From assembly GCA_041613315.1 (NCBI GenBank), contig JBFJHJ010000013.1, positions 6,932 to 70,931 on the forward strand: a stretch of DNA of 64,000 nucleotides, given 5' to 3'. The position numbers were made by a program, and so were the translations under genes. The DNA comes from Gemmatimonadales bacterium (GTDB lineage Bacteria > Gemmatimonadota > Gemmatimonadetes > Gemmatimonadales > GWC2-71-9). This document shows positions 1 through 64,000 of this stretch, piece after piece. Each line of letters opens with the position of its first letter. Within the stretch, counting starts at the first letter, position 1. Under the pieces are notes generated by a model, which saw nothing but the letters and a program-made list of their open reading frames with translations, had not been told where the DNA came from and did not search any database.

Positions 1-118
1 CGTCCAGCACCGAGCGCGCTCCAGTGGCCGGATCGTTGGCTTGCGCACCCAGCGGCGGCGCCAGGGCCGTCACGAACAGGAGGACGGCGAGTGGGGCCGT
101 CCTGGCGGTGAGTTCCAT
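1..118 (-). CDS. 5' end of a secreted protein running off the window edge
   Basis: Manual translation from ATG at 118: MELTARTAPLAVLLFVTALAPPLGAQANDPATGARSVLD, with a Sec-type signal peptide; not in the ORF track because it is truncated. Confidence 0.6.
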   Translation of the reverse strand, partial: MELTARTAPLAVLLFVTALAPPLGAQANDPATGARSVLD

Positions 119-288
119 ACGCGTCCCGTCGCGGATCCCATCGAAGCTACCCGCGGCCCCCACGGCGTCAATCGGGCCGCGGCATGGAACCGCCCGCGCG
201 TGATCAGATCCCTCCAACGGGCGGCCGGCTCTGATGACGATCGAGCGTAGCCAATCTCGAACTCCGGGGCGCGCGCCGCGGTCGAGCG

Positions 289-1170
289 TTATCGTGCGGC
301 GTCGAGGGCGGCCCGCAGGCCGCGCAACACCTCTCCGAGCGGCCCGTCCGCCCAGAAGTGCAGGTAATACAGCGTCGGCGTTTCCCCGATCAGGTGGCTG
401 TGGAGTGCGGTGACTTCGATGCCATTGCCGACGAGGGCGTCACGCAGGGGGCCGATCTGGATGCCAGTCACGGCGAAGTCACCGGTGGCGATGACGCGGG
501 AGCCGCCGACGGCTTGGAGGTTGACGGGACTGCCGGCGGTGATCGTCGCCGGCAGGGGGTGGCCGCCGAGAGTGATCGGGTCCGGCGCCAGCCGGAACCC
601 GAGCTTGGCGACCGGGCCTTCGGCGGTGCCGCGCGTGCCGAGTTCGCGGTAGACTCGAGCCGTGTCGATCGTGACAGGCCGCGGGGCGTGGGTGCGGACC
701 GGGCGTGGCGCGGCGGATTGGTCGAGTGCGCGCGCCACCTTGTGCGCCAGATCGAGCGCCGACCCGCGGCCCATGAAGTGGATGTACATGATGCGGGGGC
801 TTTCGCCGACGAGGTGATTGTGCACCGCCGTGACGGCGATGCTATCGGCGGCGAGTTGCCGTTCGACGCGCCCGAGCTCCGCGGTGGTCACCACGAGGTC
901 TCCCATGACCACCGTATCGCCGTCTATCGTCCCGAAGCCGGCCCAGCTGCCCAAGGCGACGCTTGGCTCGATCACGACGTCGCGCACGCGCACGGTGAGA
1001 TCCGAACGAGGGAAGTTGTAGCGGATGGTGCCACCACTGGCCACGGCAGCGCTTCCCAGTACGTTGGCCACGCTGTCCCACGGGGAGGCCTCCACATCTT
1101 GCGCCCACACGCGTGCGCCGCCGCCCGCCGACGCAACGGCCAGCGCGATGCCGACCACCGAGGCCCGCAT
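289..1170 (-). CDS. DUF1259 (LppY/LpqO-like) exported protein, two tandem domains
   Basis: Signal peptide; duplicated motifs VTAVHNHL..P.IMYIHF and VTALHSHL..P.LYYLHF. Confidence 0.8.
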   Translation of the reverse strand: MRASVVGIALAVASAGGGARVWAQDVEASPWDSVANVLGSAAVASGGTIRYNFPRSDLTVRVRDVVIEPSVALGSWAGFGTIDGDTVVMGDLVVTTAELGRVERQLAADSIAVTAVHNHLVGESPRIMYIHFMGRGSALDLAHKVARALDQSAAPRPVRTHAPRPVTIDTARVYRELGTRGTAEGPVAKLGFRLAPDPITLGGHPLPATITAGSPVNLQAVGGSRVIATGDFAVTGIQIGPLRDALVGNGIEVTALHSHLIGETPTLYYLHFWADGPLGEVLRGLRAALDAAR

Positions 1171-1315
1171 ACTCTGCTCCTGCGAGGGGTGTACATGAAC
1201 ATACAGCAGGCAGGCGATCGGCGTTCGCCGCAGGAGTCGCGCTCGGATCGGTGCCCGTGAGCGGCGCGCCGGCAGGGCGGATGCGCGCGGTTGGGCCCGC
1301 GGTTACTCATTCCGC

Positions 1316-3979
1316 GTGAGCACCGATCCGCATCAACCGCTCCGGGACGACGTCCGCCTCCTGGGAAGCCTGCTCGGCGACACCCTGCGGGCCCTCGAGG
1401 GGGAGGCCCTCTTCGAGACGGTGGAGGGCGTGCGCGCCCTCTCGAAGGCCGCCCGCGAGGGGAACGCGGCCGCGTTCGCCCGACTCGACACGACGCTCCG
1501 GACGTTGCCCGTCGAGCATGCCGTCCCGGTCGCCCGCGCGTTCGCCCACTTCCTGACACTCGCCAACATCGCAGAGCAACACCATCGCGTCCGGCGACGG
1601 CACGACTACTTGCGCACCCCCGACGCGCCGCCCCAACGGGCGTCCTTCGACGACACCTTCCGGCGGCTGCTGGCGGCCGGGGTCACCCCGGACGAGCTCG
1701 CCCAAACCGTACATGGACTGCGGATCGAGCTCGTGCTGACGGCCCACCCCACGGAAGTGGTGCGCCGAACGCTCCGCCAGCGGCAGCGTCGCATCGCCGA
1801 GCTGCTGGCCTATCGCGACCGGCGGGACCTCACCGTCCCTCAGCGGGAGCTCGCCGAGCAGGCCCTGCGACGCGAGATCACGGCGGCGTGGATGACCGAC
1901 GAGGTGCGGCGCGAGCGGCCGACGCCGCTCGACGAGGCCCGCTCGGGCCTCGTGGTGTTCGAGCAAACGCTGTGGGACGCGGTACCGCGGCATCTGCGGG
2001 CGCTCGACCGGAGTCTGCGTGCCGCGTGCGGCCGCGGGCTGCCCGCCGACGCCGCGCCCATCCGGTTCGGCTCGTGGATGGGCGGCGACCGCGACGGCAA
2101 TCCGACCGTCACGCCGGAGGTGACGGAGCGCGCGTGCCTGCTCGCCCGATGGATGGCGGCGCACCTGTACGCGGAAGAAGTTGCGGCCCTGCGCGCCGAA
2201 CTCTCCATGCGGGAGGGGAACGCGGAGCTCCGCGACCGGACGGGAGGCGCGTACGAGCCGTACCGCGCGCTCCTGGGGGCGGTGCATCGCCGACTGCGCG
2301 CGACCCGTGCGTGCGTCGAGCGGTTGCTCCGCGGCGATGCCGATGAGTGCGCGGGGGACGATGCGGCGCCTCTCTGGAATGCGGACGAGTTACGCGCACC
2401 GCTGGAGTTGTGCCGACGCTCGTTGATCGATACCGGCGCGGAGGTCGTAGCCGATGGGCGACTCCTCGACCTGCTACGCCGCCTCGCCTGCTTCGGGCTC
2501 ACCCTCGTCCGGCTCGATCTGCGGCAGGAAGCGTCACGCCACACCGAAGCCCTCGACGCCGTGAGCCGCGCGCTGGGGGAGGGATCGTACGCGGCGTTCG
2601 ACGAAGGTGATCGGCACGCGTTCCTGCTGCGGCATCTCACGACGGACGCGCATGCCGTGACGCGGGCGCTCGACGGCTCGTTCGACCCCGCAGTGCGTGA
2701 TGTGATCGACACGTTCCGCACCGCCGCCCGGATCCGGCCGGACGCGCTCGGGGCGTACGTGATCTCGATGGCGACCGAGCCATCGGACGTGCTGGCGGTC
2801 GAGCTGCTGCAGGCCGCGGCCGGTGTGCGTCCACCGCTCCGGGTGGTGCCCCTCTTCGAAACGGTGGGCGATCTCGCGACCGCGGGTGCGACCGTTTCGC
2901 GGCTGCTCGATCTCCCGTGGTACCGCGGGCGCATTGGCGACCAGCAGGAAGTCATGATCGGCTATTCCGACTCCGCCAAGGACGGCGGCCGCCTCGCGGC
3001 CGCGTGGGCCCTGTACACGGCGCAGGAGGATGTCGTGGCAGCCTGCCGCCAACGCGGCGTGCGAATCACGCTGTTCCACGGACGAGGAGGCACCGTCGGT
3101 CGGGGTGGGGGACCGACCCACCTGGCGATCCAGTCTCAGCCGCCGGGCTCGGTGGAGGGCGCCCTGCGCGTGACGGAGCAGGGGGAGATGATCGATGCCA
3201 AGTTCGGTCTCCCCGGTGTCGCGCTCCGGACCCTCGAGCTGTACACCACCGCCGTGATGGAGGCCACGCTGCGGCCGCCCACGGAGCCGCGACCGGCGTG
3301 GCGCCGCCGCATGCAGCAATTGGTCGACGCGTCCCGCGATGCCTACCGCCGCCTGGTCTACGAGACGCCGGACTTCGTGGCGTACTTCCGCGCCGCGACC
3401 CCCGAGCCGGAGCTCGGAACGCTCGCGATCGGGAGCCGGCCGGCGCGTCGCGCGCGGGGCACCGGTGTCGAGTCGCTCCGGGCGATCCCCTGGGTGTTCG
3501 CATGGACGCAGGTGCGGCTGATGCTGCCCGCGTGGCTCGGGCTCCGCGCCGCGCTTCAGGAGGCGGAATCCGCGGGAGCGCATGAGGACGTGCTCGCCAT
3601 GTATCGCGAGTGGCCGCTCTTCCACTCGACGATCGACCTGATCGAGATGGTGCTCGCCAAGGCATCGCCGGACATCGCCGCGGAGTACGAGAAGCGGCTC
3701 GTGCCGGAGCGGCTGCGCCCGCTCGGAGCGGCACTTCATGTGGAGCTGGCGGATGCGATGCAGGCGGTACGACGGCTCACGGGCCACGCTCGCCTCCTGG
3801 AGCACAATCCAGTGTTACGACGATCCATTGACGTGCGGAACCCGTACGTTGACCCGATCAATCTCGTCCAAGCCGAGATCCTCAGCCGGCTGCGGCAGGC
3901 GCACGGCGACGCTCGCCTGCACGACGCCCTGCTGATCACGGTGAACGGGATCGCGGCAGGGATGCGGAACACGGGATGA
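1316..3979 (+). CDS. ppc: Phosphoenolpyruvate carboxylase
   Basis: VLTAHPT, SWMGGDRDGNP, QEVMIGYSDSAKDGG, FHGRGGTVGRGGGP and C-terminal MRNTG. Confidence 0.98.
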   Translation: MSTDPHQPLRDDVRLLGSLLGDTLRALEGEALFETVEGVRALSKAAREGNAAAFARLDTTLRTLPVEHAVPVARAFAHFLTLANIAEQHHRVRRRHDYLRTPDAPPQRASFDDTFRRLLAAGVTPDELAQTVHGLRIELVLTAHPTEVVRRTLRQRQRRIAELLAYRDRRDLTVPQRELAEQALRREITAAWMTDEVRRERPTPLDEARSGLVVFEQTLWDAVPRHLRALDRSLRAACGRGLPADAAPIRFGSWMGGDRDGNPTVTPEVTERACLLARWMAAHLYAEEVAALRAELSMREGNAELRDRTGGAYEPYRALLGAVHRRLRATRACVERLLRGDADECAGDDAAPLWNADELRAPLELCRRSLIDTGAEVVADGRLLDLLRRLACFGLTLVRLDLRQEASRHTEALDAVSRALGEGSYAAFDEGDRHAFLLRHLTTDAHAVTRALDGSFDPAVRDVIDTFRTAARIRPDALGAYVISMATEPSDVLAVELLQAAAGVRPPLRVVPLFETVGDLATAGATVSRLLDLPWYRGRIGDQQEVMIGYSDSAKDGGRLAAAWALYTAQEDVVAACRQRGVRITLFHGRGGTVGRGGGPTHLAIQSQPPGSVEGALRVTEQGEMIDAKFGLPGVALRTLELYTTAVMEATLRPPTEPRPAWRRRMQQLVDASRDAYRRLVYETPDFVAYFRAATPEPELGTLAIGSRPARRARGTGVESLRAIPWVFAWTQVRLMLPAWLGLRAALQEAESAGAHEDVLAMYREWPLFHSTIDLIEMVLAKASPDIAAEYEKRLVPERLRPLGAALHVELADAMQAVRRLTGHARLLEHNPVLRRSIDVRNPYVDPINLVQAEILSRLRQAHGDARLHDALLITVNGIAAGMRNTG

Positions 3980-4100
3980 GGCGCCCGCGATCTCGATCGC
4001 TCCGTGCAGCGTCCGTTCCCCAGGCATCCGTCCCCTTGACGCCCGGCGGATCGGAGTGCCCCTTACGACGCGTTAAGGACCCTTCATTTAGGGAGGCACC

Positions 4101-4880
4101 ATGAAGCGCCTCGTTCTCAGCCTGCTCCTCGGCGCGCTCGCGTCACCCGGGATCGCCGCGGCGCAGGCGGGACCGCCCGAGAGAGGTCAACTCGTCGAAG
4201 TCAGTACGTTCAGTGTCGACCCGGCGCAGGCGCCGGCCTTCGAGGCGGCGGTCATGAAGGTGGTCAAGGCCGCCAAAGAAGCCAAAGTGAAGAGCGCCTG
4301 GCATTTCTGGACGGAGGGCTGGCAATACCATCTCGTGTATCCGGTCCCCAACATGGCGTACTTCGATGACCCGATGGCGTTCGAGAAGCAGTTCGAGGGC
4401 ACGCCGGGGCAGGCAACGCTCGAGCAGGCGTTCGGGGACATGGAAACCGTCGGGACGCGCGTGACGCTCACCGAAGTGGCCGAAACCGTCCCGGGATGGG
4501 GGCACCGCCCGGCGGCGCCCCCGACGAATCCCTCGTTCGGGCACATCAACGAGTTCTGGATCAAACCGGGAAAAGACCGGGCGTTCGATGCGGTGGTCAA
4601 GGAATTCATGGCCTTCTTCAAGGAAGTGGGCTACGGGTACGAAGTGCTGGGGCACCGCGTGCACTTCGGCGCGACGGGCCGGGCCGTGTTCGTGACGTTT
4701 GTCGACAACCTGGAGAACTTCTACGGGAGCAAGAGCCTCCCTCGGCTCATCCAGCAGAAGAAGGCCGACCAGAAATGGCAAGCACTGCTGGCGCGGCTGG
4801 CGGCCGTCATCGACCGCTCGGACGAGTCCACCATCATGTACCGACCCGACCTGAGCTTCATGCCGCCGACAGGCTCATGA
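4101..4880 (+). CDS. Secreted hypothetical protein with two tandem NIPSNAP/dimeric alpha-beta barrel-like halves
   Basis: GGGAGG RBS, signal peptide; halves FSVDPAQAPAFEAAV and FWIKPGKDRAFDAVV resemble each other. Confidence 0.65.
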   Translation: MKRLVLSLLLGALASPGIAAAQAGPPERGQLVEVSTFSVDPAQAPAFEAAVMKVVKAAKEAKVKSAWHFWTEGWQYHLVYPVPNMAYFDDPMAFEKQFEGTPGQATLEQAFGDMETVGTRVTLTEVAETVPGWGHRPAAPPTNPSFGHINEFWIKPGKDRAFDAVVKEFMAFFKEVGYGYEVLGHRVHFGATGRAVFVTFVDNLENFYGSKSLPRLIQQKKADQKWQALLARLAAVIDRSDESTIMYRPDLSFMPPTGS

Positions 4881-4902
4881 GGCCCTCTGGGTCTCCCCAA
4901 CA

Positions 4903-4938
4903 CGAGGGCGGTCCATCCGGACCGCCCTCGGTCATTTC
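4903..4938 (+). terminator. Stem-loop, probable intrinsic terminator between convergent genes
   Basis: Perfect 12-bp stem CGAGGGCGGTCC/GGACCGCCCTCG with ATCC loop, followed by GTCATTTC. Confidence 0.7.
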
Positions 4939-4976
4939 TCCCCGCTCCCCGCCGATCTCGTCTCTTGGGGCCGCTG

Positions 4977-5831
4977 CTAGCCGGATGCTCGGGGGAGGAC
5001 CTCCGAAACGGGAACGGCTGAGGAACGGCATCGTGCGGCGAACGCTAGCAGAGTCAAGTCGAGGACCTGTTGTGGCCGCGCAGCATCGGTGATCGCCACG
5101 GGAACGAGCTCGCGGCGTAGCGCCGCGAAGCGCTCGCCGCTGAGCCCGCACGCCGCGGCGACCGACCCGGCCGACGCCCCGCTCCACTGTGCCACGCTCA
5201 CGACGAAGAGGAGCGTGATCCAGGCCGCGAGCTCCTCGGGCGCGGGGACCTCCGCGGCGAGACATCGCATGCGGAGCGTCCCGGCGCTGATGCCGAGCTG
5301 CGCGGCGACGCGGTCGACGGCGGGGATCCCGGCTGCCTCCCGCGAGAGCCGCTCGAGCACCGCACGTGCCAGCTCGGTGAGGCCCGCCGGGCGGCGTGGG
5401 AGGACGGCGCCCAGCATCCGGTCGACGCTGGGCGCCGGGGCGGTGGCGAGCCATTTCAGCAGGAAGCTGCGGAGGGTGCCGGCCTCTCGGCGGTCCCGCG
5501 ACTGCACCCGCACGGTCACGCCGGGGATCTCCCCGGCGACCTGGCGGAACGCGAGAGTGTCTCTGCGGGGCTCGACGTAGAGCAGGATCGGGAGCGCCGG
5601 CTGCGCCGCCCGCACGTGTCGGACGACGGCCATCGCCAGAGCCGAGAGGGGCTCGGCGTCCCACACGATGCCGCTGAGTCGGCCGAGCACGTCGGCCTCG
5701 TAGACCAGCCGATCCGGCGGGATCTCAACACACCGATAGGGTGCAGCCGCCGCGGCCGTCGCCAACCAGCGCCGGGCCGTCGCGTCGGCGATCCAGTACC
5801 CCATCTGCCCACCGATCCGCACGTGCACCAC
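4977..5831 (-). CDS. Putative transcriptional regulator: degenerate receiver-like N-terminus plus AraC-like HTH (start may be ATG 5804)
   Basis: VDRVAAQLGISAGTLRMRC and a second HTH-like SVAAACGLS; divergent from the che operon. Confidence 0.55.
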   Translation of the reverse strand: MVHVRIGGQMGYWIADATARRWLATAAAAAPYRCVEIPPDRLVYEADVLGRLSGIVWDAEPLSALAMAVVRHVRAAQPALPILLYVEPRRDTLAFRQVAGEIPGVTVRVQSRDRREAGTLRSFLLKWLATAPAPSVDRMLGAVLPRRPAGLTELARAVLERLSREAAGIPAVDRVAAQLGISAGTLRMRCLAAEVPAPEELAAWITLLFVVSVAQWSGASAGSVAAACGLSGERFAALRRELVPVAITDAARPQQVLDLTLLAFAARCRSSAVPVSEVLPRASG

Positions 5832-5986
5832 GTCGTTGTCCTTGTCGGGGGAACCTCAACCGGAACGCGGCTGGCGGCCCTTCCTTAGCTATCGGCGCGT
5901 CGCCGTCGGTCTGAAGCGCGTCGACGAGCGGCGGACGCGCCGTGGACGAATCGCGTGAACTAGTGCGAGTCGCAAGGCGGGGGGTG

Positions 5987-6002
5987 TGTGACGCGCGTCA
6001 CG
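5987..6002. promoter_or_regulatory. CRP/FNR-family-like operator
   Basis: TGTGA-cgcgcg-TCACG, 9/10 match to TGTGA-N6-TCACA, in the divergent intergenic region. Confidence 0.5.
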
Positions 6003-6196
6003 ATGCGCGGCAAACGGCCGTCAAGTGACGGCGTGCGAGTCGCTTACGATGTGTGATCCGGCGCGCAGCATTCGGCATGGTAGTTGCCCACATTGCACGC
6101 ATCACGTTGCACGAACCGCAAGAATCGGCGGTACGCGTGGGCGCCGGAAGTGTGACGTGCGCGCCTGCGCATCGTCCGAGAGGAGTGAAGGATTCG

Positions 6197-6610
6197 ATGC
6201 GCACAACCGATGATCTACTCGTGGTCTTCGACGCGGAGTGCCGAGAACATCTCGCGGCCATGCGTCGCGCGCTCGACACACTCGAGCATCGACCGGCCGA
6301 CTGGAATGCCGTCTCGGTGGTCGTCCGCGGCGCCCACACGATTGCCGGCAACGCGGCGATGATGGCGCTCACCGCCCCCACGAAGCTGGCGCGCGCCCTC
6401 GAGCAGGCCGCGATCCGGCTGCACGGCGGACGACAGGCGGCGGGCATGAGCGCGATGGCGCTGATGCGGGAATCGGTGGAGGCGCTGGACGCGATGCTGC
6501 GCGTGTGCGTCCAGCAGGCCGGCGACGGTGTGTCCTTGGACTCGCGGGTCGAACGGGTTCTCAACAGGCTCGAGGGGGTCGGCGTTCAGACCGCCGCGGG
6601 CTCGACGTAG
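6197..6610 (+). CDS. Stand-alone Hpt (CheA P1-like) phosphotransfer protein
   Basis: FDAECREHL...GAHTIAGNAAMM; AGGAG lies upstream of ATG 6197. Confidence 0.75.
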   Translation: MRTTDDLLVVFDAECREHLAAMRRALDTLEHRPADWNAVSVVVRGAHTIAGNAAMMALTAPTKLARALEQAAIRLHGGRQAAGMSAMALMRESVEALDAMLRVCVQQAGDGVSLDSRVERVLNRLEGVGVQTAAGST

Positions 6611-6618
6611 GTGACGAC

Positions 6619-7026
6619 ATGGCGAGCACCAAGAAGCGCGTGTTGGCGGTGGACGACTCGACGCTGCTTCAGCGGATGTACGAGATGTCCTTCAAGATCT
6701 ACACGACGGTTCCCGTCGAGCTGGCGATTGCGTCCGATGGTCAGGACGCACTGACACGGCTCGCCGAACACCCCGACACCGACCTCGTCCTTCTCGACAT
6801 CAACATGCCCGGCATGACCGGGCTCGAGTGCCTCGAGCGGATCCGCAAGGAACCGGCGCTCAAGCGCATCCGCGTCATACTCGTCAGCACCGAAGACCAC
6901 CGGTCGGACGTCGAGCGCGGCGTCGCGGCCGGCGCCGTCGCCTACCTCATCAAGCCGTTTACGCCCCAGCAGTTGCACGAACTCCTCGACGACATGCTGG
7001 TGTCCAAGCGGGCGAACGGGCGGTAA
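6619..7026 (+). CDS. cheY: Single-domain response regulator (CheY-like)
   Basis: VLAVDDS, LLDINMPGM, VST, YLIKPF; real start lies inside track ORF 6238..7026. Confidence 0.85.
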   Translation: MASTKKRVLAVDDSTLLQRMYEMSFKIYTTVPVELAIASDGQDALTRLAEHPDTDLVLLDINMPGMTGLECLERIRKEPALKRIRVILVSTEDHRSDVERGVAAGAVAYLIKPFTPQQLHELLDDMLVSKRANGR

Positions 7027-7038
7027 GCCGGAGCGACC

Positions 7039-8625
7039 GTGTCGGCCAATCCCTTTGAGGCGCTCCTCCAGGAATTCCTCCTGGAGGCGCACGAACGGCT
7101 GCAGCGCATCGAGGACCGACTGGTGCGCCTGCGGACCGCGGCCCCGGCGGCGCGGCCGACGTTGCTGGCGGACGCCGCGCGCGAGCTGCACACCCTCAAG
7201 GGCAACTCCGGGATGATGGGCCTCGCCGAGCTCCAGGGCATCGCGCATGGGGCGGAGGAGGAGCTCAAGAGCGCGGGGCCGGACGCGATCGACGTGTCCG
7301 CCGTGCTGGGGTCGCTGGATCGCTTCCGTGTGGCGCTCCACGCGGCGGGAGGCGGCACGGCTGCGCCGACGGCTTCCCGTGGCGCCGCCCCCGGCCGAGC
7401 CGCGGAGGACGTGGATCTCGCCCTGGGCAGCGTGCGCGTCCCCTTCGGTGCGTTGGACGAGTTGATCGACCTCGTGTCCGAGGTCGTCCTGTTCCGCAAC
7501 CGGCTCGCGACCGCAATCAGCGCCGGACCGCGACTCGACCCGAATGCCGCCGACTACGCCGAGGCCTCCCGCGCCGCGTGGATGGAGATCCGACATGCGT
7601 ACGGCGGGCTCGGCAGAACCCTGGACGTGATTCAGGACCGTGTCCTCCGGCTGCGGATGGTCCCGCTGGGCAGCCTGTTCGGGTCGCTGAACCGTCTCGT
7701 GTTCGATGAGAGCGCGCGCGTGGGGAAGGACGTGCGGCTGGAGACGCGGGGCGGCGACACGCCGTTGGACAAGGCCTTGCTGGAGCTGGCCGGCGAGGCG
7801 CTCGGACATCTGGTGCGGAACGCGGTCGTGCACGGGCTGGAGGCGCCCGCACGGCGGGCGCAGGCCGGCAAGTCGCGGATCGGCACCGTTCGCGTGCTGG
7901 CCTCCGCGGGGGCCGAGGCCGTGCAGATCGAGGTGGCCGACGACGGCGCGGGCATTGACCAGGCCGCGCTGCGCCGCATCGCCGAGGCGCGGGGTATCGA
8001 GACCGCGAAGTTCCCGAACATCCTGTCAGTGCTCTTCCTGCCCGGCTTCTCGACGCAGCGAGAGGCCGACATGAGCGCCGGCCGCGGCGTCGGGTTGTCG
8101 GCGGTCCAGGAGGCCGTGCGGCGGCGGGGCGGCCGGATCGAGATCCTCACGGAGCCCGGACGGGGAACGACCTTCCTGCTGCATCTCCCGTTGAGCGTCT
8201 CCATCGCCCGGGCGCTGCTCGTCAGAGCCGACGGTGAGGACTACGCCCTGCCGCTGGCCTCCGTCGTGGACAGCCGCCGCCTCCGGTGCGGGGAGAGCCA
8301 TCGGGTGAACAACGCCGGCGTAATGCGCTGGCGTGAGCGGACGATCCCCTTGCTCGATCTCGGCTGCAGTTTCGGCACCGCTCGGGCGATGCGGGAATCC
8401 GGCTACGTGATCGTAATCGAGGCACAGGGAAAGCAGCGGGGTCTCTTGGCGGACCAGATCCGCGGGATCCAGGAGGTGGTTGTGAAGGGTCTCGATCCGA
8501 TCGTCGGCGATGCGCCCGGGATCGCGGGGTCCACCGTCTTGGGCGACGGGCGCGCGATCCTGATCCTCGACCCGCGGAGCCTCGTGGAGGCGGCGCCGTT
8601 CGTCGAGGCGGAGGTGGGCGTGTGA
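7039..8625 (+). CDS. cheA: Chemotaxis histidine kinase, compact form without a P2 domain
   Basis: LHTLKGNSG Hpt, HLVRNAVVHG, DDGAGID, FLPGFST, GRGVGL, C-terminal CheW domain. Confidence 0.95.
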   Translation: MSANPFEALLQEFLLEAHERLQRIEDRLVRLRTAAPAARPTLLADAARELHTLKGNSGMMGLAELQGIAHGAEEELKSAGPDAIDVSAVLGSLDRFRVALHAAGGGTAAPTASRGAAPGRAAEDVDLALGSVRVPFGALDELIDLVSEVVLFRNRLATAISAGPRLDPNAADYAEASRAAWMEIRHAYGGLGRTLDVIQDRVLRLRMVPLGSLFGSLNRLVFDESARVGKDVRLETRGGDTPLDKALLELAGEALGHLVRNAVVHGLEAPARRAQAGKSRIGTVRVLASAGAEAVQIEVADDGAGIDQAALRRIAEARGIETAKFPNILSVLFLPGFSTQREADMSAGRGVGLSAVQEAVRRRGGRIEILTEPGRGTTFLLHLPLSVSIARALLVRADGEDYALPLASVVDSRRLRCGESHRVNNAGVMRWRERTIPLLDLGCSFGTARAMRESGYVIVIEAQGKQRGLLADQIRGIQEVVVKGLDPIVGDAPGIAGSTVLGDGRAILILDPRSLVEAAPFVEAEVGV

Positions 8626-9248
8626 GCGACGCGCCCAAGAAGCGCGCCCGCCGGGCGTCGCGGCGGGCCAAGCGCGCGACGCCGAAGCCGGCCGCCGCCG
8701 CCGAGGCGCCGGAGACGTTTGGCGGCCGCGAGCGCGTGTACGCGTTCGCGGACAGTGTCGACGCGGTCGAGGGTGCTCGCGAGGGAGACGAGCAGGAAGA
8801 GGTGCGACTCGAGACCTGGGTCGCCTTCCGGCTGGCGGGCGAGACGTTCGCGCTACCGGTCAGCGCCGTGCAGGAGATCGTCCGGGTCGCGGGGATCACC
8901 CGGGTGCCGCACGCGCCCTACACGGTCCGGGGGGTCATCAACCTGCGCGGCCGTGTGGTGCCGGTGGTGGACCTCCGGGTCCGGATCGGCTTGCCGCCCG
9001 CCGACGTCAGTCCCTCCAGCCGCATCCTCGTCACGTCCACGCGGGGCCGGCTCCTGGGCCTGCTGGTGGACGCGGTGGACCAGGTCGTCCGGCTCGACCG
9101 CAATCAGGTCGAACCGGCGCCTCCGGACGTCATGACGGCGCAATCGGAGTACCTCCTCGGCGTCTACCACCTGGAGCGGGCGCTGCTGATCCTGCTCGTG
9201 GTGGAGCCGCTGCTGTTGGTGCCGGATTCGCTCCAGGCCGGAGTGTGA
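8622..9248 (+). CDS. cheW: CheW coupling protein with basic N-terminal extension
   Basis: ITRVPHAP..VRGVINLRGRVVPVVDL; GTGA overlap with cheA. Confidence 0.93.
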   Translation: MSDAPKKRARRASRRAKRATPKPAAAAEAPETFGGRERVYAFADSVDAVEGAREGDEQEEVRLETWVAFRLAGETFALPVSAVQEIVRVAGITRVPHAPYTVRGVINLRGRVVPVVDLRVRIGLPPADVSPSSRILVTSTRGRLLGLLVDAVDQVVRLDRNQVEPAPPDVMTAQSEYLLGVYHLERALLILLVVEPLLLVPDSLQAGV

Positions 9249-9438
9249 GGTGCGGCATGGTGCCCGACCATGGCGGGGCTGACCTTGTGCTGGGCTTCCG
9301 GAGCGCCTCGGGCGGCGCGGCCGACCGCTCGTCACGGGGGATCGCCGTGAACCATCGGGGAGGTGGAACCTGAGCACCGAAGAGCAACTGAGCCGTCCGC
9401 GCGACGGCGCGGCCGATTCCCGGCCCCGGTGGGCGTCC

Positions 9439-11304
9439 ATGCCCGTAGGCGAGATGATGCTCCAGGTGCTCGGGAGGGTCCGATTCGCGTACAAGATTGC
9501 TCTCCTACCGGCGCTCGCGGCGCTGGGGTACCTGGCGATCCTGGTGGTCTCGGTGTCGCTGGGCAACCGCAGTGGCCGCCTGCTCGATCGGATCGAGGTC
9601 GGATACGCCCCGTCGCTGGAGTTGAGCCGGGATCTCGAGCAGACGCTCACGGCGATGCAGCGGTCGATGCAGGACGCGGTGGTCGCCGCCGATCGGGACG
9701 GGTTGGGGACGAGCGACTCGCTGCGGGATGTCTTCTTGGGACGGCTCGACGGTCAGCAATCGAACCCGGTGGTGGAGGCGGGAGAGCTGGAGCGTCTCGC
9801 GTCGGACGTGCAGGAGTATCACGTCTTCGCGCACGGCGTGAGCCGGCGGCTCATTGCCGGCGAGACCGGCGACGCCGTGCTGGAGGCGCTCACCGAGATG
9901 CGCAACCGCTACAACACGCTCCGCAGCAGACTCGCAGCGCGCACCGCCCGCGACCGGGTAGCGATCAGCGACGGCTTCGATTCGGCGCGGAGGGCCCAGC
10001 GCTCCACCCTCCAGGCGACCGTCGGCGCGACCGTGCTCGCCCTGTTCTTGCTCACCGTGCTCTCGCTCTGGATCGTGCGTGGGGTGGCGCGCTCCGTTCG
10101 AGAGCTCTCCGTGGGATTCCGCCGCGTCAGTGGGGGTGACTTCACGCAGACGCTGCACGTCTCCAGCACCGACGAGCTTGGGCGCCTCGCCCGCCTGATG
10201 AACGAGATGATGGAGCGCGTGGGCACGTTGATCGTGGGTATTCGGGACGCGGCCCGCACGGTGGCGACGGCATTGGACGAGGTCTCGGCGGCCGTGACGC
10301 AGATGGCGCGAGGTGCGGAGCACCAATCCTCGGCGACCGACGAGACGTCGGCCACCATGGTCGCCATCGCGAGCCAGATCGATCAGATCGCTCGCTCAGC
10401 GCAGGACCTCGCCACCAACGTGGACGAGACCGCCGCGTCCGTTCAGGAGATGGGGACCACGAGCGGGCACGTCGCGAAGAACAGCGAGGATCTCCTCACG
10501 TCCGTCGAGGAGACGGCGGCCACCGTCGAGCAGATGACCGCCTCCATCAAGTCCATTGCCGACAAGATGCAGGTGGTCGACCAGGTATCCCGTGACGCGG
10601 CCCGCGTCGCGAACGAGGGCGGCGGCGAGCTGTCCCGGGTGATCGCCGGGATCGGTGCGTCCAGCCAAAACATCGGCAAGATCGTGCGGATCATCGAGGA
10701 GATCGCCGATCAGACCAACCTGCTCGCCCTGAACGCCGCCATCGAGGCGGCTCGGGCCGGCGACGTCGGTCGCGGCTTCGCCGTCGTGGCGGAGGAGGTC
10801 CGGCGGCTGGCGGAACGGTCGGTGGAGTCCACGCGCGAGATCACGGCCGTCGTGGAGTCCGTACAACATGACACGGGGCAGGCCGTCGAGCTCACCCGCT
10901 CCGTGCTGGAGCAGATCGTGCAGTCCGTGGGCAAGACGAGCGGACTGGTGAGCGACGTGCATGCGGCGACCCAGGAGCAGACCAGGGGCGCTCAGCAGGT
11001 GCTCACGACGACGACGAACATGCGAAGCGTGACCGGCCAGCTGGCGATGGCGGCGCGCGAGCAGGCCGAGAGCGCGAGCGGCGTCATGCGCGCGGTCGAG
11101 GCCATGAACCGCCAGACGCAGCAGGTGGCGAACGCCACGAACGAGCAGAAGAAGGGCGGCGACCAGGTCGTGAAGGCGATCGAAGAGATCGCGGGGATCG
11201 CGCAGGAAAACCTCTCAGGGACCAAACAGCTGTCCATGACTACGGACATGCTGCTGAAGGAGGCCGAGCAGCTCAAGCGGGTGTCTGAGACGTTCCGCGT
11301 CTGA
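9439..11304 (+). CDS. Methyl-accepting chemotaxis protein (2 TM, HAMP, long signalling domain)
   Basis: [34 protein letters not shown] hairpin; [15 protein letters not shown]. Confidence 0.95.
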
Positions 11305-13217
11305 TGAGCGAGTTCTCGAAGGCGGGCGCCGCCGCCCACGCCTGGCCTGGCCGGCATTCCGACCCGTTCGCCGAACGCGTGGCCCTGCTGGAAGACGCGT
11401 CACGACTGCCGCCGGGCGAGCGGCAACACGCCATTGAATCACTGATCCGGGACACACGACCGGCCATTCGGGAGGGGGCGCTCCGGCTGGGCGCCTCGGT
11501 GCTGCCGGACGCCTCGCTGATCCGCATGCTCCGCGATGGCGCCGACGACCGGTTACGGAACGCCGCCGTCTCCATGGCCAAGATGCGGGGGGGGCGTGGG
11601 CTCAAGCTCGCCCTCGACTTGCTGAATGATCGAGACGCGGACGTCGTGCTCCAGGCGGTGGTGATCCTCGACCACTTCCGGGATCCAACCAGCCTCGGGT
11701 CGCTGCGCCCCCTCCTGCGTCATTCGAACGCGAACGTCGCGCAGGCGGCGATCGTGGCGATCGGCGGCCTGGGACACGACGGGGCGGCGGCCGACCTGTT
11801 GCCATTTCTGGAGGGCGACCTGTGGCTCAAGATCGCCGCGGTGCAGGCCCTCGGCCATCTGCGAGCGAAGAACGCCATCAAGCCATTGAGCCGCCTGCTC
11901 GACGATCCGATGCTGGGATCGTTTGTGGCGGAGGCGCTGACGCGGATCGGCGGCGCCTCCGCGTTTCGCGTCCTGTGCCGCGCCTGGCTTGCGACGGGAT
12001 CGCCGAGTGACGATCTGCTCAAGCTGCTGGCGCACGTCGCCGAGGGACTGTCCCGCGCCCCGAAGAGCCCGGCGGGCTTTCAGGCAGCCCTCAAAGGGAA
12101 GCTGACGAGCGACGACGAGTCCGTGCAGCGCGCGGCGGCACGGTGTTGCCTCGCGCTGGGCCCCGGACCCAACGACGCCGAGGCGCTGGATGTCATGACC
12201 CACGCCGGCGCCCCCGACGTGCCGGTCTGCATGAGTCGCCGCAAGGACCTCATCGGGACGCTGCTGGCACAACGCGGGACGCTGCGTCGATGGGGGTATC
12301 TGCTGGCGGCGAGCTACCCCGCGGCGGCCCCCCCACAGGCGGTCGGTGCGGCGCTGCGGGCATGTCACGGCGCGGAGCACGCAGACGTGATCGCCGCGGC
12401 GTTGCCGAAACTCCGGTCGCCCGGCCTGGCGGATGCGATCCTCGATCACTATCTGCAGCTCCCGGGCGAGGCGCGCGCCGCGTGGGGGCCGGTGCTCGCG
12501 GCGCACCGGACTGCGCTCCGGCAGGCGCTGGATCGGCGCACCGACCTGACCATGGGTGCGCGCGACGTACTTGCCACCGTGCTCGCCGACTCGCCCGCCG
12601 CGATCATCGCAAAGCTGACGGATCTCCCCCCAGACGCCCGGGCCCGAGCGCTGACCCAACTGCTCGACCACACGGCGGTCATGCGGCGCCTGCCGTGGGT
12701 CGCGTGGCTGGAGCAGGATCCAGGGACCTACGGCCCGCTCGCCGCCCAGGTGGCCGAGAAGGTGGACTTTCGGCCCCATTTGCCGGCGCTGCGCAAACTG
12801 CTCGTGCGGGAGCCGACGCCATACCTGTTGCGGATCATCGCCCGGGTCGGCGATCGGGACAGCGCCCGGTTGCTCGCCGAGCTCGCGGGACGGCGGGACC
12901 CTGGGCTGCAACCGTTCGTGTTGTCGGCATTGGGGGAGCTGGGCGGTGAGGATGCGCGGCAGGCTCTACGCCGTGTCGTCGCGGCCGGAGACCATCACGC
13001 CCGGATCGCCCACAAAGCCCTCGCCGCCTGCGCGGTCGCCGAGGATCTCCCGATCTTCGTGTCAGCCGCCGGTCATGCCGATTGGTACGTGCGGCTGACG
13101 GCGGCACGGGCGCTGGTGCGGTTGGGGAATGACGACCATCTGCCCATCCTGGCCCAGCTGGCATCGGATCCGATCCCGGTCGTGGCGCAGGGCGCGCGTG
13201 CCGCCCTCGAGCTCTGA
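11304..13217 (+). CDS. HEAT-repeat (PBS lyase-like) protein
   Basis: Repeats LLNDRDADVVLQAV, LLRHSNANVAQAAI, HADWYVRLTAARAL, LASDPIPVVAQGA; TGATG coupling to mcp. Confidence 0.85.
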   Translation: MSEFSKAGAAAHAWPGRHSDPFAERVALLEDASRLPPGERQHAIESLIRDTRPAIREGALRLGASVLPDASLIRMLRDGADDRLRNAAVSMAKMRGGRGLKLALDLLNDRDADVVLQAVVILDHFRDPTSLGSLRPLLRHSNANVAQAAIVAIGGLGHDGAAADLLPFLEGDLWLKIAAVQALGHLRAKNAIKPLSRLLDDPMLGSFVAEALTRIGGASAFRVLCRAWLATGSPSDDLLKLLAHVAEGLSRAPKSPAGFQAALKGKLTSDDESVQRAAARCCLALGPGPNDAEALDVMTHAGAPDVPVCMSRRKDLIGTLLAQRGTLRRWGYLLAASYPAAAPPQAVGAALRACHGAEHADVIAAALPKLRSPGLADAILDHYLQLPGEARAAWGPVLAAHRTALRQALDRRTDLTMGARDVLATVLADSPAAIIAKLTDLPPDARARALTQLLDHTAVMRRLPWVAWLEQDPGTYGPLAAQVAEKVDFRPHLPALRKLLVREPTPYLLRIIARVGDRDSARLLAELAGRRDPGLQPFVLSALGELGGEDARQALRRVVAAGDHHARIAHKALAACAVAEDLPIFVSAAGHADWYVRLTAARALVRLGNDDHLPILAQLASDPIPVVAQGARAALEL

Positions 13218-13224
13218 GCACCCC

Positions 13225-14070
13225 GTGGCGCCGGCTACGACGCCCCGGTTGTCCGCCGAGGAGTTCCTGCTGTTCAACGAGCTGCTCGAGGCGGAGTACG
13301 GCCTCAGCTTTCCCGACCATAAGCGGGAAGTGCTGGAGTCGCGGCTTCGCCCGAGGCTCGAGGCCCTGCACCTGTCGAACTTCATGGAGTACTACCTCAC
13401 CGTGCTGGCGGACGGTGGGGCCGAGCGCCGGGAATTGGCTCGGGCCACGACGAACAACCATACGTACTTCTTTCGCGAGAGCGCCCAGTTTGAGGCGCTC
13501 TTCGAGCAAGGTCTCTCGCTTCTACGATCGGGCGCCGTCCTCCCCGGGGGGCTTCGACTCCTATGCGCCGGCTGCTCGTCGGGCGAAGAAGCCTACACGC
13601 TCAACTTCTACGCCTTCGATGGGCGCGTCGCCCCACACGATCTCCAGGTCCACGTCGATGCGTTCGACCTCGACGACGCCCGTGTCACGATGGCTCGGGG
13701 AGGCGAATACCGAGAACGGTCGCTGCGGCACATGGGCGCCGAGCGGGTGTCGCGGTATCTGACGGAAGTCGGCCCCGACCGCTATCGCGTCCACGATCAA
13801 TATCGAGCGGGCATCCGTTTCTCGTGGGGGAATCTCGTCGTCCTTCCCTCCTTCCAGCGGCCGCTCCCGTATGACGCGGTGTTCTGCCGCAATGTGCTGA
13901 TCTATTTCTCACCGGCCGCCCTCCAGCGGGCCGTCATGAATTTGGCCCACGTGCTGCGGCCGGGCGGCCTGCTGTTTCTTGGCCATTCGGAATCCATCAT
14001 CGGCATGTTCGACTGCTTCGAGGCGGTGCGCCTCAAGGACATCGTGGCCTACCGGAAGGTGGTGCCGTGA
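13225..14070 (+). CDS. cheR: Chemotaxis protein-glutamate methyltransferase
   Basis: TYFFRE, AGCSSGEEAYT, VFCRNVLIYF, LFLGHSES; GTG start inferred just after the HEAT stop. Confidence 0.93.
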   Translation: MAPATTPRLSAEEFLLFNELLEAEYGLSFPDHKREVLESRLRPRLEALHLSNFMEYYLTVLADGGAERRELARATTNNHTYFFRESAQFEALFEQGLSLLRSGAVLPGGLRLLCAGCSSGEEAYTLNFYAFDGRVAPHDLQVHVDAFDLDDARVTMARGGEYRERSLRHMGAERVSRYLTEVGPDRYRVHDQYRAGIRFSWGNLVVLPSFQRPLPYDAVFCRNVLIYFSPAALQRAVMNLAHVLRPGGLLFLGHSESIIGMFDCFEAVRLKDIVAYRKVVP

Positions 14071-15158
14071 GCCGCATCCGGGTGGCCGTGGTGGACGACT
14101 CCTCGTTCGTGCGTGCGGCCCTGACGCAGCTCTTGGGCGGCGATCAGCGGCTCACCGTCGTGGGGACGGCGGACTGCGGCGAGGCGCTGCTCGAGCAACT
14201 CGACGCGTGGCAACCCGACGTGATCACGTTGGATCTCGAGATGCCCGGGATGGGCGGCATGGCGACGCTCACCCGACTGATGGAAACACGGCCGACCCCT
14301 GTCATCATCCTCTCCACGCACTCGGGAGAGGGAGCGCCGCTGACGATCGACGCGCTGAGCCGTGGGGCCGCCGACTTCGTGGACAAGCAGGCGTATTCGC
14401 TGGTGGACTTCGCGTCCCTGCGATCGGTGCTGGTGGACAAGATCCTCCACCTGGCGCCCCGGCGGACGGAGAGCGCGCCCGCGGCGCCTCGTGCCCCATC
14501 GCCGAAGCGCGCACGGCCTGGGCGGGCCGGTGCCTACGAGCTCCTGGTCATCGGCGCGTCGACGGGCGGGCCGGCCGCGATCGAGCGGGTGCTCAAGGAT
14601 CTCGGATCGGCGGTGCCGGTCGCGATCGCCGTGGTCCAGCACATGCCGGCGGGGTTTACCGGCGCATTCGCCGAGCGTCTCGACCGCGCGCTGCCGCTGG
14701 CGGTGTTCGAAGCGACGAGCGCGGACGCGGCGTTGCTGCCGGGAACGGTCGCGATCGCGACGGCCGGCTATCACCTGCGCGTACGCCGCTCCGGCGAGCA
14801 CCTGGTGACGGCGCTCGCGAACGAGCCGACGGACGTCTCGCACCGGCCGTCGGTCGACGTTCTCTACCGCTCCGCCATGGACACGGCGGGAGCGCGGACG
14901 GTCGCCGTGCTCCTCACCGGGATGGGCGCGGACGGCGCGAGCGGCATGCTGGAGTTGGAGCGCGCCGGGGCGCACACGATCGTGCAGGACGAAGCGTCCT
15001 GCGTGGTGTACGGCATGCCGCACGCCGCGGTCCGGCTCCACGCGGCGCGGGAGATCCTGCCCCTCGATGCGATCGGCGGTCGCGTGCGGTCGCTGATTCT
15101 CGGGAGCGGCCCCGCCGACGTGTCGGCGCCGGCCGATCCCCGGCGACTTGTCGGGTGA
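14067..15158 (+). CDS. cheB: Chemotaxis methylesterase with receiver domain
   Basis: Receiver VVDDS/TLDLEMP; catalytic GASTGG, QHM, GMGADG. Confidence 0.95.
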   Translation: MSRIRVAVVDDSSFVRAALTQLLGGDQRLTVVGTADCGEALLEQLDAWQPDVITLDLEMPGMGGMATLTRLMETRPTPVIILSTHSGEGAPLTIDALSRGAADFVDKQAYSLVDFASLRSVLVDKILHLAPRRTESAPAAPRAPSPKRARPGRAGAYELLVIGASTGGPAAIERVLKDLGSAVPVAIAVVQHMPAGFTGAFAERLDRALPLAVFEATSADAALLPGTVAIATAGYHLRVRRSGEHLVTALANEPTDVSHRPSVDVLYRSAMDTAGARTVAVLLTGMGADGASGMLELERAGAHTIVQDEASCVVYGMPHAAVRLHAAREILPLDAIGGRVRSLILGSGPADVSAPADPRRLVG

Positions 15159-15160
15159 CC

Positions 15161-15523
15161 ATGACGCGCCGAATCTTGGTGTGCGACGATGCCATGTTCA
15201 CGCGCGGCATGCTGGGCGGGATCTTCGCCGGTGCCGGCTACGACGTCGTCGGCGAGGCCGAGTCCGGTGTGGAGGCGGTGGCGCAATACAAGCGCCTGCG
15301 GCCGGACGTCGTGACGATGGACATCGTGATGCCCGGCCTGGGCGGGATCGACGCCGTGCGCGAGATCCTGGCGTTCGACCCGGACGCGCGGATTATCATG
15401 TGCAGCGCCATGAATCAATCGAAGCTGGTACAACAGGCTCTGGACGCGGGCGCCAAGGAGCTGATCGTCAAGCCGTTCGTGACCGCGGACGTGCTCGCGG
15501 CGATCGAACGCGTCCTGTCATAG
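15161..15523 (+). CDS. cheY: Second CheY-like response regulator
   Basis: ILVCDDAMF, TMDIVMP, MCSAM, IVKPF; C-terminal part of track ORF 13979..15523. Confidence 0.88.
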   Translation: MTRRILVCDDAMFTRGMLGGIFAGAGYDVVGEAESGVEAVAQYKRLRPDVVTMDIVMPGLGGIDAVREILAFDPDARIIMCSAMNQSKLVQQALDAGAKELIVKPFVTADVLAAIERVLS

Positions 15524-15544
15524 CACGGACCGGAGGAGACGCGC

Positions 15545-16162
15545 ATGCCCGGCGAGGCGCTGACGGAACGGCATCAAGATGTGCTGCGCGAGGTGGCCAA
15601 CATCGGCGCGGGGCACGCCGCGACCGCGCTCGCCACCCTCACCCGCCAGCGCATCCTGATCAGCGTTCCCCGCGTGATCATCGCGCCGTTCCGCGAAGCG
15701 GCGACCCTGCTCGGAACGGCCGACGCCCCGGCCGTCGCCGTGAGTATGCAGATCCTCGGCGATCTGCAAGGGAAGGCGATCTTCCTGATGGCGGAGCGCG
15801 ACGCGCGGCACCTCTGCGATCACGTCCTGCTGCGACCCCAGCACACGACGGTCGAGCTCGAGGAAATGGAGCGCTCCAGCCTCAAGGAGGTCGGCAACAT
15901 CCTGGCCGGCGCCTATCTGAACGCCGTCGCAGAGTTGATGCGCATGACGCTGCTGCCGTCGGTGCCCACGCTCGCGGTCGAGCCGGCGGGCGTGGTGCTG
16001 TCGCACGCTCTCGACGCCGCCCCACCGAGGGGTGAGATCGTCCTGTCGGTGGAGACCGAGTTTCACATCGTCGGCGTCGAGCCCGTGCCGCTGGGCCACT
16101 TCTTGTTATATCCCGACCCACCGGCCCTCAGGGCGATATTCGACGCGCTCAACGTCAGCTGA
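15545..16162 (+). CDS. cheC: CheC-family CheY-P phosphatase
   Basis: Two ExxN motifs: REVANIGAGHAATAL and KEVGNILAGAYLNA; GGAGGAG RBS. Confidence 0.9.
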   Translation: MPGEALTERHQDVLREVANIGAGHAATALATLTRQRILISVPRVIIAPFREAATLLGTADAPAVAVSMQILGDLQGKAIFLMAERDARHLCDHVLLRPQHTTVELEEMERSSLKEVGNILAGAYLNAVAELMRMTLLPSVPTLAVEPAGVVLSHALDAAPPRGEIVLSVETEFHIVGVEPVPLGHFLLYPDPPALRAIFDALNVS

Positions 16163-16211
16163 TGTCGTCGCAGCGTTCAGCGGCCCGCGGCTCGCCCTCA
16201 TGACATCGGCG

Positions 16212-17171
16212 TCAGCGCGCGGGCCTGCCCGGTAGCCAGGCCGCGGTGGCCGGATGAAGCGGGATCGGGGCGCGCTCCAACGCCCCGAGGTCGATCTGGC
16301 GCGCGATCTCGCTCACGCGGACCAGGCCCGCCCGCTCGTCCCGCAAGATGTCGAGCAACCGTCGCACGACCCCTGCGTCGAGCCGTTCCGTGCCGACGAT
16401 CCAGTTCATCACGGCAAGTGTCGGGACGTCCTGCGCAACGCCAGGGTACGTCCCCGCCGGGATCGCACTGCGGGTGTAATACGGGTAGCGCGCCACGAGC
16501 GCCGCTAGCCCCGCGGCGTCGACCGGCAAGAGCCGCACGCCGCCGGTGGTGGTGGCTTCGAGAACGGCGGACGCGGGGTAGCCGACCGAGAAGATCGCCG
16601 CATCGATCGCGCCGTCGCGCAGCGCGTCCGCCGACTCGCGAAACGAGAGATAGCGCGCGTCGATGTCGTCGTAGTCAATGCCGTAGGCCTCGAGGAGCTG
16701 CCGGGCCAGTTGCTCGGTCCCGCTGCCGGGCGAGCCGACCGAGACACGGCGGTTCCGGAGGTCGGCGACGGAGCGAAGAGCGGCGCGTGCCGGCACGAGG
16801 ATGTGTGTCAGGTTGGGATAGAGCGGAGCGACGATCCTGAGGTCGCCGAGGGGGCGGGGGAAGTCCTGTCCACCGTGGTACGCCTCGTACACGGTGATGG
16901 CCATCGCGAAGCCAAGGTCCATCTCGCCTCGGGCCACCCGATTCACATTCTCCACGGATCCGCCGGTGACCTCCGCCGTGAACCGCCGTGTGGAGTCCGC
17001 GGCCGACAGCCGGCTCGCCAAGGCGCCGCCCAGAGGATAGTAGACCCCTCCGGTGCCCGCCGTCCCGATGCTCAGGAATCGCCCCGTGCCGGGGGCCCTG
17101 CCGCAGGCGGACACCGAGCACGTCGCCAGGATGGCGGCCACGACCACCCTACGCCGGGCGGGTCCGCGCAT
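16212..17171 (-). CDS. TAXI-family TRAP solute-binding lipoprotein
   Basis: IGTAGTGGVYYPLG, TGGSVEN, VSVGSPGSGT, IPLHP; lipobox-like VSAC. Confidence 0.92.
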   Translation of the reverse strand: MRGPARRRVVVAAILATCSVSACGRAPGTGRFLSIGTAGTGGVYYPLGGALASRLSAADSTRRFTAEVTGGSVENVNRVARGEMDLGFAMAITVYEAYHGGQDFPRPLGDLRIVAPLYPNLTHILVPARAALRSVADLRNRRVSVGSPGSGTEQLARQLLEAYGIDYDDIDARYLSFRESADALRDGAIDAAIFSVGYPASAVLEATTTGGVRLLPVDAAGLAALVARYPYYTRSAIPAGTYPGVAQDVPTLAVMNWIVGTERLDAGVVRRLLDILRDERAGLVRVSEIARQIDLGALERAPIPLHPATAAWLPGRPAR

Positions 17172-17195
17172 TGGTCGGCTCCCTCTCAGATCCGG

Positions 17196-19082
17196 TCATG
17201 GCGGCGCCGCGGGGGGCGCCGTGGCCGCGGTTCCGGATGTCTGTTTCACGAAGATGGCGGCAGTCACCAGCAACCCCAGCGCATCGGTGACGGGCTCGGG
17301 CCAGATGAGGCTCACGGCCGCCGCGGCCAGGACGGCCCGCTCCCACGTGGAGAGCGGCCGGCGGGCGTACCCCATCGCGGCCGCAGCGAGGGCGGTGACG
17401 CCGACCCCGGCGGTGAGTGCCGCACCCACCACGCCCAGGATCGATCCCTGCAGCACGAGCGGCGGGCCGTACACGAACATGAACGGCACCACGAACCCGG
17501 CGGTCGCCAGCGTGAAGGCGGTGAGCGCGGTCCGCATCGGCGGCGCACCGGCTATCCCGGCGGCAGCATAGGCGGCCAACGCCACGGGCGGTGTGACGTT
17601 CGATAGGCACCCAAAGTAGAAAATGAACAGATGCGCCGCGAGCACCGGCACCCCCAGCTCGGTGAGCGCCGGCGCCCCCAAGGCGGCGAGCACGATGTAC
17701 GCCGCCGTCGTTGGGAGCCCCATGCCGAGGACGATCGACCCGAGCGCCGTGAGGACCAGCGCGATCGGCAGATGGCCCGCGGACAGGGTGATGATCAGCT
17801 CGGACATCCGGAGGCCGATACCGGTCAGGGACGCCACCCCGACGACGATTCCCGCGGCGGCGCACGCCGCGGCGACCTGCACCGTGCCGGCGGCCGCCGC
17901 CACCAGCGCACGGCGGGCGCGTGAGGCGTCGAGTCGGGTGGCGCGTCGGGCGAGCGCGAGTGCGACCGCGCTGACGATACCCCAGAACGCCGCTCGCATG
18001 GGCGAGCGCCCGACGGCCAAGAGGGCCACGATAATGCCCAGGGGCAGGAGGAGGTGCAACCTCGGCGCGACCGGCTCGAGATCGCTCCGCGCCCCAGCGG
18101 CGAGCCCCATGCGGCCCGCGCGAAAATGGATCGCTGCCAACAGGGCGGCGTAATACAGCAGGGCCGGTACCGCCGCGGCCGCGGCCACCCGCACGTAGGG
18201 AATGTTCGTCCACGTTGCGAGGATGAACGCCCCTGCGCCCATGATCGGCGGCATCAGTTGGCCGCCGGTGCTGGCCGCAGCCTCGATGGCGGCGGCGAAG
18301 TGCGGGCGGAACCCCGCCCGCTTCATGATGGGGATCGTGAACGTCCCGGTCGTCACCACGTTGGCCACGGCGCTCCCCGAGACGGAGCCCATGAGCGCGC
18401 TGGCCACCGCGGCCGTCTTCGCCGGGCCGCCACGCGTGGCGCCGGCGATCCGCTCCGACAGCGCGATGAGCAGTGCGCCGCCTCCGGCCGCGTCTAAGAG
18501 GGCGCCGAAGAGAATGAACAGGTAGACGAAATCCGCGGACACACCGAGGGGCACCCCCCAGATACCCTCGGTGCTGAGATAGAGGTGCTCGATCACCCGG
18601 CTGAGCGGATACCCGCGATGCGCAAGGATGCCCGGCAGGTACGGGCCCGCGACGGCGTACGCGAGCGCGAGCGCGGCGACCGCGACGAGCCCCCACCCCG
18701 TGGCCCGCCGCGCCAGCTCCAGCACCACCACCAGCGCCACGGCACCCATCGCCACGTCCAGGGCGGTCGCGGTACCCGCCCGGCGCACCAAGACGTCGTG
18801 CTCGAGGACGAGGTAGGCGCAGGGAACGACGGCCGCCACGATGAGCAGCGCCTGCACCGTGCGAGCAATGGTGGTGGGGCGATCCGCCGGCTCCGCCACT
18901 CCTTCCGACCAGCGGCTGACGCCGAGGCCCCAGAAGGCCAGCCCCGCCATCAGGGCGAGATGGACGGGCCGCTGCACCAACGCCGTGAACGGGGACACGC
19001 CGGCGGCGTAGAGGTGAAACGCCGCGGCCGCCACCGCGAGGATGGGGATCACCCACGCCGCCGCGCGCCGTCCCCCGCCCAC
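17196..19082 (-). CDS. TRAP transporter fused 4TM/12TM permease
   Basis: GGPAKTAAVAS, GSAVANV, EAAASTGGQLMPPIMGAGAF, LGMGLPT, VTPPVAL; GTG start inferred at 19082. Confidence 0.92.
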   Translation of the reverse strand: MGGGRRAAAWVIPILAVAAAAFHLYAAGVSPFTALVQRPVHLALMAGLAFWGLGVSRWSEGVAEPADRPTTIARTVQALLIVAAVVPCAYLVLEHDVLVRRAGTATALDVAMGAVALVVVLELARRATGWGLVAVAALALAYAVAGPYLPGILAHRGYPLSRVIEHLYLSTEGIWGVPLGVSADFVYLFILFGALLDAAGGGALLIALSERIAGATRGGPAKTAAVASALMGSVSGSAVANVVTTGTFTIPIMKRAGFRPHFAAAIEAAASTGGQLMPPIMGAGAFILATWTNIPYVRVAAAAAVPALLYYAALLAAIHFRAGRMGLAAGARSDLEPVAPRLHLLLPLGIIVALLAVGRSPMRAAFWGIVSAVALALARRATRLDASRARRALVAAAAGTVQVAAACAAAGIVVGVASLTGIGLRMSELIITLSAGHLPIALVLTALGSIVLGMGLPTTAAYIVLAALGAPALTELGVPVLAAHLFIFYFGCLSNVTPPVALAAYAAAGIAGAPPMRTALTAFTLATAGFVVPFMFVYGPPLVLQGSILGVVGAALTAGVGVTALAAAAMGYARRPLSTWERAVLAAAAVSLIWPEPVTDALGLLVTAAIFVKQTSGTAATAPPAAPP

Positions 19083-19093
19083 CGCCGCCCTCG

Positions 19094-20377
19094 CTACAGT
19101 CCGCGAGTGATGTACGTGCGCACCGCTTCCGCCGCGCGCGCGATCTCCTCGTGGAGGTTGTAGAAATGCGGCGAGAAGCGGATGCCGGGCCGGTCCTCGC
19201 CCCGACGGACCGCGCAGATGATGCCGTCGTTCTCGTACAACGCGGCCGCGAGCGTTCGGGGATCGAGGGCGCCCGGCCGCAAGGAGACGACGGCGGCGGA
19301 ACGTTCCGGATCGGGGTGGGTCCACAGCTCTATTCCGGCGATCCCTGCGAGGGCCTGCATCAGCGCCTGCGCCAACTCTCGCACGCGGGCCTCGATGCGT
19401 GACAGACCGATGCCGGTCTGGAAGCGCAGCGCCTCACCGAACCCGATAATTGCCGGCTCGTCGCGCTGGCCCAACCCTTCCATGTCTCGGGAGATCCCGA
19501 CCGCGCCCGGGTAGAGGCTCACCACGCTGGGCGCCAGCCGGTCATGGACCTCGCCGCGGACGTAAAGGACGCCGCACTCCCGCGGCCCGCACGGCCACTT
19601 GTGCGCACTGCCGGTGAAGAAGTCGGGCCCGAGCCGCCCGAGGTCCACCTCGAGGACGCCGAACGACTGCGCGCCGTCCACCAGGGAGAGCGCGCCGCGG
19701 GCGCGGGCCAGGCGGCAGAGCTCGGCAACCGGGAAGGAGTCGCCGACGCTGTTCGTCACGTGAGTGAACGCGATCAGGCGGGTTCGGGATGTCATCGCGC
19801 GGCGAAACGCCTCGACGTAGTAGTCCGGGCCGGGATGGGGTTGAACCTGCTCGACCGCGGAGACGCTGAAGCCGAAGCGCGCGGCCTTCTGCCGCCACGC
19901 GGCATGATTGCTGGGATGGTTGTCCGAGAAGATGATCACCTCGTCGCCCGGACCGAGATCGAGGCCGCTCGAAACCAGATTGTTGGCTTCGCTCGTATTG
20001 CGAGTGATGACGATTTCCTCGGGCGTCACCCGCAGGTACTCGGCGAGGAGCCGACGCGTCGTCTCTTTGCCCTCTCGCAGCTTCACGCGGTTCTGTGGAG
20101 AGGGGTCGCGGTCCACGTCACGCGTGTGCTCGTACAGCGACGCCAGCACCGGAGCCGGTGACGGGCAGAGGTTCGCGGCGTTGAGCGGCGCCAGTTCGCG
20201 GGGTACGAGGAAGCGGGCGCGGATCTCTTCCCAGAACCGCTCGGTGGCTTGCGCCGGGGGCGCGGGCAGCGGTTCGAGCGCGCGACGGTGCGCCGCCGTA
20301 GTCGCCCGGGCGGGCGTCGGGAGCAGCGCGGCCGTCCCCCCCGCCACCAGCCACCGTGTGAAATGACGTCGGGTCAT
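19094..20377 (-). CDS. Tat-exported class V PLP enzyme (isopenicillin N epimerase-like)
   Basis: MTRRHF twin-arginine leader; RNTSEA, VDGAQSFG, PLP lysine in SAHKW. Confidence 0.85.
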   Translation of the reverse strand: MTRRHFTRWLVAGGTAALLPTPARATTAAHRRALEPLPAPPAQATERFWEEIRARFLVPRELAPLNAANLCPSPAPVLASLYEHTRDVDRDPSPQNRVKLREGKETTRRLLAEYLRVTPEEIVITRNTSEANNLVSSGLDLGPGDEVIIFSDNHPSNHAAWRQKAARFGFSVSAVEQVQPHPGPDYYVEAFRRAMTSRTRLIAFTHVTNSVGDSFPVAELCRLARARGALSLVDGAQSFGVLEVDLGRLGPDFFTGSAHKWPCGPRECGVLYVRGEVHDRLAPSVVSLYPGAVGISRDMEGLGQRDEPAIIGFGEALRFQTGIGLSRIEARVRELAQALMQALAGIAGIELWTHPDPERSAAVVSLRPGALDPRTLAAALYENDGIICAVRRGEDRPGIRFSPHFYNLHEEIARAAEAVRTYITRGL

Positions 20378-20522
20378 CCGGCGGCCGCGGGCTCCAACTG
20401 GGCGAGGCATGGCGCGATCTCCGTGCGGGGTGTCCCTACAATACCGGCGCGCCGACGGCGGGACCAGAGCGCCGACGGCGCCTCGCTGGCGTTTCCGGCG
20501 CTCCCCGCCTAGGCTACGAGCC

Positions 20523-21284
20523 ATGTCGCCCTGGGTCACGCGCCTGCTCGTCGCCAACGTGGTGATGTTCTTCCTCACGATGGTGTTCCCGCAGCTCCGC
20601 TACGCGCTCGGGTTCGTACCGGAACTCGTGCTCCAGCGGCCGTGGACGATCGTCACCTACATGTTCCTGCATCAGGGCATCCCCCACATCTTCTTCAACA
20701 TGTTGGCCCTGTATTTCTTCGGGCCGCAGCTCGAAGCGCGATTGGGCGGCTCCCAGTTCCTCGGGCTGTATTTCACCAGCGGGCTCGTGGGGGCCGCTCT
20801 CTCGCTCGCGACGCCGTCGGTGATTATCGTGGGAGCGTCCGGCGCGGTGTTTGGCGTTCTCATTGGGTTCGCGCGATACTGGCCGCGCGCGCGGATCTAC
20901 ATCTGGGGCGTCCTTCCGATCGAGGCGTGGCTGCTGGTCGCCCTGATGACGGGATTCTCGCTGTGGTCGGGACTGTCGGGGACGGGGCAGGGCGTGGCGC
21001 ACTTCGCCCACCTGGGAGGCTTCGCGGGCGGGTTCCTCTATCTCAAGGTGATGGAGCTCCTGTCGCCGGCCCGACGGTTCCGCGTCAAGGCCGGCGCCGC
21101 GGGCGCGCGGCCCTCCGGTGGTACCCGGCGCGACGCCGCGCGCTGGTCAGCGATTCGGCGCGGCGACCTCCACGAGGTGAACCGCGCCGAGCTCGATCGG
21201 CTGCTGGACAAGATCCGCGACACCGGGATCGGCAGCCTCACGCCGGACGAGCGCGCGTGGCTCGACCGGTTCAGCACGAGCTAG
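20523..21284 (+). CDS. Rhomboid intramembrane serine protease with C-terminal soluble tail
   Basis: HIFFNM, GASG, AHFAHLGG; tail ELDRLLDKI..GI.SLT..ER..L. Confidence 0.92.
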   Translation: MSPWVTRLLVANVVMFFLTMVFPQLRYALGFVPELVLQRPWTIVTYMFLHQGIPHIFFNMLALYFFGPQLEARLGGSQFLGLYFTSGLVGAALSLATPSVIIVGASGAVFGVLIGFARYWPRARIYIWGVLPIEAWLLVALMTGFSLWSGLSGTGQGVAHFAHLGGFAGGFLYLKVMELLSPARRFRVKAGAAGARPSGGTRRDAARWSAIRRGDLHEVNRAELDRLLDKIRDTGIGSLTPDERAWLDRFSTS

Positions 21285-21293
21285 GCGCCCGGC

Positions 21294-21509
21294 TCACTCC
21301 CGCCGCAACGAGTCGAGCAGCCGGTTGCGCGCCGCGGCGGTGTCGACCGCCTCGAGCGCCTTCTGAATGCCGCGCGCGCCCGGCAGCCGCGACGCGCCGA
21401 GAACGCTGTCGCGCTGCCGCTGGGTGAGGGTGTCGCGTGGTGACTCGCCGCTGTCCTGACCACCGCATGCAGCGAGAAGCAGGGCCACGACCAGGGCAGT
21501 CCCCCGCAT
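21294..21509 (-). CDS. Small hypothetical lipoprotein
   Basis: LLAAC lipobox; in line with the upstream desaturase. Confidence 0.7.
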   Translation of the reverse strand: MRGTALVVALLLAACGGQDSGESPRDTLTQRQRDSVLGASRLPGARGIQKALEAVDTAAARNRLLDSLRRE

Positions 21510-21518
21510 TGGGCTTCG

Positions 21519-22280
21519 TCAGTTCTCCTGGAGGGGCCGCCCCGCGTGCTGGACGTGAGCGAGGCGGAGCCACGACATGAGTCTGATGTAGATCCAGCCC
21601 ACGTCGAACTCGAACCAGCGCCGGCGAAACCTGGCGGAGCGCGGATCGGCGTGGTGGTTGTTGTGCAGCTCTTCACCGCCTAACAGAATGCCGGCGGGGA
21701 AGAAGTTCCGGCTCGCATCCTTGACGTCGAAGTTGCGATACCCCCAGGCGTGTCCGATCCCGTTCACCACGCCCCCCAAAATCGGCATCCACACGATCTG
21801 GGCCAGCCAGATGCCTGCGCCCCACCCTACACCGAACAAGTACACGTCGAGCGCCGCCAGCAGGATCACGCCGGTGTAGCTGAATCGGCCGAAAATCGCT
21901 CGCTCCAGCCAGTCCTGCGGGCACCCTTTTCCGTATTTCTGCAGTAGCGCCGGGTCGCGCACGGCGCGGCGATAATGCGCCCACCCCTTGAACAGGATCG
22001 CCCGCAAGCCTGCTAGGACGGGGCTGTGTGGATCGCCCTCCCGGTCGGCATGCGCATGGTGCTTGCGATGGCACGCCACCCATTCGCGCGTGACGATGCC
22101 CGTAGTGAGCCACAGCCAGAAGCGCATCGGGATGGACACGAGGGGATGCAGTCGCACGCCGTCGTGCGTGACTGAACGGTGAAGGTAGATGGTGGTTGCG
22201 GCGTTGGTGAGATGCCCGGCGACGGCCAGGAAGGCCAGGGGCATCCACCAGGCGAAAGCCAGAAATCCGATCTCAGGCAC
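21519..22280 (-). CDS. Membrane fatty acid (delta-9-like) desaturase
   Basis: His boxes HRSVTH, HRKHH, HNNHH. Confidence 0.92.
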   Translation of the reverse strand: MPEIGFLAFAWWMPLAFLAVAGHLTNAATTIYLHRSVTHDGVRLHPLVSIPMRFWLWLTTGIVTREWVACHRKHHAHADREGDPHSPVLAGLRAILFKGWAHYRRAVRDPALLQKYGKGCPQDWLERAIFGRFSYTGVILLAALDVYLFGVGWGAGIWLAQIVWMPILGGVVNGIGHAWGYRNFDVKDASRNFFPAGILLGGEELHNNHHADPRSARFRRRWFEFDVGWIYIRLMSWLRLAHVQHAGRPLQEN

Positions 22281-22353
22281 AAGTACGCTCCGGAAGCTGC
22301 GAGACAGTGGCCCTAAAGATAGCTGGTAGGGTCCCGGAACGACGTGCGGCGCG

Positions 22354-23412
22354 TCACCGGCGGATCTGGGTCCACCGCTTCAGCCGGTCGCGGACGCCCG
22401 TGGCGAGACCACGGCGTTCCAGCTCGGTCCACAGCGCCCGGACCGTCTCGCCGTCAACGAGCCCCGGGGGCGACCCCACGGCTGGCGTCGAGAGACCCTG
22501 ATCGGTCCGCCAGGCGTCCACCGCGTCCACGACCTCCTGGCTGTAGCGGAAGGCCCCCGCGCCGGGCTCCAGGCTGTCGGCCTCGGTGACGAGGTATCCG
22601 AGCGCGTGAAGGATCACGCGGAGCTGCCACACGTCGCGGCCGCTGCTCTGCTCCAGTGTACGGTAGCCCAGCGTTTCGGACACCGTGTCGTAGGTGCGCC
22701 GGACCTCGGCGACCGGCGTCGGATGCTCGCAGACGTTGATGTGCACGGTGATCCCGTCCGGCCGCCGCGACACGCCGGGACGGGGATCCGCGACGACGAC
22801 GGCCGCCGACTGCAGCCGACCCTTGCGGGCATCACCGCCTGCGGCCTGGCCCGCCGCGAGCGCTTCGATGAGCCGGTCGGCCAGGTGCCGCGCGCTGCCC
22901 GCCGTGGCTTCGAAGCTCGCCGCCACGGCCTCGAGCACCCCGGGTCCCACGAGCAGGTTGCCCTGGGTCACGTAATTCGGGCCGGCGCGCTCCCCCGCCC
23001 ATGCACTCGTGCTGTCCCCCGTGTGTTGCGCGCTGCCGCCCGTTACGCCAATCACGCCGACCTGGCGTCGCGTCGCGCGCTCGTCCGCCGCCAGCGCGCG
23101 TCGCAGTGCCTCCGATGCCGTGCGCCCGCGCGCCAGCATGTCGAGGAGCTCGGGACCGTACTCGACCCGCGTGAACGCTTGCGTCGCCACGGCGCCCACG
23201 CCCGCCCGCACCCACGGTACGCCGTTGCCCACACAGGGGACACGCGTGGTGACGGCGACCCCCGTTTCACGCGTAACGGGGTCGACGGCCGCGATGGAGA
23301 ACGTGTGGAACGTGAGCGAGTCGCCCCACGCTGACGGCTCCTGACCGGCGATGGGGGTGGCGAGGACTGCCAGCAGCGCGAAAGCCATCGCGAGACGGGC
23401 GAGAGGCATCAT
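22354..23412 (-). CDS. DUF1028 (Ntn-hydrolase-like) exported protein with C-terminal peptidoglycan-binding-like domain
   Basis: Signal peptide, then HTFSIAAVDP, GAVATQA, RQVG, QGNLL, GGDAR..QSAA; tail DVWQL..ILHALGY..GLVDGET. Confidence 0.85.
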   Translation of the reverse strand: MMPLARLAMAFALLAVLATPIAGQEPSAWGDSLTFHTFSIAAVDPVTRETGVAVTTRVPCVGNGVPWVRAGVGAVATQAFTRVEYGPELLDMLARGRTASEALRRALAADERATRRQVGVIGVTGGSAQHTGDSTSAWAGERAGPNYVTQGNLLVGPGVLEAVAASFEATAGSARHLADRLIEALAAGQAAGGDARKGRLQSAAVVVADPRPGVSRRPDGITVHINVCEHPTPVAEVRRTYDTVSETLGYRTLEQSSGRDVWQLRVILHALGYLVTEADSLEPGAGAFRYSQEVVDAVDAWRTDQGLSTPAVGSPPGLVDGETVRALWTELERRGLATGVRDRLKRWTQIRR

Positions 23413-23514
23413 GGGACGCTCCAGCGAAGGTGATGAGCGGATAGGTGGCGGCGTCTGCTCCACGTCGGGGACCGCGCGCGGCCGCCGCCCCCGCCCCCGC
23501 CGCCACCGCAGCAT

Positions 23515-24978
23515 CTATTGGACCGTGTTGCGCAACAGTTGGACGTAGAACCGTACCATGCGCCCGTAGTCCCGTACGGCGATCCGTTCGTCGGTGCCGT
23601 GGGCGCGCGCGAGATCGTCGGGCTTCAGCCATCCGCCGTTGAAGCGGTACACGTCGGCGCTGAGGTCCCGGAAATACCGCGCATCCGTCCCTCCGATCAC
23701 GAGCCACGGCGCGACGATGACTCCGGGGAACACTTCGGTGATCGTACGCTGCAACGTGCGGAAGTCTGCGGACGTCACGTCCGACACCGGCGAGGGCTCC
23801 GTGCCGAATCCTGCCAGCGGCCGAATCTCCACCCGGTCGTCGTCGATCGTGCGTCGAGCGTGTTGTATCACGCTGGCGATGCTGTCCCCGGGGAGGATTC
23901 GAAAGTTCACGACGGCCCGCGCGACGGGCGAGATGACGTTGTCCTTGCTGCCCGCCTCGAAGATGGTGGGGGCCGTGGTGGTCCGAAGCATCGCGTCGCC
24001 GGCGGGGTCGCCACCCATGGTGCGGGTGAGCACGGGGGCCAGCAACCACCGGTTGGCAATCACGAGCCGGCGGGCCAATGGCATCTCCGGCCCCACATAG
24101 TCGAACAGGAGCGCGGTGGCACCTCGGATCGCCCGAGGCATGCGGTTCGTCTCCAGTCGGTTCACGGCGGCGCTGAGGATCCCGATCGGCGTAGCGACCG
24201 GGGGAGCTGACGAGTGGCCGCCTGCCCCGCGCACGATCAGCTCGAGACTGACGTACCCCTTCTCGGCGACCCCGACCAGCGCCAACGGGCGGGCCAGGCC
24301 CGGCATCACGCCCTCCACAACGAATCCGCCCTCGTCCAGCACGAACTCCAGCTCGACCTGTCGCTGGCGGAGGAGCTCGGCAATCCTGGCGGCACCGCGA
24401 AGGCCGCCGACCTCCTCGTCGTGCCCGAATGCCAAGTACACGGTGCGGCGCGGCTGCACCCCCCGCGCCAGCAGCAACTCGACGGCTTCGAAGATGGCGA
24501 CTAGGCTCGCCTTGTCATCGAGGGCGCCCCGGCCCCAGACGTAGCCGTCTACGAGGTCGCCCCCAAACGGCTGGAGCGTCCAGTCGCCTTCGGTGCCGGG
24601 CTGTACGGGCACGACATCTTGATGCGCCATCAACACGATCGGCTTGAGCGATCGGTCGCGACCAATCCAGCGGTAGAGCAGGCTGTACCCGCCGACCGTC
24701 TCGTGCGGTAGGGCGGCATCCACTCGGGGGAAGGTGCGCCGCAAGTAGTCGTGGAGTCGCCGGAATTCGTCTCCATCGAAGGCCGCCGAATCCTGGTAGG
24801 AAATCGTGCGGAATGTGAGCGCGGTCGCCAGCCGCTGGGCCGCCGCGTCGGGGTCGACGGCAATGTCCGCGACAGGCTCGGCCTGGATCTGGCGAGACGG
24901 GAGGCTCGCGGCGCGGACGACGGCGACGGCCGCGACGACGATCACGACGACCACGAGCGCGAGCAGCGCTTGCTTCAT
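23515..24978 (-). CDS. M20-family metallopeptidase (PM20D1/carboxypeptidase S-like), membrane anchored
   Basis: MAHQDVVP, GRGALDDK, GHDEE, GGHSS, HGTDE. Confidence 0.92.
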   Translation of the reverse strand: MKQALLALVVVVIVVAAVAVVRAASLPSRQIQAEPVADIAVDPDAAAQRLATALTFRTISYQDSAAFDGDEFRRLHDYLRRTFPRVDAALPHETVGGYSLLYRWIGRDRSLKPIVLMAHQDVVPVQPGTEGDWTLQPFGGDLVDGYVWGRGALDDKASLVAIFEAVELLLARGVQPRRTVYLAFGHDEEVGGLRGAARIAELLRQRQVELEFVLDEGGFVVEGVMPGLARPLALVGVAEKGYVSLELIVRGAGGHSSAPPVATPIGILSAAVNRLETNRMPRAIRGATALLFDYVGPEMPLARRLVIANRWLLAPVLTRTMGGDPAGDAMLRTTTAPTIFEAGSKDNVISPVARAVVNFRILPGDSIASVIQHARRTIDDDRVEIRPLAGFGTEPSPVSDVTSADFRTLQRTITEVFPGVIVAPWLVIGGTDARYFRDLSADVYRFNGGWLKPDDLARAHGTDERIAVRDYGRMVRFYVQLLRNTVQ

Positions 24979-25060
24979 GGGGACTCCTGGTGCAGGCGAG
25001 TTCGTTCGAGGGTAGCGTGCAGGTGCGTCGTCGAGAACCGCGCACTGGCTGCTTGGGTCA

Positions 25061-27484
25061 CTAAGCTATCGGACCTGGGACGTTCTCGCGAGCGACCGAG
25101 GGCCGCGTCCCGGCGCGCAGGGCCAACCCAGCGCCGGCGTACGCGGCGGCGGCGACGGCAAACAACCACGGCGAGCCCGCCTCCAGCGCGATCAAGGCGG
25201 CGAGCGGTGCGGCTACGACCGACGCGAACCCGTTGGTCGCCCAGGCCCACGCCGTGCGTCCGGCATCTGGTCCGGCAAGCTGCCGGAGCCCGGCCGGGAA
25301 GGGGACCCCCATGAGCGTCGCGACCGGCCCGAGAACGAGGACGGCGAGGAGCACCCGCACGCTGATCGGGGCGGGCAGCGCCACATGCACGAGTGGCAGG
25401 CCGATGACGGCCAGGACCATGAGTAACGCGGGCAGCGTGAGGCCCGTGAGGGCGGCGCCGGCGGGCGGCCTCCGGTCGGACCACATGCTCCCGGCGCCTG
25501 AACAGATCAGAAACGCGGCGAGCGCCGCGGCGACGGCATACACCGGGTGGCCCAGCAGGAGGCTGAACTGCTGGATGGCGGCGATCTCGCCGGCGAGGTA
25601 GCCGAGGCCGAGCGCCCCGAAATACGCGACGAGGGGGGGCCGGGCGCCTCCGGTTCCTCGGGTGCCGGCGAGCGTCGGCAGTAGCAGGAGCGCGGCCGCG
25701 ACGGCGGTCGCCTGCACCAGCGTCGCCACGAGGGCCACGTATCCCCACTCGGTGAAGGGGAGCCATTCGCCGCGCTCCGCATGCAGGAACGTCCTCAGGG
25801 ACGCCGGGCGGAGGAAATGGTGCGGATAGGGTCGGGCGTCGGTCGCGGGAGCGACGTCGAAGGGGTAGGCATCGGCAAACTCCCGCGCGGCGGCCGGGCC
25901 GGCCGTCGCGGCGCGGGCCGCCTCGAACAACACCGGCGCCTCCAAGAAATGGAACCGCGTGATCGGTACGTGGAGCCCAGGTTGCCAGTCCAGATCCATC
26001 TGCCGCGCGTCGGCCCACGTGGTGAGGCGGGCAAGATCGTCCGGTGTGAACCCGTCGGGCTTAACGAGGACCGTGGCCGTCGCCCAACTCCGAGTCACGG
26101 TCAACCCGCGTGCCACATCCGCCGCCGCCACGCGCCGCAGCGCGTCCGCCGCGCTGAGGATCACCCGGACGCTCTGACGGGGCGGGACCGCCATCCATCG
26201 CGTGATCGCGAGGACGCCGCCTGGGCGGAGCAGGCGCAAGTAGCGCTCGTACGCGTCCACCGTGTGCAGGAAGTCCGCATCGAGCGCGTAGACGCCGGCC
26301 GCGCTCGCGCCAAGCCCGCCGCCGCCCGGTCCGATCGTCACGAGATCGAACCGCCTGGGCGTGCGTGAGGCGACGGCGCGCGCGTCGCCGATCACCCACT
26401 CCACCGCCATCCCGTGCTCCGGCGGTGCCCCGCGTGCGGCGAGGGCCGCGAGTTGGGACGAGAGCTCAACGGCGGTTACCGCCCGTGCGCCGCCGGCCAC
26501 GGCATTCCACACCTCGGTCCAGCCGCCCGCCCCGATCACGAGGACCGTGTCCCGCTGTGCCAGGGCGAAGGGAAGCGCCGCCGGCAGCCAGTCGAGCAGC
26601 GTTGCACCGCCATGCTCCTCGTCCCACTCGGAGACCGCGCCGACGAGGTCTCCATCCACGAAAAGGCCGACCTGGGTGGGAAACGGCCCGCGGTAGGCGA
26701 GTGAGAGTCCCGGCGCATACCGAAACGCCGGAGCTTGGACCGCGACCAGCCAGCCGAGCGGGCTGGTGCGCTCCGCGATGCGCGTGGCATCTGGATACGC
26801 TTCCGCTTGGGGAAGTGCTTTGTAAGGCGAAATGTCGAGCCGCCACGGGGGGTAAGAGACGGCGGCGATCGCTCCGATCGCGAGCGCGGTGCCGGCAAGC
26901 GCCGTTCCGGCCCGGCGCCGTGGCGGCCGGGCGGCTGCCACCGCGCCGACGGCCGCGAACAGGGCCGGGATGGCGATCGCCCGCGCGGGGGTGAAGATCC
27001 ATAGGGCTGCCACGGCCGCCGCGGCGCCCAGTCCCGATCCCGCGAAGCTCGCGCCGTAGATGACGCCGGGGCGGGCCGCGTCGCGCGTGATCGCGAGGAG
27101 CACCGCGAGGCCCCCGGCACCGAAGGGAAAGGCGAGGACGAGGTAGAGCGCGCCGAGGCGGGCCCACTGCCCGGGGCTCCATACGAGCTGACTGGCGTCG
27201 AGCGGGACGAGGCCTGCGAGAATCGGGCTGGCCAACAGGGCAACGCTCGTGACCACCGCCGCGCGGCGGAACCACTGCTCGGCGGCGGCGGCGTTTCGTG
27301 GGGGACGCAACGCGAGGGCGGTGCCGCTCGCCCCGAAGCCCAGCATGGCAATTCCGATCGCCATGTAGGCGAAGTGATGGAACTGTTCGATGGCGAAGAT
27401 CCGGACGAGGAGGATCTCATAGGCGAGCGTGCCCGCGGAGAGGAGGGCGACGGCGAGCGCGCGCCGAGTGGGCGGTGTGGTCAG
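25061..27484 (-). CDS. Polytopic membrane protein with central spermidine-synthase-like SAM-binding domain; probable CTG start
   Basis: N- and C-terminal TM bundles; VLVIGAGG, AVEL, GDAR, FDLV; frame stays open 40 codons above track ATG 27364 and encodes a TM helix (ALAVALLSAGTLAYEILLVRIF). Confidence 0.75.
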   Translation of the reverse strand: MTTPPTRRALAVALLSAGTLAYEILLVRIFAIEQFHHFAYMAIGIAMLGFGASGTALALRPPRNAAAAEQWFRRAAVVTSVALLASPILAGLVPLDASQLVWSPGQWARLGALYLVLAFPFGAGGLAVLLAITRDAARPGVIYGASFAGSGLGAAAAVAALWIFTPARAIAIPALFAAVGAVAAARPPRRRAGTALAGTALAIGAIAAVSYPPWRLDISPYKALPQAEAYPDATRIAERTSPLGWLVAVQAPAFRYAPGLSLAYRGPFPTQVGLFVDGDLVGAVSEWDEEHGGATLLDWLPAALPFALAQRDTVLVIGAGGWTEVWNAVAGGARAVTAVELSSQLAALAARGAPPEHGMAVEWVIGDARAVASRTPRRFDLVTIGPGGGGLGASAAGVYALDADFLHTVDAYERYLRLLRPGGVLAITRWMAVPPRQSVRVILSAADALRRVAAADVARGLTVTRSWATATVLVKPDGFTPDDLARLTTWADARQMDLDWQPGLHVPITRFHFLEAPVLFEAARAATAGPAAAREFADAYPFDVAPATDARPYPHHFLRPASLRTFLHAERGEWLPFTEWGYVALVATLVQATAVAAALLLLPTLAGTRGTGGARPPLVAYFGALGLGYLAGEIAAIQQFSLLLGHPVYAVAAALAAFLICSGAGSMWSDRRPPAGAALTGLTLPALLMVLAVIGLPLVHVALPAPISVRVLLAVLVLGPVATLMGVPFPAGLRQLAGPDAGRTAWAWATNGFASVVAAPLAALIALEAGSPWLFAVAAAAYAGAGLALRAGTRPSVARENVPGPIA

Positions 27485-28203
27485 CGCAGGCCTTGCAGCA
27501 TGGGGACGAAGCGGACCGGCAGCAGCGTGCGCGTCCGCACCGTTCCGTGCATGTCCTTCTCAACGAGGATGAGATGTTGCACGCCGTACACGCTTCCCAC
27601 CGGGATCACCATGCGCCCGCCCGGCCGCAATTGGTCCACCAGGGTTGGAGGGATGTAGCCGGCTGCGGCCGTCACGATCACGGCGTCAAACGGCGCCTCA
27701 TCGGGCCAGCCGTGATGGCCGTCGGCATGCCGTACGGAGACGCGATCGTAGCCGAGGCGCGCGAGCCGCTCCCCGGCGCTGGCCGCGAGCGCCGCGAAGA
27801 TCTCCATCGTGTATACGTCGCAGCCCGCCGCCGCGAGCACCGCGGCCTGATATCCTGAGCCGGTTCCGACTTCGAGGACCTTCATGGCCGGCGTGACCCG
27901 GAGCGCCTCGGTCATGTACGCCACGACATAGGGTTGGGAGATGGTCTGGCCGTAGCCGATGGGCAGCGGATGATCGCCGTAGGCGCGGTCCCGCAGGTTC
28001 GCCGGGACGAACTCGTGGCGCGGGACCGACCGCACGGCGGCGAGGGTCGTCGAATCGGCGACCCCCTGTCGGGCAATGTGCTCGGCCATTGCGAGCCGCT
28101 CCCGCCGATACCGATCGTCGCGGCGGTCGGCCTGCGCCTCGAGGCTCGGAGCGGCGCCAACGAGCGCGGCGAGCACGAGCGCCGTGCGGAGCCGAATGCT
28201 CAT
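27481..28203 (-). CDS. pcm: Protein-L-isoaspartate O-methyltransferase with N-terminal signal peptide
   Basis: VPRHEFVP, LPIGYGQTISQP, VLEVGTGSGYQAA, APFDAVIVTAA, LPVRFVPM. Confidence 0.93.
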   Translation of the reverse strand: MSIRLRTALVLAALVGAAPSLEAQADRRDDRYRRERLAMAEHIARQGVADSTTLAAVRSVPRHEFVPANLRDRAYGDHPLPIGYGQTISQPYVVAYMTEALRVTPAMKVLEVGTGSGYQAAVLAAAGCDVYTMEIFAALAASAGERLARLGYDRVSVRHADGHHGWPDEAPFDAVIVTAAAGYIPPTLVDQLRPGGRMVIPVGSVYGVQHLILVEKDMHGTVRTRTLLPVRFVPMLQGLR

Positions 28204-28859
28204 GCCGACGCGCGAGCGACCGCGAGCGACCGCAGCACGTCCTTGCTGAGCCGGTGCCCGCCGGAGAACCTGAGCACGTGGAACGGGATGCCGTCTGCCT
28301 CGAGACGCTGCGTCTCCCGGTCTATCACGCCGGCGGTGGCGAACTCATCGCGCTCACCGATCACGAGGTGCAGGTCGGCAGCGGCGAGACGCCGCCCGTC
28401 GGCGCGGAGATCGAGATCCGGTGGGACACCCCCGCCCCACAGGATCAGCTGATCGACGCTGGTCGCGCCCGTGGCGGCCCAGCGACAGGCCGTGGCCGCG
28501 CCCTGGGAGAAGCCGAGCACGCGGCATCGCGCAGCGCCGCGGTCCACGCGCTGAAAAACCCAGTCGGCCACAGCGTCCAGATAACGCACGTAATCGGCGA
28601 TTTCGGCGCCCCGGTCCTCGCGCGTCATCCACGATGCGCCGACGGCCCGCGACGCGTGGTCGGTGTAGTAGCGGGAGAGCGCCTCAGGCGCGACCACGAG
28701 CCGACCAGGATCCTCCAGGATCCGGAACGGTTCCAGGAAGCTCGCCGCAAGCTGTCCGTAGCCGTGGAGGGCGAACCACACGTCACGCACGGCCGGGCCC
28801 GGGGCGCCGAGGGTGTGATAGCGGGCGGTGCGCGAGACGACGAGATGGTGCTCGTGCAT
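28200..28859 (-). CDS. Alpha/beta-hydrolase (phospholipase/carboxylesterase-like)
   Basis: LHGYG, GFSQG nucleophile, GERDE, GGH. Confidence 0.88.
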   Translation of the reverse strand: MHEHHLVVSRTARYHTLGAPGPAVRDVWFALHGYGQLAASFLEPFRILEDPGRLVVAPEALSRYYTDHASRAVGASWMTREDRGAEIADYVRYLDAVADWVFQRVDRGAARCRVLGFSQGAATACRWAATGATSVDQLILWGGGVPPDLDLRADGRRLAAADLHLVIGERDEFATAGVIDRETQRLEADGIPFHVLRFSGGHRLSKDVLRSLAVARASA

Positions 28860-29011
28860 GGATCGCAAGTTAGAGGACCGGCGGGACGCGCAGAAGAGGC
28901 TGGGCGTGGGGGAACGGTCGTGCGCTTGGGGAGGCAGGGGCGGGGATGCCCTCGCCGAGCAGCTCTCGAATCCCGCCGTTCGAGGAGGAACGGGAGCGTC
29001 GCCGTTGGGCG

Positions 29012-29488
29012 CTAGCCGGTGTCCTGGTCGTGCAGTGTCGTGAACTTCTCGATACGGAGCTTGCGCGCGCCCATCGGCAACCGGACTTCGACCATGTCCT
29101 TCACCTGCCTGTCGAGCAGCGCGCGGCCGAGCGGGGACGACACCGATACCTGCCCCGCGTCCACGTCCATGACATCCGGGATGACCAGCTCGTAGTCCTC
29201 CTTCTGCTTGGTGGCGAGGTCCTTGACCGTCACGCGCGACCCCAGTCCCACCCGGTCCTTAGGGATCTTGGAGAGGTCGATCTGCGACAGTTGGGACAGG
29301 CGGGCCCGCAGTTGGTTGAGGCGTAGCTGGACGAACCCCTGTCGCTCGATGGCGGCCTGGTAGTCGCCATTCTCACGGAGGTCACCCATCTCCCGGGCCC
29401 GCCTGAGGGTTTCGGGCAGGGTCACGTGGAGTTCGTGGTTCAGCGCCTCGACTTCGGCGACGAGCTTCGCGCGGACGGCTTCGATCAT
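29012..29488 (-). CDS. greA: Transcription elongation factor, GreA/GreB family
   Basis: AREMGDLRENGDYQAA with both acidic tip residues; VSVSSPLGRALL. Confidence 0.88.
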   Translation of the reverse strand: MIEAVRAKLVAEVEALNHELHVTLPETLRRAREMGDLRENGDYQAAIERQGFVQLRLNQLRARLSQLSQIDLSKIPKDRVGLGSRVTVKDLATKQKEDYELVIPDVMDVDAGQVSVSSPLGRALLDRQVKDMVEVRLPMGARKLRIEKFTTLHDQDTG

Positions 29489-29503
29489 GTCCCAATCTTA
29501 ACG

Positions 29504-29675
29504 GAAAGTCGGGAAGGCGGTAAGCGCGGGAGGGCGGTGGGGCTGGAAGGCGGTAGGAGGGTAAGTGGAGACGCTGGCGGTTGATCCGCGCCGGCCGCTT
29601 GCGCCACTCCCCCACCACCCCCACCTCGTACCGCCCGACCGTCTTACCGCCAGTCTGCTTGCCCGTCCTACCCTC
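29504..29675. repeat. Degenerate 8-nt-period repeat arranged as two inverted arrays (GGCGGTAR ... YTACCGCC)
   Basis: Left units ggcggtaa, gggcggtg, aggcggta, ggagggta (29516-29563); right units gtaccgcc, cgaccgtc, ttaccgcc, tgcccgtc, ctaccctc (29628-29675). Confidence 0.65.
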
Positions 29676-31362
29676 CTGGCCGCACGATCCGGCCCGGCAG
29701 CGCATCCGTGCGGTCCCCGTCCCACAGCGCGAAGCTCCCGTTCACCATGACATGGGGAATGCCCTCGGGATACTGCTGCGGGTGGTCGAACGTGGCGAGG
29801 TCGCGCACCGCAGCCGGGTCAAATACCACCAGATCCGCGAAGGCGCCCGGCCGCACGACGCCGCGCCGCTCCAGCCGGAGTCGTGCCGCCGGCATCCCGC
29901 TCATCTTGTGGATCGCCGTCTCGAGCGGCAGGAGCTTGTGGTCGCGGCAGTAGTGACCGAGCACTCGGGGGAACGTGCCGAAGTTACGGGGATGGGGTGC
30001 TCCCGCGGCAAGGGGGCCCTCCGTCGCGAGGGCCGACCCGTCCGAGCAGACCATGCCGAGCGGGTGGGCCAGGAACTTGGCCGTATTTGCCTCGCTCATC
30101 CCGAACCCCACCATTCCGGCGCGGTTCCGGTCCGCCTTGGTGAGTTGCACGAGCAGGTCGTACGGATCCTGCCCGCGCTCGGCGGCGAGCGCGCCGAGGC
30201 GCCGCCCCCGCGCCCAGGCGAGCGAGTCGGCGCCGGTCGACGAGATGAGCACGGCATCCCACGAGCCGAGCCGGGCGATCTTGTCGAGGACGGCGGCCTT
30301 GAGCTTCGGCGCCGTCATGGGGTCCACGAGCCGCAGCAGGAACGCGTCGGTCCCGCCGTCTTGCGCCCACACTGGGAACAGGAATCCGAGGCCGGTCGCG
30401 TAGGCGACATACGGGTACCGGTCGTAGCTCACGTCGATCCCCCCGGCGCGTGCGGCCTCGAGCGTCTCCAGGACCGGGTCCGCCTTCCACCAGTTGCGCT
30501 TCCCCTCGGCCTTGAGGTGCGAGATGTGGACCGGAACACCGGCGGCGCGGCCCACGTTGAGCGCTTCCTCGATCGCCGCGAACAGGTGGTCGTCTTCGCT
30601 ACGCATGTGCGTGGCGTAGGGCAACCCCGTGCCGCGCAGGACGGACGCCAGGGCCACGAGCTCCGCGAGGTCCGCGAACGCCCCCGGATGGTATTCGAGC
30701 CCGCTTGAGAATCCGCACGCGCCGGCCGCGATCGCGCGCCGCACATGGTCCTGCATCGCAGCGATCTCGGTGTCTGTGGCGGGTCGGGCCGCCTCGCCCA
30801 CCACGAACCCGCGGATCGTTCCGTGCCCCACCATGCTGGCGAAGTTGACCGCCGTCCGGCTGCGCTCGAGACGGCGAAAGAATCCGGGCAGATCGTCGAA
30901 GTCGATCGCGACGCCATAGCGCTCGCGGTACGTGTCGCGTACCTCCGCGGCACGCGCGGCCCGCCAGGGGCCGATGGAGCCGCCGTCCTGCCCCGCCACC
31001 TCGGTCGTCACACCCTGGCGGATCTTGCTGGGCGCGCTGGGATCGATCAGCAGCTCGAAGTCGGTGTGGGAATGGATGTCGATGAACCCCGGAGCGAGAG
31101 CCAGCCCGGCCAGGTTCACCTCTCGGGCGCGGGCCCGCGGCAGGCGGGGCCCGACGGCGGCGATCCGGTCACCCGCGACGGCGACATCGGTCTGCATGGG
31201 TGGGGTGCCGGTGCCGTCGTACACCAGCGGATTCCGCAGGATCACGTCCTCGGCGCGATCGGCCGTCCGCGGCGCGCGGACACCCTGCAGCAGCGGCGCC
31301 GCGGCGAACGCGCCCGCCACGGCGCCGGTCGTCTCGAGAAACCCGCGGCGGCTGACCGTCAC
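29668..31362 (-). CDS. N-acyl-D-amino-acid deacylase family, Tat-exported
   Basis: MTVSRRGFL leader; PGFIDIHSH, THMRSE, HISHLK, HPRNFGTFPR; GTGA overlap with the upstream paralog. Confidence 0.9.
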   Translation of the reverse strand: MTVSRRGFLETTGAVAGAFAAAPLLQGVRAPRTADRAEDVILRNPLVYDGTGTPPMQTDVAVAGDRIAAVGPRLPRARAREVNLAGLALAPGFIDIHSHTDFELLIDPSAPSKIRQGVTTEVAGQDGGSIGPWRAARAAEVRDTYRERYGVAIDFDDLPGFFRRLERSRTAVNFASMVGHGTIRGFVVGEAARPATDTEIAAMQDHVRRAIAAGACGFSSGLEYHPGAFADLAELVALASVLRGTGLPYATHMRSEDDHLFAAIEEALNVGRAAGVPVHISHLKAEGKRNWWKADPVLETLEAARAGGIDVSYDRYPYVAYATGLGFLFPVWAQDGGTDAFLLRLVDPMTAPKLKAAVLDKIARLGSWDAVLISSTGADSLAWARGRRLGALAAERGQDPYDLLVQLTKADRNRAGMVGFGMSEANTAKFLAHPLGMVCSDGSALATEGPLAAGAPHPRNFGTFPRVLGHYCRDHKLLPLETAIHKMSGMPAARLRLERRGVVRPGAFADLVVFDPAAVRDLATFDHPQQYPEGIPHVMVNGSFALWDGDRTDALPGRIVRPGG

Positions 31363-33047
31363 GGAGCGCCGGCGGCGGTCTTCCACCCCGTCCATCCGGG
31401 CCCCCGCACGACACGTCCCGGTGTGGCCCCCGTGTGCTCGCCGTCGCGCAGCACCTGCACGCCGTTCACGAACACGTCCCGCACACCCGTCGCCAGCTGG
31501 TGCGGTTGGTCGAACGTGGCATGGTCCTGAATGCCCGCGGGGTCGAAGACCACGACGTCGGCGTAGAACCCGGGCGCGAGCGTCCCGCGCTTGCGGATCT
31601 TGAGGTTCGCCGCCGGGAACGACGTGAGTCGGCGCACCGCGTCCTCGAGCGTGGTCACCTTCTCGTCGCGCACGTACCGGCCCAGGAGCCGCGCGAAGTT
31701 GCCGTAGGCCCGGGGATGGGTGCTGGACTTGAGGAAGACGCCCTCCGGTGTCATCGAGCCGGCGTCGGACCCGAAGGCCACCCACGGAAGCGCGATCTCC
31801 CGTTTCACGTTCTCCTCGCTCATCAGGAAGTACACCGACCCGACCCGGCTGTCATCCAGGATCACCAGGTCAATCGCGGTCTCCTCCGGCGAGGTCCCAC
31901 GCATTCTCGCGACGTCGGCCAGCGTCTTCCCCGTGAGCGGCTTGAGCGAGTCGGTCTTGAACCCGACCAGGAGCACCTGGTCCGGGCCCGCGGCGAGATA
32001 GAGGTTCTCCCAGCGATCCGTCGGCGTGGACATCTCGCGGATGACGCGCCGGCGGATCGCCGGATCTTTGAGTCGCGCGACCCATTGATCGTGGCCCCCC
32101 TCCTGGACCCACGGAGGCATCGCGGCGTCCAGGCCCGTCGAGCCGGCGGTGTAGGTGTACATATCGGCGGTGATGTGCAGGCCGCTCGCCCGGGCGTCTT
32201 CGACCTTCTTGATGAGCGCGTCCAGCTTGCCCCAATTGGACCGCCCGGCCGCCTTCAGGTGGTAGATCTCCGCTCGAATCCCCGCGTCCTTGGCGATGCG
32301 CAGCAGCTCGTCTACCGCCTCGAGCAACCGATTGCCCTCGCTCCGCATGTGGGAGATGTACATCCCGTCGTATTCGGCCGCGACGCGCGACAGGGCGATC
32401 AGCTCGGGTGTCTGGGCGTAGAACGCTGGCGCGTAGATGAGGGACGACCCCACGCCGAGGGCCCCGTCTTCCATGGCCCGCCGCACCAGCGCCTGCATGC
32501 GGCCGAGCTCCTCGGCGGTGGGCGGCCGGTTGTCATGGCCCAGCTCGTGGATGCGAACCGTCGTCGCTCCCACAAAGGACGCGACGTTTGGGCTGATGCC
32601 GCGCTGGACGAGGTGGTCCAGGTAGGCGGCGAGGGTGGTCCAGGGGATGTCGAACTTGATGTCGCCCTGCTGGGCGATCACTTCCTGCCGCATCTTGTCG
32701 TTCAGCGGCCCCATGGACCAGCCCTCGCCGAACACCTCGAGCGTCACGCCCTGCTTGGTGTCCCCCAGCGAGCGGCCATCTTCGATCAACGACTCGGTCG
32801 CCCAGCTCAGCATGTTGATGAACCCCGGGGTCACGGCCATGCCGGCGGCGTCGATCTCCGTGCGGGCGCGGCCCTCCACCGTTCCCCCCACGGCGACGAT
32901 CGTGTCGCCCTTGATCGCGACGTCGCCCACGATCGGTGCGGCGCCGCTTCCGTCGTAGATCGTGCCGCCGCGGATGACCACGTCGTAGGGGGGGGCGCAG
33001 GCGGCGACGAAGGCGAGCAGGGTAAGGGAGGCGAGAGCATGGCGCAT
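31359..33047 (-). CDS. N-acyl-D-amino-acid deacylase family lipoprotein
   Basis: FVAAC lipobox; PGFINMLSW, SHMRSEG, YHLKAAG, HPRAYGNFAR. Confidence 0.9.
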   Translation of the reverse strand: MRHALASLTLLAFVAACAPPYDVVIRGGTIYDGSGAAPIVGDVAIKGDTIVAVGGTVEGRARTEIDAAGMAVTPGFINMLSWATESLIEDGRSLGDTKQGVTLEVFGEGWSMGPLNDKMRQEVIAQQGDIKFDIPWTTLAAYLDHLVQRGISPNVASFVGATTVRIHELGHDNRPPTAEELGRMQALVRRAMEDGALGVGSSLIYAPAFYAQTPELIALSRVAAEYDGMYISHMRSEGNRLLEAVDELLRIAKDAGIRAEIYHLKAAGRSNWGKLDALIKKVEDARASGLHITADMYTYTAGSTGLDAAMPPWVQEGGHDQWVARLKDPAIRRRVIREMSTPTDRWENLYLAAGPDQVLLVGFKTDSLKPLTGKTLADVARMRGTSPEETAIDLVILDDSRVGSVYFLMSEENVKREIALPWVAFGSDAGSMTPEGVFLKSSTHPRAYGNFARLLGRYVRDEKVTTLEDAVRRLTSFPAANLKIRKRGTLAPGFYADVVVFDPAGIQDHATFDQPHQLATGVRDVFVNGVQVLRDGEHTGATPGRVVRGPGWTGWKTAAGAP

Positions 33048-33148
33048 GGTGGCGATCCTCGATTCAGGCGCGTGACGCAACGCGAGGGCGGTGAGCGGAC
33101 GGTTCGACTCGAGGGAAGATAGAGCGGAGGCAGGATGGCCGCGAGGCG

Positions 33149-33925
33149 TCAGTAATGTCCCAAGAGGCCACGGTTCCGTGCGACACGCTCGAACAGCTTG
33201 AAGACCGCGAACCCCCCGCCGAAATAGACCGTCGCGTTCCCGACCAGCAACGCCACATCGGCTGCGGGGAGCCCGAGGAGGGACGTGCCGTCGATCATCG
33301 CGCGCCCGAGCAGGTCCGTTCCCCACGCGAGCGGGAGATATTTGACGGCGGGAAAGGTATCCACGGGCGCCGCGATGAGCGCAAAGAACAGGAATTGCAG
33401 AATTCCCAGTGCAGCCTGGATCTGCTTGAACACGATCGCCAGTCCGCCCATCAAGAAGCCGAGGCCCTGGGCGCTGGCGACCGTGAGCACGAGCAGGGGG
33501 ATCACGGTCGGCAAGTCGAACGAGAGCCAGCGCCCGGTCGTTGCCATCATGGCGACGAGCAGGACGACCATGATGCCCACGCGGAACGCGAGGGCCGCGA
33601 AGATCCGGGCGAGGAGCACGCGCCCGAACCCCAGCGGCGACATGGACAGTTGCTCCAACGTGCCCTGTTGCGCTTCCTGCACCAAGACCCAGGACAGCTC
33701 GGCGTACGCGTAAATCGTCAGATAGAAGACCGTGAACCCCACGATAATGCCGGCGAGCGTATCGCCGAACTGCGCCGAGCCGCCCACGAACGTGCGGGCT
33801 CCCCAGAACACCATCAGGAAGACGAGGTAGAAGGACACGAGCATCGACAGCGTGTTGAACGCGTAGCGCCGGAGCTCGATGGCGTAGCGCTTGAACATCG
33901 CCTTCAGCATGACGAGTGTGCGCAT
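33149..33925 (-). CDS. ABC-2 type exporter permease
   Basis: About 6 TM segments; EAQQGTLEQL..SP motif; adjacent to the ATPase. Confidence 0.85.
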   Translation of the reverse strand: MRTLVMLKAMFKRYAIELRRYAFNTLSMLVSFYLVFLMVFWGARTFVGGSAQFGDTLAGIIVGFTVFYLTIYAYAELSWVLVQEAQQGTLEQLSMSPLGFGRVLLARIFAALAFRVGIMVVLLVAMMATTGRWLSFDLPTVIPLLVLTVASAQGLGFLMGGLAIVFKQIQAALGILQFLFFALIAAPVDTFPAVKYLPLAWGTDLLGRAMIDGTSLLGLPAADVALLVGNATVYFGGGFAVFKLFERVARNRGLLGHY

Positions 33926-34882
33926 CTACCGCTGCCGTCGCACGATCGTGAGGAAGATTTCTTCGAGATCGGGATCCTGCCGGTCGATGCTCTCCACGAC
34001 GCACCCGCCGGCGCGGAGGATGTCCATCAGGTCGTACAGCCCTTCCGTCCGAAGGAGCTCCACCTCGAACTCCGTCGTGTGGTCCGTGTGCCGCACGTGG
34101 AGCAACTCGAAGCGGGCTTCCAGCGTACGCCGGACGGGGTCCGGGAGCCGCTCCTCGAGGCGGAACCGGTAGGCCCGGGCCCGGAACAACGAAAGCAGGT
34201 TGGCGACCCGGTCGTCGGTCACCACGCGCCCCTCGTTGATGATGATGACGCGGTCGCACACGTCCTGCACGACGTTCATGTCATGAGTGGAGAGCAGCAC
34301 GGTCCGCTCGCCCCGGCGCGCCATGTCCTTGAGTGCCTGCCGCAGCTCGTGCGAGGTCTCGACGTCGAGCCCGAGCGTGGGCTCGTCGAGCAGGAGGATC
34401 TCGGTCTGCTTCACCAGCGAGCAGGCGACCGCGAGCTTCTGCTGCATGCCGCGCGAGAGCATCCGGGCGGAGACCCGGGCTTTGGCGCCGAGGTCGAAGA
34501 GGTCGATCAGCTCATCGATGTAGGGCCGGACGCGGCGCGTGGGGATCCCCTGGAGCCCCGAGAAGAACTCGAGGTTTTCTCGCGGACTGAGCCGCCAGTA
34601 GATGTTGCGGTTTCCCTCGAGCACGGCGGCGATCTTTTCCAATGCCCGGCGCGGATGGGTGAGCGCGTCGAATCCCGCGATCGTGACGCGCCCCCCGGTC
34701 GGCCGCACCAACGTGCACAGACACTTGATCGCCGTGGATTTCCCCGCGCCGTTCGGCCCCAGCAGGCCGACGACCTCGCCGCGCTGAATCGCGAAGCTCA
34801 CGTGGTCGAGCGCGACGACGGTGCCACGGCGCGAGCCGTAGGTCTTGCTCAGCTCCTGGACGGCGACGATCGGTTCGGACAC
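33926..34882 (-). CDS. ABC-2 type exporter ATP-binding protein
   Basis: GPNGAGKST, LSRGMQQK, LLLDEPT, STH. Confidence 0.95.
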   Translation of the reverse strand: MSEPIVAVQELSKTYGSRRGTVVALDHVSFAIQRGEVVGLLGPNGAGKSTAIKCLCTLVRPTGGRVTIAGFDALTHPRRALEKIAAVLEGNRNIYWRLSPRENLEFFSGLQGIPTRRVRPYIDELIDLFDLGAKARVSARMLSRGMQQKLAVACSLVKQTEILLLDEPTLGLDVETSHELRQALKDMARRGERTVLLSTHDMNVVQDVCDRVIIINEGRVVTDDRVANLLSLFRARAYRFRLEERLPDPVRRTLEARFELLHVRHTDHTTEFEVELLRTEGLYDLMDILRAGGCVVESIDRQDPDLEEIFLTIVRRQR

Positions 34883-34903
34883 GCTGGATGCCGCGAGCGG
34901 GTC

Positions 34904-36097
34904 TCAGAAGCGTGCGTCGAGGAGCGCCACCCGGATACCCGGCCTGACGGTGGTGCGCCCGTCGGGCCGGACGGTGCGGATCGCCGTGGGAATGGGCGTT
35001 GGGAAGCCGACGCCAGGGTCGCGCCCGAGTCGAAGCAGGGCGCCGCTGAAGTCGGTGTCGCCGCCCCGGCGATCGCGGTCGCCGCTCTCCCGGTCGCCCG
35101 TGGCGGCGTATCCCGCGATGAGCCCCACGACGCTGAGCACCAGCGGAGGCGTGATGATCACCTGGTCGTCGCTGGGATCGATCAACAGATCGACCCCCAG
35201 GCCGGCGACCAGTCCCGCGACCCCGGCGATGCTCGCGAGCCGGACGCGGCCGCCGCTCAGATCTTTCCCTCGACCAGCGAGGATCGCGGACAGCAGCCCG
35301 ACGTTGCCGCCCACGAGCGTCCAGAGGAGTCGATCCTCATCATCGTCGAGGTCCGCGAGCACCGATCCGGCGAAGCCGTACCAGACGCCCCACCAGGCGG
35401 CGTGGTTGGCGAGGGTGGCGCGACCCGGGTGCGGATCCGAGAGTCCAGCGATCGCGAAGCCGGCGCTGAGCCCGGCCAGGCCGCCCACCACGGCGGCCGC
35501 GAACGGCGCTTCGTCGGGCGTCGAGGTGTATTGGGAGCATGTGCCGTTGCAGAACTCGAAGGTCTCGTCCCCGATGCCCAGCACCTCCCGCCATCCGATT
35601 GCCTGAAACGTGCCCCACTGGCTGGCGAAGATGATGGCGGTCGCCTGCCCCGAGGCCACCGACGTCGACCGGGCATACGCGCGGGTACCGATAAACCCAA
35701 GTGGGGCACCGACGAGGAGCCCCGCGCCGTAGGGCTCCGTCCCGTTTGCCCCCAACGCCGCGGGCACCGCGAGGCCAAGCCACGCCCCGAACAACGTGTT
35801 CCAGACCGTGAGGGGCACCGACCCGCTCCCCGCCGCCCGGAGGCGGCGTATGCCGGCGAGTCGCTGCTCGGCGTCCCGGGCGGCGGGTGTGCCCGGATAG
35901 CGCCGGATGATGAAGCGCAGCAGCTCATCGGCCAGCTCGCGGTGGCCTTCGAGCTCGGCCTGCCGCGCCGCGTCGGCCAGGATCGCGGCGGTGTCCGCCG
36001 GCGTCTGCCCGGCGAGCGGCGCGGGAAGGAAGGCGAGCGCGGCAGCGAGCCCCAGACCCGCCATCCAGCGACGGACCATCGTCATAGTGATCCCCAT
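34904..36097 (-). CDS. Hypothetical exported/membrane protein with short TPR-like segment and repeated Gly-rich hydrophobic helices
   Basis: Signal peptide, IIRRYPGTPAARDA, many GxxxG helices, C-terminal Phe. Confidence 0.6.
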   Translation of the reverse strand: MGITMTMVRRWMAGLGLAAALAFLPAPLAGQTPADTAAILADAARQAELEGHRELADELLRFIIRRYPGTPAARDAEQRLAGIRRLRAAGSGSVPLTVWNTLFGAWLGLAVPAALGANGTEPYGAGLLVGAPLGFIGTRAYARSTSVASGQATAIIFASQWGTFQAIGWREVLGIGDETFEFCNGTCSQYTSTPDEAPFAAAVVGGLAGLSAGFAIAGLSDPHPGRATLANHAAWWGVWYGFAGSVLADLDDDEDRLLWTLVGGNVGLLSAILAGRGKDLSGGRVRLASIAGVAGLVAGLGVDLLIDPSDDQVIITPPLVLSVVGLIAGYAATGDRESGDRDRRGGDTDFSGALLRLGRDPGVGFPTPIPTAIRTVRPDGRTTVRPGIRVALLDARF

Positions 36098-36143
36098 GTG
36101 GGTGGCGGATAGGATACACCGCGCCCGGTTCGGGGCTCCCTAT

Positions 36144-36614
36144 TCAGAACCCGCCGCCGGCCCCGCCGCCTTTCTTTGCGGCCAGCATTGCGTCCACCGA
36201 CAGATGGGTCGGGCCGCGGAGCATCAGCGCGGCGAGCCCCGCGATGTACAGCAAGTTCACTTCCCAGCCGGGTAGCCCGAACTGGAGCCCCTGTTCCGTC
36301 ATGCCGGTGATGTTCAAGAAGTTGAAGCCGGCCGACCAATGGACCGTGAACATCGCCACGACCATCTCCACGATGAGCACGGCCGCGACGACCGTCGTGT
36401 AGGCGCCCAGGATGAGGGCGAGCCCGCCCAACACTTCCGCCACGGTCACGAGCCAGGCCGTAATGCCGGGCGCGGGCACGCCGATCATCTGCAGCATCCC
36501 CACGAACCCGTCATGGCCGCCGCCCGTGAACTTGGGGAGGCCGTGATAGAGAAAGCCGATTCCCAGGACGAGCCTGAGGGGCATGGGTGCCCACTTGCTC
36601 CACGACGCATTCAT
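36144..36614 (-). CDS. DoxX-family membrane protein
   Basis: LRLVLGIGFLYHGLPKF, AEVLGGLALILG, GWEVNLL. Confidence 0.88.
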   Translation of the reverse strand: MNASWSKWAPMPLRLVLGIGFLYHGLPKFTGGGHDGFVGMLQMIGVPAPGITAWLVTVAEVLGGLALILGAYTTVVAAVLIVEMVVAMFTVHWSAGFNFLNITGMTEQGLQFGLPGWEVNLLYIAGLAALMLRGPTHLSVDAMLAAKKGGGAGGGF

Positions 36615-36669
36615 GCTGTGTGCCTCCGATGTGAAAGTGTGCGTTGCACCGCGCATATGTATGCGGCGC

Positions 36670-38388
36670 TCACTCCGTGAACTGGGCCGGTCGGCGGCGG
36701 TGGAAGTCGGTCGCGTCTTGGTATGCCTTGGCCCCCGCCAACAACTCCGCCTCGCCGTACAGCTTCCCGATGAACGAGATGCTCACCGGTGTGCCGTCGT
36801 CCCGGAACCCGTGGGGCAACGTCACCGCCGGATGGCCGGTCAGGTTCGTCGTGAGCAGCACGCTGCCGCCGTAGGACGGCGTGACGAACAGGTCCACCCC
36901 GTCCATCACCGCGTCCATCGCTCCCATGAGCATGGTCCGGACCCGGTTGGCCTGGAGGTACTCGACCGCGGGGATGAGCCGGGACTGGCGGAACACATTG
37001 GGCCAGGCATTCCGGATCTGCCGGACGAGGAGATCGTCCCGGTCCGAGCGCGTGAGCTCGTCGAACGCTGCCGCCGCCTCGACGTTCAGAATGATGCGGA
37101 GGGCGTCCACGGGGTACTGGTCCGGCAGCTCCACCGGTACCAACTCCACCCCCAGGGACCGGAGCACCCCCAACGCGCGCATGTCGAAGCTCTTCCAGTC
37201 GTGGTCCGCCTCGAAGGCGCTCCGGTAGTAGCCGATTCGGAGGCTGGTGACGGGAGGGTGGGGATCCCAATCGAACGGCAGTGTCCGCGCGGTGGGGTCA
37301 TGACCGTCGGCGCCATGGATCGCGTCGAACACGAGGGCGCAGTCCTCCACGTAGCGGCCGAGCGGCCCCAACTTGTCCATGCTCCACGAAAGCGCCATCG
37401 CTCCGTACCGGCTTACGCGCCCGAAGGTGGGGCGCAAGCCGGTCGCGCCGCAACGGGTCGCGGGAGAGACGATGGAGCCCAGGGTCTCGCTGCCGATGCT
37501 GAATCCCACGAGCCCCGCCACGGTGGCTGAGGCGGAACCCGCGGACGAGCCGCTCGACCCTTGCTCCAGGTTCCACGGGTTCCGGGTCCGGCCGCCGAAC
37601 CACACGTCGCCCCATGCGAGGGCGCCAAGGGTGAGCTTGGCGATCAGCACCGCGCCGGCGGCTTCGAGCCGACGCACGACGGTCGCGTCGTAGGGGATGG
37701 TCTGGTCCTCGTACGGCTTCGCGCCCCACGTGGTGCGGTACGCGTCCTCGGCGAGCAGGTCTTTGGCGCCCCAGGGAATTCCGTGGAGCGGCCCACGATA
37801 GAGGCCGCGCGCGATCTCCTGATCGGCGCGCCGCGCTTGCGTGAGTGCCAGCTCCTCGGTGAGCGTGATGACGCACTCGAGCTTGGGGCCGTAGCGCGTG
37901 AGTCGCTCCAGGTACATGCGGGTCAGCTCGAGGGAGGAGACCTGGCGGCTCCGGACCAGCTCCGCGAGGTCGGTGAGTGACCAGAACGCCACCTGCTCGA
38001 GCGCGGACGGGCGCGTCACCGCCGGGCGGCGGGTGCGCCGAGCCGCGCGCCGGGCTTGGGGGGCGGCCCGGCCGGGCAGGGCGGGATCGAAGAGCAGCGC
38101 CGGGTAGGTCTCGTTGGGGATCGCGACGGTTCGGAGCTTCCGGTAGGCCTCGAGGTTCTCGTTCAGGCCTTCGAGCATCAGCTCGCGTTCGGCGTCGGTG
38201 AATCGGAGGCCGGCGACGGCTTCCGCGTCCGCCAACATCTCTTTGGTGATCGTGCCGGCCTGCTGCGCCAGACCCCACAGCACCCCCGGGAGGGCCGTGC
38301 CCCCGAGGCCGGCTGCCGCGAAATACGCCACGAAGCGGCGACGGTCGATCGGGAAGCGGACGCGCGCGGCCAGCCTGGGGTCGGTCAT
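36670..38388 (-). CDS. Amidase-signature family enzyme with Tat-like leader
   Basis: DRRRF leader; KDL, GSSGSSAGS, GSETLGSIVSP (Lys-Ser-Ser triad). Confidence 0.92.
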   Translation of the reverse strand: MTDPRLAARVRFPIDRRRFVAYFAAAGLGGTALPGVLWGLAQQAGTITKEMLADAEAVAGLRFTDAERELMLEGLNENLEAYRKLRTVAIPNETYPALLFDPALPGRAAPQARRAARRTRRPAVTRPSALEQVAFWSLTDLAELVRSRQVSSLELTRMYLERLTRYGPKLECVITLTEELALTQARRADQEIARGLYRGPLHGIPWGAKDLLAEDAYRTTWGAKPYEDQTIPYDATVVRRLEAAGAVLIAKLTLGALAWGDVWFGGRTRNPWNLEQGSSGSSAGSASATVAGLVGFSIGSETLGSIVSPATRCGATGLRPTFGRVSRYGAMALSWSMDKLGPLGRYVEDCALVFDAIHGADGHDPTARTLPFDWDPHPPVTSLRIGYYRSAFEADHDWKSFDMRALGVLRSLGVELVPVELPDQYPVDALRIILNVEAAAAFDELTRSDRDDLLVRQIRNAWPNVFRQSRLIPAVEYLQANRVRTMLMGAMDAVMDGVDLFVTPSYGGSVLLTTNLTGHPAVTLPHGFRDDGTPVSISFIGKLYGEAELLAGAKAYQDATDFHRRRPAQFTE

Positions 38389-38541
38389 AGGGGTTCCGCG
38401 GATCGGGGGAATCGGAATGCGACTCGGCCCTATCCTGCGGTCCGGCCCCGGCGAAGGCAAGCGTGGTTCGGGAGGGTTCGGCGCAGCGCAGGCCCGGCGC
38501 CGTGCAGCGCCGCGCCCGCGGCCGGGCAAACGGATCGACCG

Positions 38542-38952
38542 CTATGCGGTCACCCGCTCGAGCACACGCCCCATTCGCGAGCGGACCTCCTGTGCCAGCG
38601 GCTCGATGTCGGTGTTGCCGGTGAGCTCGAGCTGCCGGACGGGATCGAGTGCCGCCACGACACTGGTGCTCGGGTCATCACCCTGATACACGATCACGTT
38701 GCACGGGAGGAGGAGCCCGATGTCGCGCTCGTGCGAGAGGGCCTGGTGCGCGAGCGGCGGGTTGCAGGCGCCCAGGATGATGTAGGGTCGGAACTCCACG
38801 TCGAGTTTCTTCTTCAGTGTCGCCTTCACGTCGATCTCGGTCAGCACGCCGAAGCCCTGCGCTGCGAGTTCCTCACGCGTCCGCTCGACCGCCTGCTCGT
38901 AGCGGAGCGGGACCGTGACGCTGAGCCCGTACGTGGATGCGTTTGTCGTCAT
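38542..38952 (-). CDS. DUF302 family protein
   Basis: GFGVLTEIDV, ILGACNP, IGLLLPCNV; GGGAGG RBS. Confidence 0.9.
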   Translation of the reverse strand: MTTNASTYGLSVTVPLRYEQAVERTREELAAQGFGVLTEIDVKATLKKKLDVEFRPYIILGACNPPLAHQALSHERDIGLLLPCNVIVYQGDDPSTSVVAALDPVRQLELTGNTDIEPLAQEVRSRMGRVLERVTA

Positions 38953-39062
38953 GGATGCCTCCCACTTGCCGGTGTTCACGGCAGCATGGCTCGCCGCCGG
39001 TGAAGCCCCACGGAATCTTCTATGAAAGGTATATGGGGATCGACGGCGATGTGGCGTCCAAG

Positions 39063-39091
39063 TTGACCGGCTCCGGCGACGGGGCTACCAT
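39063..39091 (+). promoter_or_regulatory. Sigma-70-type promoter of the first oxidase operon
   Basis: TTGACC - 17 nt - TACCAT, about 60 nt upstream of coxB. Confidence 0.65.
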
Positions 39092-39150
39092 ACGCGCCGG
39101 GTTTCGGTCGCGAGGCCGTCGCCCACCGATGACGACGACCCGGCGCCTTC

Positions 39151-40200
39151 ATGATCGTATCCGCAACTCCCAAGCGTTCGCGTTCGCTCCTGCTCGCCTC
39201 CGTGGCGATGCTGGCCGTGCTCGCCGTCGGCGCGGCGTGCGGCAGTGAGTATCCGCAGTCCACGTTGCACCCCGCGGGGGAACTGGCCGAGTCGATTGAC
39301 CGTTTGTACCGCACGATCTTCTGGTGGGCCGTCGCCGTGTTCGTCGTGGTCGAGTTCGGCCTGCTGTTCGTGATCCTGCGCTATCGAGAGCGTCCCGACG
39401 CTCCCGCACCGGCGCACGTGCACGGCAGTACGGTGCTCGAGATCGCGTGGACGCTGGCCCCCGCCGTGGTGCTGGTCTTCATCGCCGTGCCCACGATACA
39501 GACGATCTTTGCGACGGAGGGCCGGCCGCCGCCGGACGCGCTGCGGGTGGAGGTGGTTGGGCACCAATGGTGGTGGGAGTATCGCTATCCCGATCTCGGT
39601 GTGGTGACCGCCAACGAGCTGCACGTGCCCGTGGAGCGCCCGGTGGCCCTCGCGATGACCTCGGCGGACGTGATCCACAGTTTCTGGGCGCCGCGACTGG
39701 GCGGCAAGCGGGACGTCGTGCCGGGGCGGACGAACCGGCTGGTGCTCGCGGCTGACTCGGCCGGGGTGTACCTCGGCCAGTGCGCGGAGTTCTGCGGCGA
39801 GTCCCATGCCAACATGCGTCTCCGGGTCGTCGCGCAGGATTCCGTGGCCTTCGCCGCGTGGGTCGCCGGCCAGCAAGCGGCCCCCCCGCCGATCGCGGCG
39901 GACGATAGCGTGGTGCGCCGTGGCGCCGAAGCGTTTCGTGCGATCCGGCAGCCGGCGAGCAACTCCTGCATTGCGTGCCATACGATTGAAGGTGTCTCCG
40001 GAGGGCTCCTGGGGCCCAACCTCACGCATCTCGCGAGCCGGGCGACGATTGCGGCCGGGATCCTGCCCAACACGCCCGACGGGCTCACCAGCTGGCTGCT
40101 CGACCCCCCCCGGGAGAAGCCCGGGAGTCTGATGCCCCGGATCGCCCTCACCGACGGGGAGATCGCGGCACTCATCGCGTATCTCCAGAGCCTGCGATAG
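39151..40200 (+). CDS. coxB: Cytochrome c oxidase subunit II, caa3-type (lipoprotein, CuA, fused cytochrome c)
   Basis: GAAC lipobox, GHQWWW, DVIHSFW, CAEFCGESHANM, CIACH...MP. Confidence 0.95.
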   Translation: MIVSATPKRSRSLLLASVAMLAVLAVGAACGSEYPQSTLHPAGELAESIDRLYRTIFWWAVAVFVVVEFGLLFVILRYRERPDAPAPAHVHGSTVLEIAWTLAPAVVLVFIAVPTIQTIFATEGRPPPDALRVEVVGHQWWWEYRYPDLGVVTANELHVPVERPVALAMTSADVIHSFWAPRLGGKRDVVPGRTNRLVLAADSAGVYLGQCAEFCGESHANMRLRVVAQDSVAFAAWVAGQQAAPPPIAADDSVVRRGAEAFRAIRQPASNSCIACHTIEGVSGGLLGPNLTHLASRATIAAGILPNTPDGLTSWLLDPPREKPGSLMPRIALTDGEIAALIAYLQSLR

Positions 40201-40208
40201 GAACGGGT

Positions 40209-42023
40209 GTGATGGCGACCACCGCGGCCGCGCTGGCCCCGACCACCCGCGAGACCTTCGGCGCCACGATCTGGAGCTGGGTCACCACGACCGATCACAA
40301 GCGGATCGGGATCCTGTATGGGGTCACCGCGTTCATCTTCTTCTTGATCGGCGGGCTGGAAGCGCTCCTGATTCGCGCGCAGTTGGCGCGGTCGGAGAAC
40401 ACGCTGCTGAGCGCGGAGACGTTCAACCAGCTGTTCACGATGCACGGCACGACCATGGTCTTCCTGGCGATCATGCCGCTGTCGGCCGCGTTCTTCAACT
40501 ACATCGTCCCGCTGCAGATCGGTGCCCGCGATGTCGCCTTCCCGCGGCTGAACGCCTTCAGCTACTGGGTGTTCCTGCTGGGCGGCCTCTTCCTCAACAC
40601 GAGTTTCCTGGTGAATGCCGCCCCGAACGGCGGCTGGTTCGGCTATGCGAACCTGACGTTGAAGCCGTACTCACCGGGGCTGAATATCGATTTCTGGGTG
40701 CTGGGCCTGCAGGTGCTCGGCGTGGCGTCGATCGCCGCCGGCATCAACTTCATCGTTACGATCATCAATCTTCGGGCGCCGGGCATGCGGCTCATGCGTA
40801 TGCCCGTCTTCACCTGGATGACGCTCGTGACCCAGTTCCTCGTGGTCACGGCCTTCCCCGTCTTCACGGTCGGCCTCACGTTCCTGCTGTTCGACCGGTT
40901 CTTCGGGACGACGTTCTACGCCGTGGCGGCCGGCGGCAGCGTTCTCCTCTGGCAGCACTTGTTCTGGCTGTTCGGGCATCCCGAGGTCTACATCCTGATC
41001 CTGCCCGCGATGGGCATCGTCTCGGAGGTGGTGCCCACCTTCTCGCGGAAACCGCTGTTCGGGTACGCCATCGTGGTCTACTCCGGGTTGCTGATCGGCG
41101 TCCTGGGATGGGGCGTGTGGGCGCACCACATGTTCTCCGTCGGGCTCGGGCCGATCGCGGACTCGGTATTCGGCGCCACGACGATGCTGATCGCGATCCC
41201 CACCGGCGTGAAGATCTTCAACTGGATCGCCACGATGTGGCAGGGGAAGATCCGGCTCGCGACGCCCATGCTGTTTGCGCTGGGCTTCATCGCGATGTTC
41301 ACGATCGGGGGGCTGTCGGGCGTGATGCACTCGTCGCCGCCGGCGGATCTCCAGCAGACCGACACCTACTTCGTCGTCGCGCACATCCACTACGTGCTGT
41401 TCGGCGGCGCAATGTTCGGAATCTTCGCCGGGATCTACTACTGGTGGCCCAAGGCGACCGGGCGGCTGCTCGGGGAAGGGCTGGGCAAGCTGCATTTCTG
41501 GCTGATGCTGATCGGGATGAACCTCGCGTTCTTTCCGATGCACTTCATCGGCCTGTTGGGCATGCCGCGGCGGATCTACACCTATGGGCCGGAGCTCGGT
41601 CTCGACACCCTGAACCTCGTGTCCACCGCGGGCGCGTTCCTGATCGGCTTCTCCCTGTTGGTGTTCCTCTGGAACGCCTGGCGGTCGGGGCGCCGGGGGC
41701 TGGTAGCCGGCAACGACCCATGGGGCGCGCCGACGTTGGAATGGACGATCAGCTCGCCACCTCCGCCGTACAACTTCGCGGTGCTCCCCGACGTCCACAG
41801 CCGCCTGCCCCGGTGGTCCACGCGCGAGATGCGCGAGCAGCCGGCGGAGCCGCCGCACCCCATCCATCTGCCGGGCGGATCCTACTGGCCCGTCGTGACG
41901 GCGCTGGGGATCATTGGCATCGCGACCGGAGCGCTGCTTCACGCCCTGTGGGTCGTCCTGGTCGGGGTCGCCGTCGTGGTGGTCGGGATCTACGCCTGGG
42001 CCTTCGAGCCGTTCGAGATCTGA
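40209..42023 (+). CDS. coxA: Cytochrome c oxidase subunit I, A1-type, with two extra C-terminal TM helices
   Basis: TTTDHKRIG, RDVAFPRLN, FGHPEVY, WAHH, PTGVK, HIHY, MPRR; tail IHLPGGSYWP plus 2 TM. Confidence 0.97.
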   Translation: MMATTAAALAPTTRETFGATIWSWVTTTDHKRIGILYGVTAFIFFLIGGLEALLIRAQLARSENTLLSAETFNQLFTMHGTTMVFLAIMPLSAAFFNYIVPLQIGARDVAFPRLNAFSYWVFLLGGLFLNTSFLVNAAPNGGWFGYANLTLKPYSPGLNIDFWVLGLQVLGVASIAAGINFIVTIINLRAPGMRLMRMPVFTWMTLVTQFLVVTAFPVFTVGLTFLLFDRFFGTTFYAVAAGGSVLLWQHLFWLFGHPEVYILILPAMGIVSEVVPTFSRKPLFGYAIVVYSGLLIGVLGWGVWAHHMFSVGLGPIADSVFGATTMLIAIPTGVKIFNWIATMWQGKIRLATPMLFALGFIAMFTIGGLSGVMHSSPPADLQQTDTYFVVAHIHYVLFGGAMFGIFAGIYYWWPKATGRLLGEGLGKLHFWLMLIGMNLAFFPMHFIGLLGMPRRIYTYGPELGLDTLNLVSTAGAFLIGFSLLVFLWNAWRSGRRGLVAGNDPWGAPTLEWTISSPPPPYNFAVLPDVHSRLPRWSTREMREQPAEPPHPIHLPGGSYWPVVTALGIIGIATGALLHALWVVLVGVAVVVVGIYAWAFEPFEI

Positions 42024-42024
42024 C

Positions 42025-42606
42025 GTGACGCACGCCGCCGCGCACCACACGAGCACCGGACTGGACAGCCGCAAGATGGCCTTCTGGACCTTTATCGGGT
42101 CCGAATGCCTCCTGTTCGGGTCGCTGATCTCGACCTACCTCGTCTACAAGGGGCAGAGCGTCACCGGCCCGACGACGCACGAGATCTTGAACATCCCGCT
42201 GACGTCGGTCAGCACGTTCGACCTGCTGATGTCCAGCCTGGCCATGGTGCTGGCACTCGCCGCCGTGGCCCGAGGGGACCGGCTCTGGGCGCGTGTCTGG
42301 CTCGCGACCACGGCGCTGCTCGGCGCCGTGTTCCTCGGCATCCAGGCGTACGAGTTCACCACGTTCGTCCATGAGGGGCTGACGCTCCGGACGAACCTGT
42401 TCGGGTCCACCTTCTTCGTGCTCACCGGCTTTCACGGCGGCCACGTGTTGATCGGCGTGGTGTGGCTGCTCACCTTGCTGTTGCGATCGTTCCAGGGAAA
42501 ACTCGGACCCGAGCACGCGCTGAACGTCGAGATCGCCGGACTCTACTGACACTTCGTGGACGTTGTGTGGATCGTGATCTTTACCGTGGTCTACTTGATC
42601 CAATAA
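42025..42606 (+). pseudogene. coxC: Cytochrome c oxidase subunit III interrupted by in-frame TGA at 42547-42549 (nonsense allele, readthrough or base-call error)
   Basis: FIGSE, TGFHGGHV, then GLY-TGA-HFVDVVWIVIFTVVYLIQ-TAA; the paralog at 57305 reads GLYWHFVD. Confidence 0.85.
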
Positions 42607-42926
42607 TGGACGGGGCGATGGACCAGCAGCGAGAACATCACGAGTCGGCGCATCCCAGCACGGCGACCTACGTCGTCATCGCGGCGATCCTCACGGTCAT
42701 CACGCTGGTGGAGGTGGGCGTGTTCTACGTACCGGCGTTCAAGCCGGTACTGGCGCCGATTCTCCTCGTGCTGTCGGCGGGCAAGTTCGCGCTCGTGGTC
42801 ATGTTCTACATGCATCTGAAGTCGGACCACCGGTTATTCACGCTGCTCTTCTCCCTGCCGCTCCTTATCGCTCTCGGGGTGGCCCTGGCGCTGCTGTTCC
42901 TGTTCGGCGTGTTCGTGTCGGGGTGA
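42606..42926 (+). CDS. coxD: Cytochrome c oxidase subunit IV family protein
   Basis: 3 TM, KFALVVMFYMHLK; TAATG overlap (alternative ATG 42618). Confidence 0.88.
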   Translation: MDGAMDQQREHHESAHPSTATYVVIAAILTVITLVEVGVFYVPAFKPVLAPILLVLSAGKFALVVMFYMHLKSDHRLFTLLFSLPLLIALGVALALLFLFGVFVSG

Positions 42927-42954
42927 CGGGCGGCCGGAGGGCTCGCTGAGAGCG

Positions 42955-42991
42955 CGGGGCGGCGGCGGACCCTGAGTCCGCCGCCGCCCCG
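42955..42991. terminator. Perfect 16-bp hairpin between convergent genes
   Basis: CGGGGCGGCGGCGGAC-cctga-GTCCGCCGCCGCCCCG; no U-tract on either strand. Confidence 0.6.
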
Positions 42992-43012
42992 TGGGTCACG
43001 GGGACTCGCGGG

Positions 43013-43594
43013 TCAGCTAGCGGGTGGCTCCCGCAGGTCAGGGGTCGGCTCGCGGTACGCATCCACATGCTCGCCCGCGGCCTCGTCGAGCGGCTCGCCC
43101 AGCGGGTGGGCCAACAGCTCCTCGCGGATCTTGGGGTGCATCCGCCACAGGTAATAGCCCATGCCAAACGCCGCAATCGCGTTGCCGATCGCGACGTTCC
43201 ACCAGGTGAGCGCGCCGAGGAGGGGCTGCGCCACGACGGCCAGCAGGATGTAAAAGCCCACCTCGAAGATCGCGAAGAAGACGACGACGATGTACAACGT
43301 GGACGGGAACAGCTCGATCTCGTACGCGAGGGCGGCCGCAATCACGCCCACCGCGACGAAGGCGACCACATGGACCATCGTGTAGCCGATGACGGTGGCG
43401 AAAACCTGTTCACCCGTCGGGAAGATCGCGCCCACCTGGGCCGGATCCCGCAGACCCCAGAAGAGCGCGGCGCCGAGCATCTTCGGGGTGAAGAATGGCT
43501 GCCCGTTGACGGTGTCGACAACGAGAAACCACAGGGCCACGGCGGCCGCACCGATGAGTCCGGCCACGAAGCCCTCCCGAAGGATCCGTTGCAT
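43013..43594 (-). CDS. Hypothetical membrane protein (about 4 TM)
   Basis: Hydrophobic helices, YTMVHVVAF; GGGGGA RBS. Confidence 0.7.
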   Translation of the reverse strand: MQRILREGFVAGLIGAAAVALWFLVVDTVNGQPFFTPKMLGAALFWGLRDPAQVGAIFPTGEQVFATVIGYTMVHVVAFVAVGVIAAALAYEIELFPSTLYIVVVFFAIFEVGFYILLAVVAQPLLGALTWWNVAIGNAIAAFGMGYYLWRMHPKIREELLAHPLGEPLDEAAGEHVDAYREPTPDLREPPAS

Positions 43595-43698
43595 CAGTCC
43601 CCCTTGCACGGGCGGTCGGCACCCAATATAGGGACTCGTGCCCGCCTGGCGAGTCCCGATTGCGGCGCATCGGCATTCTCACTCAAATTACGGGACGC

Positions 43699-44082
43699 AT
43701 GACCCGCGACCTCAAGTTCCGTCAGGCGGCATTGGTGTACCTGCACGTCGGCATCCTCTACGAGGGCGCCGTCGTGGCCATGTGGCAGCGGGGTCTGCTC
43801 TTTCCGCACGGCCCGCCATGGATGCGGGCGATCCCGCCCTGGGGGTGGATGCTCATCGGAGCAGCCATCGTCGCGGTGGTCGTGTGGGGGCTGTGGACGT
43901 GGCAGAACGTCTGGTTCGCCCGCGCCGTGTGGTTCATCGGCAGCCTTCGCGTCCCCACGTTGCTGGCGGGGGCGTTCTTTCCGCGGCCGGAGCACGTGCT
44001 GAGCCCCGCGTTCTACGGAACCGCGCTCGCCGTCGTGCTCATCAACCTCTGGATGCTCGCCCGCGCGGCATGGGACGTATGA
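43699..44082 (+). CDS. Hypothetical membrane protein (about 4 TM)
   Basis: AALVYLHVGILYE; ATGA overlap with the Mrp gene. Confidence 0.7.
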   Translation: MTRDLKFRQAALVYLHVGILYEGAVVAMWQRGLLFPHGPPWMRAIPPWGWMLIGAAIVAVVVWGLWTWQNVWFARAVWFIGSLRVPTLLAGAFFPRPEHVLSPAFYGTALAVVLINLWMLARAAWDV

Positions 44083-44978
44083 CGCCGGATTTCCGCACCT
44101 ATCATGACGTGACAGGGGACGATCGCTCCGGCCTGCTCGAGCAAGTGGGGCGCCAGCGGGAGCGCGTACGCGCCCGCCTCGCCGACGTGAGCCGCGTGGT
44201 GGCCGTCATGAGCGGTAAGGGCGGCGTTGGCAAGAGTCACGTCACCGCTGGCCTCGCCTACGCCGTGGCGACACGGGGGGAGGGCGCCGTCGGCGTTCTG
44301 GATGCGGACCTCCAGGCCCCGACGGCGGCCCGCCTGCTTGATGCCCGCGGTCCGGTACGCGTGGGAGACGACGGCGCCGAGCCGGTGATGGGTGCGGGTG
44401 GCGTGCGGGTGTTCTCGATGGACCTCCTGCTGGCGGAGGGACAGCCGTTGCGCTGGCGCGAGCCGGAGTCGGAGCGATTCGTGTGGCGTGGCACGCTCGA
44501 GACGGGCGCGCTCCGTGAGTTTCTGAGCGACGTCCGGTGGGGTGCCCTGGAAGTGCTGCTCATCGATCTGCCGCCCGGAGCCGCGCACCTCGCCGACCTC
44601 AAGTCGCTGGTGCCGGCCCTGACCGGCGCCGTCGCCGTCACGATCCCGAGTGAGGAATCCCGGCGGGCGGTGGAGCGCGCCATTCGCGCGGCCGGGGACG
44701 CGGGCATCCGGCTCCTGGGCGTGGTGGAGAACCTGAGCGGGTACGCCTGTGCCGGGTGCGACTCGACCCAGCCGCTGTTCCCAGGTGACGCCGGTGCGTC
44801 GCTCGCGCGCGCTTTCGGAGCGCCGTTGCTTGGCCGGATCCCCTTTACTCCCGCGCCGCCGCCGGCAGACGAAAGCGGTCGGGTGTGGCCGCCGCCGCCC
44901 GCGCGTTCCGCCGCCGTGGCGGTTCCTCCCGTTGTGCCGTCCTCGCTGGTGGACGCGTTTCTCGAGGCCCTGTCATGA
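44079..44978 (+). CDS. Mrp/NBP35-family P-loop ATPase (Fe-S carrier-like)
   Basis: MSGKGGVGKS, LDADL, WRG, IDLPPG, VENLSGYACAGC. Confidence 0.9.
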   Translation: MTPDFRTYHDVTGDDRSGLLEQVGRQRERVRARLADVSRVVAVMSGKGGVGKSHVTAGLAYAVATRGEGAVGVLDADLQAPTAARLLDARGPVRVGDDGAEPVMGAGGVRVFSMDLLLAEGQPLRWREPESERFVWRGTLETGALREFLSDVRWGALEVLLIDLPPGAAHLADLKSLVPALTGAVAVTIPSEESRRAVERAIRAAGDAGIRLLGVVENLSGYACAGCDSTQPLFPGDAGASLARAFGAPLLGRIPFTPAPPPADESGRVWPPPPARSAAVAVPPVVPSSLVDAFLEALS

Positions 44979-45415
44979 AATTCCTTTGCGTCGACTGCGA
45001 CGAGCGGATGCACTTCGAGGAGCGCGACGTTCCGGGCGACGGGACGTTCGCCGCGGCGTTCACCTGTCCCCGGTGCGGGCGGCGCATCGCGCTCCTCGCC
45101 AACCCCATGGAGACGCAGCTCGTCGAATCGCTCGGCGTGCAGATCGGCGGCCGGCGGCTCGACGAGCAGCCCCTCGAGCTCGTCCGGCAGCGGGTGGTGG
45201 GCCGCGAAGACGCTTTCGAGGATGCCGAACGGCCGCCCCGCGGCCGGCCCGCATGGAGCCCCGAGGCACGCGAGCGCCTCGGCCGCGTGCCGAATTTCGT
45301 GCGGGGCATGGTGCAGAAGATCTACGCCGAATACGCCGCTGAGCGCGGGATCGCCGAGATCACACCTGGCGTGATGGATCAGGCGCGTCAGGAGCTGGGA
45401 CTGGAGGGGATGTAA
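44975..45415 (+). CDS. Zn-ribbon (CxxC..CxxC) plus PCP_red-like domain protein
   Basis: CVDC, CPRC; WSPEARERLGRVPNFVRGMVQKIYAEYAAERGIAEIT. Confidence 0.8.
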   Translation: MKFLCVDCDERMHFEERDVPGDGTFAAAFTCPRCGRRIALLANPMETQLVESLGVQIGGRRLDEQPLELVRQRVVGREDAFEDAERPPRGRPAWSPEARERLGRVPNFVRGMVQKIYAEYAAERGIAEITPGVMDQARQELGLEGM

Positions 45416-45658
45416 GTGCCGGACGTTGAGCAGCGGGCCGTCGGCGGCCTGAGCGTGCGGATCGACCGCACGCTCTGCGTGGGCTTCGGGGACTGCATCA
45501 CGGAAGCGCCGGAGGCCTTCGCGCTGGACGGCGAGGGGATCGCCGTGTTCCTCGCTCCCGAGGCTGTCGATCGCGAGCGGTTGCTCCGCGCGTGCGACGC
45601 GTGTCCCGTGGACGCGCTCACGGTGGTGGACGACGGAGGCCGGCAACTCGTCCCTTGA
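45416..45658 (+). CDS. Single-cluster ferredoxin, probably [3Fe-4S]-type
   Basis: IDRTLCVGFGDC...ACDACPVDAL; second Cys of CxxCxxC replaced by Phe. Confidence 0.85.
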   Translation: MPDVEQRAVGGLSVRIDRTLCVGFGDCITEAPEAFALDGEGIAVFLAPEAVDRERLLRACDACPVDALTVVDDGGRQLVP

Positions 45659-45683
45659 CACACCCGCCAGGGGGTCCCATACT
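45655..45683 (+). promoter_or_regulatory. Sigma-70-type promoter upstream of the USP gene
   Basis: TTGACA - 17 nt - CATACT; the -35 overlaps the ferredoxin stop codon. Confidence 0.7.
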
Positions 45684-45832
45684 CGCCCCGAGCGTAGGGG
45701 AAAAAGGCGCCGCTGACGGATTCTCGGTGGGGAAGCAGCCGGCAACCGGCGTGGCACCCGCCGTCGTCGTGATACAGAGATCGCCAGATCTGTTGCCTTC
45801 CGAACACGACCATCCGGGCCGGAGGCCGTGCT

Positions 45833-47833
45833 GTGTATAGGGAAATCTTCGTTCCCGTCGATAACTCCCAGCATTCCAATTGGGCCGTCGACCGCGCGAT
45901 CGAGATCGCGGCCACCACCGGGGGTTACATCACCGGGAATCACGTGTATGCCGCCCGTCTGCACGACATACGGTTCCGCCAGTTGGAGACCGGGCTCCCC
46001 GCCCGATTCCAGACGCCCGAGGAGATCAAGCGCCAGCGCAAGGTGCACGACAAGCTGATCGAGAAAGGCCTCCAGTTGATTTCGGACTCGTTCCTCGACC
46101 AGGTCGAGCTGCGCGCGGCGCGGGCGGGCGCGCCGCTGCGCCGGCAGCTGCTCGAAGGCATCAACTATGAGGAGATCGTCCGTGAGGTGAACCGGGGCGA
46201 GGGCACTCTGCCGAGCCTCATCGGCTTCGATCCGAACATCGCGGCGAGCTATGACGGCGGCGCCACGGTGCGGAGCGACGTGCGGTTGGGGGCCGATGGG
46301 CGCATCGTCGGCGAGGACGAAGATCAGGCGGACAAGGTCGCCGGTACGTCGGGGCGGCGCTACGACCTGATCGTCATCGGCGCACACGGTATCGGCCGTC
46401 AGCCCTACTCCCAGCTGGGCGGCGTCGTCGGTCGGGTGGCCCGCGGCGTCGAGAAGGACATGCTCCTGGTGCGCGACGACCGCCCGCTGGCGGGCGGCAC
46501 CCTTATGGTGTGCGTGGACGGGTCCTCATACAGCTACAAGGCGATGCGCGAGGCACTGGAGCTCGCCCGCCGCTTCGGCTCGTCGCTGTACGTGTGCAGC
46601 GCCTTCGACGTGGAGTACCACCACGCGGTGTTCCACAACATCAAGGACGTCCTGTCGGTCAAGGCCTCGAAGGTGTTCAAGTTCGAGGAGCAGGAAGAGC
46701 TGCACAACAACATCATCGACAAGGGTCTGCTCAAGCTCTCCCAGGCAAACCTCAAGCGGGCCGAAGTGATGGCGCAGGAGTTCCCCGACGTCCCGCTCAC
46801 GACGCAAATCCTCATCGGCAAACCGTTCCAGGTGATCCTCCAGTGGGTCGAGGAGGTCCGTCCATCGCTTCTCGTGATCGCACGGCACGGCGCGCACCGC
46901 ATCGAAGGGACCGAAATGGGGTCGCAGGCCGAGAATCTGATCCGCCTTGCGCCCTGCAACATGCTGGTCGTCGGCACGCAGGCCGTCCGTCCTGAAGAGA
47001 TTCCGTGGATCGAGGAGGACGGCGAGGCCGGACTTCCCTGGGCGCCCGAGGCGGAGGTCCGCATTCTCCGGGTGCCGCCGTTCGCCCAGGGGATCGCGCG
47101 CCGGGCGGTGGAGGAATACACGGCGGAGCACGGTGGCGACGTGGTGACCAACCCATGGCTGGACCAGGCGATCCAGAAGCTTCTCCCGACCCACATGCAG
47201 CTCATCATGGGCATCGGCGATGCCGAAGAAGTCGCCCGGGCCGAGGTGAAGGCCGAAGAGCAGATGGCGAAGACGGTGGTGCGCGGGAGCGACCGTGACC
47301 AGGAGGCGGGGGGCGCAACCCTCGAGGTCCGCTGTCCCGTGACCGGCCACGTCACCACGCGGCCGCGAACGGCGGCCGACCAGCCGGTATGGACCCGGGA
47401 GGCGTTCGAGCGTCTGACGGTGGTGCCGCTCATCGCCCGGCCCCTCGCCCGCATGACCGTCGAGCGATTCGCGCGGCAGCACGATGTCTGGCGGATCACC
47501 ACGAGCGTGATGGATGAGAACAAGCAGGCCATGATCGAGGCGGACGAGTTCGACGCCGAGACCATGATGGGCATGTTCCGCGAGCTGCGGGCCAAGCAGA
47601 TCCGGGCGGAGGCCGAGGGTCGCGACGCTTTATCGCCGGAGATGCGTCAATTCATCGAGGAGGCGAAGCGCGCCGGGGTCACACGCTGCCCGATCCGTGA
47701 CCTCGAGGATCGCAGTATCGACGAGCAGATGGCCGCCTGTCCGGTGGACTTCAAGCTGGCGACCCCCGCCGACGCGAAGGCGGCCGTCGAGCGCGTGCTC
47801 TCTCAGGAGACGGAGGAGGAGCCGGAGCCGTGA
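45833..47833 (+). CDS. Tandem universal-stress-protein domains fused to two PCP_red-like domains and a Cys-Pro tail
   Basis: IFVPVDNS, DLIVIGAHG, MVCVDGS, MGSQAENLIRLAPCNMLVV; WAPEAEVRILRVPPF and WTREAFERLTVVPL; CPV, CPI, CPV. Confidence 0.85.
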   Translation: MYREIFVPVDNSQHSNWAVDRAIEIAATTGGYITGNHVYAARLHDIRFRQLETGLPARFQTPEEIKRQRKVHDKLIEKGLQLISDSFLDQVELRAARAGAPLRRQLLEGINYEEIVREVNRGEGTLPSLIGFDPNIAASYDGGATVRSDVRLGADGRIVGEDEDQADKVAGTSGRRYDLIVIGAHGIGRQPYSQLGGVVGRVARGVEKDMLLVRDDRPLAGGTLMVCVDGSSYSYKAMREALELARRFGSSLYVCSAFDVEYHHAVFHNIKDVLSVKASKVFKFEEQEELHNNIIDKGLLKLSQANLKRAEVMAQEFPDVPLTTQILIGKPFQVILQWVEEVRPSLLVIARHGAHRIEGTEMGSQAENLIRLAPCNMLVVGTQAVRPEEIPWIEEDGEAGLPWAPEAEVRILRVPPFAQGIARRAVEEYTAEHGGDVVTNPWLDQAIQKLLPTHMQLIMGIGDAEEVARAEVKAEEQMAKTVVRGSDRDQEAGGATLEVRCPVTGHVTTRPRTAADQPVWTREAFERLTVVPLIARPLARMTVERFARQHDVWRITTSVMDENKQAMIEADEFDAETMMGMFRELRAKQIRAEAEGRDALSPEMRQFIEEAKRAGVTRCPIRDLEDRSIDEQMAACPVDFKLATPADAKAAVERVLSQETEEEPEP

Positions 47834-49164
47834 GGCGTTCGGCCGTGGCGCTGCTGGGGGAGTCGCCGGCGCGCGCGACTCCCGGCGCTGAGCCCGTGCC
47901 ACACGTGGTCGCGTGGAACCTCACGCGCCGGTGCAACCTGGAGTGTGCCCACTGTTATATCGCGGCGGGGCCACAGGAGTCGGCAACGGACGAGCTGACC
48001 ACCCGGGAATGCCTCCGCATCGCAGACGAGATTCTCGCCCTCAACCCCGCGCCGATGTTCATCCTCTCGGGCGGCGAGCCGCTGTTGCGCGAGGACCTGA
48101 CCACCATCGCGGCGCATGCCAGCAGACGGGGGGCGACCGTCGTCGTGGGCACCAACGGTACGCTGCTGACGGATGACCGCATCGCCGCGCTGTGCGATGC
48201 CGGGGTAAGCGGCGTCGCGGTCAGCGTGGAGTCGCTGGACCCGTCGTACCACGATCGCTTCCGCCGCGGGCACGGCTCGCTCGCCGCGACGCGCGCGGCG
48301 GTGAAGCGCCTCGGCGTGCGCGGCGTGGACGTGGTGATCCAGACGACGATTACCAAGCACAACCGCGACGAGCTCCGACCGCTGGTGGCATGGGCGGCGG
48401 ATCAGGGCGCCGTCGCCTTCAATGCGTATTTCCTCGTGGCCACGGGACGCGGCGCCCGCATGAGCGGCCTCACCCCGGAAGGCTACGAAGCCGTGCTCGA
48501 GGAGTTGGTGGACCTGCACCAGACCTACCTCGGCCGATTGATGGTCCGGGCGAAATGCGCACCACAGTTCATGCGGCTGGTCCACCGCCGCATCCCCGAC
48601 TCCCCGATCCTCAACTATGCGACGCGGTGCCCCTGCGGCGTGCAGTACTGCCGGGTGACGCCGGACGGACAGGTGACGGCCTGCCCGTACCTGCCGCTGC
48701 CAGCGGGCGACTTGCGGACCCAGTCGTTTGCCGAGGTGTGGCGCGCCTCGCCGCTGTTCCGCGACCTGCGGCAGGGCACGCTGGGGGGGAAGTGCGGCAC
48801 CTGTGAGTATCGCCGGCTCTGCGGCGGCTGCCGGGCGCGTGCTTTCGCCACGGACGGCGATCCCCTCGGAGCGGATCCGTCGTGCGCGTACGAGCCGTCC
48901 GGCGACGTCCCGGTGATCGAGCCGGCGCGCGCCGTCACCTACGGGATGCCGGCCGTCCCAACCCTCCGCTGGACACCGGAAGCGGAAGCGCGCCTGCAAC
49001 GCATCCCGTCGTTTGTGCGCGGGGTGGTGGTCCGGCGGCTCGAGGACTACGCCCGTCGCGAGGGGAAGTCGGAGGTGACCGTCGACCTGATGGACGAGGT
49101 GCGGAAGACCATGCCGGTGGATTTCTCGAAACGCCTGCCGTTCTTCGCGCGCCATGACCGCTGA
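47830..49164 (+). CDS. Radical SAM/SPASM protein, AhbD/NirJ heme-biosynthesis-like, with C-terminal PCP_red-like domain
   Basis: VAWNLTRRCNLECAHC, SGGEP, KCAPQF, SPASM GKCGTCEYRRLCGGCRARA..DPSC; WTPEAEARLQRIPSFVRG. Confidence 0.88.
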   Translation: MRRSAVALLGESPARATPGAEPVPHVVAWNLTRRCNLECAHCYIAAGPQESATDELTTRECLRIADEILALNPAPMFILSGGEPLLREDLTTIAAHASRRGATVVVGTNGTLLTDDRIAALCDAGVSGVAVSVESLDPSYHDRFRRGHGSLAATRAAVKRLGVRGVDVVIQTTITKHNRDELRPLVAWAADQGAVAFNAYFLVATGRGARMSGLTPEGYEAVLEELVDLHQTYLGRLMVRAKCAPQFMRLVHRRIPDSPILNYATRCPCGVQYCRVTPDGQVTACPYLPLPAGDLRTQSFAEVWRASPLFRDLRQGTLGGKCGTCEYRRLCGGCRARAFATDGDPLGADPSCAYEPSGDVPVIEPARAVTYGMPAVPTLRWTPEAEARLQRIPSFVRGVVVRRLEDYARREGKSEVTVDLMDEVRKTMPVDFSKRLPFFARHDR

Positions 49165-50845
49165 CCTGACATTCCTGCTCCAGGCGGCGGCCGACACCGC
49201 GGGCGCCTACGGACACTTCCCCGGCGTCGGCGCGCGCGGCGCCGTGTGGATCGCCGCGGAAGTGCATCTCATGTTCGCGGCGTTCGTGCTTGGCGTGCCG
49301 ATGTTCGCGGTGATCACCGAGCTCATCGGCATCGTCACCAAGGACCCGAAGTACGACACGCTGTCCAAGGAGTTCACCCGGCTCCTGGTCTTCGCCTACA
49401 GCGCCACGGCGTTGTGGGGCGCGGTGCTCGTCTTCTTTCTGACGACGCTGTACCCGCGGTTCTGGAACCACATGACGGAGATCTTTCACCTGTCCATGTG
49501 GATCTACGTCGGAGTGTTCTTCGTCGAGTCCTTCACGCTCTACCTCTATTACTACGGGTGGGACCGCTGGAAGGCGGGACGGGCGAAGCTCGGCCATTGG
49601 GGGCTGGGCGTGCTGCTGAACGTGTGGGGCACCATCGTGATGTTCATCGCGAACGGGTGGCTCACGTACATGATGTCGCCGCCCTCCGGAGCCACGCCCC
49701 AGGGCCTCCCGCCCGAGGTGAGCCTCTGGAATGCGATCGCCAACGCGACGTGGATGCCGATCAACATCCATCGGCTGATCGGGAATGCGGTCTTCGGCGG
49801 GACGATCGTGGCGGCCTACGCGGGCTACCGCTTCCTCTCGGCGAAGACCGACGAGGAGCGGGCCCATTACGACTGGATGGGCTACGTCGGCAACTTCATC
49901 GCGATTTCGACGTTCATCGTGCTGCCCTTCGCGGGCTACTACCTGGGCCGGGAGATCTACGAGTACAACCAACAGATGGGCATCACCATGATGGGCGGCT
50001 TCATGAGCTGGCTGTGGATCGTGCAGGCCGTGCTCATCGGCGTGCTGTTTCTGGCCGCGAATTACTACCTGTGGATCGGCATGGGGCGCATTCCGGGAGC
50101 GGAACGATTCATGCCGTATACGAAGTGGATGCTGCTCGTCCTCGTAGTCGGCTGGCTGGTGTGGGCGACGCCGCACACCATGATCGCCAGTCGTGAAGAG
50201 CTGGCCGCCATGGGCGGATCGCACCACCCCTTCCTCGACGTCCTGGGGGTGATGAGCGCGAAGAACACGGCCGTCAACCTCATGATCCTCACGACGTTCT
50301 TGTCGTTCCTCCTGTACCGCCGCGCCAACAAGCGGCCCGTGGTGCCGTGGGCCAGGAGCGGCACGATCGTCCAGAGCGCCATGTTCGGCATCGCCGTGGC
50401 GGTCGTCGTGGGGTACGGCATCGCGGGGTACTTCGTCCCCGACATCGTGCGGATCGGGTACAGTGTCTATCAGGTCCTGACCGTGCTGGCGTGTATCATC
50501 GGCGTCACGGTGGTCGATCTGGCGCTGGTGCGCGGCGCGGAATCCCGGGGGGCGATCCGCTGGGGACGAATGCCGGAGCGCTCGCAATACGCCCTCTTCG
50601 TCTTGGCCGTGACCTTCACGTGGCTCATGGGGTTGATGGGGTTCGCCCGCAGCGGGATCCGCCAACACTGGCACGTCTGGGAAGTCTTGCGCGACACCAG
50701 TCCGTTCGCCGCCACGCCCCCGCTCGGCGCGGCCGCTAACATGATCAGCGTCTGCGTCGTGATCTTTCTCGCGCTGGTGGCATTCATCTTCTGGCTGGGT
50801 GGCCTGGCCGAGAAAGCCGTGGCCAAGCCGGCAGCGAGGGCCTGA
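49154..50845 (+). CDS. Cytochrome bd subunit I-like (CydA-like) oxidoreductase lacking the Q-loop
   Basis: EVHLMFAAFVLG, FFVES..YYYGWDR, ANGW, NIHRLIG, ARSGIRQHW; about 13 TM. Confidence 0.85.
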   Translation: MTADLTFLLQAAADTAGAYGHFPGVGARGAVWIAAEVHLMFAAFVLGVPMFAVITELIGIVTKDPKYDTLSKEFTRLLVFAYSATALWGAVLVFFLTTLYPRFWNHMTEIFHLSMWIYVGVFFVESFTLYLYYYGWDRWKAGRAKLGHWGLGVLLNVWGTIVMFIANGWLTYMMSPPSGATPQGLPPEVSLWNAIANATWMPINIHRLIGNAVFGGTIVAAYAGYRFLSAKTDEERAHYDWMGYVGNFIAISTFIVLPFAGYYLGREIYEYNQQMGITMMGGFMSWLWIVQAVLIGVLFLAANYYLWIGMGRIPGAERFMPYTKWMLLVLVVGWLVWATPHTMIASREELAAMGGSHHPFLDVLGVMSAKNTAVNLMILTTFLSFLLYRRANKRPVVPWARSGTIVQSAMFGIAVAVVVGYGIAGYFVPDIVRIGYSVYQVLTVLACIIGVTVVDLALVRGAESRGAIRWGRMPERSQYALFVLAVTFTWLMGLMGFARSGIRQHWHVWEVLRDTSPFAATPPLGAAANMISVCVVIFLALVAFIFWLGGLAEKAVAKPAARA

Positions 50846-50849
50846 CGCC

Positions 50850-51641
50850 ATGTGGCTCACGAACCTGAAAGTGGGGGCCGTCGGGCTGCTGGTGATCCTG
50901 TTCTATACGGCCGTGGCCCACGTGATCCCGCAGCTGCAGTCGGAAGTGCCGCAAGCCGTGGCGCTCGGCGACGATGTGAGCCCTGCCGTGCTGGCCGCCA
51001 CCGGCGAACAGGTCTACAACGGTGCGGGGGGGTGCACCGCCTGTCACGGGCTGGGTACCCGCGCGCCCAACCTGCTCACCGACTACGCGGGGCAGGGACC
51101 CATCGGGGCGCGCTGCCAGCAGCGGCTCGATGCCGACTGTAAGCGCTACCTGCACGCGTCGCTGACGCACCCCGGTGACTCGGTCGTGCTGCCGTTCGCG
51201 AACATCATGCCCGACGTCGCCCGCCAGTTGGGCGACCCGCGCGCGGTGTGGGCCCTCGTGGCGTTCCTGCAAGCGCAGGGCGGTGAGATCACCGTGACGG
51301 CCGATGATGTCCAATCTGCCGCCGCCCGTGAAGCACCGGCGAGCGGGGGCGGCGAGGCGGTCGCCCGGTCGGCGACGATGGACCCGCGGCAGCTCCTCCA
51401 GGAGCACGCCTGTACGGGCTGTCACGCGATCGACGGGGCCGGACCTCCGATCGGGCCGTCCTTCGACGGCATCGGGTCCCGGATCTCCGCGAACCAGATC
51501 CGCCGCGGCATCCTCGATCCCGATGCAGAGGTCACCCGCGGGTTCGAACCGTTCGCAGGGATGATGCCCAAGACCTTCGGGCAGCAACTGTCGGCAGCCC
51601 AGCTGGAAGCGATCGTGCAATTCCTGGCGAACCGCAAGTGA
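50850..51641 (+). CDS. Membrane-anchored diheme cytochrome c
   Basis: N-terminal TM; CTACH..IMP and CTGCH..MMP. Confidence 0.9.
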   Translation: MWLTNLKVGAVGLLVILFYTAVAHVIPQLQSEVPQAVALGDDVSPAVLAATGEQVYNGAGGCTACHGLGTRAPNLLTDYAGQGPIGARCQQRLDADCKRYLHASLTHPGDSVVLPFANIMPDVARQLGDPRAVWALVAFLQAQGGEITVTADDVQSAAAREAPASGGGEAVARSATMDPRQLLQEHACTGCHAIDGAGPPIGPSFDGIGSRISANQIRRGILDPDAEVTRGFEPFAGMMPKTFGQQLSAAQLEAIVQFLANRK

Positions 51642-52450
51642 GCATCATGCATCAGGTCAAAGAAGCGCTCCGACATCCGTTCTGGCAGGCGGTACTGCTG
51701 CTGGTCGGGGCGTACGTGCTGTTCAAGTTCGGCGTCGCGTATCTGCCACCCGTGTTTGGCGTACCCAGCGCGCCGGTGCCCCGGAGCGTCCTGCTCCAGT
51801 ACATGCTCACGGCGCTCGTCGGCATCCTGATCTACGTGAGCGACAACGAAGAACGCTGGCGCCGGTTCAAGGCGCCGATCGCCGCCACTCTCGTCGACGC
51901 CGACAAGCGCTGGCTCCGGGGGGCGCTGCTCGTGCTCGGGCCGGCGCTGGTCGGGTTCGTCGCGTACGAACAGGTACGTCCCAAGGTGTCGGCGCCCGTC
52001 CAGCTCCGCTCGATACACCCGGCGCCGCCGGGGCAGATCACGTTCCGCGGTCAGACCATCGCGCTCGACACGCTGCAGAACCCGCTTCGGGCACGGGGCT
52101 CGCTCGAGGAGCACGTGGCGGCCGGCCGGCGCATCTACTATCAGAACTGTCTTCCCTGCCACGGTGACCTGCTGGACGGCCGGGGGCACTTCGGGCACGG
52201 CTTCAACCCCACGCCCCTCGCCTTCGACAAGGGGACCATCGCACAGCTGCGCGAGAGCTTCGTCTTCTGGCGGGTGGCGAAAGGGGGACCCGGCCTGCCG
52301 CGCGAAGGCGGGCCGTGGAACTCGGCCATGCCGGTGTGGGAGGACTTCCTCACAGCCGACGAGATCTGGGCCGTCGTGACCTTCATGTATGAGCAAGCGG
52401 GCGTGCAGCCACGCCAGCTCGGCGCGGGCGAGGGAGGGGGCCATGATTAG
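51638..52450 (+). CDS. Monoheme cytochrome c with about 3 N-terminal TM helices
   Basis: CLPCHG...SAMPVW. Confidence 0.9.
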   Translation: MSIMHQVKEALRHPFWQAVLLLVGAYVLFKFGVAYLPPVFGVPSAPVPRSVLLQYMLTALVGILIYVSDNEERWRRFKAPIAATLVDADKRWLRGALLVLGPALVGFVAYEQVRPKVSAPVQLRSIHPAPPGQITFRGQTIALDTLQNPLRARGSLEEHVAAGRRIYYQNCLPCHGDLLDGRGHFGHGFNPTPLAFDKGTIAQLRESFVFWRVAKGGPGLPREGGPWNSAMPVWEDFLTADEIWAVVTFMYEQAGVQPRQLGAGEGGGHD

Positions 52451-54062
52451 CCGGACCGGCGGCAGGGCGGTAGGGCGGTATGTCGCTCCGGTGACCAGAG
52501 CGGCCATCGCCCTGCTGACTCTTCTCGCTGCCGGACCGCCGCACCGCCTGACCGCCCAGGGGGAGGCGGGGGAGCCGGGCAAGGCGACCTACGACAAGTG
52601 GTGCGCCGAATGCCACGGCACGACCGGCGCCGGCGACGGAAGCGCCGCCCCGTTCATGCTGCCGAGGCCGCGCGACTTCACCCGTGCCCTGTACCAGATC
52701 CGCACGACGGCGAGCGGCGAGTTGCCGACGGACCGGGACATCCAGCGGGCGGTGGACGAGGGGATGCCGGGGACGGCGATGCCTGGGTGGAAAACGGAGC
52801 TCTCGGATCGGGAGCGGCGTGACGTCATCACGTACATCAAGGCCTTCTCGCGGTTCTTCGACGGCGCAGCACCCCAGCCCCTCGATTTCGGGAAGGCTCC
52901 GGGCCGATCGGCCGATGGGCTCGCCGAGGGCCGCCGCGTGTACGAGCAGCTCGAGTGCTTCAAGTGTCACGGGGACCAGGGCCGGGGGGACGGGCCGTCG
53001 GCGCCGACGCTGACGGATGACTGGGACCACCCCATCCGCGCGGCGAACCTGCACAAGCCGTGGACCTTCAACGGTGGCGGCACCGTGGAGCAGATTTACC
53101 GGCGCATCCGCACGGGCTTGGACGGCACGCCGATGCCGTCGTACTCCGACGCGCTTGCCGCGGGGCTGGTCACGGAGGAGCAGCTGTGGCGCGTCGCCCA
53201 GTATGTGCGGAGCTTGGGTCCCGAGGAATCTCCACCGCGCGTGCGCGACGTGTTCCGGGCGGTGCGGCTCGAGGGCGAGCTGCCGACGGGGCCGGACGAC
53301 GGTGCGTGGGCGGGGGTGGAAGGGTTCTACGTGCCGCTCGTCGGTCAAATCATCCGGAAGCCGCGGTGGTTCGCGCCCCGGGTGGACGCCGTCTGGGTCC
53401 AGGCCGTGCATGACGGACGGCGGCTGGCGCTGCGGCTCGCGTGGGACGACCCCTCGAAGAGCCCGGACCCGCTGTGGCAGGAGTCGACGGACCGGATGGC
53501 GGCCGCGGTGACCGATGTGGACGGCCCCGTGCCGACGGGACAGAGCGGCGATCGGTTCCATGTGCAGTTCCCGCTGCGGCTCACCGACGGGATGGAGCGG
53601 CCCTACTTCCTGGGTGGCGACGCGCGGCGGCCCGTGTACGATTGGCGCTGGTCGAGCGCACCCGATCGCCTGGAGGAGGGGACGGCGACGGGCCTCGACC
53701 GGTTCAATGCCGCCCCGGGCGGGCCGCAGGTGACGCACGCGGCCGTCTACGATCAGGGGCAATGGCGCCTGCAGCTCACGCGGGTGCTGGTGCCGGCGGA
53801 CTCGGCAGCTGCACTCACGTTCGTCGAAGGGCGGGCGATCCCGGTGGCGTTTTTCGCCGCGGACGGCAGTGACGGCGAGGTGGGCTTGCGCGGGTCGGTG
53901 AGCGCCTGGTACGCCGTCTATCTCGACGTGCCGACGCCCGTGTCGGCGTTCGTGACGCCGCTCGTGGCCGTGTTGCTTACGGCAGGCTTCGGTATCATGG
54001 TATTATGGAGAGCACAGCGGCGCGGCCGTGCGGCCGCGCGTCCTCACGCGGAGGGATCATGA
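52443..54062 (+). CDS. Diheme cytochrome c with EB_dh/DOMON-like domain and C-terminal TM anchor
   Basis: CAECH..GTAMP, CFKCH..GTPMP; VQAVHDG..LALRLAWDDP, GQWRLQLTR. Confidence 0.88.
   Translation: MISRTGGRAVGRYVAPVTRAAIALLTLLAAGPPHRLTAQGEAGEPGKATYDKWCAECHGTTGAGDGSAAPFMLPRPRDFTRALYQIRTTASGELPTDRDIQRAVDEGMPGTAMPGWKTELSDRERRDVITYIKAFSRFFDGAAPQPLDFGKAPGRSADGLAEGRRVYEQLECFKCHGDQGRGDGPSAPTLTDDWDHPIRAANLHKPWTFNGGGTVEQIYRRIRTGLDGTPMPSYSDALAAGLVTEEQLWRVAQYVRSLGPEESPPRVRDVFRAVRLEGELPTGPDDGAWAGVEGFYVPLVGQIIRKPRWFAPRVDAVWVQAVHDGRRLALRLAWDDPSKSPDPLWQESTDRMAAAVTDVDGPVPTGQSGDRFHVQFPLRLTDGMERPYFLGGDARRPVYDWRWSSAPDRLEEGTATGLDRFNAAPGGPQVTHAAVYDQGQWRLQLTRVLVPADSAAALTFVEGRAIPVAFFAADGSDGEVGLRGSVSAWYAVYLDVPTPVSAFVTPLVAVLLTAGFGIMVLWRAQRRGRAAARPHAEGS
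52458..52481 (+). repeat. Three tandem octamers inside a signal-peptide coding region
   Basis: ggcggcag ggcggtag ggcggtat; same unit as the array at 29504-29675. Confidence 0.6.
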
Positions 54063-54832
54063 GACGAGTCGTAGTGGCATCGGTCTGCATCGCATTCGGC
54101 GCGTTCGCTTGCGGTGGTGGAGAGAGTGGTGGCGGTGGGGGCGCGGGTACCGGCGGTGCAGCAGGTGGGCCGAGCGGCCCGATGGGCCAGGCCAGCGTCG
54201 CGGGGGTCGTGAACTTCCAGGGTACGGCGCCCGCCAATCCGACCATCGATATGGCCAAGGAACCGACGTGCCGCGACAAGTACTCGAGCGCGCCGAGGGA
54301 TCCGCAGGTGCTCGTCACCGATGGCAAGCTGGCGAACGTTTTCGTCTACGTGAAGAGCGGACTGCCGGCAGGAGCGAAGTATGCGGCGCCGGCGACCCCG
54401 GTGGAGCTGGACCAGGAGGGTTGCCTCTATCGTCCGCGGGTCTTCGGCGTAATGGTGAGCCAGACGGTCGCGATCAAGAACAGCGACGCGCTGATGCACA
54501 ACATCAAAGCCGTGCCTCACGAGAACCGCGGGTTCAACATCAGCCAGCCCACGGCGGGGATGACGACGACGCGGACGTTCAACACGCGCGAGATCATGGT
54601 CCCCTTCGAGTGCAACGTGCACGGCTGGATGCGCGCGTACGCGGGCGTCCTGGATCATCCGTTCTTCGCGACCTCGGCGCAGAACGGCACGTTCACGATC
54701 CCCCGGATGCCGGCGGGTACATACGAGCTGGAGGCGTGGCACGAGAAGTTCGGCACCCGGAGCGCGACGGTGACGGTGCCCGATACCGGAACGGTGCGCG
54801 TCGAGTTCCGGTTCAGCGCGTCGACGTCCTGA
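54059..54832 (+). CDS. Lipoprotein with cupredoxin-like domain inside a carboxypeptidase-regulatory-like fold
   Basis: AFAC lipobox, Gly linker; LDQEGC.YRP, MHNI...FECNVHGWM; PAGTYELEAWHE. Confidence 0.75.
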   Translation: MRRVVVASVCIAFGAFACGGGESGGGGGAGTGGAAGGPSGPMGQASVAGVVNFQGTAPANPTIDMAKEPTCRDKYSSAPRDPQVLVTDGKLANVFVYVKSGLPAGAKYAAPATPVELDQEGCLYRPRVFGVMVSQTVAIKNSDALMHNIKAVPHENRGFNISQPTAGMTTTRTFNTREIMVPFECNVHGWMRAYAGVLDHPFFATSAQNGTFTIPRMPAGTYELEAWHEKFGTRSATVTVPDTGTVRVEFRFSASTS

Positions 54833-54845
54833 CGGGAGACGGTGC

Positions 54846-55520
54846 ATGAACTGGCTTCTGCCGGGCGGCGTCTCGACGTTCGCCGGCGACATCGACCGCC
54901 TCTACTACGTGATCCTCGGCATCACGGGCGCGGCGTTCGTGATCGTCGAGGTCGCGCTGATCTGGTTCTTGATCAAGTACCGCGCCCGGCCGGGCCGGAA
55001 AGCGTATTACACGCACGGTAGCGTCAAGGCCGAGGTGATCTGGACGACGGTGCCGGCGGTGGTGGTGGTGATGATCGGCATTCTGAGCGGCGGAGTGTGG
55101 AACCAGATCCGGGGCCGCGACAGCGTGCCGCCGGGGGCGTTACCGCTGGCCGTGCACGCGAAGCAGTTCGAGTGGCTCGTCACCTATCCTGGTCCGGACG
55201 GCCAGCTCGGGACCGACGACGACTTCGAGCGGCGCAACGACCTGCGGCTCCCGGTGGACACGCCGATGGTGATCGCTCTGACCTCGGAGGACGTGATCCA
55301 TTCGTTCTTCATCCCGGAGTTCCGAGTGAAGCAGGACGTCGTGCCCGGCATGACGATCCGTGCCTGGTTCGAGGCCACCGCGACGGGTGAGTACTCGCTG
55401 GCCTGTGCCGAGCTCTGCGGGAACGGCCATACGACGATGGGCGGCACGGTGACCGTGCTGTCGCTGGACGAGTACACCCAGTGGCTCGCGGACCCGAGCC
55501 GAACCGTGGCTTCGCGGTAG
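54846..55520 (+). CDS. coxB: Cytochrome c oxidase subunit II, second copy (no fused cytochrome c)
   Basis: EVIWT, KQFEW, DVIHSFF, CAELCGNGHTTM. Confidence 0.95.
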   Translation: MNWLLPGGVSTFAGDIDRLYYVILGITGAAFVIVEVALIWFLIKYRARPGRKAYYTHGSVKAEVIWTTVPAVVVVMIGILSGGVWNQIRGRDSVPPGALPLAVHAKQFEWLVTYPGPDGQLGTDDDFERRNDLRLPVDTPMVIALTSEDVIHSFFIPEFRVKQDVVPGMTIRAWFEATATGEYSLACAELCGNGHTTMGGTVTVLSLDEYTQWLADPSRTVASR

Positions 55521-55532
55521 AGGAGCGCGCAC

Positions 55533-57293
55533 ATGGCGACGATGGCAGCGACGATCGATCACGCCCACGCCCACGTGGACGATCGGTCGTTCCTCCGCAA
55601 GTACATCTTTTCGACCGACCACAAGATCATCGGGATTCAGTTCCTCATGTTGAGCTTGCTGTTCCTGCTGATCGGCGGCCTGCTCGCGATGATGATGCGG
55701 TGGGAGCTGGGCTTCCCGACGCAGCCGATGCCCGGCGGCACCCTGTTGCCGGAGACGATGGCGCCGGGCGGGATTCTCCTGCCGGAGTTCTACAACTCCC
55801 TCGTCACCATGCACGGCACGTTCATGGTGTTCTTCGCGATCATGCCGCTCTTGGTGGGCGTCTTCGCGAACTACTTGATCCCGCTCAAGCTCGGCGCGCC
55901 GGACATGGCGTTCCCCCGGTTGAACATGGCGTCGTTCTGGATCGCCGTGCCGGCCGGGGTCCTCATGCTCGCGGGCTTCTTCGTCGAGGGCGGCGCCGCC
56001 GGTGCCGGGTGGACGTCATACGCGCCGCTCAGCGCCAACGCCGAGTACTCCGGCGTGAGCTTGGGGCAAGAGCTCTGGTGTCTCAGTCTCGTCGTGTTGG
56101 GGCTCTCGTCAATCCTGGGCGCCACGAACTACATCACGACGGTGATCAACATGCGGGCGCCCGGGATGACCTGGTTCCGCATGCCGCTCTCGATCTGGTC
56201 GCTGTTCATCACCGCGATCCTGACGCTCCTCGCGATCCCGATTCTGTCGGGAGCGGCGATTATGCTGCTCTTCGATCAGACGATCGGGACGACCTTCTTC
56301 CTGCCGGCGGAGGGCGGGCAGCCGCTGCTGTGGCAGCACCTGTTCTGGTTCTTCGGGCACCCGGAGGTCTACATCCTCATCCTGCCGGCGATGGGCATGG
56401 TGTCGGACATCATCGCCAATGGCGCGCGCAAGCCGATCTTCGGCTATCACTCGATGGTCTACGCGATCATCGGGATCGGCTTCCTGGGCTGGATCGTGTG
56501 GGGGCACCACATGTTCCAGAGCGGGATGAACCCGACGCTCGGTACGACCTTCATGATCTCGACCATGCTGATCGCCGTCCCGTCGGCCATCAAGACGTTC
56601 AACTGGCTGGGGACCCTGTGGCGCGGCAACATCCGGCTCCACGTGCCGATGCTGCACGCGTGCGCCTTCGTGGCGATGTTCGTCATCGGCGGATTGAGCG
56701 GTGTGTACATGGCGTCGACGCCGGTCGACATCTACATCCACGACACGTACTTCATCGTGGCGCACCTGCATTACGTGCTGTTCGGCGGCAGCCTCTTCGC
56801 CCTATTCGGGGCCATCACGTTCTGGTACCCCAAGATGTTCGGCCGGATGATGAACCCGCTCTTGGGGAAGGCGCACTTCTGGCTGACGTTCCTGTTCTAC
56901 AACCTCACTTTCTTCCCGATGCACGAACTGGGGCTGCAGGGCCACATGCGTCGGATCTACGACCCGACACAGTATGCCTTCCTCCAGCACCTGCAGCCGC
57001 TCAACGAGTTCATCACGCTGAGCGCATTCCTGCTGTTCGCGGTACAGCTCATCTTCGCCGTGAACTTCATCATGAGCTGGTGGAATGGGAAGAAGGCGTC
57101 GCCGAACCCGTGGGAAGACACCGGCCTCGAGTGGAGCACGCCGTCGCCGCCGCCGCACGGCAATTGGCCGGAGACGCCGACGGTGCACCATGCGCCGTAC
57201 GAATTCAGCTCGCCGCTCGTGCAGGAGGACTACCTGATGCAGAACCGGAAGGTCGAGGGTGCGCCGGCGGCCGCGGCGTCCCGCACCGAGTGA
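55533..57293 (+). CDS. coxA: Cytochrome c oxidase subunit I, second copy, A1-type
   Basis: STDHKIIG, PDMAFPRLN, FGHPEVY, WGHH, PSAIK, HLHY, MRR. Confidence 0.97.
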   Translation: MATMAATIDHAHAHVDDRSFLRKYIFSTDHKIIGIQFLMLSLLFLLIGGLLAMMMRWELGFPTQPMPGGTLLPETMAPGGILLPEFYNSLVTMHGTFMVFFAIMPLLVGVFANYLIPLKLGAPDMAFPRLNMASFWIAVPAGVLMLAGFFVEGGAAGAGWTSYAPLSANAEYSGVSLGQELWCLSLVVLGLSSILGATNYITTVINMRAPGMTWFRMPLSIWSLFITAILTLLAIPILSGAAIMLLFDQTIGTTFFLPAEGGQPLLWQHLFWFFGHPEVYILILPAMGMVSDIIANGARKPIFGYHSMVYAIIGIGFLGWIVWGHHMFQSGMNPTLGTTFMISTMLIAVPSAIKTFNWLGTLWRGNIRLHVPMLHACAFVAMFVIGGLSGVYMASTPVDIYIHDTYFIVAHLHYVLFGGSLFALFGAITFWYPKMFGRMMNPLLGKAHFWLTFLFYNLTFFPMHELGLQGHMRRIYDPTQYAFLQHLQPLNEFITLSAFLLFAVQLIFAVNFIMSWWNGKKASPNPWEDTGLEWSTPSPPPHGNWPETPTVHHAPYEFSSPLVQEDYLMQNRKVEGAPAAAASRTE

Positions 57294-57304
57294 GCGAGGG
57301 GGGT

Positions 57305-57982
57305 ATGGCACACGCCGCAGTGATGCGCCCGCCCGCCCCGGCCGAACCGGGCGCCGGGGTCTATAACGCGAAGCTCGGGATGTGGGTTTTCCTGGGCTCA
57401 GAGGTGATGTTCTTCACGGCCCTCATCGGGTCGTACATCATTCTCCGTTTTGGGAACGAACAGTATTGGGCTCAGCCGGCGCAGATCCTGAACGTCCCGA
57501 TCACGGCGTTCAATACGTTCTGGCTCATTTGCTCCAGCGTCACGATGGTGAAGGCCTTTGCGGCCGCTCAGGACGGTAACCAGAAGGCGCTTCGTGGTTG
57601 GCTCGTCGCGACGGTCGTGATCGGCGCCATGTTCGTGGGCATTCAGGCCTACGAGTACGCCCAGCTGATCCATCTTGGGTTCCTGCCGAGCGGCTATCGA
57701 GCGGGGAGCGAGCTGGCTGAGGCCGCCGCGGCCGGAACGCCCTACCACGGGAGCGCCCTCCCCGCGTCCGTGAGCCTGTACGGCGCCACGTTCTACACCA
57801 TGACCGGGTTCCATGGCTTCCACGTGACGATGGGCGTCATCTGCATGGCGTTCGTCACGTGGAAGGCGTTCCGAGGAAGCTACACCGCCACCGATCATCG
57901 GGGCGTCGAGGTGATCGGGCTATACTGGCACTTCGTGGATCTGGTGTGGATCATTCTGTTCACCATCGTCTACCTGATCTGA
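57305..57982 (+). CDS. coxC: Cytochrome c oxidase subunit III, second copy, intact
   Basis: FLGSEVMFF, TGFHGFHV, GLYWHFVDLVW; C-terminal part of track ORF 55481..57982. Confidence 0.93.
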   Translation: MAHAAVMRPPAPAEPGAGVYNAKLGMWVFLGSEVMFFTALIGSYIILRFGNEQYWAQPAQILNVPITAFNTFWLICSSVTMVKAFAAAQDGNQKALRGWLVATVVIGAMFVGIQAYEYAQLIHLGFLPSGYRAGSELAEAAAAGTPYHGSALPASVSLYGATFYTMTGFHGFHVTMGVICMAFVTWKAFRGSYTATDHRGVEVIGLYWHFVDLVWIILFTIVYLI

Positions 57983-58033
57983 CGCCTGCAGGGCCGCGGC
58001 CCTGAGCCAACGACCCGCGCGGAGGCCGACGCG

Positions 58034-58315
58034 ATGGAGCAGACCGAGCACGCCAAACACCCGCCGTACGTGGGCATCTTTGCCGCGCTGGCGGTGCTGA
58101 CCGCCTTGGAACTGGGCGTCGCCTTCTTCGAGAACTGGCCGAAACGGGTGATCATCCTCGTCCTCGTCTTCCTGGCCATCTGGAAGGCGCTTCTGGTGGC
58201 GTTGTACTACATGCACCTGCGGTTCGAGCCCAACCGCCTCCGAATCCTCGCCCTGGCGCCACTGCCCCTCGCCGTGATCCTGGTGATCGCCGTGATCACC
58301 GAATACGTGTGGTAA
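58034..58315 (+). CDS. coxD: Cytochrome c oxidase subunit IV family protein
   Basis: 3 TM, KALLVALYYMHLRFE; GGAGG RBS. Confidence 0.88.
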   Translation: MEQTEHAKHPPYVGIFAALAVLTALELGVAFFENWPKRVIILVLVFLAIWKALLVALYYMHLRFEPNRLRILALAPLPLAVILVIAVITEYVW

Positions 58316-59178
58316 CCCTCGCCCTCACCCGCTCCCGCCTCGCCGACTACGTCGAGCTCACGAAGCCGGGGATCGTCACCCTGGTCCTCGTGACCGTCGC
58401 GGCGGGGTTCTATCTGAGCGCAAGCGCGATCACGGGGCTGCTCCTGTTCCACACGCTGTTGGGCGCGACGCTCGTTGCCGCCGGCAGCAACGCGCTGAAT
58501 CAAGTCGTGGAACGGGACGTCGACGCTCTGATGGATCGCACGCGCACCCGGCCACTGCCGGCCGGTCGGCTGGGGGTCGGCGAAGCCGCGGTGCTGGGCG
58601 CTGGGCTAAGTACGGCGGGCATCGCCTACCTCATGGCGTTCGTCAACGGGATCACGGCCGCGTTCGCGGCGGCCACCCTGGCGAGCTACGTGTTCCTCTA
58701 CACGCCCCTCAAGCGTCGCACGTCGCTCGCCACGCTCGTCGGCGCCGTGTCCGGCGCCCTCCCCATCGTGGGAGGCTGGGCGGCCGCGCGGGGTACGGTC
58801 GATTTTCCGGCCTGGGTGCTGTTCGCGCTCCTCTTCCTCTGGCAGCTGCCGCACTTTCTGGCATTGGCGTGGCTCTATCGCGACGACTACGCGCGGGCGG
58901 GCCTGCGTATGCTGAGTGTGACGGATGGGGCGGACGCCAACTTCCGCCAGGCGTTGCTCTACGCCGTGGCGTTGCTGCCCGTGAGCCTGGCGCCGAGCGT
59001 CGTGGGGACCACCGGGCGCGTGTACTTCTTCGGGGCGCTCGTGCTGTCCCTGTGGCTGATTGGGGCGACCGTCGTCGCCGCCCGGCGTCCCACGCGGCCG
59101 GCGGCGCGACGGTTGTTCGGCGTCAGCGTGGCGTACCTCCCTGCCGTCCTCGTCCTGATGATGGCGGACAAGGTCTAG
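58309..59178 (+). CDS. ctaB: Protoheme IX farnesyltransferase (heme O synthase)
   Basis: ELTKPGI, NQVVERDVDALMDRTRTRPLP, YTPLKR, WQLPHF, DDYARAG. Confidence 0.95.
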   Translation: MVTLALTRSRLADYVELTKPGIVTLVLVTVAAGFYLSASAITGLLLFHTLLGATLVAAGSNALNQVVERDVDALMDRTRTRPLPAGRLGVGEAAVLGAGLSTAGIAYLMAFVNGITAAFAAATLASYVFLYTPLKRRTSLATLVGAVSGALPIVGGWAAARGTVDFPAWVLFALLFLWQLPHFLALAWLYRDDYARAGLRMLSVTDGADANFRQALLYAVALLPVSLAPSVVGTTGRVYFFGALVLSLWLIGATVVAARRPTRPAARRLFGVSVAYLPAVLVLMMADKV

Positions 59179-59183
59179 ATACC

Positions 59184-59372
59184 GTGATCGCCTTCCACCG
59201 CTTCCTCATCGGCACCGCCATCCTCTTCTCCGCGCTCTTCGCGGCATGGGCCTTCTGGGCTTTTCGCGAACAGGGTGGCTCGGGGCTCTTGCTCCTCGGG
59301 CTGTTCTTCGTGGGGACGACGGGGGCGCTGGCGTATTACCTCAAGAACCTGAACCGCTTCCTCGGCCGATGA
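59184..59372 (+). CDS. Small 2-TM hypothetical protein
   Basis: MIAFHRFLIGTAILF...YYLKNLNRFLGR; starts 5 nt after the ctaB stop. Confidence 0.65.
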   Translation: MIAFHRFLIGTAILFSALFAAWAFWAFREQGGSGLLLLGLFFVGTTGALAYYLKNLNRFLGR

Positions 59373-59527
59373 ACCACGATCCGTCGGTCGCGATGTTCTG
59401 GGTGGGCGCATTCATGGTGTTCACGCCTCTGGTCGTGGCTGGCGTCGTGTTGTTCATCCTGTGGCGCCACAAACGGAAGACCGGGATCCCGCCGCGATCG
59501 GCCAGCGCCGCCCGCCCCGAGGCCTAG
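59369..59527 (+). CDS. Small 1-TM hypothetical protein
   Basis: ATGA overlap; hydrophobic helix followed by basic WRHKRK. Confidence 0.6.
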   Translation: MNHDPSVAMFWVGAFMVFTPLVVAGVVLFILWRHKRKTGIPPRSASAARPEA

Positions 59528-59556
59528 CCCGGAGCGGGAGCGTCTCGCCCGTCCCG

Positions 59557-61284
59557 GTGGTGCGGCCGCGCGGGCCCCGTTGGGGGGTGGCGGCCGCGAC
59601 CGCGCTGCTCGTCGTCGCCGCCTGCGCGCGGCCGACTGCTCCACCCCTCTCGCCCGCCGCCCGGGACGCCGCCCGGTTCGAGGAGTTCGTCGCACGCTAC
59701 GCGTCGGGGGCGCTTCGCGATGACGACAACGATCCCGCGCCCCCCTCGGCGGGCGTCACGGCAGCGGCCGACCGTCGCGCGCTGCGGCACGCCGGTGAAA
59801 TCCTCTCGTCGCTGGAACAGTTCGATACGACGCACTTGAACGTGCAGCAGCGCATCGACTGGCTGATGATCCGGGCGGCGGAGCGGGGCGTCGTGGCCGA
59901 CACCGTCCTGCGCAAGGCGGAGCGCGATCCCGGCCGGTACGTCACCCTCGGGAGCATCTACTGGCAGGTCGTCGGGGAGCGGGCGCCGACGCCGGAGGAC
60001 TGGAACTCGGCGCTGGCGACGCTGGAAGACGCGCCACGCGCTCTGGCGGTGGGCCGTGAACGTCTCGCGGATCCTCCCGACGTGTGGGTACGGCTGGCCC
60101 TGGGGACCGCGCAGCGCTTCGAAGCGTTCCTGGACGGGGAGTTCCTGGCGCGAGCGAGCGGCGCGCCGGACTCGCTGCGGCGACGCCTCGTCGCGGCGGC
60201 CAACGCGAGCCGTGACGCAATCCGCGGCTACGCGGCGTTCCTGCGCGACACGCTCCGTGTCGCTCCCCCGGGCTCCTGGGCCACCGGCGCCGACTACTAC
60301 GACTGGCTGCTCCGCGAGGTGCATTACCTGCCGTACACGGCGGAGAGCATGATCGCCGAGGGCCGGCGGATCCATGAAGCCACGAAGCGGGCGCTCGATT
60401 CCCTCGCGGCGCAACACGGGAGCGGCAGACCGTGGCTCGGGATGGTGAGCGACATGCAGACGCGCCACCCCGAAGCGGGTCGGATCGTGGAAGCCTATCG
60501 GACGGCCTCCCACCGGGTCCAGGCGTTCCTCATCCGCGACGACCTGATCCGCCTTCCCCCGTGCCAGGAACTCCTGTTTGTCCCGACGCCGCCGGCGCAG
60601 CGGGAGACCTACGCCTGGGGAGGGTACGGGGGGCTCCGCGAGCAGGATGGCGTGTTGCTCGGGCGGTTCTTCGTCACCGACGTCGTCCCCGAGATGAGCC
60701 CGGCGGAGGCGTCCGACAAGCTGCGGGCGCAGAACTACGGCTGGGTGAGCGTCATCGCCCTGCACGAGGGGTACCCCGGCCACCATCTCCAGCGGGTGTA
60801 TGCGCGACTCAGCCCACGGCCGCTCCGGCGCCGGATGTCCAACACGTATTTCGGTGAGGGGTGGGCGCTCTACGCCGAGCACTGGATGCGACGCGTGGGG
60901 TTGTTCACCACGCCGGACCAGCGGCTGGCCCAGCTCCAGATGCGGTTGTGGCGAACGGCCCGGGTGATCGTGGACCCGTCGCTGCATACGGGCCGCATGA
61001 CCTACGAACAGGCCGTGCGCTTCATGATGGACGAGGTGGGCTTGACCCGCTCCGCCGCGGAGGCGGAGGTGAACCGCTACACGACGTGGCCGACACAGGC
61101 GCCGAGCTACATCATCGGATGGCTGGAGATCGAGAAGCTGAAGGCCGAGCTCCAGGGCGAACTCGGCCAGCAGTTCAGCGAGAAACGGTTTCATGAGGTG
61201 CTGTTGGAGCAGGGCAGCCTGCCGCTCGCGCTGATGCGTCGGGCGGTCAGGGACGCGATGCTGGGGGCTGTGAAGCAGCGGTAG
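59557..61284 (+). CDS. DUF885-family lipoprotein (HExxxxH metallo-hydrolase-like); start approximate
   Basis: VAAC lipobox; LHEGYPGHH, EGWALYAE, RVIVD..LH, EVNRY..WPTQA.SY. Confidence 0.88.
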   Translation: MVRPRGPRWGVAAATALLVVAACARPTAPPLSPAARDAARFEEFVARYASGALRDDDNDPAPPSAGVTAAADRRALRHAGEILSSLEQFDTTHLNVQQRIDWLMIRAAERGVVADTVLRKAERDPGRYVTLGSIYWQVVGERAPTPEDWNSALATLEDAPRALAVGRERLADPPDVWVRLALGTAQRFEAFLDGEFLARASGAPDSLRRRLVAAANASRDAIRGYAAFLRDTLRVAPPGSWATGADYYDWLLREVHYLPYTAESMIAEGRRIHEATKRALDSLAAQHGSGRPWLGMVSDMQTRHPEAGRIVEAYRTASHRVQAFLIRDDLIRLPPCQELLFVPTPPAQRETYAWGGYGGLREQDGVLLGRFFVTDVVPEMSPAEASDKLRAQNYGWVSVIALHEGYPGHHLQRVYARLSPRPLRRRMSNTYFGEGWALYAEHWMRRVGLFTTPDQRLAQLQMRLWRTARVIVDPSLHTGRMTYEQAVRFMMDEVGLTRSAAEAEVNRYTTWPTQAPSYIIGWLEIEKLKAELQGELGQQFSEKRFHEVLLEQGSLPLALMRRAVRDAMLGAVKQR

Positions 61285-61428
61285 GACGGTGCCCCGGTGC
61301 CCGTCGGCGGTACCCGTTGGGGCTCCAACGCGGCGGCGGGCGCACCGGCCCGACTCGATCGAACCCACGCACCCGCCGCATCTATGTCCAGGCCGGCCCG
61401 AACGGCCGGCTCACCGAGAACGCGGGGC

Positions 61429-63000
61429 CTAGCTGCCGCCCGCTCGGATGCGCACGACGCTTCTCACGGAAGCATCGCGGCGCACCTGCAGCACCCGCAG
61501 CGAGACGATCTCGCCGGAGCGTACAGTGGCCAGCGCCCCGCGCAACTCCTCCAGCGTTTGCACCCTTTGGCCGTTTACGTGCGTGATGATGTCGAGCACG
61601 CCCTGTTGCGGGCTCGCGGGGAACAGGCCTTTGTCCCGGGCGGGCCCGTCGGGGTCCACGCGCGTGATCAGGAGACCGCGATTGTCAGCCCCGATCCGAG
61701 GATCGCCCGACGCGTCCCGGGCGGTAAGTGGCTCGACGCTCACGCCCAGCTTCGTCTCGTACGGCGCCGACTCCTCGCGCTCGCCGGTGCCGCCGCGCGC
61801 GACCTGGCTGGGCTCGGTGGCCGCCTCCGTCAGTCGCACCGTGTAGCTGTCACGCACGCCGCCCTGGCGTTGGACGGTGACCCGGATCCGCTCGCCGGGC
61901 CGCTTGAAGCCCACGATTTGCTGGAGCTGCGCGACGTAATCGATCCGGTGGCCGTCTACCTCGACGATCACGTCACCGGGCTGGAGCCCGGCACGCTTCG
62001 CCGGGCTGTTGTCGTCGGCGAAATCCGTGACCATGACGCCGCGGATGTCCTTGAGGCCGACGTACGCCGCGTCCTCGGGGTCGACGGGACGAATCCGGAT
62101 CCCCAGCGCCGCGCGGGTCACCTTTCCTTCGCGGATGAGTTGGTCCGCCACGGTGCGGGCGAGCTTGATTGGAATCGCGAAGCTGTAGCCGGTATAGGTG
62201 CCGGTCTGGCTCGCGATCGCCGAGTTTACGCCCACCACCTGACCGCGGATGTTGACCAACGGGCCGCCGGAGTTGCCCGGGTTGATCGCCGCGTCAGTCT
62301 GAATGAAGTCCTGGATATCCCAGTCGCCGCGCTGCAGACCTCCCAGGGCGCGGCCGCGGCCGCTCACGATCCCCGCGGTCACCGTAAAGGAGAACGCCTG
62401 CCCGAAGGGGTTGCCGATCGCGAGCACCCACTCGCCGATCCTGAGCGAGTCGGAGTCGCCGAACGCGGCGGCGGGGAGGTTCTTGCCGTCGATCTTGATC
62501 ACGGCCACGTCGGTGTTGGGATCCCGCCCCACGACCGTGGCGCTGAAGTGCCGGCCGTCGAGGAGAGTCACCTCGAGCCGGTCGAAGCCCTCCACGACGT
62601 GGTTGTTGGTCATGACGTAGCCGTCGGGCGAGATCAGGAACCCGCTGCCCTGGCCGCGCTGCGGCTGCGGCTGCAGGTCGGGCGCGTCGGGGAAAAACCG
62701 GTCGAAGGGCGGCGGCACGTCGGGTCGCCGGCGTTCTGCGCGGCCGGAGCGGCTCTCCGACACGATGTAGACCACGGCCGGCCGGACGGCCTCCGCCACG
62801 GCCACGAAAACGTTACTGAAGTCCTCCGCCGGCTTGGCGGGAATGACGGGCGCCGGCCGGCCGGTCAGGGCCACCGCGGCGGCGGGCTGCTGGGCCACCG
62901 AGCGCTCCGGCCAGTCCAACACCGCCAGGAACCCCACGGCCAGCACCGCGGCCAGCGCGACGAGGGTACCGAATTTCAGCCAATCTCTGGTTCTCGACAT
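61429..63000 (-). CDS. degP: HtrA/DegP-family serine protease with two PDZ domains
   Basis: GSGF, TNNHVV, DVAV, QTDAAINPGNSGGPL. Confidence 0.93.
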   Translation of the reverse strand: MSRTRDWLKFGTLVALAAVLAVGFLAVLDWPERSVAQQPAAAVALTGRPAPVIPAKPAEDFSNVFVAVAEAVRPAVVYIVSESRSGRAERRRPDVPPPFDRFFPDAPDLQPQPQRGQGSGFLISPDGYVMTNNHVVEGFDRLEVTLLDGRHFSATVVGRDPNTDVAVIKIDGKNLPAAAFGDSDSLRIGEWVLAIGNPFGQAFSFTVTAGIVSGRGRALGGLQRGDWDIQDFIQTDAAINPGNSGGPLVNIRGQVVGVNSAIASQTGTYTGYSFAIPIKLARTVADQLIREGKVTRAALGIRIRPVDPEDAAYVGLKDIRGVMVTDFADDNSPAKRAGLQPGDVIVEVDGHRIDYVAQLQQIVGFKRPGERIRVTVQRQGGVRDSYTVRLTEAATEPSQVARGGTGEREESAPYETKLGVSVEPLTARDASGDPRIGADNRGLLITRVDPDGPARDKGLFPASPQQGVLDIITHVNGQRVQTLEELRGALATVRSGEIVSLRVLQVRRDASVRSVVRIRAGGS

Positions 63001-63072
63001 ATGCTCCCACTGCGTGGGGCGCGCGGAGCCGGAGCCCGGGCGCCGTCGATGTGACGGTTATCTGTTCAGTTC

Positions 63073-63119
63073 AATCTAAACCCGGATCGGCGGGAGATGT
63101 TTCCGCCCGCCGATCCGGG
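63073..63119 (-). terminator. Intrinsic terminator after dnaK
   Basis: 14-bp stem CCCGGATCGGCGGG/CCCGCCGATCCGGG followed on the minus strand by TTTAGATT. Confidence 0.75.
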
Positions 63120-63124
63120 GGGCC

Positions 63125-64000
63125 TCAGGACTTCGAGTCGTCCATGATCTCGTAGTCCGCCTCGACGACGTCCTCTTTGTCCTTGCTGGTGCCGGCCGCC
63201 GCCTCGTCGGGCGGCGGCGTGCCGGGTTCGCCAGTCTGTGCCTGCGCCGCCTGATACATCGAGGCGCCCGCCGCCGAATAGGCTTGAGACAGCTCTTCGA
63301 GGGCTTGACCGATTTCCGCTTCGGCGCCAGACCGCAGCGCCTGCTTCGCCCCGTCCAGCGCGGCGTTCAGCCGGTCCCGGTGCGCCGTCTCCAGGCGATC
63401 CGCCCACTCCTTCGAGTTCTTCTCGACGTCGTAGACCATGGCGTCCAGCCGGTTCCGCTGTTCGATCGTCTCGCGACGCTCCTTGTCCTCCGCGGCGTGC
63501 TGCTCCGCGTCCGTGACCATCCGCTCGATCTCGCTGTCCGACAGCCCGCTGGACGCCTCGATCCGGATCTTCTGCTCTTTGCCGGTGGCTTTGTCCTTCG
63601 CCGACACGTGCAGGATGCCGTTGGCGTCGATATCGAACGTCACCTCGACCTGCGGCATGCCGCGCGGTGCGGGCGGGATGCCCGTGAGCTGGAAGCGGCC
63701 GATGGTGCGGTTGTCGATCGCCATCTTCCGTTCGCCCTGCAGCACGTGGATCTCCACCGTCGTCTGGTTGTCCTCCGCCGTCGAGAACACCTCCGACTTC
63801 TTGGTCGGGATCGTCGTGTTGCGGGCGATGAGTACCGTGGCAACGCCGCCCAACGTCTCGATCCCGAGCGAGAGCGGCGTCACGTCGAGGAGCAGGACGT
63901 CCTTGACGTCGCCCGCCAGCACCCCCCCCTGGATCGCGGCGCCGATCCCCACGACCTCGTCGGGGTTTACGCCCTTGTGCGGTTCTTTGCCGAAGAAGTC
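63125..64000 (-). CDS. dnaK: Hsp70 chaperone, 3' part (5' end outside the window)
   Basis: [50 protein letters not shown]. Confidence 0.97.

Follow-up and report, generated by a model that had tools for sequence, protein, structure and literature searches.

In the window analysed here (the whole stretch of 64,000 nucleotides), three neighbouring genes upstream of a bd-like oxidase subunit carry four copies of the PCP_red domain, and the question that this locus raises is what such a domain does beside a respiratory complex. In the literature we looked at, structures of PF08369 have been solved and no function is assigned to it, and a literature search found no publication on this module; the module gives a handle on the domain. 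The initial annotation had read the genes as a heme/Fe-S maturation cassette held together by one docking tag. With moderate confidence, we propose that the module would act as a dedicated heme supply and hand-off system for the co-encoded TO_1/OR-N bd-like complex.

Four PCP_red domains of four classes

The PF08369 HMM matches all four segments (39.1–62.2 bits, above the Pfam gathering cut-off of 32.5), and each match begins exactly at a TGG (Trp) codon, at 45254, 47039, 47390 and 48970, where the described motif also opens. All on the forward strand, they comprise copy Z in a zinc-ribbon protein (45254..45388, 55.2 bits), copies U1 and U2 in a tandem-USP protein (47039..47170, 41.3 bits; 47390..47524, 39.1 bits) and copy R in a radical SAM enzyme (48970..49104, 62.2 bits). 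The initial annotation had thus correctly recognised four PCP_red-like domains on three neighbouring proteins and their Trp positions, and its gene labels hold in Pfam as well (Mrp PF10609, ferredoxin PF13459, two Usp domains, radical SAM plus SPASM, bd subunit I-like). The motif consensus it quoted is found at all four Trp residues, except that the first USP copy has RI for RL and WLD for MD. In the PDB, the copies have sequence relatives in the C-terminal domain of ChlB/BchB (2KRU, 2XDQ, 3AEK, 2YNM) and in the stand-alone Asr4154 (2L09). Three helices are predicted for U1 (residues 405–450) and U2 (522–569) with moderate pLDDT; no 2KRU match was among the hits listed in a whole-protein fold search with the USP, and the USP AlphaFold model (pLDDT 62.9, pTM 0.52) does not settle how the PCP_red copies pack.

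The layout of one, two and one copies is repeated in 80 related loci wherever the contig includes the genes. Identity is 62–80% inside one class, 29–39% between classes and 28–34% to BchB, and the copies fall into four separate, well-supported groups; by these sequence comparisons they are old, specialised classes. Copy number per USP ranges from 1 to 6 across relatives. Chance matches and recent tandem duplication are ruled out by the PF08369 scores, the divergence of the classes (29–39%) and their separate groups. These four are the only PF08369 matches in the genome (82.9% complete), in which no PF00148 (nitrogenase-component-1/DPOR) gene was found, and a relic of phototrophy was rejected on this ground and on the evidence of two relatives with a differing pattern (G018 and G022): neither has the bd-like orthologue, and both PCP_red carriers of G018 are PF00148 proteins.

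The PCP_red genes accompany a TO_1/OR-N bd-like complex

The presumed client of the module is the bd-like CydA of OR-N/TO_1 type (49154..50845, forward strand; PF01654), which has no adjoining cydB. The remaining TO_1-like block follows on the same strand (50850..54062) and encodes a diheme cytochrome c, a monoheme cytochrome c and a diheme c plus EB_dh heme-b subunit (alt-NxrC-like); the same gene string continues with a periplasmic carboxypeptidase-regulatory-like protein, heme-copper oxidase subunits II, I, III and IV and heme O synthase (54059..59178, forward strand). The locus therefore has the composition of TO_1/OR-N, with a CydA-like subunit, two cytochromes c, a periplasmic heme-b subunit and no cydB. 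His38 and Glu125 of the bd-like protein align with His21 and Glu108 of 5DOQ, and His38, invariant in 53, retains the His19-equivalent heme ligand; in contrast to canonical CydA, Tyr118 aligns with Glu101 of 5DOQ. A crude hydropathy scan finds 11 hydrophobic segments, where 14 helices are expected for N1/N2. In Nitrospira and Manganitrophus, OR-N/TO_1 complexes rank with the most strongly expressed respiratory genes; the function assigned to them is still putative.

That the cassette is tied to the bd-like module, as first suggested from the window alone, is borne out by genome-level sampling of two phyla, Gemmatimonadota and Acidobacteriota. Among 301 Gemmatimonadota genomes, 86 have both the USP and the bd-like gene, 2 the USP only, none the bd-like gene only and 213 neither; about 29% (88/301) thus carry the set. 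In the Acidobacteriota the two genes occur in the identical 23 of 301 genomes, the bd-like gene never without the USP, and they adjoin each other, in a different gene order, in 19 of the 20 loci retrieved. Each is also found in 11 of 41 close relatives, the same genomes in both cases. A plasmid search gave a single weak Usp match and nothing else. Because the set tracks OR-N/TO_1 nearly one-to-one in two phyla, it is an obvious candidate for a maturation kit, and this candidacy tells what to co-express to obtain active enzyme.

In 80 more distant loci, the USP adjoins a radical SAM gene in 59 (31 of the 32 long ones), and 53 of the 56 strong radical SAM matches bear PCP_red; no bd-like gene is nearby in 17 of the 32 long loci. 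Nitrospira-like distant loci are placed after mpqE and a B12 radical SAM gene instead, and across the 80, mpqE is directly upstream in 16 and the B12 radical SAM gene in 18. Such neighbours would fit a USP–radical SAM pair that serves quinone synthesis and is linked to the bd-like gene only incidentally. We find this extremely improbable: the 80 Gemmatimonadota and 20 Acidobacteriota loci yielded no mpqE and no B12 radical SAM gene, and the families closest to the enzyme are tetrapyrrole families.

The radical SAM enzyme has the cysteine motif of AhbD

The AhbD/NirJ2-like radical SAM-SPASM enzyme with its C-terminal PCP_red is a core gene (47830..49164, forward strand), assigned from NCBIfam and its Cys motif. 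Its best NCBIfam matches are tetrapyrrole enzymes, and it passes neither equivalog cut-off, with 284 of 500 for TIGR04055 (NirJ2) and 275 of 500 for TIGR04545 (AhbD); its relatives reach 293–335 of 500 for TIGR04545. Following the SPASM motif reference for AhbD of M. barkeri and D. vulgaris (PMC10452713), the pattern tested was CX3CX2C plus CX20-33CX17CX36-37CX2CX5CX2CX17-35C. The full motif is present in the window (C35/39/42; C243, 267, 285, 322, 325, 331, 334, 352), in 59 of 62 Gemmatimonadota and 9 of 13 Acidobacteriota enzymes, and in all 51 complete distant ones.

New here is that this full AhbD motif is found despite other heme-synthase candidates in the genome. Elsewhere lies a TIGR04053 AhbD-type gene (419 against a cut-off of 395), which adjoins a protoporphyrinogen-oxidase gene and a ChdC-family stub; no ferrochelatase was found in the incomplete genome (82.9%). 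With that other AhbD-type gene and the ChdC stub, the cell may already have plain heme b, and the third enzyme may act otherwise. The cassette was also considered as a replacement for ChdC and rejected, as PF06778 shows no complementary pattern, being present in 7 of the 11 cassette genomes and in 9 of the 30 others.

Acting otherwise could mean that the module builds a cofactor different from heme b for the bd-like subunit, the enzyme altering heme or coproheme, or cross-linking the protein or the heme, and the USP presenting the substrate. Further coproheme-decarboxylase candidates exist in the genome, as does the ChdC family in most cassette genomes (7/11), yet the bd-like gene is never without the USP (0/86, 0/23); the enzyme fits no named family, and its presumed client departs from canonical CydA in Tyr118 and the missing cydB. 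However, the cysteine spacing is exactly that of AhbD, inheritance as one block could also explain the co-occurrence, and new chemistry is without direct sign, so we regard this explanation as doubtful, though one to be weighed. It is also rather unlikely that the enzyme makes a special tetrapyrrole, relayed on the USP Cys-Pro motifs and needed by TO_1/OR-N, with PCP_red a general docking domain of tetrapyrrole enzymes shared with chlorophyll synthesis. If true, this would mean a new heme type and a new class of bacterial heme chaperone, and the kit would be required to express and assay these oxidases. The TO_1/OR-N complex in question is that of nitrite oxidisers and many soil bacteria.

A tandem-USP protein with Cys-Pro motifs and conserved histidines

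The second core gene encodes the tandem-USP protein with two PCP_red copies (45833..47833, forward strand), as described by Pfam, conservation, the AlphaFold model and Foldseek. Its conservation is high, at about 80% identity with invariant His insertions, and conserved His residues lie at 37, 44, 72, 263/264, 291 and 352/355. Three Cys-Pro motifs, all forward, are centred on Cys501 (RCPV, 47333..47338), Cys619 (RCPI, 47687..47692) and Cys636 (ACPV, 47738..47743), the Cys being kept in 100%, 99% and 97% of 80 relatives; all three motifs occur in 78 of 80 related USPs and in 9 of 9 further Gemmatimonadota. These three conserved motifs and the conserved His are new here. Among 33 representatives there are 18 Cys-Pro motifs against 3.9 expected (in 13; missing in 20), and in 59 distant USP tails 37 against 4.9 expected (in 26; missing in 33), counts that come from kin sequences and are not independent. 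The motifs are missing from 12 of 20 Acidobacteriota USPs. A zinc knuckle occupies the C501 position in 19 of those 20 proteins, and C501 may be a remnant of it.

One USP (L147) contains GKCPVDH twice; KCPVDH is the Hap1 motif. CP motifs are described heme-binding motifs that often lie in low-confidence regions, and a CP motif alone is no proof of heme binding (PMC5758875). In the USP they are conserved, outside CxxC sites and in flexible regions, with C619 and C636 inside a low-confidence region of the AlphaFold model. The protein is likely a heme carrier or scaffold, and heme handling by the cassette is plausible.

The ATP-binding motif of USPs is G-x2-G-x9-G-S/T, and at least one complete G-x2-G-x9-G-(S/T) is present in 36 of 80 USPs; the window protein has one substitution per domain. 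This bears on whether the USP, instead of carrying a cofactor, senses ATP, heme or redox and controls the enzyme or the operon. Its tandem-USP fold would suit a sensor, CP motifs are best known from regulators, and in N. marina UspA proteins flank low-O2-induced operons (PMC8115632). Directly upstream of the USP gene, a sigma-70-like promoter match (10/12; 45655..45683, forward strand) opens the gene string's only long gap (174 bp) and is a possible internal promoter, although such sites are not significant by count (2 found against 1.2 ± 1.0 expected). Nevertheless, a complete ATP-binding motif in only 36 of 80, together with about 80% identity and invariant His insertions that suggest a structural or carrier role, leads us to consider a sensor improbable.

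The Mrp ATPase, zinc-ribbon protein and ferredoxin

The Mrp/NBP35-type P-loop ATPase (44079..44978, forward strand; PF10609, 179.9 bits) has a conserved N-terminal extension of ~35 residues and, in the window, both the deviant Walker A GKGGVGK and a C-terminal CxxC; the latter is kept in 46 of 66 relatives and absent in 19. It falls below the equivalog cut-offs of MrpORP (170/450) and ApbC (108/348). The zinc-ribbon protein with its C-terminal PCP_red (44975..45415, forward strand) keeps its four Cys (C5, C8, C31, C34) in 73 of 73, and all four are retained in the 19 of 19 loci with a CxxC-less Mrp. The single-cluster ferredoxin (45416..45658, forward strand; PF13459) is present in 74 of 80 loci and in 0 of 20 Acidobacteriota loci; it is an accessory, seen here in Gemmatimonadota only. 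None of the three was found in the 80 distant loci, which retain USP and PCP_red domains; we class Mrp as a lineage-specific accessory.

A complex of two Mrp chains with the zinc-ribbon protein is predicted with a score of 0.65 (best of 3 controls, 0.01) and passes the mark that solved complexes clear in 116 of 157 cases and mismatched pairs in 2 of 215, figures that carry over to this case only approximately. At least 84% of the contacts agree between runs, and partner pLDDT is at least 73. The confident contacts fall in zinc-ribbon residues 1–84 and none in PCP_red (94–138), residues not named being uncertain; the zinc-ribbon protein is a predicted Mrp partner through residues 1–84.

This prediction weighs on the role first proposed for PCP_red, that of one docking tag that binds Mrp or ferredoxin and gathers Mrp, ferredoxin, USP and radical SAM enzyme. 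Four conserved copies on three adjoining genes, and 1 to 6 copies per USP, are what a binding module might show, and BchL, the DPOR partner, is like Mrp a MinD-type ATPase. But the copies are class-specific, 29–39% identical and in four well-supported groups, none of the 80 distant loci has Mrp, the zinc-ribbon protein or the ferredoxin, and the predicted Mrp interface includes no confident PCP_red contact. There is little chance that such a tag exists; of the initial heme/Fe-S maturation idea, the PF08369 identity, the tie to the bd-like gene and the plausible heme handling stand, whereas a single tag docking Mrp and ferredoxin is poorly supported.

The Mrp–zinc-ribbon pair could instead be a HypB/HypA-like metallochaperone, with the module as a whole serving mainly to insert metal into the bd-like or the heme-copper oxidase. 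The predicted complex would agree with this, as would the four ribbon Cys beside all 19 CxxC-less Mrps and PDB relatives of Mrp that include 3VX3 and 5AUN–5AUQ, presumably Thermococcus HypB and HypAB structures. We think it very improbable, as none of the 80 distant loci has the pair, neither Pfam nor the PDB gives a HypA match for the ribbon, and the AhbD-like enzyme is left unexplained.

A proposed route from enzyme to oxidase

Domain identity, gene order, co-occurrence and sequence motifs are directly established. In our preferred reading, of heme supply and hand-off to the TO_1/OR-N complex, the radical SAM enzyme would have two auxiliary [4Fe-4S] sites and, like AhbD, would need neither O2 nor H2O2 to decarboxylate Fe-coproporphyrin III to heme b. 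The product or a precursor would be held transiently on the Cys-Pro motifs and conserved His of the USP and handed to the membrane subunit. The PCP_red copies would be specialised, non-interchangeable contact modules, most likely between USP and enzyme. In Gemmatimonadota and Acidobacteriota, Mrp would sit on the zinc-ribbon protein, as predicted, and be recruited by its partner's free PCP_red tail to load Fe-S clusters onto the enzyme; in Gemmatimonadota, the ferredoxin would be the electron donor to the radical SAM enzyme. Several of the results above weigh against this reading: the enzyme's scores far below the AhbD and NirJ2 cut-offs, the other heme-synthase candidates of the genome, the USPs that lack Cys-Pro motifs, the 17 of 32 long distant loci with no bd-like gene nearby and the 19 of 66 Mrps that lack the CxxC. 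A bacterial heme chaperone of this possible kind could be probed directly by mutating its Cys-Pro and His positions.

Comparison with known systems

In N. moscoviensis, TO_1 is NITMOv2_3643-3640, consisting of bd-like_3, two cytochromes c and alt-NxrC_2. The window block has identical four-gene content and order, but here a PCP_red cassette lies upstream and a heme-copper oxidase downstream; among 18 listed N. moscoviensis neighbours (NITMOv2_3638-3643, 3646-3655 and others) there is no USP or radical SAM annotation. Compared with the PCP_red of BchB, ChlB and BchZ (PF08369; stand-alone 2KRU, 2L09), the copies are alike in passing the cut-off and in their chain matches, and a three-helix layout is predicted for U1 and U2 at moderate pLDDT; they differ in their fusion partners, which are a zinc ribbon, Usp domains and radical SAM in place of PF00148.

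The window Mrp shares PF10609, GKGGVGK and the CxxC with the Fe-S carriers Mrp, ApbC and Cfd1 and with the Thermococcus Mrp-type HypB; unlike those carriers, it is below the MrpORP and ApbC cut-offs, its CxxC is lost in 19 of 66 relatives and a dedicated zinc-ribbon partner is predicted. With the tandem-type USPs Rv2623, TTHA0350 and UspE, the USP has a common fold over residues 1–380 (Foldseek E 1e-14 to 1e-11), but identity is 16–19%, and it differs by long helical insertions that bear His, by PCP_red repeats at the C-terminus and by Cys-Pro motifs. Finally, the radical SAM enzyme has in common with AhbD (TIGR04545) and NirJ2 (TIGR04055) the CX3CX2C and the eight-cysteine SPASM motif known from AhbD of M. 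barkeri and D. vulgaris, whereas its scores of 275–284 bits of 500, its added PCP_red tail, its USP partner and its place in the operon of an oxidase set it apart, and its activity here is putative.

Gene order and PCP_red domains

On the + strand, genes for an Mrp ATPase (44079), a zinc-ribbon protein, a ferredoxin, a USP protein, a radical SAM enzyme and a bd-like subunit follow one another, and downstream come two cytochromes c, a c+EB_dh heme-b subunit, a periplasmic protein, a heme-copper oxidase and heme O synthase. Between the Mrp and subunit I genes, neighbours mostly overlap or are separated by ≤13 bp; the sole long gap, 174 bp, is 5′ of the USP gene and starts with a sigma-70-like match (10/12), not significant by count. 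The periplasmic protein, carboxypeptidase-regulatory-like (54059-54832, + strand), has a conserved place after the bd-like block and before oxidase subunit II; a similar gene lies near 14 of 80 metagenome loci that encode a distant USP. Just upstream of the cassette is a second complete heme-copper oxidase operon (39151-42926, + strand), whose subunit II has a fused cytochrome c and whose subunit I occurs in only 4 of the related loci (best 80 of 516). Two small membrane proteins without a match in Pfam or NCBIfam (43013-43609, − strand; 43720-44082, + strand) accompany the cassette in 24 and 37 of those 80 loci, respectively.

The initial annotation placed the Trp of a recurrent PCP_red-like motif at 45254, 47039, 47390 and 48970. 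All four positions are exact, and the segments starting at these codons match the PF08369 profile with 55.2, 41.3, 39.1 and 62.2 bits (cut-off 32.5). They are the only PF08369 matches in the genome (82.9% complete), across which no PF00148 gene was found; related sequences in the PDB are those of the ChlB/BchB tail and Asr4154. Identity is 62-80% inside a class, 29-39% across classes and 28-34% to two BchB domains, and in a tree of 30 domains every class forms a single well-supported group, with deep forks unresolved. USP proteins carry 1 to 6 copies, the first of which in the window's protein (U1) belongs to a class that accommodates long insertions. At one locus, a four-copy USP (L147:12788-15718, + strand) has a single low-complexity linker bearing four Cys-Pro-x-x-His or Cys-Pro-x-His motifs; at another, a 345-residue protein composed solely of four PCP_red copies (L211:14283-15317, + strand) lies 3′ of a six-copy USP. 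The portions available of PMC12022308 and PMC13474568 give no role for the domain.

Co-occurrence with the bd-like complex

Among the best 80 of 516 matching stretches, of which the closest named ones are from Gemmatimonadota, ferredoxin and radical SAM genes are each present in 74, the zinc ribbon in 73, Mrp in 69 and the bd-like gene in 60; the 20 loci lacking the last apparently stop before a complete radical SAM gene. In a set of 41 close genomes, cassette-type domains occur in 11, and exactly these 11 have a bd-like orthologue (at least 75% identity). Two others have two PF08369 hits each and no such orthologue; in one (G018), likely a phototroph, the hits are PF00148 proteins. Its two PF00148+PCP_red genes are BchZ- and BchB-like (L085:309-1856 and 17294-18853).

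The proposed co-occurrence of cassette and bd-like genes was borne out: 301 Gemmatimonadota genomes comprise 86 with both USP and bd-like genes, 2 with USP only, 0 with bd-like only and 213 with neither, and in 301 Acidobacteriota genomes both occur in the identical 23, counts in which related genomes are not independent and physical linkage alone yields co-occurrence. The independent part of this evidence is the altered gene order in Acidobacteriota, mostly bd-c-c-EBdh-USP-GNAT-Mrp-ribbon-radical SAM. Within 20 of these 23 loci, the bd-like block adjoins in 19, Mrp and ribbon are present in 15 and radical SAM in 13, and ferredoxin was found in none. Many Acidobacteriota loci have a double-length GNAT-like acetyltransferase between USP and Mrp (as at L113:5491-6342, − strand), which was not found in the window's genome. 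One genome assigned to this phylum, G041, has a Gemmatimonadota-like USP that may reflect a binning error or transfer. A genome labelled Acidimicrobiia, G042 (locus L006), groups with Gemmatimonadota in a phylum search. The module is a real, conserved accessory of an uncharacterised respiratory complex, putatively a cofactor-maturation cassette.

The module core and a predicted Mrp-ribbon complex

Named relatives take in Nitrospinota and Mariprofundaceae. Of the 80 metagenome loci of the distant USP, 59 have the radical SAM gene (31/32 among loci of at least 14 kb) and 25 the bd-like gene (15/32), and BLAST with the window's proteins found Mrp, ribbon or ferredoxin in none; therefore USP and radical SAM form the core, and the rest is lineage-specific. 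In Nitrospira-like loci this pair lies 3′ of mpqE (16/80 distant loci) and a B12 radical SAM gene (18/80). At L216:7346-14180 (+ strand), the pair is preceded by an above-cut-off mpqE match (methyl-plastoquinone methyltransferase) and a B12 radical SAM gene resembling slr0320, and is followed by a DUF4149 membrane protein.

A predicted complex of two Mrp and the zinc-ribbon protein scored 0.65 (best control 0.01), above a mark that 116 of 157 solved complexes attained, as did 2 of 215 mismatched pairs; these counts are only roughly valid here. Contact agreement between runs was at least 84% and partner pLDDT at least 73. This supports binding of the zinc-ribbon protein by Mrp. The passing score may be partly owed to a similar known complex, since 3VX3 and 5AUN-5AUQ, the Thermococcus HypB and HypAB structures, are among the PDB relatives of Mrp. 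The zinc-ribbon protein matched nothing in the PDB at E below 0.1. Confident contacts are predicted for ribbon residues 1-84 and Mrp's conserved N-terminal extension; none involves PCP_red, and residues outside this set are uncertain. The initial annotation had read PCP_red as a docking tag shared by the cassette proteins. Because the confident Mrp interface is free of PCP_red and the copies are split by class, and with Mrp, ribbon and ferredoxin missing from the distant loci, Mrp and ferredoxin are unlikely to be its general target.

A putative route to heme b

The radical SAM enzyme scores highest against NirJ2 (284, cut-off 500) and AhbD (275, cut-off 500). It has the full AhbD SPASM cysteine motif, as defined in the available part of PMC10452713, as do 59/62 Gemmatimonadota, 9/13 Acidobacteriota and 51/51 complete distant enzymes (5 of 56 were excluded, their C-terminal part missing). 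Elsewhere the genome encodes a TIGR04053 AhbD-type radical SAM (419, cut-off 395), convergent with a protoporphyrinogen-oxidase gene (L150:7150-9676), and a ChdC-family stub interrupted by a contig end; thus the cassette enzyme is probably a dedicated paralogue rather than the housekeeping enzyme.

The USP protein has a predicted tandem-USP fold. Its His37/44, His72, His263/264, His291 and His352/355 motifs recur in 77-80 of 80 Gemmatimonadota and 20/20 Acidobacteriota USPs, with equal spacings of 28 (His44-His72, His263-His291). Three Cys-Pro motifs lie C-terminal to U1 in 78/80 Gemmatimonadota USPs (2.96 per protein, 0.38 expected) and in 9/9 additional ones. Cys-Pro also occurs in 8/20 Acidobacteriota USP tails, in 26/59 distant tails (37 observed, 4.9 expected) and in 13 of 33 long representatives (18 observed, 3.9 expected; 9 with His shortly after), these 33 being drawn from 150 listed after excluding those below 550 residues and 4 without the marker. 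The Acidobacteriota ribbon protein has CPF within a variable linker in 13/14 full-length copies. Two caveats apply: the Pro of this CPF aligns with Pro66, a residue of the predicted Mrp interface, and USP C501 may be the leftover of a zinc knuckle. According to the accessible text of PMC11101860 and PMC13135908, CP motifs are heme-binding and frequently lie in low-confidence regions; that of PMC5758875 has the motif alone as insufficient. UspA proteins are tied to low-O2 operons in general (PMC8115632, in part). A weakly matching PNPOx split-barrel gene is present in 6/80 loci, between USP and radical SAM in those read, and is fused to three USP representatives; it is absent from the window's genome.

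We infer a four-step scheme with an even chance of being right; the main rival, that the module's product is a modified cofactor, is rather improbable. In the scheme, the radical SAM enzyme would convert coproheme to heme b independently of O2, and the USP protein would hold the heme and supply the bd-like complex with it. The PCP_red copies would provide specific contacts among the cassette proteins, and the radical SAM enzyme would receive Fe-S clusters from Mrp acting with the ribbon protein.

Relation to known systems

The module is apparently undescribed: literature on PF08369/PCP_red, bd-like genes with USP and radical SAM, OR-N, TO_1 and DPOR yielded no paper on it, and the supplements of two bioRxiv preprints detailing OR-N operons may name its genes. 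The architecture already carries automatic names in databases. In alignment with 5DOQ, His38 and Glu125 of the bd-like subunit correspond to His21 and Glu108, and Tyr118 stands at Glu101. The bd-like block is probably an OR-N enzyme, going by the available portions of bioRxiv 2021.01.16.426971, PMC10839748 and PMC12342949. As partially accessible descriptions have them, the four-gene block fits both TO_1 of Manganitrophaceae (bioRxiv 2021.11.15.468770) and the bd-like_3/alt-NxrC_2 cluster of N. moscoviensis (PMC6606698). The neighbours listed in that part of PMC6606698 for N. moscoviensis TO_1 include neither a USP nor a radical SAM gene, in contrast to the window, where both precede the bd-like subunit.

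Follow-up and report, generated by a model that had tools for sequence, protein, structure and literature searches.

The open reading frame at positions 49154-50845 of the analysed window, a stretch of 64,000 nucleotides from a Gemmatimonadales bacterium, encodes a Gemmatimonadota member of the published OR-N2 family (NIDE0901-like "bd-like oxidase"). The somewhat favoured reading of its function is that the OR-N2 protein forms the haem b-containing catalytic subunit of a predicted cytochrome c-fed oxygen reductase without quinol-site residues. The family has already been catalogued, and the protein described here adds a member: the loss of the quinol site and the approximately 14 helices of OR-N2 were described in 2013 and 2021 (PMC3578206; 10.1101/2021.01.16.426971). 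OR-N proteins are called uncharacterised in the available literature, yet they are presumed to be the terminal oxidase of Nitrospira. All features given below with coordinates are located on the + strand.

Fold and family of the bd-like subunit

The reading frame starts with ATG, has the coordinates given in the first-pass annotation, and encodes 563 amino acids. The protein matches Pfam PF01654 above the cut-off (E 3.3e-18) and, at a threshold of E<=1e-10, has no fewer than 7640 homologues, of which the top 120 are 83-87% identical to it, the query itself excepted. The similarity is not due to chance. The AlphaFold2 model (pLDDT 89.8) contains 13 long membrane-type helices, which agrees with the roughly 13 helices, instead of nine, counted in the first-pass annotation. 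Comparison of the model with solved CydA chains in VIA gave Z-scores of 32-35 and rmsd of 3.5-4.0 for 342-360 aligned residues.

The CydA fold and homology, together with His38 at the position of His19 in the first four-helix bundle, place the protein in the cytochrome bd superfamily. The quinol-site residues Lys252 and Glu257, which OR-N proteins lack, are replaced by Met275 and Met280, and the 563 residues include no CxxCH motif, as expected for OR-N, since subunit I of OR-C is distinguished by a haem c motif. OR-N1 and OR-N2 subunits have about 14 membrane helices; the model has 13, and relatives have one additional N-terminal hydrophobic segment. None of the residues characteristic of qOR (CydAB) enzymes, namely the Q-loop Lys252/Glu257, Glu99, Met393, and Glu445, is present. 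With a profile built from Nitrospira-type bd-like_2 proteins the query reaches 611 bits, against 354 bits with that of bd-like_1, and all 80 loci score higher with bd-like_2, a label assigned by comparing gene order with PMC6606698. Its identity to the 79 Nitrospira-type bd-like_2 proteins is 47-51%. A single clade with Nitrospira bd-like_2 was neither recovered in the tree nor rejected when imposed as a constraint (p-AU 0.364), the basal branching being poorly supported, and the finished trees do not settle the relations of N1 and N2.

The source genome carries one copy of the bd-like gene. OR-N2 genes are present in 42 of 151 sampled Gemmatimonadota genomes, and the module was also found in genomes of Methylomirabilota, Rokubacteria, Acidobacteriota, and Myxococcota; therefore, it is not restricted to nitrite-oxidiser lineages.

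Haem pockets, quinol loop and inserted helices

Residues were mapped by aligning the protein to a profile of 31 canonical CydA sequences, of which five were represented by partial pieces only, and conservation was counted in 174 N2-type sequences. All motifs quoted in the first-pass annotation occur in the protein: EVHLMF (residues 36-41), WIYVG (116-120), FFVES (122-126), LGHW (146-149), NIHRL (204-208), YNQQMGITMMGG (271-282), TPH (339-341), SHHP (356-359), and ARSGIRQHWH (498-507). The equivalents of His19, Glu107, and His186 are retained as had been claimed. His38 (49265-49267), His in 170 of the 174 sequences, corresponds to E. coli His19, the axial ligand of the central haem, which is haem d in E. 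coli (PMC8324918). Glu125 (49526-49528; Glu in 173/174) corresponds to Glu107 of the proton path, and His206 (49769-49771; 174/174) to the b558 ligand His186. The claimed retention of His126 and of the RQxW motif holds in part. His148 (49595-49597) is invariant, but its match to His126 is uncertain by about one helical turn: the profile alignment requires a four-residue insertion before it and a three-residue deletion after it, and the two residues are out of register in two other alignments. In the RQxW motif, Arg503 and Trp506, the latter aligned to Trp451 in the profile alignment, are conserved, but the Gln is not, being Val in Nitrospira-type proteins.

The proposed replacement of the quinol-binding Lys252 and Glu257 by a short segment is borne out by both the model and the profile alignment. 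A short periplasmic loop of residues 271-282 (49964-49999) takes the place of the Q-loop, with Met275 and the fully conserved Met280 (174/174) at the Lys and Glu positions. The position of Glu99, on the distal side of the central haem in a region already noted to have no Glu, is occupied by Tyr118 (49505-49507; Tyr in 174/174). The end of helix 12 and the following hairpin (50627-50674) contain Met492, Met495, Arg499, Ser500, Arg503, the variable His505, Trp506, and His507. In the gapless register the position of Glu445 is Ser500, as had been read by eye, whereas hhalign and phmmer introduce a six-residue gap that makes it Leu494. Because residues 476-509 include no Asp or Glu, Glu445 is missing whatever the register. 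Intact Q-loop Lys/Glu residues and a Glu445 equivalent, named beforehand as the findings that would speak against the proposed rewiring, are both absent from the alignment.

Gln291 in helix 7 (50024-50026; Gln in 174/174) is predicted to occupy the position of Met393, the second b558 ligand in the numbering of PMC8324918. The assignment is based on the VIA end-points 313=415 (6rko) and 313=368 (7d5i) and on a gapless match that pairs W307 with W409. This replacement had been overlooked in the first-pass annotation. The 1-395 model stops matching at residues 312-313, equivalent to E. coli 414-415, in nine of ten CydA rows, whereas the row for 9r2g_A ends at 392=359. Two other candidates for the Met393 equivalent, Met367 with its suggestive HP-x7-M pattern and Leu442 from low-confidence hhalign columns, were rejected because of the 312-313 end-point. 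A mutual-information contact analysis was uninformative, with an effective number of sequences of 69 and dominant gap effects.

An insertion of four helices (approximately residues 315-467, helices 8-11; 50096-50554) is located between CydA helices 7 and 8. A position of the extra helices within the Q-loop was rejected, as the 1-395 model matches CydA up to residue 312-313. The inserted helices match just generic helical bundles (VIA Z of about 8 or less). A CydB profile built from 31 sequences found no CydB in the 83% complete genome or in the 80 loci. The suggestion that the extra helices stand in for CydB finds no support, because CydB contacts CydA helices 2, 3, and 9 (PMC6853902), whereas the insertion falls within the cytoplasmic loop that connects CydA helices 7 and 8. 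The face covered by CydB in canonical enzymes would most likely be taken by the membrane helices of cytochromes c, not by the inserted helices.

His341, His357, His358, and Met367 are in the loop joining helices 8 and 9, which the topology places in the periplasm. His358 (173/174), His507, Met280, Met367 (174/174), Met492, and Met495 are near-invariant, while His341 and His357 are each present in 140 of 174 sequences, and His505 is His in 159. The different haem or metal set put forward in the first-pass annotation is thus partly supported by the predicted changes at three of the five canonical axial positions (Glu99 to Tyr, Met393 to Gln, and Glu445 to Ser), but three of the five extra His residues vary. 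As has been proposed for NIDE0901, the protein could be a convergent haem-copper oxidase, in which His341, His357, and His358 would hold a CuB-like copper and His505 and His507 would bind haems. All five His residues are found in the query and in 79 of 79 Nitrospira-type bd-like_2 proteins, and 10.1101/2020.06.09.141952 describes one Nitrospira variant with all haem and copper ligands of haem-copper oxidases and others in which two of these ligands are replaced by Gln and Phe. The homologue P0157 has Gln at position 357 and Phe at position 505; therefore, the extra His residues picked out by eye are probably the published ligand residues. However, outside the Nitrospira-type set His341 and His357 are each present in only 61 of 95 orthologues and His505 in 80 of 95, and His341 is replaced by Arg in 22 of 24 non-Gemmatimonadota loci. 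The fold is that of CydA and not of a haem-copper oxidase, the best rows of which reach Z 6.5-6.9 in VIA. Judged by its sequence, the variability of His341, His357, and His505 weakens the case for a CuB site of the haem-copper type, and we consider this the least probable of the explanations.

Gene neighbourhood and predicted electron path

The bd-like gene is the first of a conserved module that includes genes for three c-type cytochromes. The first of these (50850-51641), a membrane-anchored dihaem cytochrome c, occurs in all 70 loci with room. Some homologues have it joined to the C-terminus of OR-N2: in P0121 and P0135 the bd-like protein is naturally fused to the cytochrome c encoded downstream, and P0125 has a C-terminal haem c domain. 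The second (51638-52450; 66/66 loci) is a monohaem cytochrome c with a hydrophobic N-terminal domain of about three membrane helices, as counted by eye. In the third (52443-54062; 60/60 loci), a dihaem cytochrome c is fused to an ethylbenzene-dehydrogenase-gamma-like haem b domain of the alternative-NxrC type and ends with a hydrophobic C-terminal segment. These conserved genes and the natural fusions support the different electron donor anticipated in the first-pass annotation; alternative donors in the operon are a published defining trait of the OR-N family (10.1101/2021.01.16.426971; PMC3578206). A predicted lipoprotein follows (54059-54832; 54/59 loci) with a type-1 copper motif (H147, C185, H188, M191) present in 54 of 54 homologues. 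The same apparent operon continues with coxB, A, C, and D of an aa3-type cytochrome c oxidase and a UbiA-family, haem O synthase-like prenyltransferase (54846-59178), with gaps of -7 to 51 bp and coxA in 48 of 56 loci. Upstream accessory genes (44085-49164) encode an Mrp/NUBPL ATPase, PCP_red, a ferredoxin, Usp-PCP_red, and a NirJ/AhbD-like radical SAM-PCP_red protein, the radical SAM gene being found in 56 of 74 loci. Promoter and terminator scans were not above shuffles (2 vs 1.3 and 9 vs 6.4).

The genome has three haem-copper oxidase subunits I, two of the A-type in the window and one divergent, ba3-like, on C5. Genes of an alternative complex III (ACIII)-type module are on contig C30. The 83% complete genome yielded no bc-complex cytochrome b, and none of its Mo-enzyme matches resembled Nar/NXR by eye.

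In the favoured cytochrome c-fed oxygen reductase, electrons would pass from alternative complex III to the periplasmic dihaem-c/haem-b protein and the two membrane cytochromes c. They may enter the subunit at the b558-equivalent site, formed by His206 and either Gln291 or one of the invariant Met280, Met492, and Met495, and continue to the His38 haem, possibly via a third site in which His507/His358 replace Glu445. O2 would bind to the His38 haem on the side lined by Tyr118, and protons taken from the cytoplasm via Glu125 would result in charge separation similar to that of cytochrome bd.

The CydA fold and the retained, near-invariant His38, Glu125, and His206 argue for an oxygen reductase. 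According to Murali et al., the O2 site lies within helices 1-4, and the family member CydAA', with b haems only, is active (10.1101/2021.01.16.426971). The bd-like_2 protein has been proposed as the terminal oxidase, and its gene is part of a strongly transcribed region in N. moscoviensis, the two canonical bd oxidases of which are weakly expressed on nitrite (PMC6606698). In three cultivated Nitrospirales, the OR-N1/N2 type is the sole oxygen reductase reported (PMC12342949); 11 supplements of that paper contain no match to OR-N1, OR-N2, or four NIDE tags. No published assay of OR-N activity or of four-electron O2 reduction was found. Against an oxygen reductase stand the altered positions of Glu99, Met393, and Glu445 and the related bd-like proteins of anaerobic anammox bacteria (PMC3578206). 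A fourth O2 reductase is redundant in a genome with three haem-copper subunits I, one set of them in the same operon. Furthermore, the Nitrospira enzyme has been proposed to be an N1+N2 pair (PMC12342949), whereas there is one copy here and a second CydA-like gene in just one of 80 loci.

It is possible, though unlikely, that the protein conducts electrons to the aa3 oxidase encoded alongside it, with Tyr118, the invariant residue at the distal Glu99 position, closing the central haem as a sixth ligand. Lücker et al. proposed such a role in 2013, provided that quinone can bind (PMC3578206); however, no quinol-site residues are recognisable in the alignment, and ACIII-type genes are already present in the genome. 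The gene belongs to one apparent operon with those of the cupredoxin and the aa3 oxidase, the intervening gaps being -11 to 51 bp (coxA in 48/56 loci), but eight of the 56 loci with room gave no match to cox genes, and the long loci of Nitrospira type have the gene next to a Rieske/cytochrome b pair, with no coxA match. The model also resembles ActF and ActC of ACIII (VIA Z 19-23), a likeness that does not discriminate, as canonical CydA would be expected to show it as well.

A Tyr close to the haem is typical of catalase-like sites, and Tyr118 would be consistent with a His38 haem that does not handle respiratory O2 but serves to detoxify or sense NO, peroxide, or another small ligand. Upstream lies a gene for a universal stress protein, and canonical bd enzymes protect against NO and O2 (PMC10839748). 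The multi-cytochrome wiring and the high expression reported under nitrite oxidation (PMC6606698) fit respiration instead, and no NO-metabolism genes are among the neighbours that were identified. We regard a small-ligand role as very unlikely.

A more detailed version of the preferred oxygen reductase can be offered tentatively, and we hold it to be possible rather than probable. OR-N2 would be a single-CydA, cytochrome c-driven enzyme with re-liganded haem pockets: a Tyr-lined O2 site at His38, an entry haem with His206/Gln291 ligation, or a His/Met pair drawing on helix 12, and, replacing Glu445, a site of His507/His358 to which the four inserted helices contribute. The enzyme may contain a modified haem produced by the co-encoded NirJ/AhbD-like radical SAM enzyme. 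If the single-CydA reading is true, the Gemmatimonadota operon without an N1 partner would be the simplest version of the system. The residue map, which names Y118, Q291, M280, M492, M495, H358, and H507, makes the question of OR-N function more testable, and it shows variation among the His residues that were probably meant in the CuB proposal. Earlier literature may already contain the replacements by Tyr, Gln, and Met.

Comparison with known bd-like systems

The closest known system is OR-N2, the NIDE0901-like bd-like_2 protein of Nitrospira, which has the same invariant residues, no quinol-site Lys/Glu, the retained His19, and no CydB. A second CydA-like gene is often missing, and the genes that come next encode two cytochromes c and a protein of the EBDH-gamma type. 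The query differs in having 13 helices instead of 14, because it lacks the N-terminal signal-like segment, and in combining the dihaem c and haem b domains in one fused gene. It adjoins neither an N1 partner nor Rieske/cytochrome b genes and is flanked by the cupredoxin, the aa3 oxidase, and the radical SAM/PCP_red set. The bd-like_3/alt_NxrC_2 cluster of Nitrospira, Nitrospina, and anammox bacteria (TO_1-type, Ca. Manganitrophus) has the same set of components, with a pair of cytochromes c and an alternative NxrC, dihaem and membrane-anchored, besides the bd-like protein. At the two positions where 10.1101/2020.06.09.141952 describes bd-like_3 proteins with Gln and Phe, the query has His. A clade that fits this description, composed of P0141, P0157, and their relatives, is 31-39% identical to the query and may represent bd-like_3. 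Canonical CydA of E. coli bd-I, Geobacillus, and Mycobacterium shares the nine-helix fold and the positions of His19, Glu107, His186, Arg448, and Trp451. In contrast to it, the query has a Q-loop of about 12 residues, Met in place of both Lys252 and Glu257, Tyr for Glu99, Gln for Met393, Ser for Glu445, and four helices inserted between helices 7 and 8, with CydB not found.

Fold of the CydA-like subunit and position of the inserted helices

The open reading frame at 49154–50845 (forward strand) encodes a CydA-like subunit of 563 residues, and all motifs quoted for it in the first-pass annotation are found in the translation. The protein matches PF01654 above the Pfam cut-off. At least 7640 of the 7997 candidate homologues scored have E ≤ 1e-10, and the closest named relatives among the matches listed come from Gemmatimonadota. 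The AlphaFold2 model, built from an alignment of 94 sequences, has a pLDDT of 89.8 and 13 long helices, in line with the approximately 13 transmembrane helices, versus nine in CydA, read from the sequence. A Foldseek search with the model returned ten matches at E ≤ 0.001, all of them CydA, and VIA comparison with solved CydA chains gave Z 32–35. The model (window 49154–50842) also fits ActF and ActC of alternative complex III (ACIII; Z 19–23) and polysulfide reductase PsrC (Z 14.5). A sequence search for a solved structure of the subfamily found none.

To locate the extra helices, residues 1–395 were folded and the model was aligned to structures. In nine of ten CydA rows the match stops at model residue 312–313, equivalent to E. 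coli 414–415, the end of helix 7. This end-point indicates that helix 7 of the subunit (284–312) corresponds to CydA helix 7, that helices 8–11 (about 315–467) are an insertion in the loop joining CydA helices 7 and 8, and that the Q-loop is probably simply short. Lücker et al. 2013 (PMC3578206) assigned three extra helices to the Q-loop, a placement that the helix mapping does not support for this subunit.

The extra helices had been suggested to stand in for CydB. The insertion begins away from helices 2, 3 and 9, which CydB contacts according to PMC6853902, and in the homologues P0121 and P0135 the downstream cytochrome c is fused to the subunit immediately past its last helix, so that the cytochrome helix comes right after the counterpart of CydA helix 9. 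The place of CydB would therefore more likely be taken by the cytochrome anchors or by another copy of the subunit.

Residue correspondences and their conservation

When profiles of 63 family members and 31 canonical CydA proteins (five of them partial) are aligned, E. coli His19, Glu107 and His186 pair with H38, E125 and H206, as had been proposed by eye; the fourth proposed pair, His126 and H148, aligns only when compensating gaps are allowed. Helix 6 is matched without gaps, which places M275 at Lys252 and M280 at Glu257 and bears out the loss of this quinol-site pair. The Glu99 position, also described as lacking Glu, is occupied by Y118, seven residues ahead of E125.

End-point offsets put the b558 methionine (numbering from PMC8324918) at 291, from E. 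coli Met393 or M. smegmatis Met346, or at 290, from Geobacillus Met325. The gapless match sets W307 on Trp409, so Met393 probably maps to Q291, a correspondence based on alignment end-points rather than residue-by-residue superposition. In helix 12, S500 falls at Glu445 when the helix length and the W506=Trp451 anchor in the hairpin are used; sequence aligners favour a 6-residue gap instead. The segment 476–509 contains no acidic residue in either register, and the annotated loss of Glu445 holds. Thus neither an intact Q-loop Lys/Glu pair nor a Glu445 equivalent is present.

Conservation was scored in 174 sequences of N2 type. Gemmatimonadota contributed 56 loci and other phyla 24; the remainder were 79 bd-like_2 proteins of Nitrospira type and 15 near-full-length representatives picked by hand. 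The set excluded fragments as well as degenerate representatives (P0149, P0150, P0162, P0173, P0256 and P0266). Y118, H148, H206, M280, Q291, M367, M492, M495, R499, S500, R503 and H507 are invariant (174/174), E125 and H358 occur in 173, and H38 in 170, the remainder being three gaps and one Lys. By these counts the rewiring is a trait of the family and not peculiar to this gene. The extra His and Met residues are only partly conserved: H358, H507, M280, M367, M492 and M495 are retained, but histidine is present at 341 in 140, at 357 in 140 and at 505 in 159 of the 174 sequences (61, 61 and 80 of 95 once the 79 closely related Nitrospira-type rows are removed). This variability leaves two of the five extra histidines as candidate essential ligands. 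It also weakens the idea of a haem-copper-type copper site (CuB) in the subunit, which is very improbable.

Genomic setting

From the Usp gene through the prenyltransferase gene, neighbours overlap or abut, with gaps of −11 to 51 bp. The subunit gene is followed by genes for a dihaem cytochrome c, a monohaem cytochrome c, a dihaem c/EBDH-gamma protein and a predicted lipoprotein, and then by coxBACD with a UbiA-family gene. The lipoprotein (54059–54832) has a lipoprotein-like N-terminus and a type-1 copper motif kept in 54/54 homologues; its Pfam label is just "carboxypeptidase regulatory-like". The best 80 of 617 confirmed genome loci were surveyed, with counts over loci having enough flank. 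The three cytochromes, counted anywhere in the locus, are present in 70/70, 66/66 and 60/60 loci, the lipoprotein in 54/59, coxA in 48/56 and the radical SAM gene in 56/74. CydB was found neither in these 80 loci nor in the 83% complete genome, where the subunit gene is the sole CydA-like gene found. A second CydA-like gene occurs in one of the 80 loci. Of 151 Gemmatimonadota genomes sampled, 42 carry the gene, source genome included. A more distant OR-N paralogue (50–53%) occurs in a Myxococcota locus (L067) and in three of the 42 positive genomes (G058, G084 and G125).

On either side of the module lies a set of A-type cytochrome c oxidase genes (39151–42926 and 54846–59178); the two sets are distinct, with subunits I about 46% identical, and subunit II of the first carries a fused haem c. 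Within 44085–49164, PCP_red domains occur in the protein encoded at 44975, the Usp protein (45833) and a NirJ/AhbD-like radical SAM protein (47830), accompanied by an Mrp ATPase and a ferredoxin. This set, possibly for cofactor maturation, accompanies the module in Gemmatimonadota, one NC10 locus and several Acidobacteriota loci, and is absent from the Rokubacteria loci. Neither of two small membrane proteins (43013–44082) is matched by Pfam or NCBIfam, and the second goes with the cluster in many Gemmatimonadota loci. The 174-bp gap upstream of the Usp gene contains a sigma-70-like site (45655–45683, 10/12), a class of site not more numerous than expected by chance. Elsewhere, a molybdopterin enzyme match with one in-frame TGA (contig C10:60592–61860) is possibly a selenocysteine formate dehydrogenase. 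By motifs labelled by eye, the genome also has an ACIII-type operon (contig C30:17114–24429) and a divergent ba3-like oxidase (contig C5:16285–18440).

Probable function and relation to OR-N2 of Nitrospira

The subunit is somewhat more probably a cytochrome c-fed O2 reductase than anything else, judging from the retained His19 site and Glu107, the cytochrome c partners and the report that some aerobic Nitrospirales are without any other oxygen reductase (PMC12342949). Counting against it, three ligands are changed, the genome encodes three haem-copper oxidases, relatives occur in anammox bacteria, and no assay was found in the literature. The operon shared with aa3 would be accounted for if the subunit fed electrons to that co-encoded oxidase, but the quinol site is missing and the function of ACIII would be duplicated, which makes such a conduit unlikely.

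The feature is real and was rightly seen in the first-pass annotation, and the subunit belongs to a known family. According to Murali et al. (10.1101/2021.01.16.426971), OR-N proteins are CydA homologues without the quinol site, N1 and N2 have 14 helices, all paralogues keep His19, and the second CydA is often missing for N2. Lücker et al. 2013 likewise count 14 helices and describe the haem b ligands as conserved and every quinol-binding residue as lost. NIDE0901 is OR-N2, of a family termed uncharacterised (PMC12342949, PMC10839748). Proposed haem/copper ligands and the module are discussed in 10.1101/2020.06.09.141952, PMC5029188, 10.1101/2021.11.15.468770 and 10.1101/2020.07.02.185504, and E. 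coli ligands in PMC6853902. A literature search found no Gemmatimonadota report or biochemical study of OR-N. The residue map and the insertion position are added here; neither was found described in the OR-N literature searched.

In trees, the subunit groups with Gemmatimonadota, beside Methylomirabilota and Rokubacteria, above an unresolved base. Metagenome loci retrieved through a protein named Nitrospira sp. encode bd-like_1, cytochrome c, Rieske, cytochrome b, bd-like_2, two cytochromes c and an EBDH-gamma protein; this is the published Nitrospira order (PMC6606698), and their second bd-like gene is taken as bd-like_2 on that ground. The subunit is 47–51% identical to these bd-like_2 proteins (611 bits), compared with 36–39% for bd-like_1 (354 bits).
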